A DNA stretch of 64,000 nucleotides from a virus: IMG/VR virus record IMGVR_UViG_3300006880_000001, positions 1-64,000 of that record. The stretch is one strand, 5' to 3'. Numbering within the stretch: the first letter of the stretch is position 1; each line of letters opens with the position of its first letter. Below, one piece after another: positions 1 through 64,000 of this stretch. Made by a program: the position numbers and the translations under genes. The notes below the pieces were generated by a model, which was given only the letters and a program-made list of their open reading frames with translations, was not told the DNA's origin and did no database searches.

Positions 1-275
1 GGCATCATCGGCATCGGCGACTGGTTGACGGTCGCGGTGGCCCCCGCCGCGACCGGGACCGTCGGGTTCGGGATGGACGTTCCGCCCTGGGCCACCTGCG
101 TCGTCTGGGCGGCCTGCGCGGCTGCAACCGCACGCGAGACCATGTTCAGGCCGAACTGGGTGAAGAGCCCGGCGCTCTGGGTGCCTGGCTGCACCGGAGG
201 GGTGGTCGGGGTCCCGCTCGTGACGATGGGTTGGCCAGCGGCGGGAGCCGGCCCGGACGGGATCCAGAAGGGCAT
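1..275 (-). CDS. Pro/Thr/Gln-rich putative virion protein, 5' part (runs off window)
   Basis: Read manually: ATG at 275, MPFWIPSGPAPAAGQPIVTSGTPTTPPVQ..., open to the window edge. Confidence 0.55.
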   Translation of the reverse strand, partial: MPFWIPSGPAPAAGQPIVTSGTPTTPPVQPGTQSAGLFTQFGLNMVSRAVAAAQAAQTTQVAQGGTSIPNPTVPVAAGATATVNQSPMPMM

Positions 276-323
276 GCGACGAGCATACCATCGGTCGGAC
301 CCGACCGAGAAGCTGGACTTCTC

Positions 324-494
324 CTACGGGTCCCGACGGTCGAAGCGCGGCGAGAAGAACGCCAGGATCGGCAGGATCGGTAGGGGGATCGAAGCTGCGA
401 CCAGGAACGACCCGGTCACGTGGCCGGCGCCGGCGCCGAGGAGAACGGCGACCGCCGCCGACACTGCGAACGCGATCTTACGGTTGGCGGACAC
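324..494 (-). CDS. small membrane protein (56 aa)
   Basis: Read manually: GTG start, KIAFAVSAAVAVLLGAGAG...IPLPILPILAFF, two hydrophobic stretches. Confidence 0.45.
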   Translation of the reverse strand: MSANRKIAFAVSAAVAVLLGAGAGHVTGSFLVAASIPLPILPILAFFSPRFDRRDP

Positions 495-711
495 CGCGAG
501 CTCCGATCCGGCCGAAGAACTGGAGGTACACGCGCCGGCGCTGTTCGGCCTGCGCCGCGCGGAGGAAGGCGAAGCCGCCGCCGACCAGCTCGGCCCCGGT
601 GCCCATCCACCGAACGTGCGGGTCGCGGAGATCCGACAGGCCGTAGATGGCGCCGCCGGCGACGATCAGCCAGGGGAGCCGGTGCCAAAGGGGAGCGAGC
701 CAACGACGCAT
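478..711 (-). CDS. small membrane protein
   Basis: MRRWLAPLW... start; hydrophobic segments; GTCAC-N10-TA promoter directly upstream. Confidence 0.55.
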   Translation of the reverse strand: MRRWLAPLWHRLPWLIVAGGAIYGLSDLRDPHVRWMGTGAELVGGGFAFLRAAQAEQRRRVYLQFFGRIGARGVRQP

Positions 712-757
712 CTCTTCCTCTGTATCATGGCCTGGTGACCGCGTACGATGGTCTGCA

Positions 758-1246
758 GTGCAGCCGCGCCTGCTCTTCACCGGTGGCGACGACGCCTTCT
801 CGGTATTGGTCCGAGGGTGGACAGGGAGCTACGCGACGCACGCAGCCATCGTCATCGGCGACCAGGTGCTGCATGCGGTGGGCAAGGGCGTCATCCTGGA
901 GATGCGATCAGCGCTGCGCACGCGCTACGGCTACTACGACGTCGCCGAGCTCGAAGTCCTCCCCGACGTCTCCGAGGGTCTTCGGTTGGCGAGCGCGCAG
1001 GTCGGTCGGCGCTACGACAACCTCGACGTCGCGTCCCGACTCCTCTTCGTCGCGCTGCGCGGCCTCCTGCCCTGGACTGCGCGCCGCGCTGTCAACACGC
1101 CGGGCGCGTGGACGTGCGCGCGCTTCTGCATGCTCCTCGACCCCATCGGCGATCGCATCCCAGAGTGGCGGCACGTCGACCGGACTTCGGTGACCCCCGT
1201 TGACCTTCTCGCCGTAGCCGGGCCGAGCTTCCGCCGCGTCGGCTAG
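758..1246 (+). CDS. permuted papain-like NlpC/P60 peptidase/amidase (YiiX/YebB-like)
   Basis: His before Cys: THAAIV...HA...GRRYD...WTCARF...TPVDL; GTG start 758 inferred from upstream TACGAT -10. Confidence 0.75.
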   Translation: MQPRLLFTGGDDAFSVLVRGWTGSYATHAAIVIGDQVLHAVGKGVILEMRSALRTRYGYYDVAELEVLPDVSEGLRLASAQVGRRYDNLDVASRLLFVALRGLLPWTARRAVNTPGAWTCARFCMLLDPIGDRIPEWRHVDRTSVTPVDLLAVAGPSFRRVG

Positions 1247-1458
1247 AGGCGATAGCGGCAGTGGTACTTGCGGAACATCTCGCGCTTCCCCTGCTCCTTG
1301 CCGAAGGTGGCTCCGACGAAGAGCCCGACGATGAAGCCGGCGCCGAGCGGGATCAGCATGAGGCGGGACACCGACCCCAGGCTGGGCAGCGGGATCAGCG
1401 GCGCGCCGGGGTCCGCCAGAGTCGGACGATGGCCGTCGAGGGTGATGACGCTGGGCAC
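1243..1458 (-). CDS. small membrane protein with MPSVITLDG N-terminus
   Basis: One TM helix and a basic tail; first 9 aa identical to ORF 62856-63065. Confidence 0.7.
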   Translation of the reverse strand: MPSVITLDGHRPTLADPGAPLIPLPSLGSVSRLMLIPLGAGFIVGLFVGATFGKEQGKREMFRKYHCRYRL

Positions 1459-1490
1459 CGACTACGAGCGTACCCGATCTGGAGCGCGGG

Positions 1491-2387
1491 TCACAGTAGC
1501 CCGGCGCGGGTGAACAACGGCCGCAGGACGGCGTCGACCGCCGCGGCGACGGCCTTTGCGGTGGCTTCGTTCCCGTGCTCGAGGTCGGAGAAGGTGTGGG
1601 GGTCCAGCCACTTCCGCAGCGTGTCACGGAAGGCGTGGGGGCTGACGTTGGGCAGGTCGGCGCCGGCGCGCGCGCGGTCGCGGACGACCATCCAGATCCC
1701 CCAGGTCGACAGGCCTGCGCCGAGGTGCGCCTGGCGCCCGCCGAGCTCGGGGATGATCCGGCGCAGGAACGGGCCGGTCAGCCGCTCCGCGCGCAGCAGG
1801 TCCCGGTAGGGCCGCATGACGTCGACCGCCGACGGAGCGAGGGGGATCCACAGCGTCCCGATCTGCACGCTGTGGACGCCACGGCGTTGGCGGAAGCCGG
1901 CCGATCGGATCTCGGCGACCCCCGATCGCCGCGCGCCCGTCGCGAGGAGGAGGGTCAGGAGCGCGACGTTGCGGTGATGCTCCGGGTGTGGTTGGGCGGG
2001 CAGCGCCGCACCGAGGATCGCCACCACCTGCTCGGGGGTGAGCACCCGCTCGCGGATCGGTGGGGGCCGATGGTCGATGACGATGCCGTCGGTGAAGTCG
2101 ACGCCGCGGTGACGCTGTGCCCACCCCCGCGCTGCGTACTGGACCCCCATCATCATCTTGGCCGCGGTGTTCGGCCGGACGCGGTCCAGGAGCTGCGTGT
2201 AGTAGCTCTGCGCGCGCTCCTTCGTCCAGTCCTGCGGGTTGCCGCCGACGGAGCGGCAGAAGTCGGTGACGGCCTTGAGGTAGAGATCCTTGGTCGCCGG
2301 CGCCAGCTGTTGACTGGCGCGGATGGTGCGATGGAGATCGGTTGCGGGCGGGTCCGAGGGCACGTTCAGCGAGGCTATCACGCCCAC
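1491..2387 (-). CDS. tyrosine recombinase-like protein, catalytic Tyr apparently absent
   Basis: N-terminal core-binding region, TGARRS (Arg), PHAFR (HxxR), then LEHGNEATAKAV with no Tyr. Confidence 0.8.
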   Translation of the reverse strand: MGVIASLNVPSDPPATDLHRTIRASQQLAPATKDLYLKAVTDFCRSVGGNPQDWTKERAQSYYTQLLDRVRPNTAAKMMMGVQYAARGWAQRHRGVDFTDGIVIDHRPPPIRERVLTPEQVVAILGAALPAQPHPEHHRNVALLTLLLATGARRSGVAEIRSAGFRQRRGVHSVQIGTLWIPLAPSAVDVMRPYRDLLRAERLTGPFLRRIIPELGGRQAHLGAGLSTWGIWMVVRDRARAGADLPNVSPHAFRDTLRKWLDPHTFSDLEHGNEATAKAVAAAVDAVLRPLFTRAGLL

Positions 2388-2411
2388 GGGTAGGCCGGGG
2401 CGAAATCAGGC

Positions 2412-3596
2412 TTACCGACTGGCGCGGAGGAGCAGGATCGCCAACCCACCGACGAGTACGACACCGCCGAAGATGGCCGGGGGTGTTCGGTACCACGGCG
2501 GGGTCGGTGTCGGTGGGGGCTGGTCGGGTGCAATCGTCACCGGCGCCAGGACTGGCTTGTTGAGCGTGCGGCAGCCCTGGCTCAGGACCGTCGACACGGC
2601 CAGGGTCGAGGCGGCGATGGCCGGATTCGGGGACGACGAGCCCGCCGATACGGCCATCTGGCCTGCGGAGGATTCGTACTGGCGGCAGATGAGGCGTGTG
2701 AGGCGATCGGCCTGGCGTCCGATCCAGTCGACGCTCTCGGTGAACCGCTGCCACGTCGACTTCGGGAGTCGCTGCAGGATGATCGTCGCCGATGTCATCG
2801 AGTTCATGCGTGCGGACACGCCCCAGGTGAAGTCCTGGTTCTCGAACTCGACGGGCTCGGCGCAGACCGGTTGGCCATCGGGCCAGTCCCCTCCGGGGCA
2901 TGCCCGACACCATTGGCCGCATGCCCATAGGGTGTAGATGTCCTTGACGGGCACCTTGCCGCCGAAGACATCGGGCGAGAGGTAGTAGCCGCCCCGCGCC
3001 ATGAAGCGTCCGACGCCGCCCGGCTTCGACAGCTCGTCGGCCGTGGGTTGGGGCTGGGCGGTGAAGCCCTTGTAGCGGAGGACGAACTTGCCCGGGAACG
3101 CCTTCAGGAACTCGTTCAGCGACAGCGTCTGGTAGGTCTTCGGTGTGGGGATGCTCGCCGCGGTGGTGCCCGGGATCTGGGCGGGGCGCGCGGTGATGCC
3201 ACCCGGCCCGGCGGGGATCTGGCGGTTCGCTGCGGCCGCGAAGAGGCGCCTCGACACATCGGCCCAGGCGTAGCCGAGCTGCCGGAACTGGTCTGGGTGG
3301 AGCGTGAACGTGCGCTCGATCGGCTTGTTGAGGTCCTTGCCCCGGAAGTCGAACACCGTGAACAGGAACGGCGGTGCCGCGGTCGCGCCCTTGCCGAAGT
3401 AGATCTGGATCGTCGCGGGCGGGAACCGCGCGTAGTAGCCGTAGTTCTGGTACTGGCCCTTGGCCAGCGCCGCGCAGTCCACGCTGCCGCAGTTGGGCAG
3501 CCGCGTGGCGACGTCGCGCATCTCGGCGAGCTGCCGCAGGAAGGCAGCCCGGTCCTCGGCCGAGACCGGCTGCCCGAGACCAGAGAGGTTCACCAT
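2412..3596 (-). CDS. Cys-rich putative virion membrane protein with C-terminal TM anchor
   Basis: Leaderless start (TACAAT-N6-ATG), N-terminal LSGLG, Cys pairs, Pro linker, TM helix and basic end. Confidence 0.7.
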   Translation of the reverse strand: MVNLSGLGQPVSAEDRAAFLRQLAEMRDVATRLPNCGSVDCAALAKGQYQNYGYYARFPPATIQIYFGKGATAAPPFLFTVFDFRGKDLNKPIERTFTLHPDQFRQLGYAWADVSRRLFAAAANRQIPAGPGGITARPAQIPGTTAASIPTPKTYQTLSLNEFLKAFPGKFVLRYKGFTAQPQPTADELSKPGGVGRFMARGGYYLSPDVFGGKVPVKDIYTLWACGQWCRACPGGDWPDGQPVCAEPVEFENQDFTWGVSARMNSMTSATIILQRLPKSTWQRFTESVDWIGRQADRLTRLICRQYESSAGQMAVSAGSSSPNPAIAASTLAVSTVLSQGCRTLNKPVLAPVTIAPDQPPPTPTPPWYRTPPAIFGGVVLVGGLAILLLRASR

Positions 3597-3628
3597 GGGG
3601 TGATTGTAGACCACACCACCCCGCCACC

Positions 3629-4042
3629 CTACGGCTTCCAGCCCTTCGGGGGCTTCCAGCCGGCGGCCTTCGCCTGAATGGCCCAGGCCGGCCAGGCCTT
3701 GCCGTTCTCAGCCTCCGACACGGCGGCCTGGATGGCGGCTTTGGCGATCTTGAGGGCCCGCGCCGCGGCGGTATGCGTCTCCCAGTACAGCCCGATGCGG
3801 TCGTGGTTGGCGCCCTTCGTCGCTGCCGCGGCAGTCGACGCGGCAACATGCTCCAGCGAGCCCCGGGCGTCTTCGGCGTCGGGCTCCTCGCGGTAGTGTT
3901 TGATGGCCTTCGCGAGCGCGTCCGCACGGAAGTCACTCGGGTCTTGACCGAGGCAGCCACCGATGTCGTCTTCCGCCTCCAGGTACCACGAGAGGCGGAA
4001 GGCGTGGCGGTCGCTGTCGTCGACGACGAGGTGATCCGCCAC
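3629..4042 (-). CDS. hypothetical phage protein
   Basis: Coding-like composition, packed in an operon downstream of the recombinase. Confidence 0.7.
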   Translation of the reverse strand: MADHLVVDDSDRHAFRLSWYLEAEDDIGGCLGQDPSDFRADALAKAIKHYREEPDAEDARGSLEHVAASTAAAATKGANHDRIGLYWETHTAAARALKIAKAAIQAAVSEAENGKAWPAWAIQAKAAGWKPPKGWKP

Positions 4043-4045
4043 GGC

Positions 4046-4648
4046 CTACTCCAAGTCGCAGGGGAAGGTACCCTGGCAGGGCAGGGCTGCCGCCTTCTGG
4101 CGCTCGCGGTCCTCGGCAGCGATGCGCTCGCGCGCCTGCGCAAGTCGAACCGGGTCCTTCACCTGTTGCGTCCATATCACGCTCAGGCGCTCCCGTTCGG
4201 CTGGGGTCAGCGGCGGAAGCCGCCCGTCCGTCGACGACGGTACGCCCCACTCTCTCCGGGCGAGTTCGTCGGCCCGCCGAGCCATCAGGAGCTCGCCGTC
4301 CGAACGCCCTGCGGGGGTGCTGCTCTCACGGGGGACCTTGCGAGGTTCCGCCAAATCCTCGATCGGAACCACGATGACGACCCTGACGTCGTCCAACACC
4401 GTGAGGGTGGGCTTGGTGCCGGAATAGGGACAGACGCGGAACCAGTCGACGGTTCTTCGTTGTACGCAGGCCAGCGCGGTGTGGACCAAATTCGGGAGGT
4501 CGCCGCCGTGACCTCTGCCGAAGCAGCGTGACCGCCGCATCCCAGGACGCCAATGCGCGGCGGGAATGACGGCATAGCGTACGTCGTGGGCGAGGGTGAG
4601 GGGCGTGACGGCTATTGGCGTCCGGTCGTTGGCGAGGTCGAAGTTCAT
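4046..4648 (-). CDS. hypothetical protein
   Basis: ATGA overlap with the recombinase stop; AAGGAG RBS. Confidence 0.65.
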   Translation of the reverse strand: MNFDLANDRTPIAVTPLTLAHDVRYAVIPAAHWRPGMRRSRCFGRGHGGDLPNLVHTALACVQRRTVDWFRVCPYSGTKPTLTVLDDVRVVIVVPIEDLAEPRKVPRESSTPAGRSDGELLMARRADELARREWGVPSSTDGRLPPLTPAERERLSVIWTQQVKDPVRLAQARERIAAEDRERQKAAALPCQGTFPCDLE

Positions 4649-5520
4649 TTCGTCTCCTTGCGTCGACGCGCCGTGATGACTTCGGCGACATCGCCGCCGC
4701 GTGCGTGGCGGTCGTAGCGTTGGGTGGTCTTCGGGTCCCGGTGATGGACGGCGCCCTGGACCTGGCGGTCCGGCAGGCCAGCGTCGTAGGCCTCGGTGAT
4801 GAAGGCGACGCGGAAGCAGTGCGGATGGAAGCGATGGCCGACGGCGGCGGCGTAGCGGCTGACGATCTTGTTGATCGTGCCTTCGTGCATGGATGCGTCT
4901 TGGGGGCCCCGCGCCGGGAAGAGAAACGTCGACGGGGGCGCCACCGCCAGCCAGGCCTGGACCGCGGCGAGGGTGACGGCGGGCAGCGCCGCGACTTCCG
5001 TCCGCCCACCCTTGACCGTCACGGTCAGTTGGTTGCCTTGGAGGTGGCGGCGGCGGGCGGTGGCGATCGAGGCTCGCCGCAGGCCAACGTCGTAGAGGAG
5101 GCGCAGGATCGCGGTGTCGCGTGGCGAGCGCTCCGCCGCGGCGATCATCGCCACCGCGACCTCGTTGGGGATGATCTCCGTGGTGCCGGTCGTGGACGCC
5201 TCGGGCCGTGGCAACACCTTCGCGAAGAAGGGGTTGGCCGTGACCACCCCGGTGCGGAACAGGATGTCGTAGATCGACGCCAGCACCGCCAGCATGCGGC
5301 GGACGCTCGAGGGGGCGTAGGTGGTGATGAGGCCGTCACGGTACAGACGTGCCTGCGCCAGGGTCGCGAACCGCGGATCGACCCGATAGTGATCGCAGAA
5401 CGTGCGCCACTTCTGGAGATCGGATCGATAGACCTCCTGCGTCTTCGGGGATCGCCGCGTGCGGATGAACTCCTCGGCGGCGTCATCGAAGACGGATCGG
5501 GGGCGGTGGACGAGCTCCAT
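4645..5520 (-). CDS. tyrosine recombinase/resolvase (XerC/D-like), intact catalytic set
   Basis: GLRR (R), KGG (K), HPHCFR (HxxR), VHH..TTQRY (H, Y). Confidence 0.92.
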   Translation of the reverse strand: MELVHRPRSVFDDAAEEFIRTRRSPKTQEVYRSDLQKWRTFCDHYRVDPRFATLAQARLYRDGLITTYAPSSVRRMLAVLASIYDILFRTGVVTANPFFAKVLPRPEASTTGTTEIIPNEVAVAMIAAAERSPRDTAILRLLYDVGLRRASIATARRRHLQGNQLTVTVKGGRTEVAALPAVTLAAVQAWLAVAPPSTFLFPARGPQDASMHEGTINKIVSRYAAAVGHRFHPHCFRVAFITEAYDAGLPDRQVQGAVHHRDPKTTQRYDRHARGGDVAEVITARRRKETK

Positions 5521-5526
5521 GGCGTG

Positions 5527-5595
5527 GCTATTATATCGGCCTAGGGTTGCCTGTCAATATAATAGCGAACTTGGCTGTTTACACTAGTGTAAACA
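5527..5595. repeat. AT-rich inverted repeats, candidate recombinase (res/att) site
   Basis: GCTATTATAT (5527-5536) / ATATAATAGC (5557-5566) inverted pair; perfect 20-bp palindrome TGTTTACACTAGTGTAAACA (5576-5595). Confidence 0.65.
5530..5557 (-). promoter_or_regulatory. consensus sigma70 promoter of the recombinase
   Basis: TTGACA-N16-TATAAT, 9 nt upstream of ATG 5520. Confidence 0.85.
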
Positions 5596-5600
5596 AGGGG

Positions 5601-5849
5601 TTACGGTTCCTGGCCGAGCCGAGCCCGCAACACGTCGGCGCAGCGACGACACGCCCGCGTGATCGTCAGGTTGACGACCGGGGTGAGGTCCCAGCCGTAG
5701 GGTGGTCGTACGTGGCCGCAGAGGGACGGCGTGTCGACGCCACCACTCAGCTTCTTGCCCGCGGGGGTCAGCTCGCGGATGTGCCACGGCGACGATCCCG
5801 ACGCCGTCACGGCTTCACAGAAGGCGTAGTCGTCGATCGTGGCCATCAC
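5601..5849 (-). CDS. small Cys/His (zinc-binding-like) protein
   Basis: WHIR..SLCG..CRRC. Confidence 0.65.
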   Translation of the reverse strand: MMATIDDYAFCEAVTASGSSPWHIRELTPAGKKLSGGVDTPSLCGHVRPPYGWDLTPVVNLTITRACRRCADVLRARLGQEP

Positions 5850-6202
5850 CGCCCCTGGGCGAAGGTCGCGATGCGCTTCTCCGCTTCACGGCGGTGAAGC
5901 GCATGCCAGTCCTCGAACTTCTTGTGGTGTGTGCAGACGGCTGCGGCGAGCGCGAACAGCGCCTCCGGGAGAGTGCGGCCCTCCGCGTGGATCACGGTGT
6001 CGTCACCGCAGACGGTGGTCGAGACGGTGTAGCCCCAGGTCTTGCCGTACTCGCGCGCGCCGGCCACGGTCCACTGCTCCACGGTCCACTGCTCGCGCAT
6101 GTAGCCGATCGTCACGCGAAGCGTGTCCTGGGACCAGCCGGTGACGCCAGCGAGGAGCTGCATCAACTCCTCGACGGTGGCAGTTGTCTTCGGAGTTTCC
6201 AC
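5846..6202 (-). CDS. hypothetical protein
   Basis: GTG start VETPKTT... after GAGGAAG; operon packing. Confidence 0.6.
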   Translation of the reverse strand: METPKTTATVEELMQLLAGVTGWSQDTLRVTIGYMREQWTVEQWTVAGAREYGKTWGYTVSTTVCGDDTVIHAEGRTLPEALFALAAAVCTHHKKFEDWHALHRREAEKRIATFAQGR

Positions 6203-6204
6203 GG

Positions 6205-6561
6205 TCAGGCCTTCTTCCTCAGCAGGAGGAACGAGGCCAGGAACGGCTGGATGCCCTCCTGGCCGATGTCCACCACGCGTTCGATGACGACGTAGTCGAG
6301 CTTGGAGAGGTACACCGCCTCCTCGTCGCCGACCTGGATCTCGGTCTTCCCGGCAGCGAGCCCTTCCTCGATCAGCTGTGGAAGCGTCTCCCGGCACCAC
6401 TTCTCGGCACTGCGCCAGCGGGCGAGGGTGCGTTCGTCCTCCTCGAACTTGGCCTTGGCCTTGGCCTCCGCCTCGGCCACTTCGACCTTCCGCCGCGCGT
6501 CGTGTCCGCGCTGGAACGCTGCCTCCAGAATGTCCTTGGTGTCCTTGGCGTCTGTCGTCAC
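6205..6561 (-). CDS. hypothetical protein
   Basis: GGAGGA RBS + GTG (VTTDAKD...) inside the longer open frame 6205-6891. Confidence 0.6.
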   Translation of the reverse strand: MTTDAKDTKDILEAAFQRGHDARRKVEVAEAEAKAKAKFEEDERTLARWRSAEKWCRETLPQLIEEGLAAGKTEIQVGDEEAVYLSKLDYVVIERVVDIGQEGIQPFLASFLLLRKKA

Positions 6562-6891
6562 GGATCCTCCTCGCGGATGTCGAGCGGGGCAATGCCGTCC
6601 GCTCTTGTGGGGTTCGCCATCTCGGAGCTGGGGGCAGTTCGCCCAGGAGCACTCGCCGTCGCTGTTGCGGCCGGCGGCGTGGCAGCGGAGCCGTGCCGGG
6701 ACCGAGAAGTGCTTGCCGAGAAGGTCAGGTGGCAGCGGAGGCGGCAGGAGGCCGATCTCGCGCTTGGCCGCCTGCAGCTCGTCGTTCACCGCCTTGTCGA
6801 CGGCGTCCATCGCGGCGTCGAGCTCCCGCTTCGCGGCCTGGTAGCGCGCTCGCGCTGCCTCGAGACGCTGTAGGGCCTCCGCGTGGGTCAT
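6558..6891 (-). CDS. coiled-coil + Cys/His protein, apparent +1 frameshift near its end
   Basis: MTHAEAL...CHA..DGECSWANCPQLRD..GRHC; the +1 frame gives PLDIREEDP-TGA overlapping the next GTG. Confidence 0.5.
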
Positions 6892-6899
6892 GGGGACCC

Positions 6900-7262
6900 T
6901 CAGGCTGCGTCCGCGGTGTCGGCGACCGCTGCGGCGTCGAGGAGCCGACCGCGCAGCTCCTGCTCGGTGGGCAGTCCCCAACGGACCACCGCGGCTTCCG
7001 CGTCTGCGTACCGCGGCAGGCGGATGCCGTGACCGATGAGGTCGCGACGAACCTCCGCGCTCAGGACCGAGCCGAGGTCTACCAGGTGAACCGGGAGGAG
7101 CTCGCAGGTCTGCACGGCGCAGACGAGGCACGCCCGCTCCTCGCGCTGGATCTGCACGTGCGGCGCTCCCGCGTCGGGGACGTCGACACGGACGGCGGTG
7201 ACGACGCGGTGTGCGTTGGCGCGGTGAGGTTGCGTCTCACCACAGAGGGTGCACTTGAACAC
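6900..7262 (-). CDS. zinc-ribbon-like protein
   Basis: CTLC and CLVC pairs; AAGGAG RBS. Confidence 0.6.
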   Translation of the reverse strand: MFKCTLCGETQPHRANAHRVVTAVRVDVPDAGAPHVQIQREERACLVCAVQTCELLPVHLVDLGSVLSAEVRRDLIGHGIRLPRYADAEAAVVRWGLPTEQELRGRLLDAAAVADTADAA

Positions 7263-7264
7263 GA

Positions 7265-7432
7265 TCAGGTCTCCTTGTGTAGGTGGTTGGCGATCCGGCG
7301 TTCGAGCTCGGCGTAGTCGGCCGAGGCGAGAGGCGTGGATACGTCCGATCGGGTCGGTGGCTCCGGTGGGGACACGAGCCGGATCCACTTGCCGTTGGCC
7401 ATGGGGTAGTAGATGGGGAGATTGCGACGCAT
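7265..7432 (-). CDS. small protein ending in a PolA motif-A-like peptide
   Basis: ...ADYAELERRIANHL; TGATG coupling with the upstream gene. Confidence 0.5.
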   Translation of the reverse strand: MRRNLPIYYPMANGKWIRLVSPPEPPTRSDVSTPLASADYAELERRIANHLHKET

Positions 7433-7704
7433 CAGCGACGTCCTTTGGCCTTCCGCGGCCGGTAGCGGGTTCGGATGGCACCCATCGGGAGCACGGTGGC
7501 GACGGTGCCGTCTCGGCGGACCCCGAGCCGCATGCCGTTCGGGGCTTCCCAGATCTCGCCGTGGGGCGGTTCGTCCTCGACGAAGCGGGTGCGGGGGAGG
7601 ATCGACTCGAGCTCGCGCTTGGCGTCCGCGTACGTCCAGTTCGGACGCCAACGCTGGAGGTAGCGTCGGATGGCGTGGTCGCTGAGCGCCTTCGGTTGTG
7701 GCAT
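7432..7704 (-). CDS. small basic protein, RelE/BECR-like signature
   Basis: LSDHAIRRY N-terminus and VATVL C-terminal strand. Confidence 0.6.
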   Translation of the reverse strand: MPQPKALSDHAIRRYLQRWRPNWTYADAKRELESILPRTRFVEDEPPHGEIWEAPNGMRLGVRRDGTVATVLPMGAIRTRYRPRKAKGRR

Positions 7705-7708
7705 TGGA

Positions 7709-7984
7709 TCACCGCCACTGCGGGGGCCGGGATCGCTTCACGCGCCGCACGGGGGCTGTCGTGGTTGTCGACGGCATCACCTGGATCTTCAGAACGCCCC
7801 CGCCACCAAGCCCAGGGATGCCAGTCCCCCCGAAGGCGGCGGTCGCAGCGATGTACGTCGCGCCCTTGTACTGGATCGAGGCGAGGCTGTAGGACGCACA
7901 CAGCGGTCCGATGTACTCACGGCCGGCGTCCGTGATCACGATCCGATGTCGGCCCTGGTCGTCGATGCGATGTTCGAACGTCAC
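7709..7984 (-). CDS. hypothetical protein
   Basis: GTGA coupling within the operon. Confidence 0.55.
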   Translation of the reverse strand: MTFEHRIDDQGRHRIVITDAGREYIGPLCASYSLASIQYKGATYIAATAAFGGTGIPGLGGGGVLKIQVMPSTTTTAPVRRVKRSRPPQWR

Positions 7985-8322
7985 GGGCTCTTCTCCGGTC
8001 GGCCCTTGGCGGCCTCCTCGGCGTAGAGGGTCTGGGCCCGCATCATGGCCATCTGAAAGCTCATGCCCCCTTGCTGGGTCGAGCCAGGGCGGTGGGTCCA
8101 GCGGTTGGTCTCTCCTGGCAGATCTTCGATCGAGACGTACCAGAAGTCATAGCCGTCCGTGGCCGCCCAGCCCGGTTTCGAGAGGACGATGGCCACCCGG
8201 TTGTCGCATCCGCGGACGTGGTAGCGGAGCTCGATGCCGTCCAGGGTCATCTGACGCTCGCCGGAGATGTCCATGCACTCGGCGACGGGGGCGATGTGGA
8301 CCGTTCGATTCTGACCGATCAC
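7981..8322 (-). CDS. hypothetical protein
   Basis: GTG start with GAGGAG RBS overlapping the MazG-like stop. Confidence 0.6.
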   Translation of the reverse strand: MIGQNRTVHIAPVAECMDISGERQMTLDGIELRYHVRGCDNRVAIVLSKPGWAATDGYDFWYVSIEDLPGETNRWTHRPGSTQQGGMSFQMAMMRAQTLYAEEAAKGRPEKSP

Positions 8323-9086
8323 GGTAGCGGCTCCTCGCGCAGGTGCCGCGGGACGTGATTGCCCGGGCAGCTGAGCGCGCACGTGTCCTGGACGATGATG
8401 TAGTAGCAGAGGCAGCAGCGCAGCGTGCCGTCGGCGCTCTTGAACATGTCGCCCGCCCGCGGCGGGTTGACCTCGTCGCGTCGCGTCGGCCATCCGAGGG
8501 CACAGAGGGTCCCGTTTCGTATGGCCGCGTCGCGCGCTGCGGCACTGACGTTGACGTCGCTCCACCGGTGGGGGTGCGCGTTGGCGAGGCAGCCACACGG
8601 CTGCAGAGGCGCCGTGGCCGCGGCCTTGGCGATGACGCCGGCGATGTCGGGCGGCCGCCAGCCCTCGGGCTTCATCTTCTTGCCGTCGGGGCGCTTCGGG
8701 CCCGCCGCCTTGGCCATGTTCGAGGCGTGGATGACCTCCCAGGCCTCGGCAAACGGGACGCCCCAGCTGACCCCCGCACCGAGTGCGACCACGGTGAGGT
8801 CGACGATCGCATCGGTGACGTGGACGAAGGACTCGGGATCGATCGGGTCCCCGTCCCGGCCCGCGACGGCCGCGGTTCGGAGGAACGCTTCGGTCATCTG
8901 CTGGAAGACCTCGACGAAGCCGTTGCCCGGACCGACAATAGCCTCGATCAGCTCGCCGAGCTCCTCGAAGATGATCCGGAGTCGCATCGTCAGGTCGGCG
9001 TAGGTCGGGGCGCGGACGTCCCCGATCGGCTGCTCGTAGAGCTTGCAGAGCTCGGTGATCTGCTGGAAGGCGTGTTTCATGGTCAT
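8319..9086 (-). CDS. MazG-like / PRA-PH-type nucleoside triphosphate pyrophosphohydrolase
   Basis: LRIIFEELGEL...DAIVDL...IHASNMAK...RPDGKKMKPEGW..PD. Confidence 0.85.
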   Translation of the reverse strand: MTMKHAFQQITELCKLYEQPIGDVRAPTYADLTMRLRIIFEELGELIEAIVGPGNGFVEVFQQMTEAFLRTAAVAGRDGDPIDPESFVHVTDAIVDLTVVALGAGVSWGVPFAEAWEVIHASNMAKAAGPKRPDGKKMKPEGWRPPDIAGVIAKAAATAPLQPCGCLANAHPHRWSDVNVSAAARDAAIRNGTLCALGWPTRRDEVNPPRAGDMFKSADGTLRCCLCYYIIVQDTCALSCPGNHVPRHLREEPLP

Positions 9087-9089
9087 GGG

Positions 9090-9263
9090 CTACGTCCATC
9101 CCATCGCGATCGCCTGCAGCGCGTCGGCGAGGCGTTGGAGGTTCAGAAGATCCTTCTGCATCTGCCGCACGAAGTCCTCCTCGGCCTTGAAGTCGGCGGG
9201 GTCCCCGGAGCCGATGCTGCCGCGCGCCATCTCGCACAGGCGCTTGATGTCCACCGCCTTCAT
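9090..9263 (-). CDS. small hypothetical protein (57 aa)
   Basis: Read manually: MKAVDIKRLCEMARG...AMGWT; fills the operon gap. Confidence 0.5.
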   Translation of the reverse strand: MKAVDIKRLCEMARGSIGSGDPADFKAEEDFVRQMQKDLLNLQRLADALQAIAMGWT

Positions 9264-9504
9264 CGACAACCCAGGCCGAGGAGAGGTGGGCGGCTCCGCC
9301 CACAGGCCGTGCCGCCACGGGAGCGGAACTGCGAGAGGACGCCTTCGAGGTAGGCGTCTGCGTCAGACCGGTTGCCGCTGGCGGCGGCCATGGCTGCCAG
9401 CCAGCACACGATCTCGAGGTACCCTCGATTCATCGCGACACCTCCTGTTCCTGGGTGCTCATGCGTATCCTTTCCGTGCATCGTACCGCCGCGGGGTGAC
9501 CGTT

Positions 9505-9963
9505 TCAGCGCGCCCGCCAGCCGCTGAGGCCGATCGGGATCGGGATGGCATCGTCGATGCGGTCGATGCGTTCGATCTGCTCGGTGACGACGTCGTCCAC
9601 GAGGGGTGGGACGTCTGCCGCGAAGTCGGCGGGGGGCGCCGGGTCCCGTGGCGTGACGTCGACCTCGATGCTCTCGTGCAAGGCCACGGGCGGCTTGCAG
9701 TCGCCGAACCACTCGCGGTCGTCGGTGTCGAAGGAGAGGAGCTCGAGGCTCCCGGCGTGGGTGTTGCGCGGCGGCAGGGCCATCGTCCACGTCACTCGTT
9801 CGTGCGGATGCGCGCTGATCTGCCGCAGAAGGCTGGCGAGGACGCTGTTGCCGAAGCGCTTGCCGACCTCGCCGATGATCACCATCATGTCCTCGTGGAG
9901 GAAGTGATCGCGGCTGCCGTCGCGGCGATGGTGCGTCAGTTGCCAGAGGCGCATCGGAGCCAT
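9505..9963 (-). CDS. hypothetical protein
   Basis: TGATG coupling; GGAGG RBS. Confidence 0.55.
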   Translation of the reverse strand: MAPMRLWQLTHHRRDGSRDHFLHEDMMVIIGEVGKRFGNSVLASLLRQISAHPHERVTWTMALPPRNTHAGSLELLSFDTDDREWFGDCKPPVALHESIEVDVTPRDPAPPADFAADVPPLVDDVVTEQIERIDRIDDAIPIPIGLSGWRAR

Positions 9964-10535
9964 CACCGCCTCTCGGGCGGGTCGTTGGCAGCTTCGCGGA
10001 TCTTGAACGCGTTCAGGGACGCCTCCAGGTGATCGGCGAGGCGGCCAACGCGGCTCCACGTGGTGATGCGCTGTGCGGTCTTGGCCTCGTGCAGACGGAT
10101 CGCGTGGTAGACCGTCTCCGGGACGGCGCTCACGTCGATGGCCTCGAAGTCGTTGTCGACCGCGTCGCGGCAGTCCACGTCGATGACTTCGTAGGCGGGC
10201 GACTTCGGGTCGACCCGTACGACGACCTCGACGATCTGGAGTCGGCCGCTCTGGTGCAGGATCAGCGCCCGCTTCGCGCCGAGGTGTGTCGGGTACTCGA
10301 TGCGGGCCTCCTTGAGCTTGGTGCGGACCTGAAGGCCGTGGATGGGGGTGGTCGCGTCGGCGAGGTTGGGCAGTCCGTGGAGGGGGGTTTGGTCGAGACG
10401 TTCGATGAGCTCGGCCTCGACACGACGGATGGTCGTCACCATCTTCTCGCGTTGCTTCACGTAGACCTCCTTGGCGAGGCGGTTCTGGCCGCCGAGGTCG
10501 GGCAGGAGGGAGGATTCGACGAGAGGCTTGGACAT
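9963..10535 (-). CDS. hypothetical protein
   Basis: GAGGAG RBS, coding-like composition. Confidence 0.7.
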   Translation of the reverse strand: MSKPLVESSLLPDLGGQNRLAKEVYVKQREKMVTTIRRVEAELIERLDQTPLHGLPNLADATTPIHGLQVRTKLKEARIEYPTHLGAKRALILHQSGRLQIVEVVVRVDPKSPAYEVIDVDCRDAVDNDFEAIDVSAVPETVYHAIRLHEAKTAQRITTWSRVGRLADHLEASLNAFKIREAANDPPERR

Positions 10536-10562
10536 GGGTGTTTTCTCCTCAGGAGCACCGGA

Positions 10563-11009
10563 TCAGGAGCACCGGATCGCGCAGAATTGCTCGGGGGTGG
10601 TGTCAGCAGGGACGAAGTCCAGGATGCGCGCCTCGCAGTAGACCGCTCGGAACCGGTCTCCGTTGTCGACCCTATGCTTCTTGATGTAGTGCACTTGGAT
10701 GACCTCTGCGAAGAGGGCGGCGGTTTCCTCGTTCGCGTGGGCGGTCCAGACCGCCGGCCGCCAGGTGTGGCCGGGGTCTCCGCTCAGGTTGTCGCGGTAG
10801 AACTTGACCGCGCACCACGCCATCACCTTCGGCACCTCGCGGTGGATGTCGTAGAGGAGCTCGTAGAGTCTCTTGATCTCCGCGAGGTCCGCGAACGTCG
10901 GAGCGGTGGGGAGTGAACGCGCCGCTGCACTGGCGAGGGAGAGCCGCGCGCGGAGTGGGGTTTCCTCGTATCGCGTTTCCTCCACGATGCGGGTTCGGAT
11001 GATGTCCAT
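10563..11009 (-). CDS. hypothetical protein
   Basis: MDIIRTRIVEE start, AAGGAG RBS. Confidence 0.6.
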   Translation of the reverse strand: MDIIRTRIVEETRYEETPLRARLSLASAAARSLPTAPTFADLAEIKRLYELLYDIHREVPKVMAWCAVKFYRDNLSGDPGHTWRPAVWTAHANEETAALFAEVIQVHYIKKHRVDNGDRFRAVYCEARILDFVPADTTPEQFCAIRCS

Positions 11010-11013
11010 CGGA

Positions 11014-11790
11014 TCAGATCTCCTTGGCCAGTGCCTCGAAGTGGGCGATGGCGCGGTCGAGGTTGTGGAGGCGGACGCCCTTCGCCGCGTCTTCCGGGGA
11101 GGTGCGTCCGTTGAGGAGCTCGAGGAGCGCGAGGATGGTCGCCTTCGCCACCTTCGCATCGCGGATGGCGGCGAGGAACAGGCGACGAGACTCCTCGACG
11201 AGGAGCGCGTCGAAGTTGCGGAGGGCGAGGAGCGCCGACCGGGTGCCGTCGCGTTCGACGCGGCGGCCGACCTTGCGTTCACGCACCGACCCGGCGCGCA
11301 ATGCACCACGCAGCCGACGCAGCCGCTCGGCCAAGTCGGCCGCCAGGTCAGCGGCGCTGGCGGCATCGAGGTCGAGGCGCGCGACGCCGATGGCCACGGC
11401 GATGCGGCGCTCGGAGCCCGCTGCGATCGCCTCCGCGTTGAGCGCCTTGGCCTGCTCGCGCAGCGGCGCTGCCTTGGCGCGGATCTCTTCCGCGACCCGG
11501 AGCGGGGCGTACCAGCCCAGCGGCGTGTTGGCGCAACCGGTGCGGCACAGGTAGTCCACGTCCTTCTTGAGCTTGAGCGACCGGGTGACGATGTCTGCGT
11601 TGTCGACGGTGTGGATCACCTCGCGCTTGTTGCGCGCGATCACCTTGCTCTTGGCGGTGAGGCCGCCGGAGACCGTGGCCGAGCCGACGATGATGCAGCC
11701 CGGACGGAACGCCGCGAGCACACGTGGGGGCGGCGCCGGCGGCGTCACCTCGATGACGGGGTTCTCTTCGACCTTCTTGAGCGAGCGCAT
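11014..11790 (-). CDS. helical hypothetical phage protein
   Basis: 258 aa ORF with GGAG RBS. Confidence 0.7.
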   Translation of the reverse strand: MRSLKKVEENPVIEVTPPAPPPRVLAAFRPGCIIVGSATVSGGLTAKSKVIARNKREVIHTVDNADIVTRSLKLKKDVDYLCRTGCANTPLGWYAPLRVAEEIRAKAAPLREQAKALNAEAIAAGSERRIAVAIGVARLDLDAASAADLAADLAERLRRLRGALRAGSVRERKVGRRVERDGTRSALLALRNFDALLVEESRRLFLAAIRDAKVAKATILALLELLNGRTSPEDAAKGVRLHNLDRAIAHFEALAKEI

Positions 11791-11793
11791 GGA

Positions 11794-12255
11794 TCACTCC
11801 CCCCGACCGTTGAACCGGACGGCCGTGAGCCAGGCGTCCGCCTCCACCATCGCGGTGGCCTGGCTGTCACTGACGCTGGCGCGGACGATGATGTCGACGA
11901 CCGTCTTCTTGTCTACGATGACGAAGAGCCAGGGCTTGTCGCAGTCCCGCGCGGTGAACTGGCGCGACTTGCCCAGCACGTCGACGTGGGTCGGTCGATA
12001 CTCGGTCTTCCACTGCTCGAGGATGCGGTCGATGTAGCGGGTCTCGATGTACAGGTCAGCGTCGTCCTTGGTGTCGATGCCGACACGGCCGGCGGTCCAG
12101 CCCTGCACGCCGTCGGCCGCGGCGTGGATGGTCATCCACCCGTCGCTCACCATCGGTGGCGTGGCCCACGTCGGATGGGCCCATTTCACCATCACCTTCA
12201 CATACCTCTTCGTCCGGGTCGCCGTCGCCGTCGCCGTCTTCTTGGCCTTCGCCAT
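11794..12255 (-). CDS. hypothetical protein
   Basis: AAGGAG RBS directly after RNA motif copy 1. Confidence 0.7.
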   Translation of the reverse strand: MAKAKKTATATATRTKRYVKVMVKWAHPTWATPPMVSDGWMTIHAAADGVQGWTAGRVGIDTKDDADLYIETRYIDRILEQWKTEYRPTHVDVLGKSRQFTARDCDKPWLFVIVDKKTVVDIIVRASVSDSQATAMVEADAWLTAVRFNGRGE

Positions 12256-12272
12256 GGTCAACTCCTTCTTGC

Positions 12273-12338
12273 GCTCCACCATGGAGCCGTTGGGGCGCCG
12301 CCCGGGTAGCGAACCCGGATCCGATCCGCTCGCGGCGC
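12273..12338 (-). ncRNA. intergenic structured RNA motif, copy 1
   Basis: GCGCCGC-GAGCGGAUCGGAU-CCGGG-UUCGCUA-CCCGG-GCGGCGC plus a second hairpin. Confidence 0.7.
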
Positions 12339-12343
12339 GCCTG

Positions 12344-12703
12344 CTACAGCTTGTAGAGGTACTTGTTGGCTGCTTCGACGTCGCCGAGGGCGATGTGGCC
12401 GAGCGCGGTGCGCACTTCCTCCTCGGTTCGGTTCCCTTCGAACAGCGCGTCGCAGACGCCGCCGAGAAGCTCCTTGGCCCGCCGGGGGATGGTCGGCCAG
12501 CTGGCTTGCGGGTGGCCTTCGAGGCGAACGTGGAAGCAGACGAAGTCCCGCATGATGAGATCCTCGCTCCGACGAGGCGGACGGGATGTGGTCCCGCACG
12601 GCGTCACGGCGCACCACTGTTCCTGATCGTACTGCTCCGGGTGCTCGTCGAGGGCGCGAAGGACAGCGGCGGCGATCTCGGCAGGGGTCTTCTCGGGGGT
12701 CAT
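12344..12703 (-). CDS. hypothetical phage protein (W..CGTT motif)
   Basis: MTPEKTP start with GGAG RBS. Confidence 0.6.
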   Translation of the reverse strand: MTPEKTPAEIAAAVLRALDEHPEQYDQEQWCAVTPCGTTSRPPRRSEDLIMRDFVCFHVRLEGHPQASWPTIPRRAKELLGGVCDALFEGNRTEEEVRTALGHIALGDVEAANKYLYKL

Positions 12704-12717
12704 GGCTTGCTCCGGAT

Positions 12718-13968
12718 CTACCAGCCCAGCTTCTCGCGATCGTCGTCGGGGATCGGGAGGAGGACGTTCTTGACGTAGAGGAGGTCCGCCGCCTGCTCCT
12801 CGAGCTCGTCGTCGACCCAGGCGCTCCTCGACGTCCAGGCACCCTCGTGGGCCGCGCGGGTGATGGCGTTGTGGATGGCGGCGCGGCTGTCGTCGGCCTC
12901 CTCCGCCTCGGCCGCGGCCAGGATGGCCTTGACCTGGTCGTCCTTCGTACCGAACGGTGCCCTGGCGAGGCCGTGGTAGACGATGCGACGGACCGCCTCC
13001 TCCATCGACAGCTTGTCCTTGGTGTAGCGGTCGATGTAGAAGTCGGTCCAGGCACTGCGCCACATCGTGGCGAAGTGCTCGAGGGCGGCACCCTGCGCGC
13101 CCAGGGCCTCACGGGCGACCTCGATCAGGTTCGCCTGCGTGTGCCGCGCGTGGAAGATGACCCGCTTGTCGCGCAGGAGCGTGCAGTTGATGCAGCGGAT
13201 GCGCTCCATCGCCCAGTTGAGCTTGAACCCTGCGCTCCCGTCGTCCGCCGAGGTGATGCGGAGCATCAGGCGGTGCGGCTCGCCGACCGTACCGGCCTTG
13301 CCTCCCTCGAAGTGGTGCGGGCTCTGCAGGATGACGTCGACGCGGGAGCGGGAGCCGTCGTAGCGGACGCGCGCCCGGCTATCGGTCGGCATGATCTCGC
13401 GGATGTCGTTGGCGATCTGGTCGAGGTCGTAGCGTACATAGCGCTCGGACACGACCGAGTAGAGCGTGCGGGGCTTGTCGAGGTCGACGATCAGCGCCCC
13501 GTCCGCCGTGCGCTGCGGGCGCCGGCGGCTGCGGAGCACCGCCTTGTCGCCGGCGCGGCTGCCGAGCCAGAGGTTGACGTTCGAGCGCAGGGCGGGCGGG
13601 ATCGACGCGGGTGCGTAGCTGCTCAGGCGCTGCCAGCCGACTGGCTCGGCCCCGAACTCGAGGCGAGCGCCGTCGACGTCCGACGCCATGACGAGGCCGC
13701 TCCGCCCGATCCGCATGTCGCCCAGGTCGACGGTGTGGTCGATCCGGTTCTCGGCCTGAACCGCGTCGGCCAGCCGATCCATTGCCTCCCCGGTGGTGGC
13801 AAGCTTCAGAAACTGATCGCGGGCGCGCCGGGCGACCTGGTCGCCGACCGCCATCATCTCGGTGCCGTGCTCGAAGAAGGCTTCGCCGGGGTTGAGGCCC
13901 AGCTCCTTCAGGAGCTCGACGCCCTTGTCCGCACGCTTCTTGCCTTCGGGTCGAACCGTCGTCGTCAT
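12718..13968 (-). CDS. DUF932/DUF945-like protein
   Basis: SVVSERY, ITSADDGS, RIRCINC and ARHT motifs typical of this mobile-element family. Confidence 0.7.
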   Translation of the reverse strand: MTTTVRPEGKKRADKGVELLKELGLNPGEAFFEHGTEMMAVGDQVARRARDQFLKLATTGEAMDRLADAVQAENRIDHTVDLGDMRIGRSGLVMASDVDGARLEFGAEPVGWQRLSSYAPASIPPALRSNVNLWLGSRAGDKAVLRSRRRPQRTADGALIVDLDKPRTLYSVVSERYVRYDLDQIANDIREIMPTDSRARVRYDGSRSRVDVILQSPHHFEGGKAGTVGEPHRLMLRITSADDGSAGFKLNWAMERIRCINCTLLRDKRVIFHARHTQANLIEVAREALGAQGAALEHFATMWRSAWTDFYIDRYTKDKLSMEEAVRRIVYHGLARAPFGTKDDQVKAILAAAEAEEADDSRAAIHNAITRAAHEGAWTSRSAWVDDELEEQAADLLYVKNVLLPIPDDDREKLGW

Positions 13969-14022
13969 CGTCTCTTTTGCCTTTCCGCCCCACGGTGGGG
14001 CCTGTGAAGTGTCCCGTGAGTC

Positions 14023-14499
14023 TTACCCACGAGTAGTAAGCGAGTCAAGAAGCTTGTGGGGATCGACCGTGGCCAGGATGTCGCTGTCCGAACCTACGAT
14101 CTTGATCACGACCTTGCCGGCGATTGCCACCGCTTTGGCCTGCGCGAGGAGTGCGGACATCGTCGCCTTGTCGCCGTCGTGCCAGCGCTTGGTGGTCCCG
14201 GTGCCGAGATGAATGTACTTGACCACCACGGCATCATTCGCGGGTCGCGGTGATGGTGGTGGCGGGGGCAGGGGCAGCGGTTCGAGCTGCAGCACCTGCC
14301 GCGTCGCGCGCGGAAAGACGATCGGCAACGTCGCCTCCTCGTCGTCCGCCGGTGGAAGCGGGATCGCCTGTTCGGTCGGCGCCCGGCTGAGGGGAGGTGG
14401 CGCAGACTGCCCGCCCGCTCCCTTGTTGTCTCCGAAGAAGTACCCCGCAGTCTGCCGCAGTGCCCGTCGACGCATGGGAGGCGCTCCTGGGGCGTTTAC
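14023..14499 (-). CDS. Pro-rich hypothetical protein
   Basis: Open frame between neighbours; start uncertain. Confidence 0.45.
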   Translation of the reverse strand, partial: VNAPGAPPMRRRALRQTAGYFFGDNKGAGGQSAPPPLSRAPTEQAIPLPPADDEEATLPIVFPRATRQVLQLEPLPLPPPPPSPRPANDAVVVKYIHLGTGTTKRWHDGDKATMSALLAQAKAVAIAGKVVIKIVGSDSDILATVDPHKLLDSLTTRG

Positions 14500-14825
14500 G
14501 GCTCGACGACGTCGAGGTCGTGGTCCACAGCCCACCGAACCGCCTCGGTGGAGGCGATCCCGGCATCGTAGTGACTCTCGACGTGGATGGCGCGCTGCCA
14601 GCCGGCCGGGAGGTCCACGAGGAGCTCGACAGCGACGTGATGTAGGCCGTCGCAGCGGTACACGAAGACCCGCACCGGATCGTGCGGCAGGAACGGATGG
14701 CGCGCCGTCCGGATCGCCGGGGCCGGCATGAGCGCCATGAGGTTCTTGGCGGTTTCGACCTCGGAGACCGCGGCCTTGAGGGTCTTGGGTGCGATCGTCT
14801 TCTTGCTCTTCTTGCTTTTGCTCAT
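14496..14825 (-). CDS. hypothetical protein
   Basis: MSKSKKSKK start, AAGGAG RBS. Confidence 0.6.
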   Translation of the reverse strand: MSKSKKSKKTIAPKTLKAAVSEVETAKNLMALMPAPAIRTARHPFLPHDPVRVFVYRCDGLHHVAVELLVDLPAGWQRAIHVESHYDAGIASTEAVRWAVDHDLDVVEP

Positions 14826-14914
14826 TGGGAAAGCTCCTTCCGGGACTCCATTAGCCCCGATCGAACCTGCGAGGCAATCACCCCGCAGGGTCTGTCGGAT
14901 CCACCGAAGCCGCC

Positions 14915-15172
14915 TTAGCGCTGCGCGAGCCTGACCAAGTTCGTAAAGGCCAGGTTCTCGGGACGCGGCACACCGGGCATGAAGGCGATGAGGGCGCGGA
15001 CCCGCGCTGCCAGCTCGGGCGCGCAGGCCGCGCAGACCACCAACGACTCGAGCCCATTCGACATGTCGAAGATGGTCCACCCGCCCGATGTCTTGAGATC
15101 TTGCGCGAAGTGGCCGCGCGAGAACGTCAATGGGGCAGCACAGCAGATGCACGGACGCGTGATGGGGTCCAC
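14915..15172 (-). CDS. small zinc-finger-like protein
   Basis: CICC and CAAC. Confidence 0.55.
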   Translation of the reverse strand: MDPITRPCICCAAPLTFSRGHFAQDLKTSGGWTIFDMSNGLESLVVCAACAPELAARVRALIAFMPGVPRPENLAFTNLVRLAQR

Positions 15173-15175
15173 CGC

Positions 15176-16576
15176 TCACCTCCCGGTCGTGAGGAGGAAG
15201 CGGAGCACGCGCGTCCACGCCTCCTCGAGCGTGGCGACGTGCGCGTGGTCGCCGTCGCCGGCGACGTCGTGGGCGAACTCGTGCAGGAGGGTCGCGGTTG
15301 CGGTCTCGACCGAGATCAGCTCACCGCGCGCCAGGGCCACGCGTCGGGTCGCGCCGTCGTGTTGGCCGAGGCGCGACGCGGCGCGGAAGGTGACGACGTC
15401 GAGACGTTCGAGGACGCGATCGATCGCGTCCGATCGCTCGGTCGGTGTCGCGTCGGGGTTGCTCATGACGTCGAGGTCGTCGAGCGCGAACGTCCTCGGG
15501 AAGGCGACGACCACGAACCGGGCCGCCGCCTCAAGGCGTTGCCGCTCGTCGACGTCGAGATCGTTCCAGCCGTGGGTGGCCACGATCTCGTTGGCGGCCG
15601 CGGTCTTGATCTTGTCGAGCGTGCCCAGCGCTGGGGCCAGCACCGCCGCCATCGCCCGGGGCACGACGGCGCCGACGCGGCCGAGGTGGGCCAGGTCGCG
15701 CGAGTCGGCCAGGGTCGTGACCGGGACGGCGGCGTCGCCGTGGACCTTCTTGAAGGCGCCCGCCAGCGCCTCGCTGGCGGCCTTCGACGGCTCCCAGTGC
15801 TCGGAGCCGCGGACGTCCTCGGCGTCCTTCTGGAGGAGCTCGAAGTAGCGCTCGACGAGCTTCGGGTTCGCCTCGACCGCCGAGGCCCACAAGGCCTGCA
15901 GCCGGAAGCGGAGATCCCAGCTGTCGACCATGCGCCGATCGCGGTCCAGCTCGGCGTGCTCGAGGTCGTAGCCGCAGTGTAGGTCCGAGCGGCTGTGGGT
16001 GTAGAGGCCCTTGACGAAGACGTCGCCCTTGCGCGTCGGGTCCAGGAGGATCGAACCGCGCCCGGGTACGTTCACGGTGTTCTTGTCGGGATCGGGCCAG
16101 AGGAAACGGATGTGGTTCTGGACGAACGTCCAGTGGCCCTCGTTGCAGCCGGCCACCTCGATCGAGATGCGCCGCTTGAACTCGCGGCCGCCGGTGATGG
16201 TGAAGACGAGGACGTCGGCCTTGAACTTCTCCGATCGGGCGATCGTCGGCACCCACACCTCGCTACCGGTGCGGATGGTGATCCGGGCGCCCTTGCGGAG
16301 GAGCGCCAGGATGCCGAGCTTCAGCCCCTCGCCGAACCGGCCGATGGTGTCGGTCCGGTTGGCCTTGGACGTCCGGCCGAGCAGGAGGACCTCCTGCGGC
16401 AGCGTGACGCCCTCGTTCTCGATGCGAAGCTTGCCGCTCTTCTTGTCGAAACGGACGGTCATTTTGGCGCCATGTTCGATCTCGGCATCGCGGGAGTTCT
16501 GCACCAACTCGCGGATGCCCTCCCACACGCCCCAGGTCGGCAAGTAATCGACGTCGATGGACAGTTCGAGTTTCAT
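15176..16576 (-). CDS. GHKL (HATPase_c/MORC-like) ATPase with C-terminal HEXXH motif
   Basis: IRELVQNSRDA, ENEG, LGRTSK, IGRFGEGLKLG; TLLHEFAH near the C-terminus. Confidence 0.85.
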   Translation of the reverse strand: MKLELSIDVDYLPTWGVWEGIRELVQNSRDAEIEHGAKMTVRFDKKSGKLRIENEGVTLPQEVLLLGRTSKANRTDTIGRFGEGLKLGILALLRKGARITIRTGSEVWVPTIARSEKFKADVLVFTITGGREFKRRISIEVAGCNEGHWTFVQNHIRFLWPDPDKNTVNVPGRGSILLDPTRKGDVFVKGLYTHSRSDLHCGYDLEHAELDRDRRMVDSWDLRFRLQALWASAVEANPKLVERYFELLQKDAEDVRGSEHWEPSKAASEALAGAFKKVHGDAAVPVTTLADSRDLAHLGRVGAVVPRAMAAVLAPALGTLDKIKTAAANEIVATHGWNDLDVDERQRLEAAARFVVVAFPRTFALDDLDVMSNPDATPTERSDAIDRVLERLDVVTFRAASRLGQHDGATRRVALARGELISVETATATLLHEFAHDVAGDGDHAHVATLEEAWTRVLRFLLTTGR

Positions 16577-16603
16577 GGGTCTCCCGCTTCCTTTCCCTTT
16601 CGT

Positions 16604-16647
16604 GCACTCCCCGGGCAACGAGCCCGGATCCGATCCGCTCGGAGCGC
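16604..16647 (-). ncRNA. intergenic structured RNA motif, copy 2
   Basis: GCGCUCC-GAGCGGAUCGGAU-CCGGG-CUCGUUG-CCCGG-GGAGUGC; starts at the G of the upstream UAG. Confidence 0.7.
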
Positions 16648-17261
16648 TACTCTTCGACGGTGTCGACGGCGTCGGGATCGTCGTCGTCGAGGGCGGCCAC
16701 GGTGTCGCAGACGGCCACCACCGGGTTCGTGAGCCGATGATCGATCATGGCGGCCTTGCGGGCCTCCCGGCGTAGTGTCCGTGCCGGCTCGACGAGCCGA
16801 AGCATGGCGAGGAGCCGATCCGCCTGCGACCCCTCGAGTACGACCTCGATGAGCGGGACCGCGCGATCGTCGGGGCCGCCGAACGGTGCGACCTGCGGCG
16901 TGACGCAGGTCTCGGCCTCGGCCGCGTCGTGGAGGAGGCCGAGGCCCACGAACGTGCGGCGGAGATCCATGGCGATGCCTCGCGCCTCGGCGCGGGCTCG
17001 GTCCTCCGCAAGGTGATCCTCGGTGAGGAGCTCCCAGGTCTCACCGTGGAAGGCGCGTCGGCCGGGCCGCGCCAGCTTCTCGGCGACGAGCTGATCGAGG
17101 ATGCGGCGGATCGACGCACGCGCGCTGCGACGAACGGCGTCGGAGACGCGGGTGGCGTGCTCGCGGCGGGTCAGCGCGTCGAGGACGGCGCCCGTCGTGT
17201 AGCGGCGGCCCGGCTGCGCCTTGAGGATGGCGAGGACACTGTCACGGGTGATATCGACCAC
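16647..17261 (-). CDS. winged-helix DNA-binding-like protein
   Basis: N-terminal wHTH-like pattern (SVLAILK..YTTGAV..IRRILDQLVAEKL..TWEL). Confidence 0.6.
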   Translation of the reverse strand: MVDITRDSVLAILKAQPGRRYTTGAVLDALTRREHATRVSDAVRRSARASIRRILDQLVAEKLARPGRRAFHGETWELLTEDHLAEDRARAEARGIAMDLRRTFVGLGLLHDAAEAETCVTPQVAPFGGPDDRAVPLIEVVLEGSQADRLLAMLRLVEPARTLRREARKAAMIDHRLTNPVVAVCDTVAALDDDDPDAVDTVEE

Positions 17262-17276
17262 GGCTGGGACTCCTTT

Positions 17277-17645
17277 TCAGACATAGGGAAGGACGTCGCC
17301 GCCGTCGCCGTCGGCTGTCCACGTCTCGTCGATCCAGACGGCGTCGAGTGGTGGTGCCGCTGCCCTCGCCTTGGCGATGGCTTCTTCGCGCGTCGGCGCC
17401 ATGACGGCAAAGAGCCGCCGCAGCGAAAGTGGCTTCCGCAGCCAACGCGCTTCGCGCGCGACCTGCCACAGCTTCATCGGTTCGATCTCGGGCTCCGGCC
17501 CCGGAGGGGGAATCGCCCCCGCGTCGGCCAGGATCTCGGCCAGGAGATCCCGGTCATCGGGGTTGCTGCCGATGTAGAAGTCGGCGAACAGGGTGGCGCG
17601 TGCGTGGAGCCACTCTCTCCACTGATCCAGGGTCGACATGGACAT
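17277..17645 (-). CDS. hypothetical protein
   Basis: AAGGAG RBS. Confidence 0.6.
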   Translation of the reverse strand: MSMSTLDQWREWLHARATLFADFYIGSNPDDRDLLAEILADAGAIPPPGPEPEIEPMKLWQVAREARWLRKPLSLRRLFAVMAPTREEAIAKARAAAPPLDAVWIDETWTADGDGGDVLPYV

Positions 17646-17653
17646 GCTCCTTT

Positions 17654-17965
17654 TCAGCGCAGTGCGCGCAGCTTCTTGAAGATGAGGGCGTAGGCCGTCG
17701 GCATCGGCGTGCCGGTGGGGACGAGACTGTCGAGCGCCGCCTCGAGCGTCGCCACCTCCGTGGCCGTCAAGGCATCACGCTCGACGGTCGGGCGGCGAGC
17801 CAGCGTGAACAGCCGCTCGGCCAGCCGGATGCGGCGCTTGTCAGCGCGGCGTCGCATCGGATTGCGGGTGAAGTCGTCGAGGGCATCCGCGAGGAGGAAG
17901 GCGAGATCCGCCTCGTCCTCCTCACTGAGAAGTCCATCGACAACGACGACGATCTTGGTGGCCAC
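17654..17965 (-). CDS. hypothetical protein
   Basis: AAGGAG + GTG after motif copy 3. Confidence 0.6.
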   Translation of the reverse strand: MATKIVVVVDGLLSEEDEADLAFLLADALDDFTRNPMRRRADKRRIRLAERLFTLARRPTVERDALTATEVATLEAALDSLVPTGTPMPTAYALIFKKLRALR

Positions 17966-17978
17966 TGCGACTCCTTTC

Positions 17979-18044
17979 GAGCCCACGGTGGGCTCCTTTG
18001 GTGCGCTCCCCGGCAACGAGCCGGAGATGATCCTCTCGGAGCGC
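17979..18044 (-). ncRNA. intergenic structured RNA motif, copy 3
   Basis: GCGCUCC-GAGAGGAUCAUCU-CCGG-CUCGUUG-CCGG-GGAGCGC plus GAGCCCACCGUGGGCUC hairpin. Confidence 0.65.
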
Positions 18045-18049
18045 TGACC

Positions 18050-18286
18050 TCACCGCGTCCAGGCTCGGATCGCCTGGAGTGCGCGCTCGCGCGTTTTGAA
18101 GCGTTGGTAGGTGGTCTCGGGGAGCCCACCATGCGGCGGATGCGAGACCACGATCTTGCCATTCCGCTCCCAGACAAAGGCCGTGCGGCCATTGGGGAGT
18201 CCGATCGCTCCGGTGGGGGCGTACCGGATCTCGACGCCGTTGGCGGCGAGGTAGTCGAGGAGGGCGGCAGCTTCCGTGACGCTCAT
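18050..18286 (-). CDS. hypothetical protein
   Basis: ATGA coupling, GAGGAG RBS. Confidence 0.55.
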   Translation of the reverse strand: MSVTEAAALLDYLAANGVEIRYAPTGAIGLPNGRTAFVWERNGKIVVSHPPHGGLPETTYQRFKTRERALQAIRAWTR

Positions 18287-19041
18287 GACTCCTCGCCGAA
18301 CGAGCGCGCCCACGCGATCACCTCGGCCGGTAGCTCGCGGTGGAGCCACGACGAGCCCAGCCGATACCCGCATTCGGGACAGACGGCGCGCTGCGCGTGC
18401 GCGTCGAGCGCAGCCTTGTGGTTGCGCCTGGCCGTGACGATGCGCGACCGCTCCTCGGCGAGTCGCGTCGCGCGTTCCGCCGCACTGCGGACATGGCCTA
18501 GGTCCGCCACCGGCGACGGCGCGACGTACGTGGGCTCCGCCTCGGCCCACGCCCGGAAGGTCTCGCCGCGGGCCTCCTGATGCTCGCAGGTGGACTTGAG
18601 GCTGTTCAGGTGGTAGCAGCGGTAGCGGGACACCTCGGGGAACCACTCATTGATGGCGCCCCCGATCTGGCCGCACGAGTCGAGGATCCAGACCTCGCCG
18701 TCTTGGGCCTCGCTCGCCATCTCGTCACGGGCGACGTCCAGCCCATGCAACTTGCCGTCGGTCTTGATGACGTAGCGCGCGGCTGCCTTCGCTGTCGCGC
18801 ACCGCGAGCCGGACCGCTGGTTCATGGCGGTGATCTCGTCGGGCTGATCCTCGAAGAACTGGATCCAGTAGTCGAGGGCGGTGCGCTCTGCCTCGGCGCG
18901 GGGGAGGATGCGGCCCTCCTGGCCGGTGATCGACAACTCCAATTTGCCGCCTCGGTCGTGCAGTGCGACGTGGACGGTGCACCACCGATCGCCTAGGCGG
19001 CGGGTCGCGCGACGGACAGACACAGTCTCGGTCTTGGACAC
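18283..19041 (-). CDS. hypothetical phage protein with C-terminal zinc ribbon
   Basis: SCGQ, YHLN, CEHQ, CPECGY..GSSW. Confidence 0.7.
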   Translation of the reverse strand: MSKTETVSVRRATRRLGDRWCTVHVALHDRGGKLELSITGQEGRILPRAEAERTALDYWIQFFEDQPDEITAMNQRSGSRCATAKAAARYVIKTDGKLHGLDVARDEMASEAQDGEVWILDSCGQIGGAINEWFPEVSRYRCYHLNSLKSTCEHQEARGETFRAWAEAEPTYVAPSPVADLGHVRSAAERATRLAEERSRIVTARRNHKAALDAHAQRAVCPECGYRLGSSWLHRELPAEVIAWARSFGEES

Positions 19042-19068
19042 GGTTGCTCTCCCCGGTTAGGGTCTCAC

Positions 19069-19136
19069 GGGCCCACCATGGGCCCCGTTGGCGCACGCCC
19101 CGGGCAACGAGCCCGGATCCGATCCGCTCGGCGTGC
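19069..19136 (-). ncRNA. intergenic structured RNA motif, copy 4
   Basis: GCACGCC...GGCGUGC outer stem, core identical to copy 2. Confidence 0.7.
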
Positions 19137-19148
19137 TACGGCTGGCTC

Positions 19149-19814
19149 TCAGTCCTCGCGGTTCCAGCGCGGTTCGCGTACGGCCGTCGGCGTGGGCTCC
19201 TTGGGCCCGACACGCCACTCTCCGACCTTGTTTCCGTTCGCGTCGTGGATGAACCCATAGCGGATCCCTCGCGGGGCCACGCCGAGGACGTCATCTCCCC
19301 GCTCGCGCATCTGGCGCGCGATCGCGTCCACCGCGGACGCGACGTCGCTGCCGGTGCGCATGGCATCGTTGCCGAGATCGATCTCGACGGTGAATCGCAC
19401 CTCGGGCGCATCATCGTCCATGACCGACTGCAGGATGTCTCGCGCGGCCTCGGCGCGGCGAGATCCGCGCTTGACGGCGTCGAGAATGCTGTCAGCAAGC
19501 GCGAGCGTGGCTTCGCCCTTCATGCCGTCGTAGTAGCCCCTCGGCTGCGTGAAGTCCGCTTCCGACTTGTACGAGCACGCGCCGAGGATGTCGACGCCGT
19601 CGAAGTCTCCGAGGCGGGCTGTCACCTTGGCGCAGAACCACGCCCACAGGTTGCCCTTCGCTAGTTGCGCGCGGATCCAAGACACTGTCTCGGCGTCGTC
19701 CTCGGCGTCACCGGAGGCGAAGTGATCCGCGGGATCGGTATCCTCCTCCTCGATCTCGAGCTTGAACTCCACCCGCTCGCGGATCTTCTCGGCCAGCTCG
19801 TCTCTGTCCATCAT
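19149..19814 (-). CDS. acidic early protein
   Basis: AAAGGCTAACCGCC-ATG start; D/E-rich. Confidence 0.7.
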   Translation of the reverse strand: MMDRDELAEKIRERVEFKLEIEEEDTDPADHFASGDAEDDAETVSWIRAQLAKGNLWAWFCAKVTARLGDFDGVDILGACSYKSEADFTQPRGYYDGMKGEATLALADSILDAVKRGSRRAEAARDILQSVMDDDAPEVRFTVEIDLGNDAMRTGSDVASAVDAIARQMRERGDDVLGVAPRGIRYGFIHDANGNKVGEWRVGPKEPTPTAVREPRWNRED

Positions 19815-19836
19815 GGCGGTTAGCCTTTCGTCATCC

Positions 19837-19902
19837 GAGCCCACCGTGGGCTCCGTGGTGCGCCACCCGGGCAGCGAACCCGGGGTGATCCGCTCGTGGC
19901 GC
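19837..19902 (-). ncRNA. intergenic structured RNA motif, copy 5
   Basis: GCGCCAC...GUGGCGC outer stem, UUCGCUG loop, second hairpin. Confidence 0.7.
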
Positions 19903-20111
19903 TACTCCTTGGATCGCGGTAGCGCGTCCTCGATCCGAGCCGCGAGATCGCGCAGCGCCCCCGCCAGATCTCGCGCGGCGTCGAGATCGGTCCGGCCCTG
20001 CCCCTCGGGTACGCGGCCCGCCGGTATGTAGGCTGTCCACTGCGCATCGCTGTCAGAGTCGCCGGCGCGAACGAGCCGGATCCGGCCCCCGAGCATTGAG
20101 CGTCCGATCAT
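19902..20111 (-). CDS. small hypothetical protein
   Basis: GAGGAG RBS; stop abuts motif copy 5. Confidence 0.55.
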   Translation of the reverse strand: MIGRSMLGGRIRLVRAGDSDSDAQWTAYIPAGRVPEGQGRTDLDAARDLAGALRDLAARIEDALPRSKE

Positions 20112-20114
20112 GGC

Positions 20115-20807
20115 CTACTCCTCCTCGACGGCGTAGCGGTCGGGGATGATTGCGTTGACGCGTGCCAGGAGCCACGTCTCGCGTTCGGTGAGCGGCCGGG
20201 GCCGGCCACAGAGCCCGGTGGCGCGGGTGGGATCGATCCTCTTGGGCTCGGGCCGGAACCCAGCCGTACCGCTGAGGAAGTCCCACCCACTGTTGCCGAT
20301 GGCGTTTTGCTGTGTGTCGAGCATGAACCCGAGCATCAGTTGCGCGCCGACGGCTTCGACGGCGCAACCCTTGACGGGTCCGTGGGCGCGGCGGCTGCTC
20401 TTCTCGGCGATCACTGCGCGACACCCATAGTCGTGCAACGCTTCGCACAGGATCGCGATCAGCGTCTCATCGTCCGTGCCGTCGTCGATTCCATCGCCGT
20501 CGAGGAGCCCCCACGAGTGCACGGCCGACAGGATGCTCGCGTCGCTGGCGAAGCCAGGCGAGACGGCGGACAGGGTCGCGAGCCACCGGTGGCCGTGGGG
20601 CAAGATGCCCTCCTCCTCGACATACTCGAGCTTGATCAGTAGGTACACAGGCCAGTCGCACGCGATCGGCTCGCCGACGCGCCAGAGCGTACCGTCGTCG
20701 CACTGATCGACGAAACTCCGGTAGGCCACACCGCGCAACAGGCGCAGCGGGGCGCCGGGGGGTCGGGGGTCGGACATGGCGGTTGCGTTCATATCGATGG
20801 CGGGCAT
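20115..20807 (-). CDS. hypothetical early protein
   Basis: AAGGAG RBS after motif copy 6. Confidence 0.65.
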   Translation of the reverse strand: MPAIDMNATAMSDPRPPGAPLRLLRGVAYRSFVDQCDDGTLWRVGEPIACDWPVYLLIKLEYVEEEGILPHGHRWLATLSAVSPGFASDASILSAVHSWGLLDGDGIDDGTDDETLIAILCEALHDYGCRAVIAEKSSRRAHGPVKGCAVEAVGAQLMLGFMLDTQQNAIGNSGWDFLSGTAGFRPEPKRIDPTRATGLCGRPRPLTERETWLLARVNAIIPDRYAVEEE

Positions 20808-20840
20808 CTGCTAGACGCTCCTTTGGCTTTCGCCACTTAT

Positions 20841-20908
20841 GGCGCCCACCACGGGCGCCGTGGGGTGCTCCCCGGGCAACGAGCCCGGATCCGATCCGCT
20901 CGGAGCAC
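20841..20908 (-). ncRNA. intergenic structured RNA motif, copy 6
   Basis: GUGCUCC...GGAGCAC outer stem, core identical to copy 2. Confidence 0.7.
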
Positions 20909-20923
20909 GCGGTGCGGCTGCGG

Positions 20924-21253
20924 CTAGGGCTCGCCGCGGCCGTCGAGGAACGGATCGCAGTCCGCCTCCTCCTCCTCCTCCTCCTCCTCGTCGTCCGCCT
21001 CGTCGTCGCCCTCCTCCGCGTCGTCGCCCTTGCGAATCTCGGCGAGCCACTCCTCGCCGAGATCGATGGCTCGCGCCGCGGTGAGCGTGTACAGATCCGG
21101 GTGCCCGGACTGACACTCCACGTTCTCCCAGCCGTCACGGCGGGACGCCCACAGGTTGAGATACGATCCGTTGATCGTGACGAGTAGCCCCAACTCCTCG
21201 TCGCACGCGACGATCGGACCGTTGCTCAGTACGTCGAAAATGGTCATGGACAT
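20924..21253 (-). CDS. highly acidic small protein
   Basis: Poly-D/E tail; AAAGGCTAATCGCC-ATG start. Confidence 0.65.
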   Translation of the reverse strand: MSMTIFDVLSNGPIVACDEELGLLVTINGSYLNLWASRRDGWENVECQSGHPDLYTLTAARAIDLGEEWLAEIRKGDDAEEGDDEADDEEEEEEEEADCDPFLDGRGEP

Positions 21254-21258
21254 GGCGA

Positions 21259-21927
21259 TTAGCCTTTCCGGTGGAGGGGTTGCAGCCACAGCGCCAGCGA
21301 CGCGGCGATCACCGCGGCGCGCGCGAGGGCTTCGCGATCCTCGCGAGACCAGCGCACGATCCAGTTGTCCGACGCGTCGGCAAACTCGTCGCATGGCTCG
21401 ACGCGGCAGAACGCGATCAGCGCGTCCATGTCGAGATCGCCCTCGATCGTCCACCGGATCGGATCCAACTCGTCGTCAAACAGATCAGCCGCGGTGATTT
21501 CCTCGGCAATCCGGGCCAGATCGTGCGCGAGATCCTGGCAGATGCCGGGCCATTGCGCATCGCGCAGCGCCGACTCCATCTCCGCGTGGCGCGTGTCGTT
21601 CAGGATCAGGTAGCTCGCGAGTGCGGCGGCGCACTCCTGCAGGATCTTCACGAGATCGGCTCGGGTCGGATCGACGATGATATGGTCATACCATCCCACA
21701 GCCCAGTGCGAGGCACCGAGGATGTCCCACCCCGTCTCATCGGGATCCGCCGCTCGGAGTTGCGCGACGATCTCATCATGGTTGCAGCGATCGACGACGC
21801 CCGAGTCCCGATGGACTCCGCCGACGAGCGCGAAGCGCCACCCCTGCTCGGTGACCCGCTTGTCGCTGCAAGCGAAATTCGGAATGTCCTCGTAGCGCTT
21901 CAAGACTTCGATCTCGGTGACGGACAT
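21259..21927 (-). CDS. acidic early protein (HWAVGW motif)
   Basis: HRDS, SHWAVGWYD, YLILND; start after motif copy 7. Confidence 0.7.
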   Translation of the reverse strand: MSVTEIEVLKRYEDIPNFACSDKRVTEQGWRFALVGGVHRDSGVVDRCNHDEIVAQLRAADPDETGWDILGASHWAVGWYDHIIVDPTRADLVKILQECAAALASYLILNDTRHAEMESALRDAQWPGICQDLAHDLARIAEEITAADLFDDELDPIRWTIEGDLDMDALIAFCRVEPCDEFADASDNWIVRWSREDREALARAAVIAASLALWLQPLHRKG

Positions 21928-21948
21928 GGCGGTTAGCCTTGCCTTTCC

Positions 21949-22014
21949 GGGGCTACCGTAGCCCCCTAGTGCACCCCCCGGGCAACGAGCCCGGATCCGA
22001 TCCGCTCGGGGCGC
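21949..22014 (-). ncRNA. intergenic structured RNA motif, copy 7
   Basis: GCGCCCC...GGGGUGC outer stem (G-U pair), core identical to copy 2. Confidence 0.7.
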
Positions 22015-22021
22015 CGCGCTG

Positions 22022-22750
22022 TCACTCGTCGTCGTCGACGGGCGCAACGTACATGCATCGCGTGGTCGCGGGGCGCGGCATGAGGCGCGCGGCGCCCGCA
22101 TCCGTGGCGCGGACGGTCCAATACGTCACGGTGTCGTCCGAGATCTGCGCCAGCCGATCGGCGATATCTTGGACGTCTAGCTCGAGCTGGATCTGAGGGT
22201 CCGTACCGTCGGGCTCGGACGCGGTGTCCGCGTAGGTGTCGCCCTGGTACGTCACGACGACAAACAACGGCAACTCCACGATACAGCGTCCCTCACGGCA
22301 TTCCCGACAGGGTGCATCGACGCGATCGGACTCGAAGTCCGCTCCAAAACGATGGCTACCGCAGCGCGCACACGGCACTTGCGGACCGGGGTTGACGCGA
22401 TGGGGGATCCGCTCACCGTTCATGTTCCGGCAATGGATTTCCCGGGTCGGAGCCGTGTCGTCGTCGTCGTCGTCGTCGTCGTCGGTCCCGAACATCTCAT
22501 CGAGCGCCGCGCGCGCCTCGTCGGCGGAGTCGTGCGGACCGGTCCAATCCGTACAGTCGAGGTAGCCCGGGGCCGACAGGCGCGCCCACCACTTGCCGTC
22601 GACAGTCTCGACGGAGGCGGGATCGCAGCCCGTCTCTTCAGCGAAGCGCTCGTGGCTGCCCCATACGTACGCCGGGGCGACGTACGTCTCCCCACCGGCG
22701 TCGCCAACATGGAAAGCCTCTTGCGTCACCTCTGGTCTCATGAATGACAT
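22022..22750 (-). CDS. acidic first gene of the early operon
   Basis: WARLSAPGYLDCTDW motif, poly-D run, CxxC pairs. Confidence 0.75.
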   Translation of the reverse strand: MSFMRPEVTQEAFHVGDAGGETYVAPAYVWGSHERFAEETGCDPASVETVDGKWWARLSAPGYLDCTDWTGPHDSADEARAALDEMFGTDDDDDDDDDTAPTREIHCRNMNGERIPHRVNPGPQVPCARCGSHRFGADFESDRVDAPCRECREGRCIVELPLFVVVTYQGDTYADTASEPDGTDPQIQLELDVQDIADRLAQISDDTVTYWTVRATDAGAARLMPRPATTRCMYVAPVDDDE

Positions 22751-22770
22751 GGCGGTTAGCCATCCTTTCC

Positions 22771-22853
22771 GAGCCCCACCGCGGGGCTCCTAGTGCGCCG
22801 CGTGGCAGCGAGCCACGGCGATCCCACTGTGGGATCCGATCCACTCACGGCGC
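22771..22853 (-). ncRNA. structured RNA motif, copy 8 (5' leader, with an extra inserted hairpin)
   Basis: GCGCCG..GAGUGGAUCGGAU[CCCACAGUGGGAUC]..CGUGG-CUCGCUG-CCACG-CGGCGC; inner stem covaries. Confidence 0.65.
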
Positions 22854-23279
22854 AAACCTATCGGAAACACGTGTGTTTCCCTTGGCCAAATCCTCTAGCC
22901 CCCGCTGTTTCGCTGTCACGCAAGATCCACGCGTCCCCCCACACCCCTCCACCTAGCGCTCGCATCCGCAAGCGCGCTACGCGCGTTCCCAGCACGGTCG
23001 GGCGATGGCCTATTCGGTTGTCACGCCCCGGGCGCCGTCGGCGCCGCGTGGCAGCTGTAGCTCCCCAGGGGGCGAACCCCGGGCCGATCTCGCGGTCGGG
23101 CGATGGACCCTGCCGCTTAGCCGTCGGGCGCGCGTAGCGCCGTGGCGTCCACCGAGCGCGCGTCCCGGGACCGTGCGCGGCCGCCCGAGGGTGGGCTGGC
23201 GCCGCGCGTAGGCCCGGACGTGCGTCCGGCGCGATCGGATGTAGGTGCTAGTCGTACCTCCGTCGCCCCACCGTGGGGC

Positions 23280-23730
23280 CAAAGGGTGAAAGTCTCGTGG
23301 GTTGCCGTGAGAAACCCGTGGAAATCCCACAGGAAACTCGCCGCTACTCGCCGGCCCATCACTGCGACCGGGGAGTCAACCGTAGCAACGAGTAGGTTTA
23401 GACGCAAGCCCCGTGAAAACTATCTCACAAACTCACGTAATTATTACTGTTTTCCACGTGTTCGTGTGAGCCATACACGGGATTTTCGCGGCTACTCACG
23501 TGTAACCCACGGAAAACTCACAGGAATCGCGGAGTGCCGTGTAACTGTGCGAATCCCCTGTGGAAATCCCACGGCGGACTCACGGCTACCCACGGGCTAC
23601 CCACGGCCGACTCACGGCCCGTACACGGGCGCCTGGCGTACGGGACGCGGGTGGCCGTGAGCGGCCCGTGGGTGACTCACGGCGCACTCGCACCCACACA
23701 CGGCGGATTCACGTGGGATCGCCGGGGCCC
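23280..23730. repeat. repeat-rich non-coding control region, candidate replication origin
   Basis: About 20 CACG/CGTG cores (mostly YCACGG), GTGGAAATCCCAC at 23318 and 23560, AT-rich patch about 23417-23455. Confidence 0.55.
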
Positions 23731-23747
23731 GCGGTAGGCTCGTGGGT

Positions 23748-24017
23748 GTGGATACCCGGGTGATCGGCGTACGACTCCCCCCGGAGATCGTGGCGCGGTT
23801 GGAAGCGATGGAGCGCCAGACGCGGCTCAGTCGCTCGGAGCTACTGCGGCGGATCATCATTACGGCTTTGCAAGGCCAGCCCGACGTCGATGGGGCCCGC
23901 ATCGAGGCCGAGGAGCGGAAGCGCGCGTATGCGGATGCCGTCCGTCTCATCGCGAAGCGGCTGCGCAAGGTCCTCGACGAGGAGCTGGTGGGCAAGCTCA
24001 TCTCACGGAGGGGGTGA
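23748..24017 (+). CDS. ribbon-helix-helix (CopG/Arc-like) regulator
   Basis: VIGVRLPPEIVARLEAM..TRLSRSELLRRII. Confidence 0.8.
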   Translation: MDTRVIGVRLPPEIVARLEAMERQTRLSRSELLRRIIITALQGQPDVDGARIEAEERKRAYADAVRLIAKRLRKVLDEELVGKLISRRG

Positions 24018-24204
24018 ACCGGCCGAGGAGCCTTGTCAAAGCCACCGTGCACGCATCGCAGAGATCTCCACGGCAGCCTCGCGGCACCGCGACAGTGTGA
24101 CCGGCGCCAGCGTGGCACTTCAGACCGTCGTGGACTGGGTAGACTTCGGCGAGCGCAGCGCGGAAGGTGGTACGTCCGGCGGCCAGCTGACGGGCGAGGC
24201 TCAT
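23998..24204 (-). CDS. small hypothetical protein
   Basis: ATGA coupling; CH..H..C..CxxC. Confidence 0.4.
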   Translation of the reverse strand: MSLARQLAAGRTTFRAALAEVYPVHDGLKCHAGAGHTVAVPRGCRGDLCDACTVALTRLLGRFTPSVR

Positions 24205-24470
24205 GCGGTTGCCTCGTCGTCGTCCTCGTCCTCCTCGTCGTCCTCGTCGTCCTCGTCGTCCTCGTCGTCGACCTCGCTGACGGTGTCGACTTCGGGACGC
24301 TTCGCCGACCCCCAATCGATCTCCCAGTCGCCCGGGGAGGCCTCCTCCTCTTCGAGTCGGGCGATCTCCGCGATGGCCGCTTCGCCGGCCTCGTCCGGAT
24401 CGTCGGCCTCGATCTCGACGTTGGTGTAGAGCTGCACGTCGCGCAGCAGGATGACTTCGAACTTCGGCAT
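24201..24470 (-). CDS. highly acidic small protein
   Basis: MPKFEV..VEIEADDPDEA pattern, D/E tail. Confidence 0.65.
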   Translation of the reverse strand: MPKFEVILLRDVQLYTNVEIEADDPDEAGEAAIAEIARLEEEEASPGDWEIDWGSAKRPEVDTVSEVDDEDDEDDEDDEEDEDDDEATA

Positions 24471-24835
24471 CAGTTGGGCGCTCCCGGATCGAGTTCTTCG
24501 GTGTCGGTGAACAGCTCGCCGACCTTCCCGGTGGCGAGAGCCTCGAGCTCGGGTCCGGTGGGCCGCCGCCACGTCCCCTCGCCGAACACGTCGTAGTCGT
24601 CCTCCTCGCCGGCGACGCGGAGGACCTCGACTCGGAGGGTTCCCTCCCAGATCCAGAGCCCAGCTTCGTTCGGCGTCCCGAGGTAGGAGATCTCGGGGGT
24701 GACCGACGGTCCGAACTCCATGAACTCCATCATGGCGCGGTGGCCGATGGCGTCGAGGAGGACGGTCCGGCCGTGTCCGTTGTCGTCGATCTGGTACGCG
24801 AAGAAGCGCTGGTTCCGGTGAGTCGAGGGCTTCAC
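24470..24835 (-). CDS. hypothetical protein
   Basis: Leaderless GTG after GTCAC-N10-TAGGCT. Confidence 0.65.
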   Translation of the reverse strand: MKPSTHRNQRFFAYQIDDNGHGRTVLLDAIGHRAMMEFMEFGPSVTPEISYLGTPNEAGLWIWEGTLRVEVLRVAGEEDDYDVFGEGTWRRPTGPELEALATGKVGELFTDTEELDPGAPN

Positions 24836-24866
24836 GAACCTGAGCCTACCAGCACCCCGTGACCGT

Positions 24867-25265
24867 TCACGTGTGGCCGAGCTTCTTACCGAAGTCGATC
24901 CAGGAGGAGATCTCCTTGCTCAGGACCGCGTCTGGCCAGACGTCCGGCGAGTAGGGGACGTCCCCGAAGCCCTCGATGTCGGCGATGACGAGCGCCAGCA
25001 GTCGGTGGGCCTGCTCGCCCGGTCCTGGCTTGACGATCGCGTCGTGGGCGTCCCCGGGCGTGCCCTCGACGACCGCGATGACCGGAGCGTCGTGGGCCGG
25101 GTCGTAGGGTCCGTGCAGCTCGCCGAAGAGGCTTCGGATGGTCGTCAGACCGAAGCGGCAACCAGGCCAACGTCGCTCGCAGAGGCTGCGCGCGGCGCGT
25201 TCGTCCCCTTCGAAGCAGGGCTTCTGGATGCCCTTCTCCCACGCGGCGACGATGACCTTCTTCAC
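24867..25265 (-). CDS. hypothetical protein
   Basis: GTGA coupling to the dehydrogenase stop. Confidence 0.55.
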   Translation of the reverse strand: MKKVIVAAWEKGIQKPCFEGDERAARSLCERRWPGCRFGLTTIRSLFGELHGPYDPAHDAPVIAVVEGTPGDAHDAIVKPGPGEQAHRLLALVIADIEGFGDVPYSPDVWPDAVLSKEISSWIDFGKKLGHT

Positions 25266-26611
25266 GGGTTGAACCAGCCCGGGCGACCGATCCGCACGTA
25301 GTCGACGCCCTTGGCGGCCCAGTCGTGGCCTTCCCAGCTGCCGTGGGCGTCGATGATGGTCTGGTGACCCCCTCGCCACCGTTCTTGGGGCCAGCTCGCG
25401 TAGGCGTCGTGTGCGGTGGCCAGGACGACGACGTCCGCGCTGCGAACTTCCTCGGTGGAGCCCGCTGCACGCAGCCCCTGGTGATCGATCCGCTTCACCA
25501 TCTCGTCCAGCTCCGCCGGCGAGAAGAGTGGATCGTGGACGACGATGGAGGCGTCGAAGGGATGGCACAGGCTCAGGGCCTTGGCGAGCCGCAGCCCGGG
25601 GGACATGCCCACGTCTCGGAAGTTGGGACGGTAGCCGAGACCGAGGACCGCGACTGCGGGCGAAGGGTTGCTCGTCCACACCCTGCGCCGCGTCTTGTGC
25701 CAGATGAGCTTGGCGATCTCGGTGCTGATCCCCTCTTCGGCGAGGTTGGCGACGTCGAACATCGTCTGCGGGTCGCAGATGGACGTCCGCCCCCGAGGGG
25801 TGTCGATGTGGCGGTACGTCCCCTCCGCGAGGTACTTGCTGCCGAGGGGAACGCAGCGCCCTCCGCTGCCGAGGCCGAAGTAGAGGGAGCCGAAGGACTC
25901 GAAGCGCCAGTGGGTCGCCGCCAGCTGCACCGCGGTGGCGACGTCGACGTTCGGGTACGACAGCGCGACGTCGTGGACCAGCATGATGACGCTATGGAAG
26001 ATGGCGTTCTCGAGCGGCTTCACGAGCTCGGCGGTCTCGAGGTCGGTCGTCATGATGCGGTCGCGCGGCGTCACGCAGGTCAGGACCTCGATCGCCTTCG
26101 CCAGGCTGACCTCATCGAGGGCGCCGACGACGCGGGGCAGGTTGCTCAGGTTCTTGTCCGGGCTGGCGAACCAGTCTCGCCTGGGTGCGTGGGCGAACGT
26201 GTGCCCGCATGCGGCGGCTGCCTCCGCGAGCGGGCGGAGCGTCCCTGGCGTCACCGTGCTCTCGACGATGATGCAGGTGGGCTTACGTGCGTTGTCGCAG
26301 ATCCAGCGCACGGTCTCGACGACCGCGTCCATCCACGGCGCGTCACGACGTTCCGACGGCACCGCTAGGATGTGCGCGTCGGCGTCGAGGTCGAGCGTGG
26401 CGGTGCGGTCCGTGGTGGCCCAGAGGCGATCACGGTAGTGGACCTCCGCCAGGTAGCTGAGGAACTCGCCGGCCTTCGGCGCGCCGTTGTTGATGGCGTC
26501 GACGACGGTCGGATCCGGATCGTAGCCGACGACGCCAGCCAGTCGACTCCCGGCGAAGTGGACCGCGGCGGTCAGGCCGACGTAGCCGAGGCCGTGGACC
26601 GCGATCTTCAC
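25262..26611 (-). CDS. UDP-glucose/GDP-mannose (UDP-ManNAc, WecC-like) dehydrogenase
   Basis: GLGYVG, IVESTVTPG, AELVKPLEN, GSGGRCVP, VLGLGYR, ATAHD. Confidence 0.9.
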   Translation of the reverse strand: MKIAVHGLGYVGLTAAVHFAGSRLAGVVGYDPDPTVVDAINNGAPKAGEFLSYLAEVHYRDRLWATTDRTATLDLDADAHILAVPSERRDAPWMDAVVETVRWICDNARKPTCIIVESTVTPGTLRPLAEAAAACGHTFAHAPRRDWFASPDKNLSNLPRVVGALDEVSLAKAIEVLTCVTPRDRIMTTDLETAELVKPLENAIFHSVIMLVHDVALSYPNVDVATAVQLAATHWRFESFGSLYFGLGSGGRCVPLGSKYLAEGTYRHIDTPRGRTSICDPQTMFDVANLAEEGISTEIAKLIWHKTRRRVWTSNPSPAVAVLGLGYRPNFRDVGMSPGLRLAKALSLCHPFDASIVVHDPLFSPAELDEMVKRIDHQGLRAAGSTEEVRSADVVVLATAHDAYASWPQERWRGGHQTIIDAHGSWEGHDWAAKGVDYVRIGRPGWFNP

Positions 26612-27312
26612 GCGCCCTCCTTGGGGGAGCCGAGGCGCCACTTCGCGGCAGGCTTCACGCATCGGAAGGTGCGGAAGAGACCGTTGGCGTAGTCGAAGGT
26701 CGATTCGACCTTGAGCCCGGCGGACTCGAGGAGGTTGGTACCTTCGGAGACCGTGTACGATCGCGAGTAGGGGCAGCCCTCTCCGTCGGTGGCCCACCCG
26801 AAGGCCTGGCCCTGGGTGAGCCCCCGTGCCATGTGCTTCTGGGTCTCCTCGGCGAGGTTCTTCTCGAGGCCTTCGGTGTAGAGCATGATGGCCGCGCGAC
26901 CGCCGGGCTTGAGGACGCGGACGAACTCGTCGAGGACAGGGCGCGGGTCCTCGATGTGGTGGAGGACCCCGTGGCAGTTGACCACGTCGACCGTGCCGTC
27001 GGGCAGCATGGTCTTGTCCGAGTGCATGAGGGGGACGCCGATCGCCTTGGCCAGGTACCCGGCCGCCTGGACGCGCGCCATCGTCATGCGGACGTTGGTG
27101 ATGACGACGTCCGCGAACCAGACGGTACAGCCGCGCCGGAGGAGGCTCATCGTGTCGGAGCCCCCGCCGCAGCCGTACTCGAGCACCGCCTGCCCTGCGA
27201 CCCGATCGAACTCATGGGCAATGGCGTGATCCGGGTAGCACTTCTCCTTGTCGGGCGGGTACCCCGACGCGCACTGCCAGAACTGTCGAACCACAGTGAG
27301 ATCGGTGTCCAT
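26608..27312 (-). CDS. class I SAM-dependent methyltransferase
   Basis: VLEYGCGGGSD, GVLHHI, RVLKPGG. Confidence 0.9.
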   Translation of the reverse strand: MDTDLTVVRQFWQCASGYPPDKEKCYPDHAIAHEFDRVAGQAVLEYGCGGGSDTMSLLRRGCTVWFADVVITNVRMTMARVQAAGYLAKAIGVPLMHSDKTMLPDGTVDVVNCHGVLHHIEDPRPVLDEFVRVLKPGGRAAIMLYTEGLEKNLAEETQKHMARGLTQGQAFGWATDGEGCPYSRSYTVSEGTNLLESAGLKVESTFDYANGLFRTFRCVKPAAKWRLGSPKEGA

Positions 27313-27364
27313 GGCTTCGATCCCTACCACGGGCCGGTGACCGAACATGGTAAAGTGCCGGAAC

Positions 27365-28372
27365 ATGAAGCTCAGGATCGTGGTCACCGGCGCCCGCGGC
27401 TTCGTGGGTAGCATCTTCGCCCTCCGCGCCTTCGAGCGCGGCCACGCGGTCTTGGCTCTCGACGACGAGAGCCGAGGCCTCAACGACATCGAGGCAGCCA
27501 TCGGGCTCTGCTACCAGCGGCACGACTGCCTCGGCGGCATGCGCGACATCGCCGCGTCGTTCCTGGGGACGACCGACGTCGTCGCCCACTTCGCCGCCGC
27601 CACCGGGTCGCTCGAACGTCCGATCGACGAGCTCCGCGACTACAACGTCGGCATGACCCAGCGGGTCTACGAGGACGCCCTGGCGCTCGGCGCCAAGACC
27701 TTCCTCTGGCCCACCACCTCGCTGGCCCTGGGCGTACCCGACTCGCCCTACGTCCAGTCGAAGGAGGAGGGGCTCACCAAGCTCCGCGAGATCGACGCCA
27801 AGGCACGCATCTCGGTGCCGGTCCGGTTCTTCAACGTCGCCGGCGCCTACAAGGGATTCAGTGAGCTCCGCCGGAACGAAGTCCACGCGATCCCGGTGAT
27901 GCTGCAGAACTACCTGAACCGGACGCCCTTCATCGTCAACGGCGACGACTACGACACCGTCGACGGCACGCCGTCGCGCGACTTCGTCCACATCTTCGAC
28001 GTCGTCGAGTACCTCCTCGACATCGCCGAGGGCAAGATCCACCCCTGCGCCCACCGTACGGACGGCGCGGTATGGCTCGGCACCGGCATCGAGACCACCG
28101 TCCGTCATCTCATCCGCCTGTTCGACCATGCCGTCGGCCATCTCGACCACCGAATCGGTCCCCGCCGCGCGTTCGACTGTGGCCGGCTCGTGGTCGACCC
28201 GGACCAGCGGCAGCAGTTCTGGCGCGCGCGTAACGGCCTGGCCCCGTCCTGGGTCGCCGTCCGCGACGAGCTGACCGCGCTCTTGCACGCACCCCGCGAG
28301 CTTCTCGGCCTCCGCGTGATCGAGGTAGAACCCCAAGCGAAGACCGTCCCCGCGATGATCATGGGGCGCTGA
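27365..28372 (+). CDS. NAD-dependent epimerase/dehydratase (GalE-like)
   Basis: VTGARGFVG, HFAA, PYVQSK (YxxxK), RFFNVAG, GDDYDTVDGT..RDFVH. Confidence 0.9.
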   Translation: MKLRIVVTGARGFVGSIFALRAFERGHAVLALDDESRGLNDIEAAIGLCYQRHDCLGGMRDIAASFLGTTDVVAHFAAATGSLERPIDELRDYNVGMTQRVYEDALALGAKTFLWPTTSLALGVPDSPYVQSKEEGLTKLREIDAKARISVPVRFFNVAGAYKGFSELRRNEVHAIPVMLQNYLNRTPFIVNGDDYDTVDGTPSRDFVHIFDVVEYLLDIAEGKIHPCAHRTDGAVWLGTGIETTVRHLIRLFDHAVGHLDHRIGPRRAFDCGRLVVDPDQRQQFWRARNGLAPSWVAVRDELTALLHAPRELLGLRVIEVEPQAKTVPAMIMGR

Positions 28373-28489
28373 TGCGGACGACGGTTCTTCCGATGGTGTC
28401 GCCCGCCGCCGTCGCGTGGCTCGTCTACCTGGCGCTGTTCGGTCTCTTGGTGTGGGCGCTTGCGGACGGCCTCAGGGTCGAAGGTGGGA

Positions 28490-30157
28490 TCATGCTCCTG
28501 CTGGCGTGCATGCCCCGACGTGGCCGTGCGTTGCCACCATCGCCGCCGCCTCGTCGCGAGCGATGAGATCGCGCGTCACCTGATCGTCGGATGACGTCTG
28601 GGAGTTGTTCGACGAGGCGCCGTCCGCGGACACGCGCCAGTAGGCCTCCGGCTTCATGTCGTTGGCGTGGAAGCGGATGTACTGGATCTGCTCGGCGGTG
28701 GGGTCGACGTAGAGCTCGTCGCCGTGGACCCCACGCCAGACTGGACGCGCGACCCGGGTCAGGCGGTAGTTGGACAGGAAGTCCTCCATGTTGACGAGCC
28801 GCGGGTCGACATGGCTGCCCCAGCGCCGCTTGACCTCGCGGAGCGCCGACGTGCGCGCCGCGATGTTCGCCCAGCTGAGCACGAAGCCGCCCCGGCCGAG
28901 GGTACGGATCGCCTCCTCCGCGGGCATTGGAGCGTTGCAGAGCTCGGCCTTCTGTCCGTCGCGGAAGACCTGGTAGGGGCCGTAGCAGAGCGCGTGGTCG
29001 CGGAGCGCTCGCGCGTCGAGGAGGAGCTTGTTGGGCTCGAACCAGTCGTCGGAGCCAAGGCGGGTCCAGTACTCCGTCCACTCGCAGGCGAGGTCCATCC
29101 CGATCTCGTTCAGGGCGACAGCGCCCAGCTTCGGGTACCGCGCGTAGAAGACGCGGGGATCGCGATCCTGCCAGCGCCGCATGATGCTGCACGTGTCGTC
29201 GGTGGACCCATCGTCGAGGACGACCGCGATCCAGTACGGGTAGACCTGGCGCTCGAGGGACGCCAAGGTCTCGTCGAGGGCCCACCCGCGGTTGTGGGTC
29301 GGGATCACGACCGTGAAGGTCTGCTGCCGGGCCTTCATGTCGCCGAGGACCCGATCGATCAGCTCGACCTCCCGGGGCGTGTAGGGCCGGGGCATCCCCT
29401 CGCTCGTACGTTGCACCTGCCGGAAGCTCGCCGACTCGAAGTGGAGATGTCGGTTCGAGTCGCCAAGGCCGTTCCGGTAGGTCACGACCTTCCAGATGAG
29501 GTTCTTGCCGTAGTTCCCCCAGTGGATCACTTCGTAGGGGAAGACCTCGAGCTCGCCATCGTGACCCAGGAACTGTCGCGGGAACTGCGCGTGGTGGGTC
29601 CGGTAGACGACGTCGAAGCAGAGGTCCGGCGACCACCGCCACAGCTTCACGAACCAGCCGTCGTCGAAGCCGTAGTCGGTTCTCGCCCAGGTCGCGTTCC
29701 GCCACAGCTGGGTGTAGTGGCAGCGGTACGCCGGCGCGAGCTTGGGCAGCGTCGGGTCGCGCGGCGCAGCCGGGTCGCCGAGGCGTTCATGACAGAAGGC
29801 GCGGATGGCCGTGACGCCCTCGGGGGAGAGCTCCTCGTCGCCGTCGGCCCACCAGATGAAGTGGGGCCGTAGGCGATGGACGATCTGCATCATCCGATCC
29901 TTGACGGCCAGCTCGTTGCGGAAGTCCTGCTCCGCGGGATCGATCAGGAGGAGGTGCTCGGCGGGGATCTCGCGCTGCAGGACCGCGCGCGTCCCGTCGA
30001 TGGAGGCGTCGTCGCAAGCGACGATCACATCGCAGAACTGCCGCAGGTTGTTCAGGACCCGCGCGAGGTCCCCCTCCCGTACGATCTCGTTCCTGACCTT
30101 GAGGAAGCCACAGATGAGCGGGCGGTTCTCGTCGGACACGTCGGGGAGCTCCTTCAT
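28490..30157 (-). CDS. two-domain GT2-family glycosyltransferase
   Basis: CDDASIDGT / DGDE in the first domain; VVIPTHNR..LDDGSTD..LGSDDW in the second. Confidence 0.85.
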   Translation of the reverse strand: MKELPDVSDENRPLICGFLKVRNEIVREGDLARVLNNLRQFCDVIVACDDASIDGTRAVLQREIPAEHLLLIDPAEQDFRNELAVKDRMMQIVHRLRPHFIWWADGDEELSPEGVTAIRAFCHERLGDPAAPRDPTLPKLAPAYRCHYTQLWRNATWARTDYGFDDGWFVKLWRWSPDLCFDVVYRTHHAQFPRQFLGHDGELEVFPYEVIHWGNYGKNLIWKVVTYRNGLGDSNRHLHFESASFRQVQRTSEGMPRPYTPREVELIDRVLGDMKARQQTFTVVIPTHNRGWALDETLASLERQVYPYWIAVVLDDGSTDDTCSIMRRWQDRDPRVFYARYPKLGAVALNEIGMDLACEWTEYWTRLGSDDWFEPNKLLLDARALRDHALCYGPYQVFRDGQKAELCNAPMPAEEAIRTLGRGGFVLSWANIAARTSALREVKRRWGSHVDPRLVNMEDFLSNYRLTRVARPVWRGVHGDELYVDPTAEQIQYIRFHANDMKPEAYWRVSADGASSNNSQTSSDDQVTRDLIARDEAAAMVATHGHVGACTPAGA

Positions 30158-31188
30158 GGCTTGGCGCGGGTGAGGACGTCCACGATGCGCTCGGCGGCAC
30201 GCCCATCGCCGAATGTACCCTTACTGGTCCGCACCCGTCCCAAAAAGGACGAGACGAGCTCCGGCAGCGTCGAGATGTCTCGGACCAACTGACAGGCGCC
30301 GTCGAGGGCCTCCGGCCGTTCCGTGACGTCGCGCAGGATGAGGCACGGCCGTTCAGCGTCGGCGGCCTCCTCGATCAAGCCCCCCGAGTCGGTGATGACC
30401 ACGGCAGCGGTAGCCACGAGCTGGGCCATGGTCTCGTGGCGAACCGGCTGGAGGATGATGATGTCCGGGTGGTCTCGCACCACCGCCTCGACGGCGCGGC
30501 TGATGAGCGGATTCGGGTGTACCGACCAGAGGATCTTGAGCCGCTCGTTGGCGCACGCTCGTACGGCTTCGGCGATGAGGCGGATGCGCGGCCAATTCTC
30601 CCGACGGTGAACCGTGACCAGCGCGTAGTCGTCGCTGAGGGTCCGGCGGAGGTTCCGACACGCGTTGCGGAAGGCGTCGATGCCGGTGTTGCCCGTGATC
30701 GCGACCCGACCGAGGACGCGTTCGCGGTGGAGGTTCTGCGACGCGTGGGGCGTGGGTGCGAAGTGGAGCGTCGCGATCTGGCTGATGAGCCGCCGGTTGC
30801 CCTCCTCCGGGTACGGCCATTCGGAGTAGGTACGAAGGCCCGCTTCGACGTGCGCCACCACCGCCCCGCGGTACCACGCGGCCAACGCACCCGCGAGCGC
30901 CGTCGTGGTGTCGCCCTGAACCACCACGACGTCGGCATCGTGCTGCCTCAGGTGCATGCTGACCGCCGCGATCGCTTGCCCCAGGAGGATGTCGAGCCCC
31001 GTATCGGAGGTGCGATCGATGGGGGCCACATCGGCCGACAGCCCCGTCTCGGCCAAGTGCTTCTGCAAGAGATGCGCTTGCTGGCCGATCGCGAGCACGC
31101 GGTGTTGGACCTGGCGGGACGCCAGGACGTTGCAGATCGGCGCAAGCTTGATGAGCTCGGGCCGTGTGCCGAGAACCACGGTGATCAT
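30154..31188 (-). CDS. wecB: UDP-N-acetylglucosamine 2-epimerase (non-hydrolysing)
   Basis: GTRPELIKLAP, VQGDTTT, HVEAGLRT, PEEGNR, TGNTGID, HRREN, TDSGG, TERPE. Confidence 0.93.
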   Translation of the reverse strand: MITVVLGTRPELIKLAPICNVLASRQVQHRVLAIGQQAHLLQKHLAETGLSADVAPIDRTSDTGLDILLGQAIAAVSMHLRQHDADVVVVQGDTTTALAGALAAWYRGAVVAHVEAGLRTYSEWPYPEEGNRRLISQIATLHFAPTPHASQNLHRERVLGRVAITGNTGIDAFRNACRNLRRTLSDDYALVTVHRRENWPRIRLIAEAVRACANERLKILWSVHPNPLISRAVEAVVRDHPDIIILQPVRHETMAQLVATAAVVITDSGGLIEEAADAERPCLILRDVTERPEALDGACQLVRDISTLPELVSSFLGRVRTSKGTFGDGRAAERIVDVLTRAKP

Positions 31189-31238
31189 GGTGGCGCCTCC
31201 ACCAATACCACACGGAGTTCCGTATCCGTGCTAACTGG

Positions 31239-32057
31239 ATGGACATGGAACGGCCTCCGCTGCTCTGCGCTGCGATGCCTACCCGGAACGACCGCCTGCC
31301 GCTCCTACCTTGGGCCATCCGCCAATGGCTCGCGCAGACCGAAGACGTCCGTGGCAGCGCCTTCTGCCAACTCTGGATCGGCGTCGACGGAGGGTGGTCG
31401 GACGCCGCGCGGGTCACCACGTGGTTGACCCAGCAGCTGCACGGTCTACCGCCCGAAGTACTCATCGTCCCCATCCCGTTCGCAGGTGCGATCGGTGGGA
31501 AGCGCAACCTCCTCCTGGAGGAGATCGACCGCGGAACGGAGCGCCTCGGCCTGAAGGTCTGGATCCTCACCTGGGACGACGACGACTTCCATGGACCGAA
31601 CCGCCTCCTCTACACCACCCGCGCGATCCAGAAGGACCGCAACGTGACCGTCCTCGGCACGCGCATCATGAAGATCTTCCTGCTCCCGCGCGGTGAGGCG
31701 TGGCGCTATGAGTACCCTGCGGGGCGCCGCCCGGAGTACTACGTCGGCGGCACCATGGCGTTCCGGATCGACGAATGGCGGGCAGAGCCATACAGCGGGG
31801 CGGCCAAGACCGGCGAGGATGCCACCTGGGTCGTGAACCGCATCATGGCGGGCGCGGTCCACGCAGAGATTCCCCACGTCGGCGACGAGTACGTCGCCAT
31901 CTACCACACCGGCAACACGGCCTCACAGCTCCCACCCGAAGACGGCTTCCGAGATCCCTGGTTCGAACCGACGACGCTGGCGCCTTCCTTCTGGGCCGCC
32001 TGGCCGGAGATCGACGCGGCCTACCAGGCATTTCGAGGAACGGCCACCGCACCGTGA
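31239..32057 (+). CDS. GT2-like glycosyltransferase
   Basis: MPTRNDR, IGGKRN, WDDDD, GED. Confidence 0.75.
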   Translation: MDMERPPLLCAAMPTRNDRLPLLPWAIRQWLAQTEDVRGSAFCQLWIGVDGGWSDAARVTTWLTQQLHGLPPEVLIVPIPFAGAIGGKRNLLLEEIDRGTERLGLKVWILTWDDDDFHGPNRLLYTTRAIQKDRNVTVLGTRIMKIFLLPRGEAWRYEYPAGRRPEYYVGGTMAFRIDEWRAEPYSGAAKTGEDATWVVNRIMAGAVHAEIPHVGDEYVAIYHTGNTASQLPPEDGFRDPWFEPTTLAPSFWAAWPEIDAAYQAFRGTATAP

Positions 32058-32070
32058 TACTTATGGCCTG

Positions 32071-32403
32071 ATGCTGCCCAAGCCGTTGCGGTCCGGCGCC
32101 AAGCTCCACCTCTCCAACCGCTTCCGCGCCACCCTTCTGAAGGCTGTCGACGTAGCGTTTGCCATGGCGCTCGTTGACGATCCCACGCTCGAGAGGTTGC
32201 GCGCCCAGGTCACCAACCGACTTGGAGCGCGGTTACCGCTCACGGAGCGTCAGACGACACGTACGGCCCGCGTGCTGCTTGAGGCCATGTTGATCACTTT
32301 CTCCACGCACCTCGATGCAAAGGACCGGGCGGAGATGGAATCCTTCCTGGAGATGATCGAGGCGAAGAATGCGCAGGTTGCCAAGCGGAAGAGGCGCCGC
32401 TAG
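32071..32403 (+). CDS. hypothetical protein
   Basis: 110 aa helical ORF with a basic tail. Confidence 0.55.
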   Translation: MLPKPLRSGAKLHLSNRFRATLLKAVDVAFAMALVDDPTLERLRAQVTNRLGARLPLTERQTTRTARVLLEAMLITFSTHLDAKDRAEMESFLEMIEAKNAQVAKRKRRR

Positions 32404-32442
32404 ACGATCCGTAGGTCACAGCGCCGTGATACGGTTCGCGGC

Positions 32443-32607
32443 ATGATCCTGCCCTACGTTCCCGTCCTCGTCATGGTCGCTGGTCTCTTGCTGTACCTGC
32501 TGAGCAGCAACGCGAAGGCGCAGGAGCTCGGCCGGATCCTGTTCTTCGTCGGTCTGTTCTTCACGGTCGGTGTCATCGGCGGTGCGAAGGTCCTGACCCT
32601 CAAGTAG
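32443..32607 (+). CDS. small two-TM membrane protein (54 aa)
   Basis: Read manually: MILPYVPVLVMVAGLLLYLLSSNAKAQELGRILFFVGLFF...; leaderless after a GTCAC-N10-TACGGT promoter. Confidence 0.7.
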   Translation: MILPYVPVLVMVAGLLLYLLSSNAKAQELGRILFFVGLFFTVGVIGGAKVLTLK

Positions 32608-32634
32608 TTCACCGACGGTGATCGATCACGGCCC

Positions 32635-32663
32635 TTGACACGCCTACATGGTGTCGCTAGGTT
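32635..32663 (+). promoter_or_regulatory. sigma70 promoter of the Pth2/tRNA-like operon
   Basis: TTGACA-N17-TAGGTT, 7 nt upstream of ATG 32671. Confidence 0.7.
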
Positions 32664-33025
32664 CGGTGGCATGTCCCATTGACCGTCAGCCGCCCGCGGC
32701 CACGTCACTCGCCCACTACGTCGTCATCCGCGCTGACCTCCCCCTCGGGTTGAAGGTCGCCAACACAGTCCACGCAGCTGGGCTATCCGCCTCCTGGCGA
32801 GACGGTCCGCTGCCCACCGACACCATCGCCGTGGCTCTCGCCGCGCGTGATGAGAGCCACCTCCACGAGCTCTCCGTGAAGCTCGCGGAGCGCAACATCC
32901 TCCACCACCCTGTCCGTGAGTCCGACGGACCCTACGCGGGGCAGTGGATGGCCATCGGCCTCGAGCCGACCGCCGACCGCGACGCGGTCAGAAAGGTGGT
33001 CTCGCACCTACCGCTCGTGCGGTGA
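32648..33025 (+). CDS. peptidyl-tRNA hydrolase type 2-like protein (PTH2/PTRHD1-like); true start probably the out-of-frame ATG 32671
   Basis: YVVIRADL..G.KVAN.VHAA, VALAARDE, AIGLEP, VVSHLPL. Confidence 0.75.
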   Translation: MVSLGSVACPIDRQPPAATSLAHYVVIRADLPLGLKVANTVHAAGLSASWRDGPLPTDTIAVALAARDESHLHELSVKLAERNILHHPVRESDGPYAGQWMAIGLEPTADRDAVRKVVSHLPLVR

Positions 33026-33033
33026 ACGTTCCT

Positions 33034-33108
33034 GGGGTCGTGGTGTACGCACGCACGCGCCGTCCTCGCGCCGGCGAAGACCTGGCCTGCCGCCAGGCGA
33101 CCCCACCA
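33034..33108 (+). tRNA. non-canonical tRNA-like gene 1 (9-nt anticodon loop UCCUCGCGC)
   Basis: GGGGTCG/CGACCCC acceptor + A-CCA; GTGT/GCAC D stem; CGCCG/CGGCG anticodon stem; CCTGG/CCAGG T stem with 7-nt loop lacking TTC. Confidence 0.75.
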
Positions 33109-33109
33109 A

Positions 33110-33186
33110 GCGCGCTTAGCTCAGCAGCAGAGCACCGAGCGTAATGGACTCGGGTGTCGGGGGTGCGACTCCCTCAGCGCGCGCCA
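33110..33186 (+). tRNA. non-canonical tRNA-like gene 2 (9-nt anticodon loop CGUAAUGGA)
   Basis: GCGCGCT/AGCGCGC acceptor + G-CCA; TA-GCTC/GAGC D arm; CCGAG/CTCGG stem; GGGGG/CCCTC T stem with TGCGACT loop. Confidence 0.85.
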
Positions 33187-33218
33187 GCTGTCACCCTGTT
33201 GTGGTAACGATGCGGGGT

Positions 33219-33470
33219 ATGAGCGATCGATCCAGCGCCGACATCTTCGCGACGATGTTCCTGCTGCTCGACTCGGACAAGACCAAGGAGCAGATCGCCC
33301 AGGAGCTGTGGAAGAAGACATTCGAGTTTGACTTCTCATGCCAGCAGCTCGAGATCGACGACACGTTGGTGCGGTTTGGCCTCGCCAGAAAGGTGAAGCG
33401 CCCCGACTACCCCGACGAGACCATCACCCAGTACCGGCGCGCGGACGGTCGGCGCTGGGATGATCCGTAG
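33219..33470 (+). CDS. hypothetical protein
   Basis: MSDRSSADIF..., GTCAC-N10-TA promoter upstream. Confidence 0.6.
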   Translation: MSDRSSADIFATMFLLLDSDKTKEQIAQELWKKTFEFDFSCQQLEIDDTLVRFGLARKVKRPDYPDETITQYRRADGRRWDDP

Positions 33471-33471
33471 G

Positions 33472-34404
33472 TCACCAGGACCCGATCGCGACCTTCGCCC
33501 GCTCGACGTAGGAGGTGATCCAGGCCGCCTCCTCGGGGAAGTAGATGGCCGGGACGTCGAAGCACCACCAGGGTCTCTCGCCGGGGTAGAAGCGGCAGGG
33601 GATGAAGTCGATCGGCGCCGACGGCGGGTCCCCACGGCCAGGGATCCAGCCATCCGCGAGGAGCAGGAGCCCCCGGTGCATGTGCTCGTGGGGCGTTAGC
33701 TGTGGAGCGTCGATGGGGTCGACCAGGTAGAGATCTCCCTGCCGCCAGACCCCCGTCGAGACCTCCTCCACGACACCCTGGGCGCGGGGATGGGCGAGGA
33801 AGGCATACGACCCGATCGTTTCGTCGAGGTCGGTGTAGTTGGTCCGGGAGGGCAGGTACGGCGCGATCGTGTCGACCAGGGCGTCGTGGGGGATTCCGTA
33901 GTTGAGGGGGAGCATGTAGCGCCAGATCTCGGCGGTGGCCCCCGAGTAGCACATCGGGAACCGGACCTCACCGGGGCGCATGACCGCCGGCGGCCTTGGT
34001 GGCACGGGCGCCGCGGGCTGCATCCAGATGTCCCCGAGGCCGCGGTAGACGATGAAGTCCTCGCGGCGATCGAAGAAGGTCCGCGACAGGGGGATCATGT
34101 CCACGTCGGAGGTCAGGAGGAAGTCCTCGGGGTCGAGGAAGGGCTCGCAAGCGGCGACCAGCCGCGCACAGCGCATCGTGTTGGCGATGCCGAGCGGGGC
34201 CACCGCGTCGATGATGCTGGTGGTGGAACCCGCGAGCGCGAGCTCGGCGCGCACGAGATCGCCGAACGGCGTGTCCCAGCCCTCGGCGTGGAGGTACACC
34301 AACGCCTTGTAGCCGAGACGGCGCCACAGGCGGACGACCAGGGGGAGGTAGATGGCGTAGGTGGGGGCAGCGTCGCAGGCGAGGACGATGTAGCGTTGCT
34401 TCAT
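33472..34404 (-). CDS. putative glycosyltransferase (DxD)
   Basis: ARL, LLTSDVDMIPL, PMCY; glyco-cluster context. Confidence 0.6.
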   Translation of the reverse strand: MKQRYIVLACDAAPTYAIYLPLVVRLWRRLGYKALVYLHAEGWDTPFGDLVRAELALAGSTTSIIDAVAPLGIANTMRCARLVAACEPFLDPEDFLLTSDVDMIPLSRTFFDRREDFIVYRGLGDIWMQPAAPVPPRPPAVMRPGEVRFPMCYSGATAEIWRYMLPLNYGIPHDALVDTIAPYLPSRTNYTDLDETIGSYAFLAHPRAQGVVEEVSTGVWRQGDLYLVDPIDAPQLTPHEHMHRGLLLLADGWIPGRGDPPSAPIDFIPCRFYPGERPWWCFDVPAIYFPEEAAWITSYVERAKVAIGSW

Positions 34405-35012
34405 CTCGGGGGCACCAGGTCGCGGAGGAAGGGATGCCACGAACGCCAGCTCTCTTTGTGCTCGGGGAAGGCGCGCGTGATGGTCTCGTGGTAGCGGTCG
34501 AGCTCGTCGAGGTTGACGAACCGCTCGCGCCAGAGGACGGCGGTGTGGGGTGTGGCGTGGGTGAAGACCGAACGGCGCCAGTCGCCCTGGACGGCGTCGC
34601 GGTACGACGGCTCCTCGAAGTCGTGGGCGACGACGATGGGCGCCCGGGTTTGACTGGTGACGAACGCGATGGTGTCGACCCGGGCGTCGACGGTGACCGA
34701 GTCGTCGATGAAGACGACGTCGTAGTCGTGGTAGTGGAGGAACGGTGCGGCGAGCTTCGCCATGGGCACCCCCTCCTCGTAGTGGAGGCGGCAACCCGGC
34801 CACGGATCGGTGAAGAACTCTCGGCGGACCGCCTCGTAGTACCAGGCCTCGCCGTTCTCGAGGACGTCCAGATGCGTGAGGTCGGGGAAGACCACGTCGT
34901 CCTGGAACATCGGTGAGCTGAAGCATCCCGATCCGAGCTCGAGAAGCCGCCGGATCGGACGGAGCTGCGCTAGAAGGACGAAGACCGGGATGTGCGATCC
35001 GGAGGCGATCAT
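34401..35012 (-). CDS. methyltransferase-like protein
   Basis: LLELGSGCFSS, DVVFIDD, VVAHD. Confidence 0.65.
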   Translation of the reverse strand: MIASGSHIPVFVLLAQLRPIRRLLELGSGCFSSPMFQDDVVFPDLTHLDVLENGEAWYYEAVRREFFTDPWPGCRLHYEEGVPMAKLAAPFLHYHDYDVVFIDDSVTVDARVDTIAFVTSQTRAPIVVAHDFEEPSYRDAVQGDWRRSVFTHATPHTAVLWRERFVNLDELDRYHETITRAFPEHKESWRSWHPFLRDLVPPR

Positions 35013-35854
35013 GCGTCGGGCCCGAAGGGGAGGATGGTGACGAACCCGAAGGGCTCGATCTCGTCTGGGGGCCACGCCGCGCGTTCGAGGCCCGAGAGAC
35101 GCTCGGTGAGCGCCATGTCGGTCTGCACCACCTTCTGCAGCTGCGGCGCGTAGGTGGCGCCGTCCGCGGCGATGCGATACCACGCGTCCGGGCGGTACCA
35201 GTACGTCGGGATCTGGTCGGTGTGGGTGGCCCCCGCGGCGACCCGGGCGCCATCGACCGAGAGGCCGCGCCAGACGAACTCCGTGAAGCGCGCGGCACGG
35301 ACGTTGAACAGCCAGTCCTCCATGTTGCGGAGGCCGGGGTCGACGAAGTTGCCGAAGCGCGCCTTCACCTTGGCGAGCACCGACGTCTTCATGGCGATGT
35401 TCGCCCACGAGGCGCAGAACGAACCGGCGAGGAGCTCCTGGCGCGCGGGCCGTGGGTAGTTGCCAGCGCCGGCGACGTTGCCCTCGTTCTCGTAGGGACC
35501 GAAGCAGGCGTCGGCGAAGCGTAGGGCGATGCGGTCCAGCGCGAGCTTCTCGGGCTCGAACCAGTCATCGGAGCCGAGGCGGACCCAGTAGGTCCCCTCC
35601 GCGACGGCGAGCTCCATGCCGATCTCGTTCATCGCGACGCCGCCGCGGTTGTCGTCGAAGCGGCGGTAGCGGATGCGCGGGTCGATCGTGTATGGGTGCA
35701 CGACGGCTTCGGTGTTGTCGATGGAGCCGTCGTCGAGGATGTACAGCCGCCAGTCGCGGTCGGTCTGCGCGCGCACCGACTCGATGGCCTGGGGCAGCGT
35801 CTTGGCCCGGTTGTAGGTGGGCAGGATGACGACGAAACGACCTTCCTTGTGCAT
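35009..35854 (-). CDS. GT2-family glycosyltransferase (paralogue of the C-domain of 28490-30157)
   Basis: ILPTYNR, LDDGSID, RLGSDDWFEP, SWANIA, NMEDW. Confidence 0.88.
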   Translation of the reverse strand: MHKEGRFVVILPTYNRAKTLPQAIESVRAQTDRDWRLYILDDGSIDNTEAVVHPYTIDPRIRYRRFDDNRGGVAMNEIGMELAVAEGTYWVRLGSDDWFEPEKLALDRIALRFADACFGPYENEGNVAGAGNYPRPARQELLAGSFCASWANIAMKTSVLAKVKARFGNFVDPGLRNMEDWLFNVRAARFTEFVWRGLSVDGARVAAGATHTDQIPTYWYRPDAWYRIAADGATYAPQLQKVVQTDMALTERLSGLERAAWPPDEIEPFGFVTILPFGPDA

Positions 35855-36531
35855 CAGGGTCTCCGACAGTAGAACGTGCGGAAGTCGCCGCAGTTGTAGA
35901 CCTGGACGTCCTCGATCCGGAAGCCGGCGCGTTCGATGACCTCGCGGCCCGCCGCCTCGGTGTAGTGGCGGGCGATGCAGCCATCACCGTCGGTGCAGGA
36001 CCCGAAGGCCGCGTCCTCCGCCCAACCCTGCTCGAGGCGGGGGGCGATGATCCAGTCGCAGCGCTGCCGCAGGTGCTCGGTGTAGAGCATGAACGTCGCC
36101 CAGCCGGTGGGCCGCAGCCGTGCGTGCAGCGCACGGAGCACGACGTGCATCATCGGCTCCTCGATGTGGTGGAGGACGCCGTGCGAGTTGATGACGTCGT
36201 AGGTCACGTCCGCCGGCGGAAGCGCGTCGCTCGCCGTCAGCCACCAGAACTGCGCGCGTGCCAGCATCCGCGGTCCGAGGAGCTCTTCGATGCGGCGGCG
36301 CGAGGTCTCGAGGTTGTCGGGGACGATGTCCACCAGGGTCACGTGCTCGGCGCCCGCCTTTAGGTACGACATGGCGTCGGCACCGCCGCCGCAGCCGTAC
36401 TCGAGGACCCTCTTGCCAGCGACCTCGGCCAGGTGTTGGACCCGCGCGTGGTCCGGGTAGACCACGGTCTTGTCAGGCGGGAAGCCCGACGCGTGGATCC
36501 AGAATTGGCGATCTGCGGCTAGCCGAGTCAT
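35854..36531 (-). CDS. class I SAM-dependent methyltransferase (paralogue of 26608-27312)
   Basis: ASGFPPDK..YPDH, VLEYGCGGG, HGVLHHIE, MLYTE, TDGDGC. Confidence 0.88.
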   Translation of the reverse strand: MTRLAADRQFWIHASGFPPDKTVVYPDHARVQHLAEVAGKRVLEYGCGGGADAMSYLKAGAEHVTLVDIVPDNLETSRRRIEELLGPRMLARAQFWWLTASDALPPADVTYDVINSHGVLHHIEEPMMHVVLRALHARLRPTGWATFMLYTEHLRQRCDWIIAPRLEQGWAEDAAFGSCTDGDGCIARHYTEAAGREVIERAGFRIEDVQVYNCGDFRTFYCRRP

Positions 36532-37292
36532 GGCAACACTTCCTTGATGGCCTGGATGGCGTATTCACCCTCGATGCTGGGGATGGCGTCGCGGATCCGC
36601 TCGGCATAGTTGTCGGGGGTCATGGAGGCCCACGGGATGCGCGCACCGCGGGCGTGGTGGGCGACCGACTCCGGGTTGGGCTCGGAGATGAACTCGATGT
36701 AGCGCGCGCGGGCGACGCCGGGCGCGTTCTCGACCGAGCCGAAGGTCTCGACCCAGAAGCCGGGGCCGAACGGGCTCTGACCGCCGGGGGCCTGCGTGGC
36801 GGGGCTGAGCGCGCGCTGGCGCTCGACCAGGATGCGCAGCGCTTCGGCGCCGGCGGTGGCGCTGATGACCGCGGTGTGGGCGTACTCGCCGTCCCAGACC
36901 AAGGCGACCTCCCCCTGGTCGATCGACGAGCCGAGCACCGACCGGAAGTAGAGGACGTCGACGTCGCTCCAGATCCCACCGTGGCGATGGAGGAGCCAGT
37001 GGCGGAGGACGTCGGAGCGGAAGACCTGGCACCACGCGCTCGAGGCGTCGTAGCCGGTCAGGCTGGCGCCGGTGACCTCATCGGGATCGACGAAGGCCAT
37101 CTCGATGTCGGCCTTGAGGGCGTCGTCGAAGTAGCAGCGCCCCGCGGGGTAGGCCGTCTGCTCATGCGGATGGGGTCGGTAGAGGGTCACCCGCCAGTCC
37201 GGGTGATGGATCCGGAAGCTCCACATGGACAGGTACTGGAACCAGGGGAGGGTCGTGTTTCCCCAGTAGAAGTGGGCGTGGCGCTGGTTCAT
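36528..37292 (-). CDS. DXD sugar-binding glycosyltransferase (GT32/Och1-like)
   Basis: HFYW, RSDVLR..LLHRHGGIWSDVD, FGP. Confidence 0.8.
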   Translation of the reverse strand: MNQRHAHFYWGNTTLPWFQYLSMWSFRIHHPDWRVTLYRPHPHEQTAYPAGRCYFDDALKADIEMAFVDPDEVTGASLTGYDASSAWCQVFRSDVLRHWLLHRHGGIWSDVDVLYFRSVLGSSIDQGEVALVWDGEYAHTAVISATAGAEALRILVERQRALSPATQAPGGQSPFGPGFWVETFGSVENAPGVARARYIEFISEPNPESVAHHARGARIPWASMTPDNYAERIRDAIPSIEGEYAIQAIKEVLP

Positions 37293-37356
37293 CTTCAACG
37301 ACTGTAACAGCTCACCGCGATCGGGCAGCAGAAAGACCTCTGCTAGAATCGCGGGT

Positions 37357-37680
37357 ATGCCCAGACGTGATCTGCTCCCTGGAGGACGTGCCGCTGGACG
37401 GTCTCCGTCCGAGTTCGATCCCGCGCAGCTGCGCCGCGGCATCAAGGTCGAGCTGGAGCACACCCCCGATCGTCGGATAGCCCGCGAGATCGCGATGGAT
37501 CACCTGACGGAAGACCCGCGCTATTACACCAAGTTGGCGCGGGTCCACCTGGATGGCGTTGGACGAAAGACCATCGCCGCCGGAGTGGTCTTGGGGTTCG
37601 TCGTTACGGGGTTCGTCGCCTGGCGCTACCGCCGCCAGGTCATTTCCGCAATCGCGACCATCGCCCCCGCGGTCTCCTGA
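37357..37680 (+). CDS. DUF5661-like protein with C-terminal TM anchor
   Basis: GIKVELEHT..IAREIAMDHLTEDPRYYTKL, then LDGVG and a TM helix. Confidence 0.75.
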   Translation: MPRRDLLPGGRAAGRSPSEFDPAQLRRGIKVELEHTPDRRIAREIAMDHLTEDPRYYTKLARVHLDGVGRKTIAAGVVLGFVVTGFVAWRYRRQVISAIATIAPAVS

Positions 37681-37716
37681 AAGAACGGTCACCGCGCCGT
37701 GGTACAGACCACGGTG

Positions 37717-39093
37717 ATGACCGAGAGCATCTACATCATCGGAGGTGGGACCGTATTCCACGTCCGGCCCCACCTGGCCCTGGCCGCGATGGCGTACGGC
37801 ACCGCTGCACGCCGGCTCGCCCACCACGTCAACCATGCGGGCCGCGTCTACCACGCCGACCACACGGGCAGCTTCCACGGCGCCGTGCACCTTTACCTGA
37901 CGAAGATGGCGGGGGACGTGCACGAGGTCACGTACCCGCCGACCGACGGGACGGCTATGAAGCCGCGCCCCCGCCTCGAGACCAACGACGACGTCGCCAA
38001 CCTGGTCGAGAAGATCGTCGCCGACCCGACGGCGAGGATCCTCTTCCTACCGGTCGCGCTGTGCGACTTCCGAGGGCAGGTGAACGAGGGCCCAGCACAC
38101 CCATTCGACCTCGGCGTCGCCGGCTCCGGCAAGGAGCTCCCCCGCCTGTCGTCGGCGCAGCAGTACACCATGGACCTCGTCGCTGCTCCGAAGATCCTGC
38201 AGATGGTCCGCGCCACCCGGAAGGACCTCTTCCTCGTCGCCTTCAAGACGACCGCGGGCGCTAGCCGCGAGGCGCAGTTCGAGGCGGGCCTTCGACTGCT
38301 CAAGACGGCGTCGTGCAACCTGGTGGTCGCCAACGACATCCGTACCCGACACAACATGATCGTCACGCCGGAGCAGTCGTGGTACGCCCCCTCCGACGGC
38401 GACCGCGATGCGGTCCTCCGCGCGGTGGTCGACATGGCGATCCACCGATCGCAGGGCACCTTCACACGGTCGACCGTGGTCCCCGGCGATCCGGTCTTCT
38501 GGAACTCGAACCACGTCCCGAGCTCGCTGCGTACCGTGGTCGATCACTGCATCCGCCGCGGGGCCTACCGCGCGTTCCTCGGCAAGACGGTCGGCCACTT
38601 CGCGTTCAAGGTCGACGACAAGACATTCGTCACCTCCCGCCGCGGCGCCGACTTCAACGATATGGCCAAGGCCGGCATGGTCAAGGTCGAGCTCGACGGT
38701 GTCGATCGCGTCATCGCCCACGGCGCCAAGCCCTCCGTCGGCGGGCAGAGCCAACGCATCATCTTCCACGACCACCCGGACGTCGACTGCATCGTCCACT
38801 TCCACTGTCCGCTGCGGGAGGGGGCACACGTCCCGACGCGACCCCAGTGGCTCTACGAGTGCGGCTCCCACGAATGTGGGGAGAACACCAGCGACGGCCT
38901 CGCCCCGTTCGAGCTCGGCGGCTACAAGCACAACGTCAGCAAGCTGGTCGGCCGCGGCGCCCCGGTCTACGCGGTCATGCTCGACCGGCACGGTCCCAAC
39001 ATCGTCTTCCACCGGGACGTCAACCCGCAGGACGTCATCGACTTCATCGAGCAGAACTTCGACCTCACCAAGCAGACGAGCGACATGCCATGA
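37717..39093 (+). CDS. CoaB/DFP-like domain fused to a class II aldolase/adducin-like domain
   Basis: PVALCDF, PKIL, LVAFKT, LVVAND (CoaB-like); TSRRG, KPS, IVHFH (aldolase II-like). Confidence 0.7.
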   Translation: MTESIYIIGGGTVFHVRPHLALAAMAYGTAARRLAHHVNHAGRVYHADHTGSFHGAVHLYLTKMAGDVHEVTYPPTDGTAMKPRPRLETNDDVANLVEKIVADPTARILFLPVALCDFRGQVNEGPAHPFDLGVAGSGKELPRLSSAQQYTMDLVAAPKILQMVRATRKDLFLVAFKTTAGASREAQFEAGLRLLKTASCNLVVANDIRTRHNMIVTPEQSWYAPSDGDRDAVLRAVVDMAIHRSQGTFTRSTVVPGDPVFWNSNHVPSSLRTVVDHCIRRGAYRAFLGKTVGHFAFKVDDKTFVTSRRGADFNDMAKAGMVKVELDGVDRVIAHGAKPSVGGQSQRIIFHDHPDVDCIVHFHCPLREGAHVPTRPQWLYECGSHECGENTSDGLAPFELGGYKHNVSKLVGRGAPVYAVMLDRHGPNIVFHRDVNPQDVIDFIEQNFDLTKQTSDMP

Positions 39094-39680
39094 GCGACGA
39101 GACGAAGACGTTGTCTTTCCTCTTCGAGCTCGGGATCTCTTCGCCCCAACCGGGATCCCCCGCATCGCGCCCCCTGGGCTGGACGGACATCCACGTCAAG
39201 GTCCACGCCGACAAGGACTCCACCTTCGTCGACCTGGGCGTCGACTCCACCGTCGTAGGGCTGGGGCCAGGAAGGCTCTTCCTCACCAGAGACGACGTGA
39301 CATGGCTCGTCGAACGTCTCGTCGCATGCCGCGAGGTGATGGCCCTGCCGGATGTACCGAACACGGGCGGGAGGGGTTGCGCCGCGTGGCAGTGGGACCG
39401 CCAGCGCGCTGTCGAGGCCCATGTGGATGCCGCCCGGGCGCACCTCGCCTCGGCCTACCACATCATGCGCTCCCCCAGCCTCAATCCGAGCGGCGACCAC
39501 TACCGAGTCCTCGAGCAGATTCGGGAGCGCCTGCGGCTGCTTGTCGATGCGATCCCGACCAACAATGAGGTCCTGGCGGCGTTCAACGCGGAGCGCGCGT
39601 ACCGGAAGGCAGAGGACGAGGCCAGTGCTGGGATCGCCCAGATCGCGAAGCTCGAAACGGTGAAGGGCCCGGCCGAGTAG
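39090..39680 (+). CDS. hypothetical protein
   Basis: ATGA coupling. Confidence 0.6.
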   Translation: MSDETKTLSFLFELGISSPQPGSPASRPLGWTDIHVKVHADKDSTFVDLGVDSTVVGLGPGRLFLTRDDVTWLVERLVACREVMALPDVPNTGGRGCAAWQWDRQRAVEAHVDAARAHLASAYHIMRSPSLNPSGDHYRVLEQIRERLRLLVDAIPTNNEVLAAFNAERAYRKAEDEASAGIAQIAKLETVKGPAE

Positions 39681-39741
39681 CCGAGCCCTTCACGCAGCAC
39701 AGACAGGATGATCACCCCAAAAAATGGAGTGATATCAGATA

Positions 39742-40188
39742 CTAGAACGTGTAAGAGTGCCGGAAGAAGACCTCGAGATAGGCCTCGCCGGCGACCGCCT
39801 CGCTCGTGATGGCGATCTGCGGGTTGCCGGCGGCGACCGTCGCGTCGATCGACCAGGTCGAGGTGCCCGAGCGGTTGGTCACTTTGCACATGAAGCGCGG
39901 GACCAGGTCGTTGCCGATGCCGGCGCCGACCGACAGCTGATCACCGAGGAGCAGGTTTCTGGCCTGGGCCTGGATCATGGTGGTGGCGGCGACGGTGCCG
40001 ATACCGTCGACGCCAGCCCGCCCGAGCACGCGCATCGGGCCGCCTTCGGAGGCGTCGGTGCGCAGGTCGGGCGTCGCGGCGCCGGACGAGGTGATCGTGA
40101 AGGTGCCGCCGAGGGGCGAGCCCGAGTTGGCGAGCAGGTAGACCAGGCGGTCCTGGGTGACGTCGACGAGCGTGACGGTGATGGCCAT
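39742..40188 (-). CDS. beta-rich putative virion protein
   Basis: GGAGGA RBS; T/S/A/G-rich beta pattern. Confidence 0.65.
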   Translation of the reverse strand: MAITVTLVDVTQDRLVYLLANSGSPLGGTFTITSSGAATPDLRTDASEGGPMRVLGRAGVDGIGTVAATTMIQAQARNLLLGDQLSVGAGIGNDLVPRFMCKVTNRSGTSTWSIDATVAAGNPQIAITSEAVAGEAYLEVFFRHSYTF

Positions 40189-40233
40189 GAGAGTCCTCCT
40201 TGCGTGGGTTGGGTGAAGTACGTGAGGTTCGGA

Positions 40234-40482
40234 TCAGCGACGGCGCTTGGAGCGCGCACCCGCAAGCCCGGCGCGGAAGCGCCACGTTTGGGGCATCTTC
40301 GTGGTGCCGCAGTGGACGCCGTACGCCTTCGCGGCCGCGCGCCAGGTCTTGCCTGAGGCTCCCTTGCCGTAGAGGTCGATGCGCGACCCACGGTCGAGAT
40401 GGCGCCAGGCAGTCGCGCAGGCGCCCTTCTTGGCGAGTCGGAGGGCCTTCTTGGCGTCTACGTTGACTGTTTTCTTGGGCAT
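40234..40482 (-). CDS. small basic protein (..LAGARSKRRR)
   Basis: K/R/C-rich with the shared C-terminal motif. Confidence 0.7.
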   Translation of the reverse strand: MPKKTVNVDAKKALRLAKKGACATAWRHLDRGSRIDLYGKGASGKTWRAAAKAYGVHCGTTKMPQTWRFRAGLAGARSKRRR

Positions 40483-40506
40483 GGAGAGGGGCCTCGAGCT
40501 CTTGAC

Positions 40507-40728
40507 CTACTTGCGTCTCCCTCGGGCCGGCTTGCCGAAGCCGGGACCGGGGTGCTTGACACCCGCGCGGCGCAGGCACTCGTTGTACTTGGCGACGCGC
40601 AGGACCTCGCGGTCCTCGGGCCGGGTGCGCTTGGTGGCGGTCCAGGCGCGGTCCCAGCAGGCCTTCCGCGCGGCGGTGCGCCGGCGGCCGGCCTTGCTGG
40701 CGACGAGCTTCTTGCCGACGCGCTTCAT
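40507..40728 (-). CDS. small basic protein (..GFGKPARGRRK)
   Basis: K/R-rich, in a tandem operon. Confidence 0.65.
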   Translation of the reverse strand: MKRVGKKLVASKAGRRRTAARKACWDRAWTATKRTRPEDREVLRVAKYNECLRRAGVKHPGPGFGKPARGRRK

Positions 40729-40731
40729 GGT

Positions 40732-41052
40732 TCAGCGCCTACGCCGACGCCGGCGACGAGCACGGCCGAGGGAGGCGCCATCCATGCCCTGCCACATCAC
40801 GCGCTCGCGCTCGGCCTTGGCCTCGGCGGTCAGCGGCGCCATCTTCTGCCACTCCTTCTTGCCGGCGGAGACGCCGCGGGCGTAGGAGGCCTTGGCGATC
40901 GTGGCGCAGGCCTTCCGGCCGATGATCTTCTTGCCGAAGGTCTTGGCGGCGCGGTCAGGGCAACCGCCCCCCTTCTTGATCTTCCAGCCCTTCTTGATGC
41001 GACCGGTTCGGGCGTTGACGCCCTCGCACTTCTTCCAATCGGACGTGGCCAT
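40732..41052 (-). CDS. small basic putative core protein (..LGRARRRRRRR)
   Basis: KCEGVNARTGRIKKGW..KGGGCP; paralogue of 41091-41393. Confidence 0.75.
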   Translation of the reverse strand: MATSDWKKCEGVNARTGRIKKGWKIKKGGGCPDRAAKTFGKKIIGRKACATIAKASYARGVSAGKKEWQKMAPLTAEAKAERERVMWQGMDGASLGRARRRRRRRR

Positions 41053-41090
41053 GGACCATCTCCTCGCTCAGAGCTCGGGGTTGGGACAGA

Positions 41091-41393
41091 TCAGCGGCGG
41101 CGCCGCCGCCGACGGCCCCGAGCTCCGGTGAGGCCGGGCAGCGTCAGCTGCTCGACGACGCTCGTGGTCGACTTGCCGGCCTTGGCGGCCTTGTAGCCGT
41201 CGCGCTTGCCGCGACTGAACATCGTCTTCACGATGGTGCCGCAGCGGCCGCGGCCGACGACGGTCTTGCCGCCGGCGCGTGGTGCCTTTTTGGTCGGCTG
41301 GGGGCAGCCACCGCCCTTGACGGACCGGTAGCCCTTCTTGATGCGGCCGGTGCGCTTGTTGATGCCGGCACACTTCGCGCGAGCGGTAGCCAT
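41091..41393 (-). CDS. small basic putative core protein (..LTGARGRRRRRRR)
   Basis: KCAGINKRTGRIKKGY..KGGGCP; leaderless behind the palindrome promoter. Confidence 0.75.
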   Translation of the reverse strand: MATARAKCAGINKRTGRIKKGYRSVKGGGCPQPTKKAPRAGGKTVVGRGRCGTIVKTMFSRGKRDGYKAAKAGKSTTSVVEQLTLPGLTGARGRRRRRRR

Positions 41394-41412
41394 GGAGCAA
41401 AGCGTACTCGAG

Positions 41413-41428
41413 GATCGAAGGTGCGATC
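41413..41428. promoter_or_regulatory. 16-bp palindromic operator, copy 1
   Basis: GATCGAAGGTGCGATC just upstream of the TACGCT -10 of 41393(-). Confidence 0.7.
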
Positions 41429-41475
41429 AAGGCGAACCTGGCACCGGGCTCGCAGGGCGTGGTACCCTGGTCGAC

Positions 41476-41739
41476 GTGCCTGACGCCAACCACGCCGGGG
41501 ACGCTGAGGCGAGCCAAGTCGACGTGCTCCACCTCGCCATGCGGGGGCTCACCAACGAGATCGGCCAGCTCACGCGACGCATGGAGGCTGTCGAGAGCGG
41601 CCTCGCGCTCGTGGGCGAGCGCCTGACGCGCCTGGAGGTCCTCTCTGACGGCATCCACCGTCTCGCCAACGCGATGCAGGGTCTCACGCTGGAGCTCGAG
41701 CTCGCGCGAGTCCGGGGGGCGAAGGCCGACGGAACCTAG
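41476..41739 (+). CDS. coiled-coil protein
   Basis: TACCCT-N7-GTG leaderless start; heptad pattern. Confidence 0.55.
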   Translation: MPDANHAGDAEASQVDVLHLAMRGLTNEIGQLTRRMEAVESGLALVGERLTRLEVLSDGIHRLANAMQGLTLELELARVRGAKADGT

Positions 41740-42017
41740 CGTCGGCGCCGACGCGGACCGGTCAGATCGAGGAGCTCGCCGCGCTCACCGCGGGTCTTGC
41801 GCACGCCTTGGTGCGGGGCCGTTCGGACGCACTGCGCGACGACCAGCCGACGGAGGTCGTACATCTTCCGCTTGGCCTGCCCTGCGTAGGGCTCGGCATA
41901 GAGGAGCGCGTCGACGGCGCTCTTGCAGTCCCCGAGCTCGAGGTGGTCTCGGATGAGGCGCACCTGCGCGCTGACCTCTCGATCTGCGTTGTGTTGCTGA
42001 CGTCGGCGGGTACTCAT
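41736..42017 (-). CDS. small basic protein (..LTGPRRRRR)
   Basis: ATGA coupling; shared C-terminal motif. Confidence 0.7.
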   Translation of the reverse strand: MSTRRRQQHNADREVSAQVRLIRDHLELGDCKSAVDALLYAEPYAGQAKRKMYDLRRLVVAQCVRTAPHQGVRKTRGERGELLDLTGPRRRRR

Positions 42018-42349
42018 CGACGCCTCCGTGGCCGCGGCCCCTTCAGCTCCAGCTGGCGACCGCGTTCCGCGGTCTCCTCGGCGAGCCGGCTGTAGTCCTT
42101 CGGCGCCGAGCGCGTGCAGCGCGCGAGCATCTGCTCGCGCCATCGGTAGTCGCCTCCGACGTCGCTCACGTCCTGCTTCTTGCGTCGTGCGACGCCGAAG
42201 AGATGCTTCAACTCGGCCAGGCGGAATACGAAACCTTGGCAGTCGTCATTGGCCATCGCGCGCCGGACCTGCGCGTCGACGGCCACGGCCTGCTCGCGAA
42301 GGGATGGACGTTTCCCTCGCGGCCTCATCGGACCCTTTGGCAGCGCCAT
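42014..42349 (-). CDS. small basic protein (..LKGPRPRRRR)
   Basis: AAGGAG RBS; shared C-terminal motif. Confidence 0.7.
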   Translation of the reverse strand: MALPKGPMRPRGKRPSLREQAVAVDAQVRRAMANDDCQGFVFRLAELKHLFGVARRKKQDVSDVGGDYRWREQMLARCTRSAPKDYSRLAEETAERGRQLELKGPRPRRRR

Positions 42350-42361
42350 GGTTCAGGCTCC

Positions 42362-42652
42362 TTACGAGGGGGGACCCTTCTTGAACTTCGAGGCAGCGCG
42401 GGCGTCCGCGGCCTTGTCGTTGCCGGCGATCGCGGACGCGAACTTGGTGAGGGCTGCGTCGATGACCTTGGGATCGATCTTGCCCTTCGTCAGGTTGGCC
42501 AAGAGGGCCACCGCCGCAGCCTTGACCGCGGTCAGGATCTCGACTGCGCGGTCGTCGATCTGCGTCTTGGTGAGCCCCGCCAGCGACGACAGCAGCGACT
42601 GCAGTCGGTCGTAGTGGTCGAGGAGGTGGCGAAGGTCTTCGAGCTTGCTCAT
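42362..42652 (-). CDS. amphipathic helical protein
   Basis: ATGA coupling, AGGAG RBS. Confidence 0.65.
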   Translation of the reverse strand: MSKLEDLRHLLDHYDRLQSLLSSLAGLTKTQIDDRAVEILTAVKAAAVALLANLTKGKIDPKVIDAALTKFASAIAGNDKAADARAASKFKKGPPS

Positions 42653-42924
42653 CGAGCTCTCCTGCGGCGTGCACCGCGCAGCGGCGTCCCGCATCGGTTG
42701 GAGGTCCACAGCTGCAGCGCCTCTTCGAGGTGCTCCTTGGCCTTCGCGCGGAGGTGTCGGATGGACTTCTGGCTGCCGACGGTCTTGGTTACGAGCTCGC
42801 GCCGTGGGCCCATCCTCATGCCGTGCGAGTAGACCGCCCCTTCGATCGCGTCAGCTCGCTCGAGGAGTCGCTCGGCCGTGGCGCGAAGACGGACGGCTCG
42901 GTGGCAGGGGCTTCGGTGCGACAT
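42649..42924 (-). CDS. small basic protein (..LRGARRRRAR)
   Basis: Shared C-terminal motif. Confidence 0.55.
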   Translation of the reverse strand: MSHRSPCHRAVRLRATAERLLERADAIEGAVYSHGMRMGPRRELVTKTVGSQKSIRHLRAKAKEHLEEALQLWTSNRCGTPLRGARRRRAR

Positions 42925-43297
42925 CAGGGTCCTTTGTGCGGAGCTTGTCGATGGCTCGACGGAAGTTGATGGCGGCCTGGACCGCCGCCCGCACCGATTC
43001 TACCGCGGCGTCGGACTCGGCGTCACGGGCAAGCGAAGCCACCGCCAGGAGACGGTAGGCGGCCGCGAAGGCAGCCAGGACCGGCGCCCGTGCGCCCCGA
43101 TACCGCTCCAGGCCACGAAGCGCATCCGGGTACGACGCCGCCTCGTCGACGATGCGGTCCTGGGTCGTCCGATCCCAGGTGTCGAACCCAGTCGCCGACG
43201 CTTCGAGCACCGCGAAGCTCCGGCGGAGGGCCTTCTGGTGACCACCACACCCCACCGCAAGGGTGAGGACCATGAGAAGGATGCGACGGTAGGTCAT
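42851..43297 (-). CDS. lipoprotein
   Basis: MTYRRILLMVLTLAVG-C lipobox. Confidence 0.7.
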   Translation of the reverse strand: MTYRRILLMVLTLAVGCGGHQKALRRSFAVLEASATGFDTWDRTTQDRIVDEAASYPDALRGLERYRGARAPVLAAFAAAYRLLAVASLARDAESDAAVESVRAAVQAAINFRRAIDKLRTKDPDVAPKPLPPSRPSSRHGRATPRAS

Positions 43298-43348
43298 CAC
43301 TTTGGGTTGTACCATGGGCGGTCACGGGGGCGTGGTATCGTGTTTGGG

Positions 43349-43750
43349 ATGCATACCCATCTGTCCTCACGACACCGCCGCCCGGTCAAAGGGGAATGCT
43401 ACTGCGACCGCGTCTGGATGGGGATCTTCCCGCCCCCGCCCTGCGATCCGGCGGTCTGCCGGCGGCGCTCCTTCGCCGATCGCTACTTCGACTTCCCCTT
43501 CCCGGAGCGCAGCACCGCACAGCCGCCGCAGCCGCGCGAACCGACGACCGGGAGTCCACCGCCCCACGCGCCGGAGTCGACGACCGTTCCAACGCCGGTG
43601 TACCCGGTCCCGACCCCGCCCGTGATTCCCGAGGTGCAGGGGACGGGGTGGCAGTGTCCGTGCTGCGGCCTCGTCCACGCTCCCTGGGTGAGCTCCTGCG
43701 GCTGCGCAGTCCGGATCATCATCACGCCCACGACCACGACCATCCAGTGA
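43349..43750 (+). CDS. Pro/Cys-rich protein with C-terminal GWQCPCCG..APW..C.C zinc ribbon
   Basis: Leaderless after GTCAC-N10-TATCGT. Confidence 0.65.
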   Translation: MHTHLSSRHRRPVKGECYCDRVWMGIFPPPPCDPAVCRRRSFADRYFDFPFPERSTAQPPQPREPTTGSPPPHAPESTTVPTPVYPVPTPPVIPEVQGTGWQCPCCGLVHAPWVSSCGCAVRIIITPTTTTIQ

Positions 43751-43900
43751 AGGTCCCAACGCGCGAGGAGATGCTCGCGGCCCAGCTCCCGTTCGAAGTC
43801 GAACGGATCTCAGTGACACCGGAGGGGACCACATCGCCGGTCACCTGGCGGTACCTCAGCGAGGCCGCGATGCACGAGCAGGATGCCGCGGCCCGCGCGG

Positions 43901-44218
43901 CTATCGCAGGCCCTTCAGAAGGTCCGCGACGTTCCCCGGATAGATCTCCTGCAGACGGCGCTCGACCGCGCGGACCAACCCCTCGCGCTCCACGAGGTGG
44001 TCGCGGGCGGCGAGGGTGATGCTGAGGAGACCGACGAGGAGCGCCGACGAGAGGCGATTCACGTCGATCTCCCGGATGGCCGCGTCGAGGTGGGCGAAGT
44101 GCCCGCCATCGAACAGATCGTCGATGGCGTCGTAGAGGACGTCGAGCGCGTCGTCCACCTTGCCCTCCGCGTCGAATGTGTAGACGCGATCGAGCCACAG
44201 GTGACTGTCGGGCAACAT
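43901..44218 (-). CDS. hypothetical helical protein
   Basis: TGATG coupling. Confidence 0.6.
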   Translation of the reverse strand: MLPDSHLWLDRVYTFDAEGKVDDALDVLYDAIDDLFDGGHFAHLDAAIREIDVNRLSSALLVGLLSITLAARDHLVEREGLVRAVERRLQEIYPGNVADLLKGLR

Positions 44219-44487
44219 CAGTCCTCGGCCGCCTTGGGGGGAAGCTTCGGGATGCGGGTCGATCCTGCCTGGTGGATCTTGGCCGCCTCCTTACCATGGT
44301 CCGCGACGCCTTGACCGACGAGGTAGGCGATGACGAGGGCCACGACCTTCTCGAGCTCGTCCTCGGTAACGGTGACGCTGACCTTGGCGAGCAGCGGTGT
44401 GACCAGAACGAAGAGGACGGTGGCGATCGTGGCCACCGCCTTCTTCGAGCCGGCGATGGCGGAGAGGAAGCGCTGAAGGAGTTCCAT
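44218..44487 (-). CDS. holin-like two-TM protein
   Basis: SKK-TM1..TM2-YLVGQGVAD, charged tail. Confidence 0.65.
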   Translation of the reverse strand: MELLQRFLSAIAGSKKAVATIATVLFVLVTPLLAKVSVTVTEDELEKVVALVIAYLVGQGVADHGKEAAKIHQAGSTRIPKLPPKAAED

Positions 44488-44492
44488 CGGGT

Positions 44493-44508
44493 GATCGTAC
44501 CTTCGATC
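44493..44508. promoter_or_regulatory. 16-bp palindromic operator, copy 2
   Basis: GATCGTACCTTCGATC, 5 nt upstream of the holin-like ATG. Confidence 0.7.
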
Positions 44509-44520
44509 AGCCCTTTTCTG

Positions 44521-45153
44521 TTACTGCTTCGGCAACTCCTCAGTTTTCTTTAGCCTTCTCGCGCGCGCATCCTCCCGTGGCGACCAGCGATAGTGCCCGT
44601 GTGGCTTCGTGACGCCGTAGTCGCTCGCTGGCTTGGTCGTCGGTTGGGTGGTCGGGATCTTCTGCGTGATGTCGTACGAGGGTCCCTCGAAGGCCTCGTC
44701 CTGTTTGTGGGCCATCCAACGGGCGAGGAGCGCGAAGAGCAATACCCCGCCCACCATCGTCCCCACCATGGCGTACGCGGGCAGTCCAGGCTGACGGCCC
44801 CCTTCGAGGGCGCGGGTGACGTACGTACGGACTACCTTCGCGTTCCGGGCCAGGTGCGTGATCCACTGCTGGACGGTCGTCCCCGATGTGGGCCAGGCCA
44901 CCCGGGCGAGCGTGGGGTCGAAGGCCCAGTGGAGCCGCTGCGCGATGAGGGTCAGCACCCACTGTGCCGCCACCGCGGTCTCCTTCGTGATGCGGCCGTC
45001 GACCGGGAGCTCGAGGACCTCCTTGGGCACCTGGGATCCGGCCTGCGCGAACTGGCTTGCGGCGGTCCGCAGGGCTTGCTGGAGCGCGGCGAACTCAGTC
45101 CGGGTGGCCTCGTTGGTCGCCTCGCAGGCGTAGGCGGTACAGGCGGGCGGCAT
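44521..45153 (-). CDS. membrane-anchored protein with a peptidoglycan-binding-like motif
   Basis: ALQQAL..LPVDGRI..ET; C-terminal TM; similar to 46625-47263. Confidence 0.6.
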   Translation of the reverse strand: MPPACTAYACEATNEATRTEFAALQQALRTAASQFAQAGSQVPKEVLELPVDGRITKETAVAAQWVLTLIAQRLHWAFDPTLARVAWPTSGTTVQQWITHLARNAKVVRTYVTRALEGGRQPGLPAYAMVGTMVGGVLLFALLARWMAHKQDEAFEGPSYDITQKIPTTQPTTKPASDYGVTKPHGHYRWSPREDARARRLKKTEELPKQ

Positions 45154-45226
45154 GCGAAGAATCGTACCATGAGCGTCCGCGCATTTCGCTGCGCGTTCGA
45201 TCAGCCGATCTATATTGGGCACCATT

Positions 45227-45697
45227 ATGACCGCCAAGAACTACAACGACCTCTCAACCACGTTCGTCAAGGATGTCACCTCGCGCGCGCAGGCGTTCGT
45301 CGGTTCGATCCTCGACCAGGCGACGGCCGAGGCCAAGGCCGGCATGCAACGGGTCTTCAACGGCGGCGCCCCGACCGCAGCGACACCCCCGACCAACGGC
45401 CACACCAAGAAGAAGCCGACCAACGGCCACGCCAAGAAGGCGAAGCCCAAGGCGAAGGCGAAGGCCAAGGCGACGAAGGCGTCGGGATCGAAGCCGCGGA
45501 AGAAGCCGGTCAAGATCGACCCCGACCAAGTCGTCGAGATCCTCACCCAGGAGGGTCCGCTCGGACGCGGAGAGCTCGCGCGTCGCATCGGCGCCTCGGA
45601 GAGCGCGACCTACAACATGCTGACCACGCTGCTCGCCGAGGGACGCATCAGCAAGTCGGGTGCGCGACGTACCGCGAAGTGGGGCACGGTCAACTGA
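45227..45697 (+). CDS. Lys/Ala-rich (histone H1-like) linker + C-terminal winged HTH
   Basis: KKAKPKAKAKAK; LGRGELARRIGASESATYNMLTTLLAEGRI..G..W. Confidence 0.75.
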   Translation: MTAKNYNDLSTTFVKDVTSRAQAFVGSILDQATAEAKAGMQRVFNGGAPTAATPPTNGHTKKKPTNGHAKKAKPKAKAKAKATKASGSKPRKKPVKIDPDQVVEILTQEGPLGRGELARRIGASESATYNMLTTLLAEGRISKSGARRTAKWGTVN

Positions 45698-45707
45698 AGG
45701 AACGCCC

Positions 45708-46406
45708 ATGAACACGAAAGACATCGACGTCTCAGAATGGGTACACCACGAATTCCGGTCGGCCTTCCTCCTCCCTCAGGACCGCCCAGGCGGATTCGTC
45801 CGTGAGCTCTTCACCTACAGTCGGTCGCAGCCGATTGTCGGTACGACGCGGATGTCGGAGCTGGTCCATACCAACATCCCGCGGTCGGGCGACAGCGGTC
45901 TCCCTCGGGATTGGGGGATGGTCGTCTTGGGGTGGCGCGCGACCACGGACGCTCCGATGGATGAAGCGCTCATGCGCTGGGCGGCCGCGACGGTGGTGCG
46001 CTTCGAGTACAACAGCAGATGGTACGCCGATGCGCCGCTCGCCAATCTCCTCCGCAAACCGCAGCCGCTTCTCGACAGACCTGTGACGATGGAGGACTTC
46101 GCTATGCCGCGTAGGGCGACATCGGACGAATCGAGCGCACCACTCGGCGGCGCGCTCCCCATCTATATGCGCGACAACATCTCGTACAAGGTCGACGTCG
46201 CCGCGCCGCATGCAGAGTCGGACGCCTTCCGTGCACACCTGGCGTGTGAGTGGCCCGGCGGTGTCACGCAGGCCCTGGGCCACCTGCGCGCCCTGCAGAT
46301 GACGAAGGAGACTTCTCCGTTGGTCTCCGCTGCCATCGGCGCCCTGACGAAAGACGTCACGTTCTGGGTGCACTTCAACGGACTGCTCAAGCGCCCGATC
46401 CAGTGA
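45708..46406 (+). CDS. divergent paralogue of the putative large capsid protein
   Basis: Shares RSQPI, TN.PR.GDSGLP, RFEYN, LPIY.RD.ISYK and GL..RPI with 61452-62144. Confidence 0.8.
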   Translation: MNTKDIDVSEWVHHEFRSAFLLPQDRPGGFVRELFTYSRSQPIVGTTRMSELVHTNIPRSGDSGLPRDWGMVVLGWRATTDAPMDEALMRWAAATVVRFEYNSRWYADAPLANLLRKPQPLLDRPVTMEDFAMPRRATSDESSAPLGGALPIYMRDNISYKVDVAAPHAESDAFRAHLACEWPGGVTQALGHLRALQMTKETSPLVSAAIGALTKDVTFWVHFNGLLKRPIQ

Positions 46407-46440
46407 AAGCTGTCACCCCGCCGGCGTACCATCCTTCGGA

Positions 46441-46644
46441 ATGGCTCGAACGAGTTTCGCGAAGGAGACCGTCCTCTGCCTCTGGCAGTGGAACCCCCGC
46501 CTTGGGCGCTGGCTGTCGCTCCGGCGGGTGACCGCCTCGACGGCGCAGGAGAAGCTGGCGGCGGCGCGTCGGGCGCGTCCCGAGGGGATCTTCGCCGTCA
46601 GCCTGCGCGCCCCGACCGGGAAGCCTAGCGATACCAGCCCTTGA
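46441..46644 (+). CDS. small hypothetical protein
   Basis: GTCAC-N10-TACCAT promoter directly upstream. Confidence 0.55.
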   Translation: MARTSFAKETVLCLWQWNPRLGRWLSLRRVTASTAQEKLAAARRARPEGIFAVSLRAPTGKPSDTSP

Positions 46645-47263
46645 GGCCAGCGGCCTTCTTGCGCTTGCGCTTGGGCAGGAAGACGAGGAGGCCAGCGCCG
46701 AGAACACCCGCGGCGAGGAGGCCGTACACGAGCTTCTTGCGACCCGACGTCGGTCCGATGGCCGAGGTCGCGCTGCCGTCGGGGAGCATGGGTGGGAGCG
46801 GGACCGTCTCCGCCGGACCGGGCGCTGGCGTGTTGGCGGGAACGGCCCGGATGTACGCCCCGACCGCGCGGATGGCGGTCGGCAGCCCCGGCGCGTACCG
46901 CGCGAGGCGATCGTACGCGGCCGCGCTGGACACCGTCGAGGCGAGCTCGGCGAATGGGATGGCGCCGTAGCGCTCCGCCGGGGCGGCGACCGTCGGCGCC
47001 GCGACCAGGATGGCGCCCGCGTGGACGCCGGCCGCGTTGGCGATGGCCTTGAGGGACGTCAGCGTCCTCTCCCCCAAGATCCCATCGACGGGGATGAGCG
47101 CCTTGCCCATCTTCCGCAGGACCCTGTTGATCTCCTCCTGGACTTGTCGGAACAGCGTACTCGTCGTCGGGCTGTCGTAGCCGAAGCAGCCAGCGGCGGC
47201 GCACTTGTACTGGGCCGGAGCGAGACCCAGAACGCCGAGACCCATGGATCCGAGACCTTGCAT
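46625..47263 (-). CDS. membrane-anchored protein with a peptidoglycan-binding-like motif
   Basis: MQGLG N-terminus, QVQEEIN..IPVDGILGERT, C-terminal TM + KRKRKK. Confidence 0.7.
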   Translation of the reverse strand: MQGLGSMGLGVLGLAPAQYKCAAAGCFGYDSPTTSTLFRQVQEEINRVLRKMGKALIPVDGILGERTLTSLKAIANAAGVHAGAILVAAPTVAAPAERYGAIPFAELASTVSSAAAYDRLARYAPGLPTAIRAVGAYIRAVPANTPAPGPAETVPLPPMLPDGSATSAIGPTSGRKKLVYGLLAAGVLGAGLLVFLPKRKRKKAAGLKGWYR

Positions 47264-47281
47264 GGGGCGATGGTAGCAGAG

Positions 47282-47297
47282 GATCGAAGGTACGATC
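47282..47297. promoter_or_regulatory. 16-bp palindromic operator, copy 3 (bidirectional promoter)
   Basis: GATCGAAGGTACGATC flanked by TACCAT(-) and TAGTCT(+) -10 boxes, each 6-7 nt before an ATG. Confidence 0.75.
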
Positions 47298-47315
47298 CAC
47301 GGTAGTCTCGAGGCC

Positions 47316-48149
47316 ATGACCTGCCTGCCGGCGTGGCACCCCAAGCTCCGGGCCGTCCTCGCTCGCGACGTCAAGGTCCCCTCGGGATGTCCGGTAGATG
47401 GCAGCGGCAACATCCCCTGTCGCCCCGACACCCTTCGTGCGAAGGCGGAGGCGCTCCTCGTTGGCCGCGGGCTCTGGCGCGGGGCCCTATCGCTCGACGC
47501 CTACTCGCTCGGTCGCAACATCGCCACCGAGGTTGGCGCCGGCACGACACCCGAGGAGATGGTGGCTCTCGCAGAGGCGTCGGTGAACCAGGCCAAGCGC
47601 CGCGGCAAGAGCGTAAGCGCGCTCATCCTGACCGCGAGCTCGGGGAACGCGGGGTGGTACGGACCGATCCACGGCCCCTCGGGTGTCGGCTCGGCGCCGT
47701 ACGGTCGGTGGACGGCGTCGTCGAAGGATCCGACGCTCGCGACGCTGACCGTCGCCGACTTCGTCCTCCGCGGCGAGTCGGGCAACTTCACCCATGGTGC
47801 TGACGACCAGCTCGGGCTCGAGTACTTCGACGACCCCGTCGGGCTCATGCAGCGCCATGCGACGAACGGCCAATACTGGGTGGGGCCGTTGCCGGGTGTC
47901 GATCCCTGGCGCATCACCCTCTTCCGAACCATGAAGTCGGTGAAGCCGACCAGCCTCGTCGGCGCGCCGCTGCTCGTCCGTGGTGTGGCGTTGGCGCGCG
48001 CCGGACATCAGAAGCCGCCCCCCGTCGACTCTCTACCCGTATGCGCGTCCAGCGGGGGATTCGTCGCAGCCTTGGCGGTCGGCACTGCCATGGTGGGTGG
48101 GGCGCTCTGGTGGCGACGTCGTCACGGCCCCCTCCCCCTCCCACGGTAG
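47316..48149 (+). CDS. SleB/Hydrolase_2-like cell wall hydrolase with C-terminal TM anchor
   Basis: LGRNIATEVG..EMVALAEASVN resembles LAR.I..EA....AVA.V..N; GA; TM + RRR. Confidence 0.55.
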   Translation: MTCLPAWHPKLRAVLARDVKVPSGCPVDGSGNIPCRPDTLRAKAEALLVGRGLWRGALSLDAYSLGRNIATEVGAGTTPEEMVALAEASVNQAKRRGKSVSALILTASSGNAGWYGPIHGPSGVGSAPYGRWTASSKDPTLATLTVADFVLRGESGNFTHGADDQLGLEYFDDPVGLMQRHATNGQYWVGPLPGVDPWRITLFRTMKSVKPTSLVGAPLLVRGVALARAGHQKPPPVDSLPVCASSGGFVAALAVGTAMVGGALWWRRRHGPLPLPR

Positions 48150-48164
48150 ATCGAACCTTCGATC
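48149..48164. promoter_or_regulatory. 16-bp palindromic operator, copy 4
   Basis: GATCGAACCTTCGATC then TACCGT -10 and ATG 48183. Confidence 0.7.
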
Positions 48165-48182
48165 CTGTGGTACCGTGCATGC

Positions 48183-48245
48183 ATGGCGAACAACTGCTGC
48201 ACTCGCCCGATCGTCAAGCCGAAGCGGCCACCGGTCAAGCGCTGA
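48183..48245 (+). CDS. 20-aa basic peptide
   Basis: MANNCCTRPIVKPKRPPVKR, leaderless at the predicted transcription start. Confidence 0.45.
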   Translation: MANNCCTRPIVKPKRPPVKR

Positions 48246-48273
48246 ACCCGTCCTGTCCCCCTCGGAGGAAGTG

Positions 48274-48606
48274 ATGCCCACCTCGTACGCCAACATCGGC
48301 CGCGGCAACTACCAGGTCCGCCTCCACGGCCGCGCCAAGACCGTCTCGCGCACCCAGCTCGAAGCCATCGACCGCGACATCGATCGCCTGCGCAGCGGCA
48401 AGGGCTGCGTCATCTTCTTCCCCCGCAAGAAGGGTGGGAAGGGCATTCGCGCCGTGCAGCGCTGCGAGGGCAAGAGCACCTTCAAGACGCCGTCCTTCCG
48501 CCAGGCGGCGCGGACCCGCGCGAAGAAGCAGTGCCGGAAGGCGAACCTCTTCACGCGCTGCAAGACGGGGCGGGTCATCGGCCGGAAGAAGAGCAAGAAG
48601 CGCTGA
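48274..48606 (+). CDS. small basic Cys-containing protein
   Basis: GGAGG RBS, MPTSYANIGRG..., K/R-rich. Confidence 0.7.
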   Translation: MPTSYANIGRGNYQVRLHGRAKTVSRTQLEAIDRDIDRLRSGKGCVIFFPRKKGGKGIRAVQRCEGKSTFKTPSFRQAARTRAKKQCRKANLFTRCKTGRVIGRKKSKKR

Positions 48607-48609
48607 GCG

Positions 48610-48966
48610 ATGGAACCGCCCCAGGCACAGTCCCTCTTCGAGACCGCGCTCTCCTGGGGAGGCCTGGGGGTCCTGACGTTCGCGCTCGGCTTCATCTCCT
48701 GGATCCTCTTCAAGCGGCTGTCGAAGAACGAGGAGCGTCAGGAAGAGCGCCACGAGAAGCTCGTCGCCGGCATGCAGGCGTCCCTGGACAAGGCACGTGA
48801 GGAGGCGGTCGCGAGTGAGGAGAGGCATCGGCAGGAGATCCAGGCCATGGCCAACCGGCAGATCACCATGTCGGAGTCGTACGCCCGCGAGTACCACAAG
48901 CTCGCCGAGAAGGCGACCGAGGTCCTCGGCGCGCTGTCGCGCAGGATCAACAGCCGGGGGCGCTGA
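48610..48966 (+). CDS. single-TM coiled-coil protein (holin-like)
   Basis: N-terminal TM followed by a charged coiled coil. Confidence 0.65.
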   Translation: MEPPQAQSLFETALSWGGLGVLTFALGFISWILFKRLSKNEERQEERHEKLVAGMQASLDKAREEAVASEERHRQEIQAMANRQITMSESYAREYHKLAEKATEVLGALSRRINSRGR

Positions 48967-48967
48967 C

Positions 48968-49273
48968 GTGCCGCTGCCGGAAGGACATCGTCGGATCATG
49001 GCACTGGTCAACGCCTCCATCCCCTCTGGCCGAGCGCCCGAGCTCCCGCTCGATCCGGACATGGAGGCTGCGCTCGAGGCGTCCGACCGCGAGCGCGCGG
49101 CCATCTACGCCTCGATGGACGACCTCTCCGACAAGTTCGAGCAGCTCGCCGACGACATCGACAGCGGTCCACAGAACGATGCCATCCCCGTCGAGATCTC
49201 GGAGGACGAGGACAGCCTCGCCGTCCATGTCGACGCCGCCCTCGACAGCACGCCGGTCCCGCGCCGGCGCTAG
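48968..49273 (+). CDS. acidic hypothetical protein
   Basis: GTG right after the previous stop. Confidence 0.5.
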   Translation: MPLPEGHRRIMALVNASIPSGRAPELPLDPDMEAALEASDRERAAIYASMDDLSDKFEQLADDIDSGPQNDAIPVEISEDEDSLAVHVDAALDSTPVPRRR

Positions 49274-52098
49274 ATGAGCTCGAGCGTCACGAGGACGTTG
49301 GTCTGCGCCGTGCCCGGGAGCGCCGACTTGGTGACCTGCATCGAGAGCAGGTCACCCGCGGCGAACGAGATGGAGGCCGAGGCCGACGAGCCGCTCGACG
49401 CTGTGTGGGCGACGGTCAGCACGAGACCGGTCGAGGCGCCGTTCTTCCGCATGGTGTAGACCGTGTTGCCGGCGCCGACGCCGGCCGTGCAGTGCATGCG
49501 CAGATTGCGGATGATGCAGGCGCGGGGGATGTTGAGCTGGATCTCGGTGGTGCCGACCAACGCCTGGCCGAAGCCCGGCGCCATGAAGCGCGCGGCGGTC
49601 ACCGCGGCGTCCGTGTCGACGGTGCCGAAGGTGACGGGGAAGCCGCCGACGGAAGCCCAGCCAGTGTTGTTGGCGGCGGCCTCCTTCGTCCAGAGGACCG
49701 TCGCTTGGCCGCCGCTCGAGTTGACGAGGGCGGAACCGATCGGAGCGGTGACGTTGTTCTGCGGACCCGCAGCGAGCGCCATGAGGGCGATCTGTCGCCC
49801 CAGACCGGCGTTGCCGCCTGCGGTGACGCCCACGGACGCGCCAACAACGACGCCGGTCGGGAAGCCGATGAGCGCGTTCGCGGTACCACCGGTGACCTGG
49901 ATGCTGCCCGCGTTGCCGGAGGTGGTGGTCCAGATCCGGGCCGGTACCGGGGTCCCATCCGCCTGGTTGGTGAGGAGGATCGAACCGCCGCCCCTACCAC
50001 CCGCCAGCGTCGTCGTTGCGGCGTCGCCGACTTCCTTGCTCGACACGTTCAGGATGTCGGAGACGTTGCCGGTGCCGCTGGTGGAGCCGACGGCCATGCC
50101 GAGCGTGGCAGCCGCGGTGCCGCCAACGACCTGCACGCGAGAGCCGAGACCACACCGGTTCGACGTGATGCGTAGCTGGCCGCCGCTGTTGGAGGCGACG
50201 GCGGTCGTGAGGACACCGTTGATGCGGTTGATGACGTCGACGAGGGCCTGGTCGGCCGCCGTGAAGACGATCGACTGATTTGTCGTCGCGTCGATGTTGA
50301 CCGTGAGCGCCTCACCACCGACGAAGCCGGTCGGGTAGGTACCGGCGACGCCAGTGCGCTGCGCCTGCGTACAGCTGAAGGTGATGGTCTGCGGCGCGCC
50401 GCCATTGACGGCGACGGTCAGGGTGTCGCCATTGGTCATGACGTACGGCATCGGAAGCGTAGAGACCACGGCCCCCGTGTTGTCGGCGGGGACCTCGATG
50501 CCGGCGTTGGTGATGACGCCGAGGTTGTGTTGGGCGATCCGCGAGCCGAAGATCGGCTCCGTCGTACCTCGCGTCCATCGTGCGATCGAGAACGCGTTGA
50601 TGACCATGCAACCGCTGACGGTCGAGTTGCTGATCGATCCGGGGGACGCCGAGAAGTTGACGCAGGTCAGCAGATTCAGTCCGCCGGTCAACGCCATGGA
50701 CCCACGCACCGTCTGGTGGTCGCCGAGACCTTCGATGGCGCGCAGGTTGAAGCCGACCGCGGTGTTGACGGCGGTAGGGGTCATCCGTGCGATGCACCCC
50801 GCGACCAGTACCTCGTACGCCGATTCGATGACGAAGCCGGTCGGGCCACGCGTGGAGTCGGCGATGCTGTTGCTGACGTGCACCTTCGACGGCAACGTGG
50901 ACCCGCCCACGCCGAAGATGTACACCGGCGTGACGTCGACGGCGGAGGCCGCGACGATGTAGCGGGCGATGTTGGCGGTGTAGGTCAGGCCCTCGATGTA
51001 GCGGAAGAGCTTGACCTGTGGGCGGCCGGTGCCGAGATCCGGATCGACGTTGCCTTCGACATCGCGCACGAAGACGTTGCCGATCATGTCGACGTTCTGC
51101 AGGTTCAGGGCGTCGACCGACCCGCGAATGACGTTGCTGGCGATCACCGATCGCTTGTGCGAGGTGGCGCCCGGACCGTCTCCGGTGAACGTACAGCTCA
51201 GCGCCGAGTTCGAGACGTTGTGGGTCTGGTTACAGTGGATGTTGAATTCGAAGTTGCCCACCAGACCCGTCGGCTCGAAGTCGATCTCCTGGTCGTGGGG
51301 GCCGCTCAGCCAGTTGTGCGAGATGATGATCCGCCCCGTCGCGCGCTGGATGCCGATGCCCGAACGCGAGCTCACGCAGTCGAGCGCGTTGGCGACGATG
51401 CGGACGTTGGTGACCTCTTTGGCCGACTCGCCGAGGATCTGGATGCCATCGCCGGGCTGCCCGAAGAACCAGCAGCCGACGACCTCGACGTCCGTCGGGC
51501 CGACCGCGTCGGAGGCCGCGCCGCGGATGCGGATGATGTGGTCCTGCTCGGAAATGTTGGTGAGGCTGAGGCCATCGAACCCGAGGTTGTAGAAGCGGAT
51601 CCGCTTCGAGCCGCCGTGGACATAGAAGAGGTAGTAATCCTGGAGGCCGGACGAGCCGGTCATGAGCAACTTCGAGGCAGGACCGTCACCCAAGAAGAAG
51701 ATGTCGGTGACGCCGTTGAGCTCGAAGTTCCACACGTTGGGCGGGGCGGGGCGCTGGAATGCGTAGTTCCCCGGGGGGAAGTAGAGGATGCCGCCACCAG
51801 CAGCCGACATCGTCGCGATCGCCGTCTTCGCCATCGCGTCGTTGTTCGTTACGCCATCGCGCACGAAGCCGAAGTCGCGGACCGCGTTGTACACGCGTAG
51901 GTTGTGCAGGTTCTGGATCGTCCAGCCGGAGGTTGGCGTGCTGGTCTTGAGCCACGTGCGCGGCAGGACCGTGGACGTATCGATACCGATGGAACCCACC
52001 GTCGCCGCGTACGGAGCGGTATCGTACGACGTCGCTTGCTGTGCTGCGTCGATCAGGTTGACCCGCAGCTTCTGGGTGCCGAAGACGCCGGCCGTCAT
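49270..52098 (-). CDS. beta-helix (pectate lyase-like) spike / receptor-binding protein
   Basis: VRDFG..DGVTNND..GGGILYFPPGNY, PbH1-like repeats, repeated beta-sandwich linkers, C-domain shared with 52098-54245. Confidence 0.8.
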   Translation of the reverse strand: MTAGVFGTQKLRVNLIDAAQQATSYDTAPYAATVGSIGIDTSTVLPRTWLKTSTPTSGWTIQNLHNLRVYNAVRDFGFVRDGVTNNDAMAKTAIATMSAAGGGILYFPPGNYAFQRPAPPNVWNFELNGVTDIFFLGDGPASKLLMTGSSGLQDYYLFYVHGGSKRIRFYNLGFDGLSLTNISEQDHIIRIRGAASDAVGPTDVEVVGCWFFGQPGDGIQILGESAKEVTNVRIVANALDCVSSRSGIGIQRATGRIIISHNWLSGPHDQEIDFEPTGLVGNFEFNIHCNQTHNVSNSALSCTFTGDGPGATSHKRSVIASNVIRGSVDALNLQNVDMIGNVFVRDVEGNVDPDLGTGRPQVKLFRYIEGLTYTANIARYIVAASAVDVTPVYIFGVGGSTLPSKVHVSNSIADSTRGPTGFVIESAYEVLVAGCIARMTPTAVNTAVGFNLRAIEGLGDHQTVRGSMALTGGLNLLTCVNFSASPGSISNSTVSGCMVINAFSIARWTRGTTEPIFGSRIAQHNLGVITNAGIEVPADNTGAVVSTLPMPYVMTNGDTLTVAVNGGAPQTITFSCTQAQRTGVAGTYPTGFVGGEALTVNIDATTNQSIVFTAADQALVDVINRINGVLTTAVASNSGGQLRITSNRCGLGSRVQVVGGTAAATLGMAVGSTSGTGNVSDILNVSSKEVGDAATTTLAGGRGGGSILLTNQADGTPVPARIWTTTSGNAGSIQVTGGTANALIGFPTGVVVGASVGVTAGGNAGLGRQIALMALAAGPQNNVTAPIGSALVNSSGGQATVLWTKEAAANNTGWASVGGFPVTFGTVDTDAAVTAARFMAPGFGQALVGTTEIQLNIPRACIIRNLRMHCTAGVGAGNTVYTMRKNGASTGLVLTVAHTASSGSSASASISFAAGDLLSMQVTKSALPGTAQTNVLVTLELI

Positions 52099-54245
52099 CA
52101 GATCAGCTCCACGGTAGCCGTCACGTTCGTCTGCCCCGCGGTGACCGCGCCCGACTTCGTGATGCTGATGGAGAGCAGGTCTCCAGCGACCACCGTGAAG
52201 GTGTGGGTCGTGTCCACGGCGTTGCCGGTGGCGGTGTTGCCAAGGGTCGTCAGGAGCGTGGTGTCCACGCCGTTCTTGCGGACGGTGTACGTGACGGTCG
52301 CGGCGTCGGTGCCAGCACCGGTCACGTGGACGCGCAGGTTGCGGACCGTCCCCGGGCGAGGGAGATTGATCTGGAGCTCGGTGGCGCCGGCGGTCGCCGT
52401 GGTGAAGCCGGGCGCGAAGTACAGCGCCGTCGCGACCGTGCCGGCGTCGCCGATGCCGAAGACGACCGGTCCACCGCCACAGGGGACCCAGCCTGCGGCG
52501 CCGGTGCCGGTCTCCTTGTAGTAGAACGCGGTGTCCTGGCCACCGTCACGGCGGGCGTATAGCGACCCGACGCGGGCGGTGACGACGCCTTCGGGCGAAC
52601 CGTTGCCGGTGCGGTACGTGGTGCCGACCGCCGACGCGTTGAGGCCGATGTACGGGAATACGGTGGTGCCGACCTCGGAGTAGTCGGCCGTCGCGGCGTC
52701 CCACAGGTTGGTGGCGTCCATCAGCTGGCCAGTGGTGAGCGAACCACCACCGGCGTCCTCGTAGCGGATGCCGACGTCGATCTGGTCGGCCTGGTTGTCG
52801 ACCATCTGCACGTTGACGATGTTGGCGCCATTGCAGAGGAGGCGAATGGCCGATCGGAACGTACCCGCGGCCGCCGTCATCTGGTTGCCGACGAGCTGGA
52901 CGCCGTCGACGGCGGCGTTGACCGCCTGAACGTCGATGGCGTCGACCGCGGTGGCGCCCGCGTTCGAGCTCCGGCAGATGTTGTCGCCGACCGACACGTT
53001 GATCGGGTCGAGCAGGTAGATGAACGGCGCGGCCGTGACCTCCTGCACGAGGGTGTTGTTGCCGCAGCGGACGATCGTCGGCTGGATGGCATCCGCGAGC
53101 TCCATCGAGAAGCACGCACCGACACCGGCACCGCTCGTGCGGACCCAGACGTTGCCCGAGAAGGCCAGATGGCTCACTCGACGCGTCACGCGCCAGGAGG
53201 CGTCGGTGCTGGCGTAGACACCGCTGGTCTGAACATTGCCGACGAAGGTGGAGTCCGCGACGTTCGTGATCTCGACGAAGCCGTTCAGGATGACGTTGTT
53301 GTTGAACGCCATCGCGTTGATGCGATCGGTGTCGTGGCCGACGAGGGACACCGCACGCCGCTCGGTGGCGTGGGTGTGGATGATCTCGTTGCCGGTGATG
53401 ACGACGTCCTGCGTCACCCCCGCCGCGGTCGAGACGAAGGCGATCTCGCGCTCGCAGCCGGTCAGGTAGCTGTCGCAGACCCAGAGGTTCGACACGCCCT
53501 GCTCGACGCCGACGCCATAGCGGGCGATCGACTCGAAGACCGAGTCGAGGACCCACACGCGCTGCACCAGGTTGCCAGCTGCGCCGAAGAGGTGGAGGCC
53601 GTCGCCCGCGTTCGCGACTGTGTTTTGGAAGCGGCAGCGGAAGAACTGGATCTCCGTCGGAGAGCCGGTACCGTCGCCGATCTCGACCAGGTGGTTCTGC
53701 CGCGACGCCGCCGGGTTCGAGAGCCCGCTACCGTCGAAGGTCACATCCTCGAATCGGATCTTTGACGCGTTGCCGCGGATCCGGAAGAGGCTCCACGCTG
53801 CCGCACCGGCGTTGCCGCTCTGCTTGAAGACGGTCGCGCTGCCCTGCCCGACGATGATGACGTTGGCCATCGCGTTCATGTCGATGGAGTACGGATTGGC
53901 TCCGTCCTTCGACATGAGGTACGTCCCGCGCGGGGCGTAGACGACCCCGCCGCCGGCCGCGTTGCAGGCGATGATGGCGTTGTTGATCGGGACGCGGTCG
54001 TCGGCGACGCCGTCGCCGGCGGCACCGTAGTCGCGGACCGAGTACCAGTGGAACGATTGGTTCAGGATCGTCCACGCGGTGTTGCCCGCTGCGGTCTTCT
54101 GGTAGGCACCCGGCGTCCCCTCGCGGCTGTACAACGAGCCGATGACGGCGGACACGCCACCCCCCGCCGTCGGATCCCCAGGCTGGCTGAGGATGTCGAC
54201 GAGGTTGAGGCGGATCTTGATGGCGCCAGCGTAGCCTGCCGTCAT
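52098..54245 (-). CDS. beta-helix (pectate lyase-like) spike / receptor-binding protein
   Basis: VRDYGAAGDGVADD..GGGVVYAPRGTY, PbH1-like repeats, GSPEGVVTA.VGSLY motif. Confidence 0.82.
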   Translation of the reverse strand: MTAGYAGAIKIRLNLVDILSQPGDPTAGGGVSAVIGSLYSREGTPGAYQKTAAGNTAWTILNQSFHWYSVRDYGAAGDGVADDRVPINNAIIACNAAGGGVVYAPRGTYLMSKDGANPYSIDMNAMANVIIVGQGSATVFKQSGNAGAAAWSLFRIRGNASKIRFEDVTFDGSGLSNPAASRQNHLVEIGDGTGSPTEIQFFRCRFQNTVANAGDGLHLFGAAGNLVQRVWVLDSVFESIARYGVGVEQGVSNLWVCDSYLTGCEREIAFVSTAAGVTQDVVITGNEIIHTHATERRAVSLVGHDTDRINAMAFNNNVILNGFVEITNVADSTFVGNVQTSGVYASTDASWRVTRRVSHLAFSGNVWVRTSGAGVGACFSMELADAIQPTIVRCGNNTLVQEVTAAPFIYLLDPINVSVGDNICRSSNAGATAVDAIDVQAVNAAVDGVQLVGNQMTAAAGTFRSAIRLLCNGANIVNVQMVDNQADQIDVGIRYEDAGGGSLTTGQLMDATNLWDAATADYSEVGTTVFPYIGLNASAVGTTYRTGNGSPEGVVTARVGSLYARRDGGQDTAFYYKETGTGAAGWVPCGGGPVVFGIGDAGTVATALYFAPGFTTATAGATELQINLPRPGTVRNLRVHVTGAGTDAATVTYTVRKNGVDTTLLTTLGNTATGNAVDTTHTFTVVAGDLLSISITKSGAVTAGQTNVTATVELI

Positions 54246-54257
54246 GGGCGGGGTCCT

Positions 54258-55259
54258 TTACAGCTGCAGGGGGATGTAGATCCCAGGGTTGCCGTCGCTT
54301 CCGGTGAGACCACCACCGCCTCCACCCGCACCGCCCGCGCCGCCGAGCACCGTCGGCGTACTCCCCGAGAAGGCGTGGAAGCCGATGATGATGACCCCGC
54401 CACCGCCACCGCCGCCGCCGCCGATGCCCGCCGCGGCCAGCGTGGCCCCTGCGCCGCCGTTCGCCGAGATGGTTCCGTTGTTGACGACCTCGCGAGCGAA
54501 GATGAATATGCCACCTGCACCCGAACCGCCACCGCGCCCCGCCGTCCCGCCATCGCCACCACCGGCACCACCGCCTGCTCCCGGTTGAAGCTGGATGAGG
54601 CCTGCCGTGGAGAAGTAGTTGCCGACGCCCCCCGAGATGGGATTCCGCACCGTACCGCGGTTGGCCACCGCGGCCGTGACCGTACCGCCGCCGCCCGCGG
54701 TGCCGCCGGATCCCGCGCCACCGGCGCCTCCCGAGCCCGTGAAGCCCGGGATGCATTCGGTGCGGTTGGTGCCGGCGTTGCCATTGGTGGCGGTTCCGTT
54801 ACCGCCAGCCCCCGACGAACTGCCCCAGACCGCCGCGGTGACCGCGCCGCCTCCCGACGATCCGGACGCGTTCACGCCGTTCGTGCGGATGATGCCACCA
54901 ACATCGACCGTGAGCGTGCCGCGCACCCAGATGCGGCAACCCCCTGGTTGCAGGATCTGTCCGGCGGGGACCGTCAGATTCGTGTAGTAGGTATCGCGTG
55001 TGAGCGTGACGGTGCCCGCAACGGTGAGCGCACCGTCGGAGCCGTCGCCGAAGAGGTCCCGTGGTGTGAGGGGAACCCAGGCGGTGTCCGCGGATCCCAC
55101 CTTCTGCCAGATCAGGCTCGTCGATGTCTGGTAGTAGAAGGAGCCAAGAGCCGCGACGACACCACCGCCGCTCGAGGGATCCGCGGCGCCGGGTTGCAGA
55201 GTCGGCGAGGTCGCAGCACCGCCCAGGGAGACCACGTCAGAGGCGAAGGGAAGGCTCAT
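54258..55259 (-). CDS. glycine-rich fibre/spike protein
   Basis: FGDGSDG, GGGxG repeats, N-terminal DP..GGGV.A.GS.Y motif shared with the beta-helix proteins. Confidence 0.75.
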   Translation of the reverse strand: MSLPFASDVVSLGGAATSPTLQPGAADPSSGGGVVAALGSFYYQTSTSLIWQKVGSADTAWVPLTPRDLFGDGSDGALTVAGTVTLTRDTYYTNLTVPAGQILQPGGCRIWVRGTLTVDVGGIIRTNGVNASGSSGGGAVTAAVWGSSSGAGGNGTATNGNAGTNRTECIPGFTGSGGAGGAGSGGTAGGGGTVTAAVANRGTVRNPISGGVGNYFSTAGLIQLQPGAGGGAGGGDGGTAGRGGGSGAGGIFIFAREVVNNGTISANGGAGATLAAAGIGGGGGGGGGVIIIGFHAFSGSTPTVLGGAGGAGGGGGGLTGSDGNPGIYIPLQL

Positions 55260-55819
55260 GTCGGATCCTCCACCCGGATGTCGAACACATGGCCCGAGAC
55301 GAGGCTGGTTGTGGTCTGCACCCGGAACTGCGTGGTGGTGCGATCGCCAGCTACCGCATCGGGAAGCGAGTAGCCGATGACGGTGGCGCCGCCCGCCTGT
55401 GTCATCTGGATGCGGTAGGCGTCGCTGGCGCGCGCGGCGGGGAGGGTGATGAAGAAGTCGCTACCCTCGGCTCCCGACGCCGAGTAGCGGAAGACCTGAG
55501 CCGTACCCGACCCGCCGCCGGCCGAGCCGCCGATGGACACGAACGGCCGCGGAATGAGGAAGGTGGTTGCCTCGGCGCCGAAGACGCGGAGTTCGCTGTG
55601 GAGGATCTCGAGCCAGACATCGACGCTCAGGATCCCACCCGTGGTGTTCGTGACGGTGACCTGGGTGGCGTCGGCGGTGGCGGTGAAGCCCGCCGTATCG
55701 AAGAAGATCCGGTCCGGGATCAACGCGACGGCGTTGACGTTCAGACTGTGCGGGAGCGACGCGTTTCCGCCGCCCGCGACGTTCGCGAACGACAAAACCT
55801 GATGAAGGCGGTTTGCCAT
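55256..55819 (-). CDS. putative virion protein (paralogue of 55833-56444)
   Basis: Shared RL..., PF, EG.DF..TLP and PD.VAGDRT.TQFRV motifs. Confidence 0.7.
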   Translation of the reverse strand: MANRLHQVLSFANVAGGGNASLPHSLNVNAVALIPDRIFFDTAGFTATADATQVTVTNTTGGILSVDVWLEILHSELRVFGAEATTFLIPRPFVSIGGSAGGGSGTAQVFRYSASGAEGSDFFITLPAARASDAYRIQMTQAGGATVIGYSLPDAVAGDRTTTQFRVQTTTSLVSGHVFDIRVEDPT

Positions 55820-55832
55820 GGACGATCTCCCA

Positions 55833-56444
55833 TCAGGTCCTGGTGGCGAGCATGAAGTCGATCTTGTCGCCGGCGGACGGCGCGAGGCTCGTCAGGACCC
55901 GGAACTGCGTCGGCGTTCGATCTCCGGCGACGAGGTCCGGGCATTCGACGGTGTACTGGGCGATCTGCTGACCCGCCTGGCCGGGGATCACGACGTAGTT
56001 GTCGTTGAGCTCGGCGACCGGGAGGGTGACGATGAAGTCGGTGCCCTCGATACCGGTAGCGGTGTACGTGAAGGCCTGGTAGCCGGCGACGCCGCCGCCG
56101 CTGCCGCTGCCGCCGGCGACGATGAACGGCTGCGGCGTCAGCGCCTTGAAGAGCGTGTCGGGCGTGCCGCCCGTCGCTCCGAAGTTGCGGATGAACGTGT
56201 GCCAGTGCCAGAGGAGGACGTTGCACGACCCGACCCCCGCGCCGTTGTTGCGGACGGTGATCGACGTGGTCGTGATGTTGGTGACCGAGAAGCTGCCGTT
56301 GTCGAGGAAGAGCTGGTCCGCCGCGATGGGGATCGTTCCCGCCGGATCCGCCGCGGTGTACAGGAGCCCCTGGACATCCGTGACCGTCGATGTGGCGCCG
56401 GGACCGATCGTGTTGAACGCGATGATTCGGAGCAGACGGTCCAT
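55833..56444 (-). CDS. putative virion protein (paralogue of 55256-55819)
   Basis: Same shared motifs; GAAGG RBS. Confidence 0.7.
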   Translation of the reverse strand: MDRLLRIIAFNTIGPGATSTVTDVQGLLYTAADPAGTIPIAADQLFLDNGSFSVTNITTTSITVRNNGAGVGSCNVLLWHWHTFIRNFGATGGTPDTLFKALTPQPFIVAGGSGSGGGVAGYQAFTYTATGIEGTDFIVTLPVAELNDNYVVIPGQAGQQIAQYTVECPDLVAGDRTPTQFRVLTSLAPSAGDKIDFMLATRT

Positions 56445-56514
56445 GCGCTAACCCCTTCTTTTCGCGGGCGCTCGGGTGGCGTGTGGCATCACCAGGCCTG
56501 GGGCCAGTGTAGGG

Positions 56515-56530
56515 GATCGCACCTTCGATC
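56515..56530. promoter_or_regulatory. 16-bp palindromic operator, copy 5
   Basis: GATCGCACCTTCGATC upstream of the TACACT -10 of the spike operon. Confidence 0.7.
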
Positions 56531-56585
56531 TCAACGACCACGCATCGCCGTGCCCTACGCGTGGGTGTGTTAGGATGGAGCGGCC

Positions 56586-56921
56586 ATGGCCGCCAAGACC
56601 ATCGACCTCTCACACGAGGGTGCCGCCGTTCTGATCTTCGTGCAGCCAGGCTGCGGCGCGTGCGACGACTTCGTCCCCATCCTCGCCCCACGCGCGCAGG
56701 CCTACCGCATGGCCGGCCTGAAGGTGATCCTGCTCAACCTAGCGAGCGCCGACGCGGCGATCCAGGCGGCTGCGGACCAGTACCAGGTCCGGGCAACGCC
56801 GACCACCATCGTGGTGCGTCGCGGCGCAGCGCCCCTTCGGATCGAAGGAGCCGTCGACGCCCGGTCCGTCGATCATATCCTCTCCGAGGCGTACCGCTGG
56901 CACAACCACACGCGGCCGTGA
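56586..56921 (+). CDS. thioredoxin-like protein
   Basis: F.QPGCGAC active site, cis-Pro ATPT, EGA. Confidence 0.85.
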   Translation: MAAKTIDLSHEGAAVLIFVQPGCGACDDFVPILAPRAQAYRMAGLKVILLNLASADAAIQAAADQYQVRATPTTIVVRRGAAPLRIEGAVDARSVDHILSEAYRWHNHTRP

Positions 56922-56923
56922 CC

Positions 56924-57895
56924 CTAGAGGACGTTGCCGTCCTCGTCGATATCGATGACGCGTCGGCCGGGACGACGGGCGCCTGCGTAGGCTCCGGCGC
57001 TGCGATCGGTCCACCACGCCCAGGCCCGCCAGCCGCCGTAGAGGGCGAGGCCCGCCAGGGCGACGTAGCCCACGGTGGTCAGGGTGTTCGTCGGAGCCAC
57101 CTGGCCGGGCGCCTGCGGATCCGGCACCAGGCGATCGCAGGCCTTGGCGCACGCGTCGCCGCGCGAGCCCGTGGCGATGCATTGCTCGAGGCAGCTCGTC
57201 GCCGTCTTGTAGGCTGCGTTCAGCTGCGTGGTGTAGTTCGCCGAGACCTTGGCGCTGTTCTCGGAGATCTTCATCTCCGCGTACCAGCCGTAGAGGCGCA
57301 CCGCCGCGAGGACGCCGAGGACGACGAACAGGCCGACGATGACGATGGTCAGCGGGCCGAGGCCGAGCTCGCCCGTCTGGGTGAGCCGTGTCGTGAGCTC
57401 CGCCAGCGAAGGCGCCTTCGCCTGGAGGAAGTTCTGGTCGGTGGTGAGGACCTTGACGTCAGCGGACGAGACGAAGCGGTTCGCGGCCGAGGCCGGCTGC
57501 GTCGCCTCCCGGAGTGCACCCAGGAGCTGCGGCGCCGTGTCGTCGTTGAACATGGCACCCGCGAGGCTGCCTGCAGTCGCACCGCTGCCACAGTCGAAGA
57601 GGATGGCCTTCTCGCCAGGGACACCCTTCCAGGCGAACAGGGTCGGCGCCGGGACGCTCTCCGGGAGCCCCGCGACGTTCTGGGCGCGCAGCTGCGCGAG
57701 CATCCCGCGCTGCGTCTCGTAGATGGAGATCGCGAAGAGGTTGTAGGCCTTGAGCTGTGCGCAGGTAGCCCGGCCCGCTCCGAGGAGCAGGGTGATGTGC
57801 TTCGCCATCACCCGAAGGTTCTCGCGGGTTTGGTCGATGTAGGCCGTCGTCCGCTTGAGGCTCTCTGCCTGCTCGGAGGTGAGCTGGTCCGCCAT
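56924..57895 (-). CDS. putative virion membrane protein, two TM helices flanking a CxxxC...CxxxC loop
   Basis: GELGLG-TM, CLEQC..CAKAC, TM + basic tail; leaderless start. Confidence 0.7.
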   Translation of the reverse strand: MADQLTSEQAESLKRTTAYIDQTRENLRVMAKHITLLLGAGRATCAQLKAYNLFAISIYETQRGMLAQLRAQNVAGLPESVPAPTLFAWKGVPGEKAILFDCGSGATAGSLAGAMFNDDTAPQLLGALREATQPASAANRFVSSADVKVLTTDQNFLQAKAPSLAELTTRLTQTGELGLGPLTIVIVGLFVVLGVLAAVRLYGWYAEMKISENSAKVSANYTTQLNAAYKTATSCLEQCIATGSRGDACAKACDRLVPDPQAPGQVAPTNTLTTVGYVALAGLALYGGWRAWAWWTDRSAGAYAGARRPGRRVIDIDEDGNVL

Positions 57896-57913
57896 GCTTC
57901 GACGGTACCACGC

Positions 57914-57929
57914 GATCCCACCTTCGATC
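57914..57929. promoter_or_regulatory. 16-bp palindromic operator, copy 6
   Basis: GATCCCACCTTCGATC upstream of TACCGT -10 and ATG 57895. Confidence 0.65.
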
Positions 57930-57993
57930 CACGGTCCCTGTTCCGTGGGGCACTTACCAGGGACCGTCACCCCGCCATGGTACTCGTAGGACG

Positions 57994-58545
57994 ATGACTC
58001 ATGACTATCAGACGCGGCGCGAAGTCGTTTACACCGGCCAGGACGACTTCACGGGCACCCCCTGCCGGGTGATCTACCTCAGCGAGTGGCACGGACCTAA
58101 CCGACGCCACAACGCGGTCATCGTCGAACGCCAAGACGGCGCCGATGCCATGGGCGTCGCGCGCTGGCGCGTCGTCGACGACGTCGGCATCTACACCCGT
58201 ATGGCAGCCGCAGCGTGCGTGGCTGCATTCTTCGGCACGGCGGCCGCTAAGCCCCCGGACACGTCGACCCCGACGCCGGCACCCATCGCAGACACCGCGC
58301 CCACCGCCTATGACGAGGAGGATGTCGCCCGCGCGCTCGCGAGGTGCGTCCCGATCGGATCGTACGGCGCGACGATCCTTGGCGAGGCGGGGCCGATCGT
58401 GGAGCCGAGCATCCACGAGGTGGATACCCGGAAGCTCACGGTCCACGAGATGGAAACCCGTAAAGTCGTGGTCGACTTCGATCTCCTCCAGGACGCGTCG
58501 GAAGACGAGACGTCCTTTCAGGATGTCGCGCCGGAACAGCGCTAA
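57994..58545 (+). CDS. hypothetical protein
   Basis: GTCAC-N10-TA promoter upstream. Confidence 0.6.
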   Translation: MTHDYQTRREVVYTGQDDFTGTPCRVIYLSEWHGPNRRHNAVIVERQDGADAMGVARWRVVDDVGIYTRMAAAACVAAFFGTAAAKPPDTSTPTPAPIADTAPTAYDEEDVARALARCVPIGSYGATILGEAGPIVEPSIHEVDTRKLTVHEMETRKVVVDFDLLQDASEDETSFQDVAPEQR

Positions 58546-58574
58546 CCGTCACCCCGGTGTGCTACCACGCCGGG

Positions 58575-58997
58575 ATGGCCGAGCCCCCAAAGCTATATCA
58601 GGTCTATCGTCCCGTCGCGACCTACCTCTGCCAGACCTTCGCCCGCTGCAACTGTCCTGCGACGGCGCTGAAGCGTCCACCCCGCTGGCGGTGGGGCTTG
58701 CCGAACCTCCTCACCGAGAGCGTCTGGGTCACCTCGCCGACGGTCACCGACGCCCTACCCACCGACTGGCAGGCGGCGCTGGTCGGGATGGCGATCCTCG
58801 ACGACCGCATCGACCGGACGTTGGTCGGGCTCTACGCCGGCTCAGGCCTCTCCCAGGAGAGCCTCCAACAGCTGATCCAGGGGTGGGTCCGGGAGCGCGG
58901 GTTGAAAGGAGCCGAAGACGCGCAGGCCCAGGCGGTCATCCTCAGCTACGTCATGGAGGTCACGCGAGACCAATTCCTGGCCGCACGGCATCGCTGA
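58575..58997 (+). CDS. hypothetical protein
   Basis: GTCAC-N10-TA promoter, leaderless ATG. Confidence 0.6.
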   Translation: MAEPPKLYQVYRPVATYLCQTFARCNCPATALKRPPRWRWGLPNLLTESVWVTSPTVTDALPTDWQAALVGMAILDDRIDRTLVGLYAGSGLSQESLQQLIQGWVRERGLKGAEDAQAQAVILSYVMEVTRDQFLAARHR

Positions 58998-59042
58998 AGA
59001 CCATTTGCGGAAGGTCATTTCGCGTGGTACCGTCCGGCTACC

Positions 59043-59555
59043 ATGCGCACGATGACCTGTCTGGCCGGCCTCCTGCTCCTCGTGGGCTGTGCGGTGGACG
59101 AGCCCTGTGTGTACGACGAGACCCGCGCCGAGATGACCTGTGTTGACACCGACGCGACCGTCTCAGATGATGGGATCATGCGTTGGTGGCAGACGATGTT
59201 CGCCAAGATCACCCCCTACCTGGGGGTCTCCGGGACGTACAAGGTCGAGGGCTACGCCATCGCGCAGGCCTGCGCCGGGCAGCAGCGCTCCTACCTGAGC
59301 GGTACCTTCACCACCCAGTTCACGCTTGATGCGGCGGGCGGCATCTCCCCGTCCAGCTTCTCGCTGAACCGGACGCTCACGAGGCCGCCCGCGGCCCTCG
59401 TGGTCTACATGGAGTCGAGCGGCAAGCAGTACCGCTTCGACTTCGTGGACAACTGTGGCGGGAAGCTTCGCGGGTCGTGGATCGCGGAGTTCGTCGACCC
59501 CGCGACCGGCTTGACCTGCTGGCACTTCGGACACGCCACCGCGACCCGCCACTGA
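59043..59555 (+). CDS. lipoprotein
   Basis: LAGLLLLVG-C lipobox. Confidence 0.65.
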   Translation: MRTMTCLAGLLLLVGCAVDEPCVYDETRAEMTCVDTDATVSDDGIMRWWQTMFAKITPYLGVSGTYKVEGYAIAQACAGQQRSYLSGTFTTQFTLDAAGGISPSSFSLNRTLTRPPAALVVYMESSGKQYRFDFVDNCGGKLRGSWIAEFVDPATGLTCWHFGHATATRH

Positions 59556-59559
59556 CGAG

Positions 59560-60423
59560 CTACTCGTCGGTCGCGTACGTCTCGAAGGCGAAGGTCGCTC
59601 CGTCCGCCACGTTGTTGTAGTAGATCATCAGGTACTCGCCGAGGGCGGGGTTGATGACGAACCGCGACGTGGTGGTCGAGGCGACGGCGGCGGCAGAGGC
59701 CACGGTAGCCTCGCGCATGTTGAAGAAGTTGTCGATGAGCCCGACACGGACGTCCGCCGCCGCGCTGCCCTTCGTGTAGACGATGATCGTCCGCCGGCCA
59801 GAGACTGGGAACTGCGCGGCCAGCTTCTCGACGCCGGCGCCAGCGCCAGCAGTCGTCACCTGGCCGGTCTGGTAGAGCGGGAACCGCGACGTGGGGATGA
59901 TGGGCGGCGGGGCGCCCAGGTAGGCGTAGAGGTGTAGGAGCGGGGCGTTGTACGCCGCGTTGGGGACCGTGGTCCCGAACGTCGCCGTTGACCCGTCCGC
60001 CTTCACGTACGTGTTCCCGAACTGGAAGAGCTCTTCGGTGAGCGTTCCGGCGAAGGTCGTAATGACCAACGACGACGTCGTGTTGAAGACGGCGGTCGGG
60101 ACCACGTTCTGAGTCGCCGGTTGCGAGAAGGCCAGTGGCGCCTTCACGGAGACGCGGCGAGCGAAGTCCCAGAGGCTTGCGCTCGGGACCAGCTTCTGCA
60201 GCGAGTACGACACCCAGACGCGGTCGACAGTGCTGCGGGGGCCGATGGCGAGGCCGCCCAACGCCGGCATGGCCTTGGAGTTGATGGGTGGGAAGACGAG
60301 GTTCGTGCCGTCCGGGTCGTTCGCGACGACCGTATCGCCCCAACGGGCGATGAGGATCTCGAAGACGTTGTTCCTCTGCGCGAGGACGTCATCGACGGAG
60401 ATGGCGCTGTTGATCCAGACCAT
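59560..60423 (-). CDS. beta-rich putative minor capsid/vertex protein
   Basis: GGAGG RBS; in operon with the capsid-like genes; beta-strand pattern. Confidence 0.6.
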   Translation of the reverse strand: MVWINSAISVDDVLAQRNNVFEILIARWGDTVVANDPDGTNLVFPPINSKAMPALGGLAIGPRSTVDRVWVSYSLQKLVPSASLWDFARRVSVKAPLAFSQPATQNVVPTAVFNTTSSLVITTFAGTLTEELFQFGNTYVKADGSTATFGTTVPNAAYNAPLLHLYAYLGAPPPIIPTSRFPLYQTGQVTTAGAGAGVEKLAAQFPVSGRRTIIVYTKGSAAADVRVGLIDNFFNMREATVASAAAVASTTTSRFVINPALGEYLMIYYNNVADGATFAFETYATDE

Positions 60424-60427
60424 AGGC

Positions 60428-60757
60428 TCAGCCTCCGATTGCGGTCGGCCACGCCTCCGAGATTGCGACGGAGATGAGTCCGATCGCACCGGACCCCGCC
60501 GCGTGGCAGCCCTGCTCGGGCGCCAAGACGAAGGTCGCCTCGGAGTTGGGCGGGATCAGGAACGTCGCTTGGGTGTTGCTCGCGATGTTGACGTCCTGTG
60601 CTGTGTGGGCGAAGAAGATGTTGACCGGACCGACGTTCCGAACGACGACGCGGATCGGTACCTTCGACGCGTAGGTGATGACCGCCGGCGCGCCGACGCC
60701 GAGGTTGGGGACGGTCATGGTCTTGACCGTCGACGGTTGCATGGCGCGGGGAGACAT
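60428..60757 (-). CDS. small beta-sandwich virion protein
   Basis: RVVVRNVGPVNIFF..FLIPP pattern; GGAGGA RBS. Confidence 0.65.
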   Translation of the reverse strand: MSPRAMQPSTVKTMTVPNLGVGAPAVITYASKVPIRVVVRNVGPVNIFFAHTAQDVNIASNTQATFLIPPNSEATFVLAPEQGCHAAGSGAIGLISVAISEAWPTAIGG

Positions 60758-60774
60758 GGTCGTCCTCCCCCGGC

Positions 60775-61287
60775 TCAGCGCGCCTCGGACGGCGGCGCGA
60801 CCGTGACGTGGAAGCCCTGGAAGGTGAGCTCGATCCGGAGGTTGGCCACCACGGGGTTGAACGCCACCGCCGGCACCGCGAGCGTGTCGACTGAGATGAT
60901 GAGCTGCTCGGCCTTCTTCAGGTAGAGCGGCTCAGCGAGCTCCCAGGTCGCCTCCGACTGGCCCTTGATCAGGGTGTGGAGGAGGGTCGGGGCGCGGGTC
61001 CACAGGTGATCCTTCGAGACGTCCTGGATGCGCACGCGCACGAAGCGCAAGAGGATGTCGAAGACCGAAGACGGCTGGATGGCCAGGATGACGTTGTTGG
61101 CATCGAGGCCGGTCACCCGTGGGATCATCCGATGGATCTCGAACGGGCGATCGAAGGAGTTCAGGAACGTCGCGTCGGGGAACTGAACGCCTGAGGCCGA
61201 GAAGGGGACGATGAGCTCGCCCGGGATCGAGAACGGCTCGCGGAAGGTGATGTTGAGACCAGCGAACGTGCTTGGCAGGCGACCCAT
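60775..61287 (-). CDS. putative small single-jelly-roll major capsid protein (170 aa)
   Basis: Alternating beta pattern (RPFEIHRM..VRVRIQD..P.YL..QLIISV..IELTFQG); adjacent to the 230 aa gene; fold is inferred. Confidence 0.55.
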   Translation of the reverse strand: MGRLPSTFAGLNITFREPFSIPGELIVPFSASGVQFPDATFLNSFDRPFEIHRMIPRVTGLDANNVILAIQPSSVFDILLRFVRVRIQDVSKDHLWTRAPTLLHTLIKGQSEATWELAEPLYLKKAEQLIISVDTLAVPAVAFNPVVANLRIELTFQGFHVTVAPPSEAR

Positions 61288-61356
61288 GGAAGAGCTCCCG
61301 ATCGTCGAGGGGTTTGGACTTGATTCCCCGACGTCAAGGCCATCCTACCAGACGAC

Positions 61357-61372
61357 GATCGAACCTGCGATC
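61357..61372. promoter_or_regulatory. 16-bp palindromic operator, copy 7
   Basis: GATCGAACCTGCGATC upstream of the TAGGAT -10 of 61287(-). Confidence 0.7.
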
Positions 61373-61416
61373 AAAAGGCCAAGGGCCCGTCGGCACTTCG
61401 CCGTACGGGCCCTTTG
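61373..61416 (-). terminator. intrinsic terminator after the putative large capsid gene
   Basis: AAGGGCCCGT..ACGGGCCCTT hairpin followed by TTTT on the minus strand. Confidence 0.6.
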
Positions 61417-61451
61417 GGGGATAGCCAGGCGCCGTCGAGGGCGCCGTCCGA

Positions 61452-62144
61452 TCAGGTGATCGGGCGCTGGATCAGGCCGACGAGGCGGACGACGAAGTCC
61501 GCGAAGCCGAGCACCGCACCACCGTCCGAGGCCGCCTGCGCGATCGCGAGGGCGGTTTCCGGCTGGAACTGCATCTTGTACGAGATGCCGTCGCGCAGGT
61601 AGATCGGCAGCACCAGCGACGCGCGGTCACGCGGGCTGGGGATGCCGTTCTGCGCGAGCTCGATGTTCGCCGCCGTCGTGAACAGCGAGTAGCCCGACCC
61701 CTGCGGGTAGTACTCGAGCTGTCCGGTGGTGAACTCCTTGTTGTTGTACTCGAACCGCAGCGCGGTCACGCGGTTGATGTTGAACAGCGTGCGGAGCGTC
61801 GGCGGGTCCGAGAAGTCGCCGAGGACCGGCTGGGCGCCGGCAGCGCGGCAGACGCGGTTGCAGCGCACGCAGATCGCGTACACGAGCATCGCGTAGCCCT
61901 GCGGCAGGCCGGAGTCGCCGGCGCGCGGCACGTTCGTGTCGACGCGCGACATCGGGCGAGTACCGCCGGGGATCGGCTGCGAGCGGCCGACCGCGAAGGC
62001 CTCGACCTGCGCCTGCTGCGCGTTCGACAGCTGGACGGCCGAGAAGTAGCTGTCGTCGATCCAGTCACGGAGGGAGATCACGGTCCCGTCCGAGAGCTTG
62101 ACCGTGGTCGTTCCTGGGGATACACCAACAGTTCCCTGCGACAT
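61452..62144 (-). CDS. putative large single-jelly-roll major capsid protein (230 aa)
   Basis: Strong AGGAG RBS, own terminator, TN....G.LP..Y.V..I pattern, C-terminal VRLVG..RP strand; fold is inferred. Confidence 0.6.
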   Translation of the reverse strand: MSQGTVGVSPGTTTVKLSDGTVISLRDWIDDSYFSAVQLSNAQQAQVEAFAVGRSQPIPGGTRPMSRVDTNVPRAGDSGLPQGYAMLVYAICVRCNRVCRAAGAQPVLGDFSDPPTLRTLFNINRVTALRFEYNNKEFTTGQLEYYPQGSGYSLFTTAANIELAQNGIPSPRDRASLVLPIYLRDGISYKMQFQPETALAIAQAASDGGAVLGFADFVVRLVGLIQRPIT

Positions 62145-62233
62145 TGTCTTTTCTCCTGAGAGGGTGAGGACTTGCAGCCCTATCGGGGAGGGCGGACCTC
62201 CCTAGCGCAGGGCTTGGTGGACGTGGGTCGGGA

Positions 62234-62815
62234 TCAGCCCCAGATCGTGCCGCCGTACGCGCCGGCGAGGTTCGACGTCTGGGGGCCGCCGAGCAGGTTG
62301 ACCTGATCCGACTGCGCGGACTGGCCGAGCAGATCGACCGGCGGCGACTCCGACAGCGACGCACCGGCGATCGAGCCGCCGTTGATCATGCCGTAGGCCG
62401 GCGACTGCGGAGTCGCGGCGGGCAGACCCATGGCGCCGTTCAGGTAGTCGACCTGGGGCAGGCCGAAGCCGTTCAGGTAGTCGACCTGGGGCAGGCCGAG
62501 GGCCGCGGAGCCCATCAGGTGGCGCTCGACGAAACGCACGCCGGCCGAGACGAGGAGACCGAGACCGGCCATGACGCCGGCGCGGCGGGTCGAGGGCATC
62601 GCCCACAGCCCCAGCGCAGCGGCCGCGCCGACGCCGAAGCCGACGTCGTCGCTCTTCATGTACCAGCTCGATCCCTTGTCCGTCGCCATGCGGACGAGGG
62701 CGCTCACGATGGCGGGCGCGCCGGCGCCGATGAAGGCGCCGTACAGGGGAGGCAGGCCCTCGGGCTCGCCGAACTCGTTGAGGCCAAGCAGGTTGACCTC
62801 GCTCAGGTGCTTCAT
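62234..62815 (-). CDS. multi-TM virion membrane protein with a Gly-motif-rich tail
   Basis: Three hydrophobic segments, then (GLPQVDYLNG)x2, INGG, LLGG. Confidence 0.7.
   Translation of the reverse strand: MKHLSEVNLLGLNEFGEPEGLPPLYGAFIGAGAPAIVSALVRMATDKGSSWYMKSDDVGFGVGAAAALGLWAMPSTRRAGVMAGLGLLVSAGVRFVERHLMGSAALGLPQVDYLNGFGLPQVDYLNGAMGLPAATPQSPAYGMINGGSIAGASLSESPPVDLLGQSAQSDQVNLLGGPQTSNLAGAYGGTIWG
62435..62499. repeat. 33-bp-period tandem repeat (GLPQVDYLNG x2)
   Basis: GCCGTTCAGGTAGTCGACCTGGGGCAGGCCGA at 62435 and 62468. Confidence 0.9.
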
Positions 62816-62855
62816 CTGTCGTCTCCTCTGGTGAAGGTCACGTGTGGCCTCGGGT

Positions 62856-63065
62856 TCAGCGGGCGCACTTGGCAGCGCCTCCCTTTTGGAAGGCCCATCC
62901 GGTCTTGACGCGCTTGTCGGGGCAGAGTCGCCCCCAGCGCTTGGTTCGGCTGTTGTAGATGCAGCGGCAGCCGTCGGCATCGACGGCGGCACCGTCATCG
63001 CCCAGCCCCGCACCGCGGCGCTTCTTGCCGCGGCGGGGACCGTCGAGTGTGATCACGCTCGGCAT
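62856..63065 (-). CDS. small basic Cys-containing protein with MPSVITLDG N-terminus
   Basis: TGATG coupling; CRC..NSRT..KTGW..KGG resembles 40732 and 41091. Confidence 0.7.
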   Translation of the reverse strand: MPSVITLDGPRRGKKRRGAGLGDDGAAVDADGCRCIYNSRTKRWGRLCPDKRVKTGWAFQKGGAAKCAR

Positions 63066-63787
63066 CAGTGCTCCTCGCCCTCGTCGGGCAGCGGTGGCGG
63101 CGAAGGGGCTTGCGGCATGTTGGCCGCCGACTCGCGCATCGGGTTGACGAACTGGCGCCAGCCGCGCTGGTCGGCAGCCTCCTCGACGATCGCGGGGAGC
63201 CCGGCGGTCCACTGCTGGCCGACCGGGACTGCGTAGGCGCCGTGCTGCTCGGCGGTGATGATGGGCGTCGAGGTCGGCGGATGCATCGCCGCCGCGGTCG
63301 TCTTGCCGACGATGTTCATGGCGGCGGTCATGACCGGTTGCATCGGCGGTCGGCCCCAGGCGTAGCCGTGGACGTTGCGCAGCGTACCCGGCTGGAACGG
63401 CGCCGCGGCTTGAGGCGGGGTCGACGGCGAGGTGGCGACCGGCGTCGCCGCGGTCGTCGCGACGAGCGCCGCCGCGCGCTGGATGCGGCGCTTGAGGAAC
63501 CAGCCCCGGACGCGATCCACGAGGCGTGGCTTCCCGGCGCTGAAGCCGTAGTAGTACGGGAGCGGTGCGTAGCCGAGCCCGTTCACCGGCGGCGAAGTCG
63601 GCGGCGACACCACTGCAGTCGTGGCCGGCGCCGCGCTCGTGATCTCGATGCCGAACTGCGGCGCAGCGGTGAACTGCCAGGCGACGTTCATCGCCGCCTG
63701 GACCGGATGGTAGCCCGGAATCGGCTGGCGGACATTCGTCCACGACGTCACATCGGGGCGAACGTACGCGAACGGTGCCTTCTTCAT
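63065..63787 (-). CDS. Pro/Ala/Thr-rich putative virion protein
   Basis: Leaderless start behind palindrome copy 8; VNGLG; internal PV..AAMN repeat. Confidence 0.65.
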   Translation of the reverse strand: MKKAPFAYVRPDVTSWTNVRQPIPGYHPVQAAMNVAWQFTAAPQFGIEITSAAPATTAVVSPPTSPPVNGLGYAPLPYYYGFSAGKPRLVDRVRGWFLKRRIQRAAALVATTAATPVATSPSTPPQAAAPFQPGTLRNVHGYAWGRPPMQPVMTAAMNIVGKTTAAAMHPPTSTPIITAEQHGAYAVPVGQQWTAGLPAIVEEAADQRGWRQFVNPMRESAANMPQAPSPPPLPDEGEEH

Positions 63788-63805
63788 AGTGTCGACGGTA
63801 GCGTG

Positions 63806-63821
63806 GATCGAACCTGCGATC
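63806..63821. promoter_or_regulatory. 16-bp palindromic operator, copy 8
   Basis: GATCGAACCTGCGATC upstream of TACCGT -10 and ATG 63787. Confidence 0.7.
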
Positions 63822-63913
63822 AACTGCCAAACATCGGAGATCCCACGCGTCGCGGGCGGTGCTCTCCGTTTTCGTGGGTGCGCATGGTCGACGAAGCGAG
63901 GTCGGGGCAGCGC

Positions 63914-64000
63914 TTATCGGCGCTTGCGCTTGTGCAGAAGGGCGTACGCGACCAGCGCGGCGATGCCGACACCACCGGCGATCTTGAGCGCGGGCCAGCG
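63914..64000 (-). CDS. 3' end of a membrane protein (TM + HKRKRR)
   Basis: ..LKIAGGVGIAALVAYALLHKRKRR-TAA. Confidence 0.6.
   Translation of the reverse strand, partial: RWPALKIAGGVGIAALVAYALLHKRKRR

What the first reader, a model, noticed from the sequence alone, without database searches (positions are those of the whole stretch)
33034..33186. Tandem non-canonical tRNA-like genes with 9-nt anticodon loops directly behind a Pth2-like gene
Seen: two back-to-back cloverleaves (33034-33108 and 33110-33186, 1 nt apart, starting 8 nt after the Pth2-like stop). Each has a perfect 7-bp acceptor stem, an encoded CCA and intact D, anticodon and T stems. Their sequences are unrelated, yet both deviate the same way: 9-nt anticodon loops (UCCUCGCGC, CGUAAUGGA), no D-loop GG and no T-loop UUC. 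Known: canonical anticodon loops are 7 nt, enlarged loops characterise frameshift suppressors, and PTH2 enzymes recycle peptidyl-tRNA. Inference: perfect stems with altered loops indicate selection rather than decay. This could be a dedicated module of recoding tRNAs, decoys for anticodon nucleases, or non-ribosomal aminoacyl carriers (e.g. for the surrounding glycan cluster), serviced by its own Pth.
Basis: partly seen in the sequence, partly recalled or inferred. Interest (0 to 1): 0.9.

Follow-up and report, generated by a model that had tools for sequence, protein, structure and literature searches.

The report
Phage four-base-codon tRNA gating Pth2
Behind a phage peptidyl-tRNA-hydrolase-like gene sit two tRNA-shaped genes with nine-base anticodon loops; one appears to read a four-letter codon that opens that same gene, a natural trick so far known only from laboratory mutants, while the job of the other remains unknown.

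Summary
Two perfect cloverleaves with encoded CCA and 9-nt anticodon loops lie at 33034-33108 (#1) and 33110-33186 (#2), 8 nt behind a gene with a PTH2 fold.

#2 (loop CGU-AAUG-GA) belongs to a large phage family of expanded-loop tRNAs. Its four-base anticodon AAUG is the exact complement of CAUU in a tiny leader ORF (ATG TCC CAT TGA, 32671-32682). Reading CAUU as one codon moves the ribosome into the Pth2-like frame.

- In 52 of 55 non-identical related loci that carry such a tRNA, anticodon and leader codon match. About 2.7 are expected by chance, and 16 different pairs occur.
- The match is frame-specific: 73 hits in the leader frame against 5 and 4 in the other two.
- 45 of 72 viral loci have no ordinary start for the hydrolase frame.

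#1 (loop UCCUCGCGC) shows compensatory stem changes against three relatives. It departs from all three conserved loop positions of the decoders and has no detectable target codon. I read it as a retained non-decoding tRNA look-alike; relatives carry tetraloop-sealed look-alikes in the same slot.

Nothing was tested experimentally. This scan noted the same cassette before on other DNA, and my seven literature searches found no paper on it.

The parts
32635..32663 (+). Promoter-like element: TTGACA (32635-32640), a 17-nt spacer, then TAGGTT (32658-32663). It ends 7 nt before the leader ATG, so the transcript would be leaderless and would exclude the in-frame ATG at 32648.
   Evidence: Read by eye. 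The tool's sigma-70 consensus scan did not call it (0 sites). L121 has the same layout, TTGCCA-17-TAGGTT-7-ATG. A TANNNT hexamer lies 6-7 nt before the leader ATG in 25 of 59 loci. Inferred, not shown.
32671..32682 (+). Tiny leader ORF ATG TCC CAT TGA. The proposed four-base codon CAUU is 32677-32680. Its fourth base is the first base of the stop, and the stop is followed by C.
   Evidence: Leaders of this design (an ATG, 1-6 codons, then the matched four-base codon) are present in 52 non-identical loci.
32681..33025 (+). Pth2-like coding frame as entered after the four-base codon (GAC CGT CAG ...; stop at 33023-33025). The mechanical ORF with an in-frame ATG is 32648-33025.
   Evidence: Pfam PTH2 E 6.7e-4, 20.3 bits, below the 23-bit cut-off. 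Family profile against PDB: Pth2 AF2095 at E 8.1e-5. AlphaFold2 model with pLDDT 89. The 13 best Foldseek hits are 12 PTH2/Bit1-family chains (TM 0.63-0.76) plus Atu0240, a protein of unknown function (TM 0.52-0.56).
33034..33108 (+). tRNA-shaped RNA #1, with a 9-nt loop UCCUCGCGC (33063-33071), A73 and an encoded CCA. Probably non-decoding.
   Evidence: Its relatives are L049 1923-1998, L054 1836-1916 and L121 1448-1519.
33110..33186 (+). tRNA #2, with a 9-nt loop CGUAAUGGA (33140-33148). The proposed four-base anticodon AAUG is 33143-33146. G73 and an encoded CCA.

Best explanation
The stretch is one copy of a conserved phage cassette: promoter, a tiny leader ORF, a Pth2-like gene, then tRNA-shaped genes.

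How I think #2 works:
1. #2 is a tRNA whose enlarged loop presents a four-base anticodon, AAUG.
2. It is cut out of the cassette's own transcript. Its CCA is encoded, and some host synthetase charges it.
3. It reads CAUU in the leader (AUG UCC CAUU) as one codon.
4. That moves the ribosome +1 into the Pth2-like frame. Without it, the ribosome would read CAU with host tRNA-His and terminate at UGA-C.
5. The hydrolase-like protein is therefore made only, or mainly, when the phage's own decoder is mature, charged and wins that competition.

#1 is a paralogue of such a decoder. Its body closely matches the AAUG decoder of locus L049. It has kept its tRNA shape and CCA but lost the decoder loop signature. 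I take it to be a non-decoding tRNA look-alike, equivalent to the tetraloop-sealed look-alikes that relatives carry in the same slot. Its job is unknown; candidates are substrate, decoy or processing element.

Shown by computation: the structures, the fold, the conserved linkage, and the frame-specific co-variation of codon and anticodon. Inferred: transcription start, processing, charging, actual four-base reading, hydrolase activity, and the purpose of the gate.
For: 1. Window: AAUG (33143-33146) is the exact complement of CAUU (32677-32680). A four-base read there enters the Pth2 frame.

2. Related loci: of 73 non-identical loci, 55 hold at least one expanded-loop tRNA. In 52 of those 55 the complementary four-base word sits in the -1 frame leader, behind a start codon, where the Pth2 frame is open.
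- Random four-base words would match in about 2.7 loci.
- Shuffling the tRNA sets among loci gives a mean of 14.1 and a maximum of 21 in 1000 trials.
- 16 different codon/anticodon pairs occur.
- At the tRNA level, 59 of 69 expanded-loop tRNAs match, against 8 of 49 canonical tRNAs from the same loci.

3. Frame specificity: within the same physical region the word occurs 73 times in the leader frame, against 5 and 4 in the other two frames.

4. 45 of 72 non-identical viral loci have no ATG, GTG or TTG in the Pth2 frame between the upstream stop and the conserved core.

5. In 29 of 52 loci the fourth base is the first base of a stop codon. That stop is TGA followed by C in 19 of them.

6. Loop anatomy in 52 nine-base loops: U at position 3 in 47, A at position 8 in 46. 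This gives a U33-like base, four anticodon bases and an A37-like purine.

7. The cloverleaf co-varies: 97.9% of cells paired, 20 of 21 pairs with two-sided changes, covariation score 0.751 against 0.181 shuffled and at most 0.14 when slid.

8. The Pth2 fold is confirmed.

9. #1: in four relatives the acceptor and T stems pair in 48 of 48 cells, and 6 of 12 pairs change on both sides. Locus L121 has the same leader (ATG AGC CAUU GAC). Its first RNA behind the stop shares #1's D arm and T stem but carries a 7-bp stem capped by GAAA.
Against: - No RNA or protein data exist for this uncultured phage. No RNA run holding the stretch was listed.
- In this window the Pth2 frame also holds ATG 32648 and GTG 32651 and 32666. 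The shift is obligatory only if transcription really starts near 32670, and the promoter tool did not call that promoter.
- 3 of 55 loci show no match (L027, L053, L058). Canonical tRNAs match at 8 of 49, above the 4.8% random rate.
- Many loci share the CAUU/AAUG pair by descent, so the loci are not independent events.
- The loop has 9 bases, not the 8 of known four-base readers.
- The charging identity is unknown; discriminator bases vary among relatives.
- In-frame CAUU is only mildly rare in the phage's own genes: 7 seen against 15.2 expected, on 150 crudely called genes.
- For #1, no function is shown, only four relatives exist, and the predicted minimum-energy fold is not the cloverleaf.
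Confidence: 0.7

Rival explanations
1. #2 is an ordinary triplet reader, as ARAGORN labels it (Ile, anticodon AAU). It would supply the rare AUU codon that lies in the Pth2 frame at this spot (CCC ATT GAC), and translation would start at the in-frame ATG 32648. The fourth complementary base would be coincidence.
For: - ARAGORN draws a 7-nt loop with anticodon AAT.
- The window has in-frame starts at 32648, 32651 and 32666.
- Phages often carry tRNAs for rare codons (abstract of PMC10264068).
Against: - All four bases match in 59 of 69 expanded-loop tRNAs, and the fourth base changes with its partner: AAUG/CAUU against AAUC/GAUU, and AAGC/GCUU against AAGG/CCUU.
- 45 of 72 loci have no start codon in the Pth2 frame.
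- The five-pair stem that leaves a 9-nt loop co-varies, including its outermost pair (14 two-sided changes). The loop-closing positions pair in only 10 of 56.
Confidence: 0.07
2. The complementarity serves RNA-RNA pairing without decoding. The tRNA loop would bind the leader as a sensor, in the manner of a T-box specifier, or as an antisense regulator of the hydrolase mRNA.
For: A tRNA anticodon pairing with a leader to control a downstream gene is an established principle (T-box riboswitches; recalled, not read here). The complementarity itself is real.
Against: - The complementary word is almost always in the one frame that links a start codon to the Pth2 frame: 73 against 5 and 4.
- The leaders are 1-6 codons long, which leaves no room for a Stem I.
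- Rfam found no T-box or other leader family in the window.
- Many loci lack any other way to start the protein.
Confidence: 0.06
3. Both RNAs are anti-defence devices. They would be decoys for, or nuclease-resistant substitutes of, host tRNAs attacked by anticodon nucleases or by enzymes that modify the acceptor end. The altered loops would exist to escape or soak up those enzymes, and the Pth2-like enzyme would clear damaged or blocked tRNAs.
For: - Phage tRNAs with anticodon-loop changes are proposed to evade host tRNases (PMC10264068: abstract and passages).
- PTH2 in large phages is discussed as part of ribosome rescue after tRNA cleavage (PMC7824862: passages).
- Relatives carry RNAs with no anticodon at all, with GAAA, UUCG or CUUG caps.
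- #1 has no detectable codon target.
Against: - For #2 this does not explain the frame-specific four-base match to the leader.
- PMC10264068 has no occurrence of 'expanded', 'nine' or 'frameshift'.
- No defence or counter-defence gene was identified next to the cassette. Pfam and PHROGS found nothing for the flanking small ORFs.
Confidence: 0.12
4. #1, or both RNAs, are decaying duplicates of phage tRNA genes, and the 9-nt loops are indel damage.
For: - #1 escapes ARAGORN and Rfam.
- It lacks the D-loop and T-loop elbow signature.
- Its predicted minimum-energy fold is not a cloverleaf.
- Its loop matches no leader codon.
Against: - All 21 stem pairs of #1 are intact.
- Against L049 the changes in the acceptor and anticodon stems are compensatory, while 7 of 9 loop bases differ.
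- Acceptor and T stems pair in 48 of 48 cells across four relatives.
- The 9-nt loop length is the family norm, 52 of 56.
- Two assemblies agree on the sequence.
Confidence: 0.05

Closest known systems
Frameshift-suppressor tRNAs with an extra anticodon-loop base (sufD, SufB2 and others) and engineered quadruplet tRNAs
   Same: An enlarged anticodon loop carries four bases complementary to a four-base codon, and reading it shifts the frame by +1. Passages of PMC9094753 describe such tRNAs and say that bases 32, 37 and 38 matter.
   Different: - Those are laboratory mutants or designs with 8-nt loops. Here the tRNA is wild type, has 9 loop bases, is conserved across many phages and sits next to the one gene it opens.
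- PMC9094753 states that naturally occurring quadruplet tRNAs or codes are expected to be very rare.
- Decoding by #2 has not been demonstrated.
Programmed +1 frameshift of release factor 2 (prfB)
   Same: A sense codon is followed by an in-frame UGA with C after it, so that slow termination competes with a +1 event. 19 of the 29 stop-overlapping sites here are TGA-C.
   Different: prfB relies on slippage of an ordinary tRNA and an internal Shine-Dalgarno sequence. Here the leader is 1-6 codons long, often apparently leaderless, and a dedicated tRNA supplies the fourth pairing base.
Dedicated recoding tRNAs (tRNA-Sec, tRNA-Pyl)
   Same: A special tRNA with a non-standard architecture is encoded together with the genes that need it, and it reinterprets a signal that otherwise stops translation.
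   Different: Those read three-base stop codons and have their own charging or delivery factors. No such factor was identified here. This comparison is recalled knowledge.
Archaeal/eukaryotic-type peptidyl-tRNA hydrolase PTH2 in large phages
   Same: The fold is the same. PTH2 genes in jumbo phages are described in PMC7824862 (passages).
   Different: - The Pfam score is below the cut-off.
- In the profile alignment to AF2095, the lysine of its RGK segment aligns with valine.
- The aspartate of its DAG segment aligns with glutamate, which is invariant in the family.
- That these are the catalytic residues is recalled, not read here. Activity and substrate are untested.
tRNA look-alikes without an anticodon (tmRNA tRNA-like domain, bacterial Y RNA YrlA)
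   Same: For #1 and the sealed relatives: an acceptor arm, a T arm and a CCA end are kept while decoding is lost.
   Different: Rfam reported no tmRNA or Y-RNA match on the stretch at E up to 10, and ARAGORN found no tmRNA. #1 has G3-C70, not the G3.U70 alanine mark of tmRNA (the mark is recalled; the pair was read).

Membership tests
Canonical tRNA (Rfam RF00005) | Cloverleaf that scores above the family cut-off | tested here: met
   #2 scores 45.4 bits against a cut-off of 29. #1 has no match at E up to 10 and is missed by ARAGORN, so this is met for #2 only.
Canonical tRNA (Rfam RF00005) | Seven-base anticodon loop on a five-pair stem | tested here: not met
   Both have 9-base loops. 52 of 56 relatives do too, and the closing positions pair in only 10 of 56.
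Canonical tRNA (Rfam RF00005) | D-loop GG and T-loop UUC elbow contacts | tested here: not met
   Absent in both window RNAs. Present in 47 of 56 (GG) and 48 of 56 (TTC) relatives.
Quadruplet-decoding / +1 suppressor tRNA | Enlarged loop with a U33-like base, four anticodon bases and a purine after them | tested here: met
   #2 reads C G U [AAUG] G A. Family consensus: U at position 3 in 47 of 52, A at position 8 in 46 of 52. The loop is 9 bases, not 8. #1 (U C C [UCGC] G C) fails at positions 3, 4 and 8.
Quadruplet-decoding / +1 suppressor tRNA | A complementary four-base codon at a site where a +1 shift yields a protein | tested here: met
   Window: CAUU at 32677-32680. 52 of 55 loci match, with 16 pair types. 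Frame-specific: 73 against 5 and 4. No such site was found for #1.
Quadruplet-decoding / +1 suppressor tRNA | Demonstrated charging and four-base reading on the ribosome | not testable with these tools
   The phage is uncultured, and no RNA run holding the stretch was listed.
PTH2 peptidyl-tRNA hydrolase (PF01981) | Pfam score above the gathering cut-off | tested here: not met
   20.3 bits against 23, E 6.7e-4. 6 of the 43 homologues carry a precomputed PF01981 label.
PTH2 peptidyl-tRNA hydrolase (PF01981) | PTH2/Bit1 fold | tested here: met
   Model pLDDT 89, pTM 0.79. Of the 13 best Foldseek hits, 12 are PTH2/Bit1-family chains (TM 0.63-0.76) and one is Atu0240, a protein of unknown function (TM 0.52-0.56). 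Family profile against PDB: 1rzw at E 8.1e-5.
PTH2 peptidyl-tRNA hydrolase (PF01981) | Catalytic residues of characterised Pth2 enzymes | tested here: inconclusive
   In the profile alignment to AF2095, the lysine of its RGK segment aligns with valine, and the aspartate of its DAG segment with glutamate, which is invariant (E91). H42 is also invariant. Which residues are catalytic is recalled, not read here.
prfB-type programmed +1 frameshift | Shift codon followed by an in-frame stop in a weak context | tested here: met
   Window: CAT TGA C. 29 of 52 loci have a stop on the fourth base, 19 of them TGA-C.
prfB-type programmed +1 frameshift | Internal Shine-Dalgarno stimulator upstream of the shift site | tested here: not met
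   The window leader has only two codons before CAUU, preceded by 7 nt and a -10-like hexamer. I saw no purine-rich stretch there.
T-box leader | Stem I with a specifier loop, and an antiterminator that binds the tRNA end | tested here: not met
   No Rfam hit in the window at gathering scores, nor at E up to 10 on 32900-33300. The leader itself, 32635-32682, was covered only by the gathering search.

The most novel reading that the evidence does not exclude
Many phages of soil and water bacteria use a natural four-base genetic code word. A dedicated wild-type tRNA with a nine-base loop reads it, and the pair has co-evolved through at least 16 different codon/anticodon combinations. It acts as a translational lock on a PTH2-type hydrolase. 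The accompanying tRNA look-alikes, of which #1 is an open-loop form, are the hydrolase's partners or substrates. Together they would form a new tRNA-based regulatory or counter-defence module.
Probability: 0.45. Interest if true: 0.95.

Novelty: new variant of a known kind. Interest (0 to 1): 0.85.

Why it matters
Four-base decoding by tRNAs with an enlarged loop is known from suppressor mutants and from genetic-code engineering. A recent systematic study expects natural cases to be very rare (PMC9094753, passages).

A wild-type, widely conserved tRNA and codon pair that gates a gene would matter in three ways:
- It would be a natural precedent for quadruplet codons.
- It would supply pairs already refined by evolution, with a nine-base loop design that engineers have not used.
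- It would reveal a new kind of gene switch, in which an RNA encoded on the same transcript must mature and be charged before the protein can be made.

It also raises an open question. Why do phages tie a peptidyl-tRNA-hydrolase-like enzyme to tRNA look-alikes that cannot read codons?

Tried and rejected
Searches and checks that led nowhere:
- **Rfam over the whole window at gathering scores:** 0 matches. It missed even #2.
- **blastn of 32000-34500 against the GenBank phage collection:** no match.
- **PHROGS for six neighbouring ORFs:** none. Pfam named only the epimerase and the glycosyltransferase.
- **First protein scan of viral contigs:** 8 loci. L003-L008 matched only residues 77-108 and carry no tRNA. 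I left them out of all counts. L001 and L002 are the same contigs as L065 and L068.
- **Pattern search for relatives of #1 with its 5' part:** 32 stretches.
  - Only 7 closed into a cloverleaf in my check.
  - 2 of those were the already known contigs of L049 and L054.
  - The rest were ordinary or doubtful.
  - This gave no wider family for #1.
- **Target search for #1:**
  - Its possible four-base codons are not avoided in frame: GCGA 350 seen against 319 expected, CGAG 70 against 93, GAGG 563 against 568.
  - A genome-wide scan for tiny-leader layouts gave only unspecific candidates, none with those words. By design it did not list the Pth2 leader, because that frame has upstream starts.
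  - The complement of its loop is not enriched: 74 matches against 70.6 expected.
- **Folding energies:** z-scores of -1.49 and -0.96 are not informative.
- **Promoter consensus tool:** 0 sites in 32300-33600. The promoter in my model is read by eye.
- **Avoidance of in-frame CAUU:** 7 against 15.2 expected on 150 crude gene calls covering 75% of the genome. Suggestive only.
- **Sequencing runs:** no RNA holder listed.
  - X3 covers only 32633-32910 and X4 only 32834-33034, so neither reaches the tRNAs.
  - X1 and X2 may be the source of this DNA.
  - All runs were contigs, not raw reads.
- **Bacterial genomes:** 4 loci (3 Myxococcota, 1 Pseudomonadota MAG). I looked at them only briefly.
- **Tools left unused:** protein-complex prediction, the protein atlas and the representative-protein search. 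No claim needed them.
- **Supplementary files** of papers were not consulted. Supplementary file 1 of PMC10264068 may list odd phage tRNA loops that I could not see.
Full report
**What is there.** The window is the first 64 kb of a 129,359-bp virus record with terminal repeats.
- The Pth2-like ORF ends at 33025.
- Eight bases later starts #1 (33034-33108).
- One base after that starts #2 (33110-33186).
- Both have seven perfect acceptor pairs, intact D, anticodon and T stems, an encoded CCA, a nine-base anticodon loop, no GG in the D loop and no UUC in the T loop.

Standard detectors see only #2:
- ARAGORN calls it 'Ile (aat)' by drawing a C.A mismatch and a seven-base loop.
- Rfam's tRNA model gives 45.4 bits on a short stretch, although the whole-window search missed it.
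- #1 is missed by both, even in relaxed ARAGORN mode.

Folding energies are uninformative (z -1.49 and -0.96). For #1 the cloverleaf (-31.7 kcal/mol) is less stable than an alternative fold (-38.0). The case for real structure must therefore come from comparison.

**The protein.**
- Pfam gives PTH2 below its cut-off (20.3 against 23 bits).
- A search of the large protein collection found 43 homologues (aligned).
- A profile of 42 of them hits solved Pth2 structures (1rzw, E 8.1e-5).
- An AlphaFold2 model (pLDDT 89) has 13 best Foldseek hits: 12 PTH2/Bit1-family chains (TM 0.63-0.76) and Atu0240, a protein of unknown function.

So the fold is Pth2. The active site looks altered:
- The lysine of the RGK segment of AF2095 aligns with valine.
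- The aspartate of its DAG segment aligns with an invariant glutamate.

That these residues are catalytic is recalled, so the enzyme's activity is open.

**Conserved linkage.** Scanning viral contigs with the protein alignment gave 80 loci. ARAGORN on them shows that most carry one to several tRNA-like genes with abnormal anticodon arms within a few hundred bases downstream of the hydrolase-like gene. The types seen are:
- Five-pair stems with nine-base loops, most often (A/C)GUAAUGA(C/A).
- Arms closed by GAAA or UUCG tetraloops.
- Long arms capped by CUUG.

In 23 of 76 loci examined, a tRNA-shaped body starts within 20 nt of the stop, counted by hand from the output.

**The lead and my test of it.** A look-up of earlier notes of this scan showed that agents working on other genomes had read this cassette as a four-base-codon switch. 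Two first-stage notes on this same stretch say the same. I tested the idea myself.

In the window, a perfect TTGACA, 17 bases and TAGGTT end seven bases before ATG 32671. The frame from that ATG reads ATG TCC CAT TGA. Taking CAUU (32677-32680) as one codon leads into GAC CGT CAG ..., which is the Pth2 frame. The loop of #2 is C G U AAUG G A, and AAUG is the exact complement of CAUU.

Across loci:
- Among 73 non-identical loci, 55 hold at least one expanded-loop tRNA.
- In 52 of those 55 the complementary four-base word lies in the leader frame, behind a start codon, at a place from which the Pth2 frame is open.
- Random words would match in about 2.7 loci. Shuffling the tRNA sets among loci gave a mean of 14.1 and never more than 21 in 1000 trials. 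This control is inflated because many loci share CAUU/AAUG.
- Sixteen different pairs occur, among them CAUU/AAUG, GAUU/AAUC, GCUU/AAGC, CCUU/AAGG, CUAU/AUAG, CCAU/AUGG, CGUU/AACG and CGAG/CUCG.
- Canonical tRNAs of the same loci match in 8 of 49.
- Three loci (L027, L053, L058) do not match.
- In the same physical region the word occurs 73 times in the leader frame, against 5 and 4 in the other frames. This argues for reading by a ribosome and against mere RNA pairing.
- 45 of 72 non-identical viral loci have no ATG, GTG or TTG at all for the Pth2 frame upstream of its conserved core.
- In 29 of 52 loci the fourth base is the first base of a stop codon. That stop is TGA followed by C in 19 of them.
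- The leaders are 1-6 codons long. A TANNNT hexamer sits 6-7 nt before the leader ATG in 25 of 59 loci, which would fit leaderless transcripts.
- A metagenome locus (L121, 51% identical protein) and a bacterial MAG contig (L124) have the same leader as the window, ATG AGC CAUU GAC.

**Structure of the decoder family.** I aligned 56 expanded-loop tRNAs, both window RNAs included.
- They pair in 97.9% of cells.
- 20 of 21 pairs show changes on both sides.
- The covariation score is 0.751, against 0.181 for shuffles and at most 0.14 for slid partners.
- All five pairs of the anticodon stem co-vary, including the outermost pair that ARAGORN leaves unpaired.
- The loop has nine bases in 52 of 56, and its first and last bases pair in only 10 of 56.
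- Position 3 is U in 47 of 52 and position 8 is A in 46 of 52. The four bases between them are the proposed anticodon.
- Position 4 is A in 48 of 52, because it faces the U that so often begins a stop codon.

The missing GG and UUC are peculiar to a few members, including both window RNAs and L049. 47 of 56 keep GG and 48 of 56 keep TTC.

**What #1 is.** Its body is close to the single AAUG decoder of locus L049:
- same D stem;
- same T stem;
- same variable region;
- one acceptor pair and one anticodon-stem pair changed on both sides;
- 7 of 9 loop bases different.

L054 has the same acceptor and D arm with a different middle part. The first RNA behind the stop in L121 shares the D arm and T stem but has a seven-pair stem capped by GAAA. 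Over these four sequences, acceptor and T stems pair in 48 of 48 cells and 6 of 12 pairs change on both sides. So #1 is kept as a structure.

Its loop, UCCUCGCGC, departs from the family at positions 3, 4 and 8. The word it would read by analogy (GCGA) is one of the commonest in-frame words of the phage: 350 seen against 319 expected. The alternatives are not avoided either. I found no leader-like target and no enrichment of its complement.

I therefore read #1 as a former decoder kept as a non-decoding tRNA look-alike. It fills the slot that sealed look-alikes occupy in relatives. Its function is unknown, and only four relatives support this reading.

**Caveats for this window.**
- The Pth2 frame here also contains ATG 32648 and two GTGs. 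The shift is obligatory only if the transcript starts near 32670.
- The consensus promoter tool did not call the promoter I read by eye.
- In-frame CAUU is only about two-fold rare in the phage's own genes, on crude gene calls.
- Two assemblies agree on the sequence, but both may be the source, and they are contigs, not reads.
- No RNA data exist.

**Literature.** Seven full-text searches and passages of five papers bear on this:
- PMC7824862 covers PTH2 in jumbo phages.
- PMC9094753 covers engineered quadruplet tRNAs and expects natural ones to be very rare.
- PMC7609411 covers non-canonical tRNAs. Its only enlarged loop is the 8-nt yeast mitochondrial tRNA-Thr.
- PMC10264068 covers phage tRNAs that escape tRNases and makes no mention of expanded loops.
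- PMC10732093 covers the Streptomyces UUA codon and is not relevant.

None describes a natural phage tRNA with a four-base anticodon, a gated Pth2 gene, or anticodon-less phage tRNA look-alikes. The library excludes most subscription journals, and I could not open supplements.

**Verdict.** The mechanism is more specific than guessed, and the direction is reversed: the tRNA opens the Pth2-like gene. #1 is a selected structure of unknown, probably non-decoding, function. This scan has already noted the cassette on other DNA. Judged on my own tests, it is a strong computational case for natural four-base decoding that awaits a simple reporter experiment.

Noticed in passing
genome C1:87833-87907 (beyond the window): This is the only other tRNA that ARAGORN and Rfam find in the 129-kb record. 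It is a canonical tRNA-Leu(UAA), which reads UUA, a rare codon in high-GC hosts. An earlier first-stage note (e1-6155034) reports two further odd tRNA-like RNAs just upstream of it.
   Followed up: no
L009:1899-1989 and L053:1889-1980: Between the Pth2-like gene and the AAUG decoders lie longer tRNA bodies, with middle parts of 42-43 nt and ACCA or ACCG ends. Their hairpin loops read (A/C)GUCAUGAA, which would be a four-base anticodon CAUG. ARAGORN does not detect them.
   Followed up: no
L121:1448-1676; also L056, L062, L069, L075, L077, L080, L088: These are tRNA-shaped RNAs whose anticodon loop is replaced by a GAAA or UUCG tetraloop. Others (L044, L051, L065, L077) have a long arm capped by CUUG. 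They usually come first behind the Pth2-like stop and often end in ACCA.
   Followed up: partly
L125, L126, L127 (Myxococcota genome contigs): In three myxobacterial records, one of them a 6.98-Mb contig, the expanded-loop tRNA lies directly upstream of the Pth2-like gene instead of downstream. No tRNA follows the gene. This may be a prophage or a bacterial version of the cassette.
   Followed up: no
L018, L032, L043, L047, L062, L081, L086, L087 leaders: In 8 of 52 loci the matched four-base word occurs two or three times in the leader frame, for example CAUU UGC repeats. This would give several chances to shift.
   Followed up: no
window 32681-32692 and the same place in L014, L020, L050, L056, L072, L083: The bases right after the four-base codon are conserved: GAC AGT CAG CC in relatives and GAC CGT CAG CC here. 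The shifted protein therefore begins with a shared D-S/R-Q-P.
   Followed up: no
window 28490-31188, minus strand: A UDP-GlcNAc 2-epimerase (PF02350, E 7.7e-73) and a family-2 glycosyltransferase lie upstream on the other strand. I found nothing that links it to the cassette.
   Followed up: no
window 1-64000: Rfam's default-filter search of the whole window missed tRNA #2, which scores 45.4 bits when only 401 bases are searched. The genome-wide family search also listed only the Leu tRNA. Odd tRNAs of this kind are therefore easily overlooked in routine annotation.
   Followed up: yes

What the first reader, a model, noticed from the sequence alone, without database searches (positions are those of the whole stretch)
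59560..64000. Possible unusually large tailless, membrane-containing bacterial virus with two single-jelly-roll capsid proteins
Seen: adjacent beta-patterned 230 aa and 170 aa genes, the larger with a strong RBS and its own terminator. They are surrounded by many TM-anchored proteins with basic tails, spike-like beta-helix proteins and a TM-anchored wall hydrolase. No terminase, portal, HK97 capsid, tail tube or tape measure was recognised in 64 kb. Known: Halopanivirales (P23-77, SH1, HHIV-2) use a large and a small single-jelly-roll MCP around an internal membrane and have genomes of roughly 16-31 kb. Inference: a relative at least twice that size with a rich accessory gene set, possibly an undescribed lineage.
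Basis: inference. Interest (0 to 1): 0.8.

Follow-up and report, generated by a model that had tools for sequence, protein, structure and literature searches.

The report
Large tailless jelly-roll virus, no packaging motor
These genes most likely encode the jelly-roll shell proteins of a complete 129-kb bacterial virus that has none of the usual phage head, tail or DNA-pumping genes, a build known so far only from viruses several times smaller.

Summary

The window is half of a complete 129,359-bp virus with direct terminal repeats. This genome and four >=90%-complete relatives (85-221 kb) carry both families. None shows a terminase, portal, HK97 capsid or FtsK/A32-type ATPase. My control shows those Pfam scans miss most divergent tailed phages. 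The stronger arguments are these: only five proteins >=300 aa are shared by all four fully compared genomes (four replication enzymes and a coiled-coil protein), and canonical Walker A motifs occur only in two helicase-type proteins.

The Halopanivirales kinship is not supported: no packaging ATPase, no sequence link, and a 4-8x larger genome. SPV1 is the closest working analogue. SSIP-1 shares one virion protein.

No particle, lipid or host has been seen. This scan has already noted the same kind of element on other DNA.

The parts
61452..62144 (-). g91, 230-aa 'large' single-jelly-roll protein; candidate major shell protein
61377..61424 (-). terminator-like hairpin after g91
   Evidence: -30 kcal/mol followed by CTTTTGA. 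An equivalent hairpin follows the ortholog in 20 of 20 loci, above the random-window control.
60775..61287 (-). g90, 170-aa 'small' single-jelly-roll protein; candidate second shell protein
60428..60757 (-). g89, 109-aa small beta-sandwich protein; candidate vertex (penton) protein
   Evidence: ESM Atlas model (pTM 0.62) is closest to ~90-aa viral proteins (TM 0.69-0.72) and to Ena jelly-roll subunits. It follows g90 in 12 of 12 loci that have it and is in all three fully fetched relatives. The penton role is inferred.
59560..60489 (-). g88, 287-309-aa beta-rich variable protein; candidate spike or vertex-associated protein
   Evidence: 25-33% identity, found in 9 of 21 loci and in all three fetched relatives. 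The Atlas model is poor (pLDDT 0.41), with only a C-terminal beta-sandwich similarity. Not folded here.
62234..63013 (-). g92, membrane protein directly upstream of g91
   Evidence: Hydrophobic segments at about residues 23 and 78 at the looser threshold. Conserved in 14 of 21 loci, always just upstream of g91. No family hit.
63065..63823 (-). g93, Pro/Ala-rich protein of the same operon
   Evidence: ORF in the coding frame. No family hit. Not conserved by tblastn.
45705..46406 (+). g73, 233-aa paralog of g91 (second copy of the large jelly-roll family)
   Evidence: hhalign probability 98.5%, E 3.5e-15. hmmsearch E 1.7e-18, and 6.5e-48 with the deeper profile. Absent from G1, G3 and G4.
49270..54245 (-). 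g79 and g80, two pectate-lyase-like beta-helix spike proteins (942 and 715 aa)
   Evidence: Pect-lyase_RHGA_epim E 3.9e-9 and 2e-11. PHROG tail-spike families are hit by two window proteins. Shared with G4.
55256..55795 (-). g81, 179-aa core protein of unknown function next to the spikes
   Evidence: Conserved in G1, G3 and G4. No Pfam or PHROG hit.
56586..56921 (+). g83, thioredoxin-fold protein inside the virion block
   Evidence: Thioredoxin E 6.2e-7. Found in 9 of 21 loci.
56924..57895 (-). g84, 323-aa single-pass membrane protein with a basic segment near its C-terminus
   Evidence: TM at residue 174. Found in 6 of 21 loci and in G4.
63914..64000 (-). end of g94 (63914-64201); first of a run of tail-anchored basic-tailed membrane proteins that continues to about 75 kb of the contig
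   Evidence: C-terminal TM plus KRKRR. The block continues with g95-g102, the Transglut_core protein g97 (65296-66060) and the coiled-coil g107 (70012-72222), all outside the window.

Best explanation
The 230-aa and 170-aa genes encode the two main shell proteins of a tailless, probably icosahedral, membrane-lined virus of a peptidoglycan-bearing bacterium. Its complete genome is the 129-kb terminally redundant contig that holds this window.

Proposed working (inferred unless marked as shown):
- The two single jelly rolls (fold shown by prediction) stand on a lipid vesicle and tile it as capsomers.
- The small beta-sandwich g89 closes the vertices.
- The variable g88 and the two pectate-lyase beta-helix proteins form the spikes that recognise and cut host surface polysaccharide.
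- The vesicle carries about ten single-pass proteins whose Lys/Arg tails face the DNA.
- It also carries a membrane-anchored transglutaminase-fold enzyme (g97). Homology of g97 to SSIP-1 virion protein gp34 is shown.
- A 736-aa coiled-coil protein (g107) acts as scaffold or ruler.
- The DNA is not pumped in by a P-loop motor, since none is encoded. It is condensed with small arginine-rich proteins and wrapped during assembly, as in Sulfolobus polyhedral virus 1.
- Release uses an Amidase_2 endolysin, an M23 peptidase and a holin-like protein.

The lineage is widespread in metagenomes, with genomes of 85-221 kb.
For: Fold. AF2 models are confident (pLDDT 81 and 90).
- For g90, the seven best entries are all shell proteins of membrane-containing icosahedral viruses: EhV-201 8.2, PBCV-1 7.8, SPV1 7.8 over 143 of 170 residues, HHIV-2 VP7-type chain 7.6, SH1 7.5, HCIV-1 7.4.

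Gene behaviour typical of a major structural gene.
- SD plus terminator hairpin in this genome and in 20 of 20 relatives, above a random-window control.
- Top GC3 of 89 genes.
- Most conserved gene of the block: 21 of 21 loci at a mean 50% identity.
- Both families are in 5 of 5 complete genomes.
- Fixed order g92-g91-(inserts)-g90-g89-g88.

Virus identity. Direct terminal repeats and CheckV 100%; PolA+UDG, SNF2, primase-helicase-like, PD-(D/E)XK, Sak4-like and Dam genes; Amidase_2 and M23; integrases, a holin and spikes.

No tailed-phage machinery.
- No head, connector or packaging PHROG among the rows shown for 172 proteins, nor in 38 proteins scanned one by one.
- 0 of 5 genomes hit Terminase_6N, TerL_ATPase, Terminase_3, Phage_portal or Phage_capsid.

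Arguments independent of HMM sensitivity.
- Of 24 proteins >=300 aa, only 5 are shared with all of G1, G3 and G4: PolA, SNF2, primase-helicase-like, PD-(D/E)XK nuclease and the coiled-coil g107. That leaves no conserved slot for a terminase or a portal.
- Canonical Walker A motifs in real genes occur only in the Dda/RecD-like g113 and the primase-helicase-like g152.

Membrane. 12 of 29 genes in the block have TM segments against 26 of 159 elsewhere. g97 matches SSIP-1 structural protein gp34 (E 8e-9 over 152 aa).
Against: - No particle, lipid, host or expression data exist.
- Whether the barrels stand vertically, or form capsomers at all, cannot be read from monomers.
- The Pfam negatives are weak. 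On six divergent tailed phages the same scans found TerL in 3, the portal over cut-off in 0 and the HK97 capsid in 1.
- The PHROG bulk lists were truncated (25 of 39 and 25 of 72 families shown). I did not calibrate PHROGs or my Walker A patterns on far-off phages.
- Several proteins that could hide a known fold were never folded: g88, g107, g7, g25 and g129.
- A motor-less assembly of 85-221 kb of DNA has no precedent.
- g90 and g91 show no detectable mutual homology, unlike the duplication model proposed for Halopanivirales.
Confidence: 0.6

Rival explanations
1. It is a very divergent tailed phage. An HK97-fold capsid protein, a portal and a terminase exist but escape all profile searches. 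g90 and g91 are then jelly-roll accessory proteins: capsid cement or decoration, or tail-fibre or receptor-binding domains.
Against: Only five proteins >=300 aa are shared by the four complete genomes, and four of them are replication enzymes. A terminase and a portal would be expected to be conserved at a divergence where g91 keeps 49-58% identity. No P-loop protein exists besides two helicase-type proteins. None of the virion-block proteins matches any PHROG, although PHROGs were built from tailed phages. The block is unusually rich in membrane proteins. The capsid-type jelly rolls rank above the cement proteins for both models.
Confidence: 0.15
2. It is a virus, but not an icosahedral shell-over-membrane one. 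The particle would be pleomorphic, enveloped or otherwise novel, with g90 and g91 serving as surface, fusion or adhesion proteins or as a nucleocapsid component.
For: No packaging ATPase. There are many membrane proteins. Jelly rolls also serve as spikes and adhesins, for example Ena fibres, the STIV turret and XepA-like proteins.
Against: The best matches of both proteins are shell proteins of icosahedral viruses. The gene set of two jelly rolls, a small vertex-sized beta-sandwich and spikes mirrors SPV1 and HHIV-2-type modules (PMC8459092 whole text; PMC6414509 passages). Known pleomorphic prokaryotic viruses are, from recall, far smaller.
Confidence: 0.12
3. It is a true, merely enlarged, member of Halopanivirales (the P23-77 / SH1 / HHIV-2 group).
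Confidence: 0.05
4. It is not a virus at all but a large plasmid or other mobile element, and its jelly-roll proteins are secreted carbohydrate-binding proteins.
For: Jelly rolls are common carbohydrate-binding modules. Cellular jelly rolls tie in Z. The element carries a sugar-nucleotide gene cluster.
Against: It has direct terminal repeats and an endolysin, holin and spike set. No conjugation-type ATPase is present: only two P-loop proteins were found. One core protein is homologous to an SSIP-1 virion protein. Neither g90 nor g91 shows an N-terminal hydrophobic segment in the window scan.
Confidence: 0.05

Closest known systems
Portogloboviridae (Sulfolobus polyhedral virus 1, SPV1; PDB 6OJ0)
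   Different: SPV1 has a 20-kb genome, a hyperthermophilic archaeal host, no polymerase of its own, and one hexamer-forming shell protein. This virus is 129 kb, has peptidoglycan hydrolases (so a bacterial host), a full replication module, and two or three shell-type jelly rolls. No sequence similarity was found.
Halopanivirales / kingdom Helvetiavirae, now realm Singelaviria (P23-77, IN93, SH1, PH1, HHIV-2, HCIV-1, SNJ1)
   Different: Their hallmark FtsK/HerA packaging ATPase is absent here. Their genomes are 16-19 kb or about 30 kb (abstracts of PMC12642351 and PMC12643093 in the listing). There is no sequence link, and the gene order differs.
[quoted passage not shown]
   Same: A bacterial, tailless, membrane-containing virus with a circular dsDNA genome, two capsid-protein types and a large T=49 capsid (PMC6260650 and PMC6356626 passages). 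Its virion protein gp34 is homologous to the core protein g97 (E 8e-9).
   Different: SSIP-1 is 44 kb. No SSIP-1 ORF matches the g91 or g90 profiles. Its structural protein gp40 carries a Walker A motif, and nothing equivalent exists here. The membrane anchor of gp34 is C-terminal, whereas that of g97 is N-terminal. The primary paper (Aalto et al. 2012) was not held.
Jelly-roll cement or decoration proteins of tailed phages (KHP30/KHP40, cyanophage Pam1)
   Same: Small single jelly rolls of similar size. They give Foldseek E 6.8e-4 to 2.9e-3 with g90.
Double-jelly-roll viruses (PRD1, PM2, FLiP, giant viruses)
   Different: No fused double-barrel protein was recognised here. Prokaryotic members have genomes under 20 kb (PMC8812541 passage), and most have an FtsK-type ATPase.

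Membership tests
Halopanivirales (Helvetiavirae, Singelaviria) | Two major capsid proteins, each a single jelly roll | tested here: met
   Both AF2 models are single jelly rolls. That they are the major capsid proteins is inferred from conservation and expression signals.
Halopanivirales (Helvetiavirae, Singelaviria) | FtsK/HerA-superfamily packaging ATPase in the structural module | tested here: not met
   FtsK_SpoIIIE: 0 of 5 genomes over cut-off, with one 12-bit hit in G004. Pox_A32: 0 of 5. The six-frame Walker A census finds only g113 and g152, both helicase-type. Caveat: the sensitivity of these scans to a far-off ATPase was not calibrated.
Halopanivirales (Helvetiavirae, Singelaviria) | Sequence or profile similarity to VP16/VP17 or VP7/VP4 | tested here: not met
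   hmmsearch of the A1 and A2 profiles against all PDB chain sequences gave 0 hits at E <= 10.
Halopanivirales (Helvetiavirae, Singelaviria) | Structural similarity to their capsid proteins that stands out from other jelly rolls | tested here: inconclusive
Halopanivirales (Helvetiavirae, Singelaviria) | Vertical barrels forming heterodimer-based pseudo-hexamers on an internal membrane | not testable with these tools
   This needs multimer modelling with controls or cryo-EM. Only monomer models were available.
Portogloboviridae | Single-jelly-roll shell and vertex proteins | tested here: inconclusive
Portogloboviridae | No genome-packaging ATPase; nucleoprotein core | tested here: met
   No candidate ATPase was found. 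Small Arg-rich proteins are present (g62, g64, g65, g175, g176). Their role in the core is inferred.
Portogloboviridae | Archaeal (Sulfolobales) host, about 20-kb circular genome without its own polymerase | tested here: not met
   The genome is 129 kb and encodes PolA as well as Amidase_2 and M23 peptidoglycan hydrolases.
SSIP-1-like phages | Homologous virion proteins | tested here: inconclusive
   Only g97 matches, to gp34 (E 8e-9). The g91 and g90 profiles, and the deep profile of 126 sequences, find no SSIP-1 ORF. Comparison of folds was not possible.
Caudoviricetes (tailed phages) | Large terminase | tested here: inconclusive
   0 of 5 genomes hit three Pfam TerL models, but the same models miss 3 of 6 divergent tailed phages. 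No conserved unassigned protein >=300 aa exists except the coiled-coil g107.
Caudoviricetes (tailed phages) | Portal protein and HK97-fold capsid protein | tested here: inconclusive
   0 of 5 genomes hit Phage_portal or Phage_capsid. The controls reached the cut-off in 0 of 6 and 1 of 6. No PHROG head or connector family appears in the rows shown.
Double-jelly-roll viruses (Bamfordvirae) | [quoted passage not shown] | tested here: inconclusive
   g90 and g91 are single barrels. The only other candidate by size, g88, has a poor Atlas model (pLDDT 0.41) and was not folded here.

The most novel reading that the evidence does not exclude
This is one genome of a widespread, undescribed high-rank lineage of bacterial viruses of 85-221 kb. 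They would build a single-jelly-roll shell over a protein-studded membrane and enclose their DNA without any ATP-driven motor, by co-assembly with arginine-rich condensing proteins. A membrane-anchored transglutaminase-fold enzyme might process these proteins at the recurrent Leu-x-Gly-(Ala/Pro) sites before their poly-Arg tails. That would be a bacterial, ten-fold scaled-up counterpart of the archaeal portoglobovirus build, joined to a tailed-phage-type replication module.
Probability: 0.3. Interest if true: 0.9.

Novelty: new variant of a known kind. Interest (0 to 1): 0.78.

Why it matters
In the papers I read, the tailless membrane-containing viruses of bacteria and archaea are small. Prokaryotic double-jelly-roll viruses are under 20 kb (PMC8812541 passage), Halopanivirales are 16-30 kb, SPV1 is 20 kb and SSIP-1 is 44 kb. 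Large prokaryotic virus genomes are taken to be tailed.

A lineage of 85-221 kb viruses with jelly-roll shells and no packaging motor would:
- break that size rule;
- show that an internal-membrane capsid can scale to giant-virus-like genome sizes in bacteria;
- pose the open problem of how more than 100 kb of DNA is enclosed without a motor;
- add bacterial data to the debate on the origin of single-jelly-roll capsids, which recently led to the new realm Singelaviria (PMC12714852 passages).

It also matters practically. Such genomes are labelled as tailed phages by default (the Atlas clusters are tagged Uroviricota), so soil and rhizosphere viromes may be misread. The family is not rare: 281 clusters at 50% identity.

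Tried and rejected
- Complex prediction of g91 with g90 returned 'no answer' (score 0.00, controls not run). It counts neither for nor against binding.
- Sequencing runs: no RNA holder listed. Only DNA runs that may be the source sample were found, so nothing can be said about expression.
- Integration in a Gemmatimonadota chromosome: rejected. The virus-like stretch of CP070815.1 lies between 100-N scaffold gaps at 3,658,341-3,658,440 and 3,719,594-3,719,693, and it breaks off after the g96 homolog. The record's best PolA-like match is 1.47 Mb away. The four MAG labels (Actinomycetes, Gemmatimonadota, Polyangiales, Woesearchaeota) disagree. The host is unassigned.
- SSIP-1 capsid kinship: no SSIP-1 ORF matched profiles A1 or A2 (best E 0.2 and 1.7, in non-annotated frames) or the deep profile at E <= 1.
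- Paralogy of g90 and g91: hhalign probability 0.2%.
- tblastn of g91 against 50,697 deposited phage records: no match at E <= 1e-3.
- BFVD Foldseek with g90: 96 hits at E <= 0.001, but they are unspecific, mostly unnamed jelly rolls.
- 'Tape measure' PHROG hits in the second half: all come from the 95-residue M23 domain of the 227-aa g182.
- Pfam and PHROG scans of the eight proteins of the finding gave nothing below E 0.0017.

Full report
WHAT IS THERE. The window is the first 64 kb of a single 129,359-bp contig of 67% G+C. Its first 100 or more bases recur at position 129,249. The collection classes it as a virus record with direct terminal repeats and 100% estimated completeness. Because raw ORF lists are noisy at this G+C, I called genes by third-position GC and obtained 188 genes.

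The finding's interval holds one minus-strand operon:
- g93 (63065-63823);
- g92 (62234-63013, a membrane protein);
- g91 (61452-62144, 230 aa);
- a hairpin;
- g90 (60775-61287, 170 aa);
- g89 (60428-60757, 109 aa);
- g88 (59560-60489, about 290-309 aa).

g91 has AGGAGA 8 nt before its ATG. It is followed by a -30 kcal/mol hairpin and CTTTTGA at about 61377-61424.

THE TWO PROTEINS ARE JELLY ROLLS. Neither protein, nor any of six neighbours, matches Pfam, and PHROG matches are no better than E 0.0017. Both proteins have large unannotated metagenomic families: 87 and 74 clusters at 90% identity, on contigs of up to 275 kb. With alignments of 38 and 37 sequences, AlphaFold2 gives nearly all-beta models: g91 has pLDDT 81 and pTM 0.77, and g90 has pLDDT 90 and pTM 0.84.

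For g91, Foldseek finds nothing at E <= 0.001. Its weak list is nevertheless dominated by viral jelly-roll capsid proteins. For g90, Foldseek gives:
- satellite panicum mosaic virus, 6.4e-4;
- the KHP40 cement protein, 6.8e-4;
- the Pam1 cement protein, 1.3e-3;
- HHIV-2 chains E and I, 1.4e-3 and 2e-3;
- SH1 chain g, 2.6e-3.

- HHIV-2 chain b, 6.6;
- HCIV-1 chain D, 6.5;
- the STIV turret, 6.0;
- SH1 chain g, 6.0;
- the KHP40 cement protein, 5.7;
- HCIV-1 chain A, 5.3;
- P23-77 VP17, 5.0-5.3, and VP16, 4.7-4.9.

For g90 it ranks:
- EhV-201, 8.2;
- PBCV-1, 7.8;
- SPV1, 7.1-7.8 (143-144 of 170 residues);
- HHIV-2 chain E, 7.6;
- SH1 chain g, 7.5;
- HCIV-1 chains I and D, 7.3-7.4 (15-17% identity);
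- peptidylglycine monooxygenase, 7.3;
- FLiP, 7.1;
- faustovirus, 7.0;
- PRD1 P3, 6.5-6.8;
- P23-77 VP17, 6.3;
- the Pam1 cement protein, 5.9, and the KHP40 cement protein, 5.4.

From the HCIV-1/HHIV-2 structure paper (PMC6414509, passages), chains D and E are the small capsid protein VP7. The HHIV-2 chain that starts near residue 39-40 fits the penton protein VP9, but this chain assignment is my inference from the text.

There is no sequence-level link to any solved structure (0 hits at E <= 10). The two families are not detectably related to each other.

THEY BEHAVE LIKE MAJOR STRUCTURAL GENES OF A WIDESPREAD LINEAGE. The viral contig collection holds 21 related loci on contigs of 17-221 kb.
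- g91 is present in 21 of 21 loci, at a mean 50% identity.
- g97 is present in 20.
- g90 is in 15, g92 in 14, g89 in 12 and g88 in 9.
- The order g97...g92-g91-(0 to about 8 kb of inserted genes)-g90-g89-g88 is kept wherever the genes are found. One exception is the g88 homolog of L008, which is inverted.
- In 20 of 20 analysable loci the g91 ortholog has a purine-rich ribosome site and a hairpin of -21.8 to -33.4 kcal/mol within about 100 nt of its stop.
- Random windows of the same loci average -18.6 +/- 4.1 (n = 800), and 3.6% reach the observed mean of -27.0. In each locus the observed hairpin lies in the top 0-17% of random windows.
- g91 has the highest GC3 of the 89 genes >=150 aa.
- A profile search of 1.84 billion representatives finds 281 clusters at 50% identity with E <= 1e-3, of which 114 reach <= 1e-10.
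- This genome also has a second copy of the family, g73 (45705-46406, 233 aa; hhalign 98.5%, and E 6.5e-48 with the deeper profile). The three fully compared relatives lack this extra copy.

THE REST OF THE GENOME. The replication and DNA-metabolism genes are of phage type:
- a family-A polymerase fused to a UDG-like domain;
- an SNF2 helicase;
- a primase-helicase-like P-loop protein (g152);
- a Dda/RecD-like helicase (g113);
- a PD-(D/E)XK nuclease;
- a Sak4-like protein;
- a Dam methylase;
- a dCMP deaminase and a thymidylate-synthase-like protein.

The virion-like block runs from about 45 to 75 kb and contains:
- two pectate-lyase-type beta-helix proteins;
- a thioredoxin;
- a membrane-anchored Transglut_core protein, g97;
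- a 736-aa coiled-coil protein, g107;
- an Amidase_2 endolysin;
- many single-pass membrane proteins with Lys/Arg tails: 12 of 29 genes against 26 of 159 elsewhere.

None of these structural-block proteins matches a PHROG.

IS IT REALLY TAILLESS AND MOTOR-LESS? Three lines of evidence were checked.

(a) Profile scans.
- PHROGs over 87 and 85 proteins hit 39 and 72 families, with 25 shown for each. None of those shown is a head, connector or packaging family.
- The 'tail spike' hits fit the pectate-lyase proteins.
- All 'tape measure' hits come from the M23 domain of the 227-aa g182.
- Six-frame Pfam searches covered this genome and four relatives: G001 (137.9 kb, DTR), G004 (85.6 kb, DTR), G003 (221.4 kb) and G002 (195.8 kb), all >=90% complete. 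They give 0 of 5 for Terminase_6N, TerL_ATPase, Terminase_3, Phage_portal, Phage_capsid and Pox_A32, and 0 of 5 over the cut-off for FtsK_SpoIIIE.

(b) Control. An earlier scan note had criticised this kind of argument for lacking a far-off positive control, so I ran the same searches on phiKZ, crAss001, phage G, P74-26, RSL1 and HVTV-1.
- A terminase model fired in only 3 of 6.
- The portal model passed its cut-off in 0 of 6.
- The HK97 model passed in 1 of 6.
- The Pfam negatives are therefore weak evidence, and I do not rest the case on them.

(c) Arguments that do not depend on profile sensitivity.
- I fetched three relatives in full and compared all 188 proteins.
- Of the 24 proteins >=300 aa, only five are shared by all three relatives: PolA, SNF2, g152, the PD-(D/E)XK nuclease and the coiled-coil g107.
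- At a divergence where g91 keeps 49-58% identity, a terminase and a portal should be conserved, yet there is no unassigned conserved large protein to fill either role.
- A six-frame census of Walker A motifs in high-GC3 frames finds canonical sites only in g113 and g152. A looser Walker A plus Walker B scan adds none.
- From established knowledge (recalled), all known dsDNA packaging motors are P-loop ATPases, though some terminases have deviant Walker A motifs. My patterns were not calibrated against those.

COMPARISON WITH KNOWN GROUPS.
- Halopanivirales are defined by two vertical single-jelly-roll capsid proteins, a packaging ATPase and a major membrane protein, with genomes of 16-30 kb (PMC5332951 and PMC6414509 passages; listing abstracts). 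Here the ATPase and any sequence link are missing, so I do not file this virus there.
- SPV1 (PMC8459092, whole text) shares the jelly-roll shell, the lipid layer, the nucleoprotein core and the lack of an ATPase, and it is the best structural match. It is a 20-kb archaeal virus without a polymerase, so it is a working analogue rather than a family assignment.
- SSIP-1 (44 kb, T=49, two capsid-protein types; PMC6260650 and PMC6356626 passages) was named by earlier scan notes as a distant relative. I tested this. Only g97 matches, to the virion protein gp34 (E 8e-9). No SSIP-1 ORF matches the jelly-roll profiles. SSIP-1 gp40 carries a Walker A motif with no counterpart here.

HOST. The copy in a 'Gemmatimonadota chromosome' is a 61-kb contig set between 100-N gaps, not a proven prophage. 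The four MAG labels disagree. Peptidoglycan hydrolases and Shine-Dalgarno sites point to a bacterium, and the DNA-holding runs are labelled rhizosphere metagenome. The host is otherwise unknown.

VERDICT.
- The tailless, jelly-roll, membrane-containing reading is the best-supported explanation, at about 0.6.
- The specific Halopanivirales kinship is not supported.
- The absence of any packaging motor is the most striking and least secure feature.
- The same kind of element has been noted by this scan on other DNA. Seven literature searches found no description in the held library.

Noticed in passing
window 45705-46406 (+): A second, divergent copy (g73, 233 aa) of the 230-aa jelly-roll family lies 15 kb away on the other strand. 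The three fully compared relatives have only one copy. In locus L019 the single copy is closer to g73 (62% identity) than to g91 (48%).
   Followed up: partly
contig 67429-67791 (outside the window; L001:3530-3892): The tail-anchored membrane protein g101 begins with the same N-terminal motif as g91 (GxVGVSPGTTT; hmmsearch E 0.22, exact by eye). It may be a shared docking or processing arm.
   Followed up: no
window 41091-42286 (-): Three small basic proteins (g62, g64, g65) end in Leu-x-Gly-(Ala/Pro) followed by a poly-Arg run. Two extremely basic 63- and 41-aa proteins lie at contig 123525-123844. These are candidate DNA-condensing proteins.
   Followed up: partly
G003 (L048), record positions 86614-86796 and 87111-87533: In the 221-kb relative, the ortholog of the 170-aa gene is split into two pieces about 315 nt apart. 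This could be an intron, a mobile insertion or a frameshift. A distant third match lies in a 419-aa ORF at 191668-192924.
   Followed up: no
G005 (CP070815.1) 2236662-2240720: A 1503-aa open frame matches the viral PolA in four separated pieces, which suggests intein-like insertions. It lies 1.47 Mb from the jelly-roll locus in a MAG 'chromosome' that is built from contigs joined by 100-N gaps.
   Followed up: no
window 25262-31188: A sugar-nucleotide gene cluster: UDP-glucose dehydrogenase, an NAD epimerase, a 555-aa GT2 glycosyltransferase and a UDP-GlcNAc 2-epimerase (E 7.7e-73). None is shared with the relatives. It may serve virion glycosylation or host-surface modification.
   Followed up: no
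window 33110-33186 (+): ARAGORN calls a tRNA-Ile with the unusual anticodon AAT. Earlier scan notes describe odd tRNA-like genes here.
   Followed up: no
L056 (SSIP-1, JN880423) 24775-25737: SSIP-1 structural protein gp40 (320 aa) carries a canonical Walker A motif, and gp41 carries a second one. These are candidate packaging ATPases of that phage, and I did not see them discussed in the passages I read.
   Followed up: no
contig 98386-100698 (L002:16286-18598): A 770-aa vWA-containing protein matches phrog_2426 at E 3.9e-158. It is shared with G001 and G003 and sits next to the g91 gene in three relatives (L015, L017, L024).
   Followed up: no
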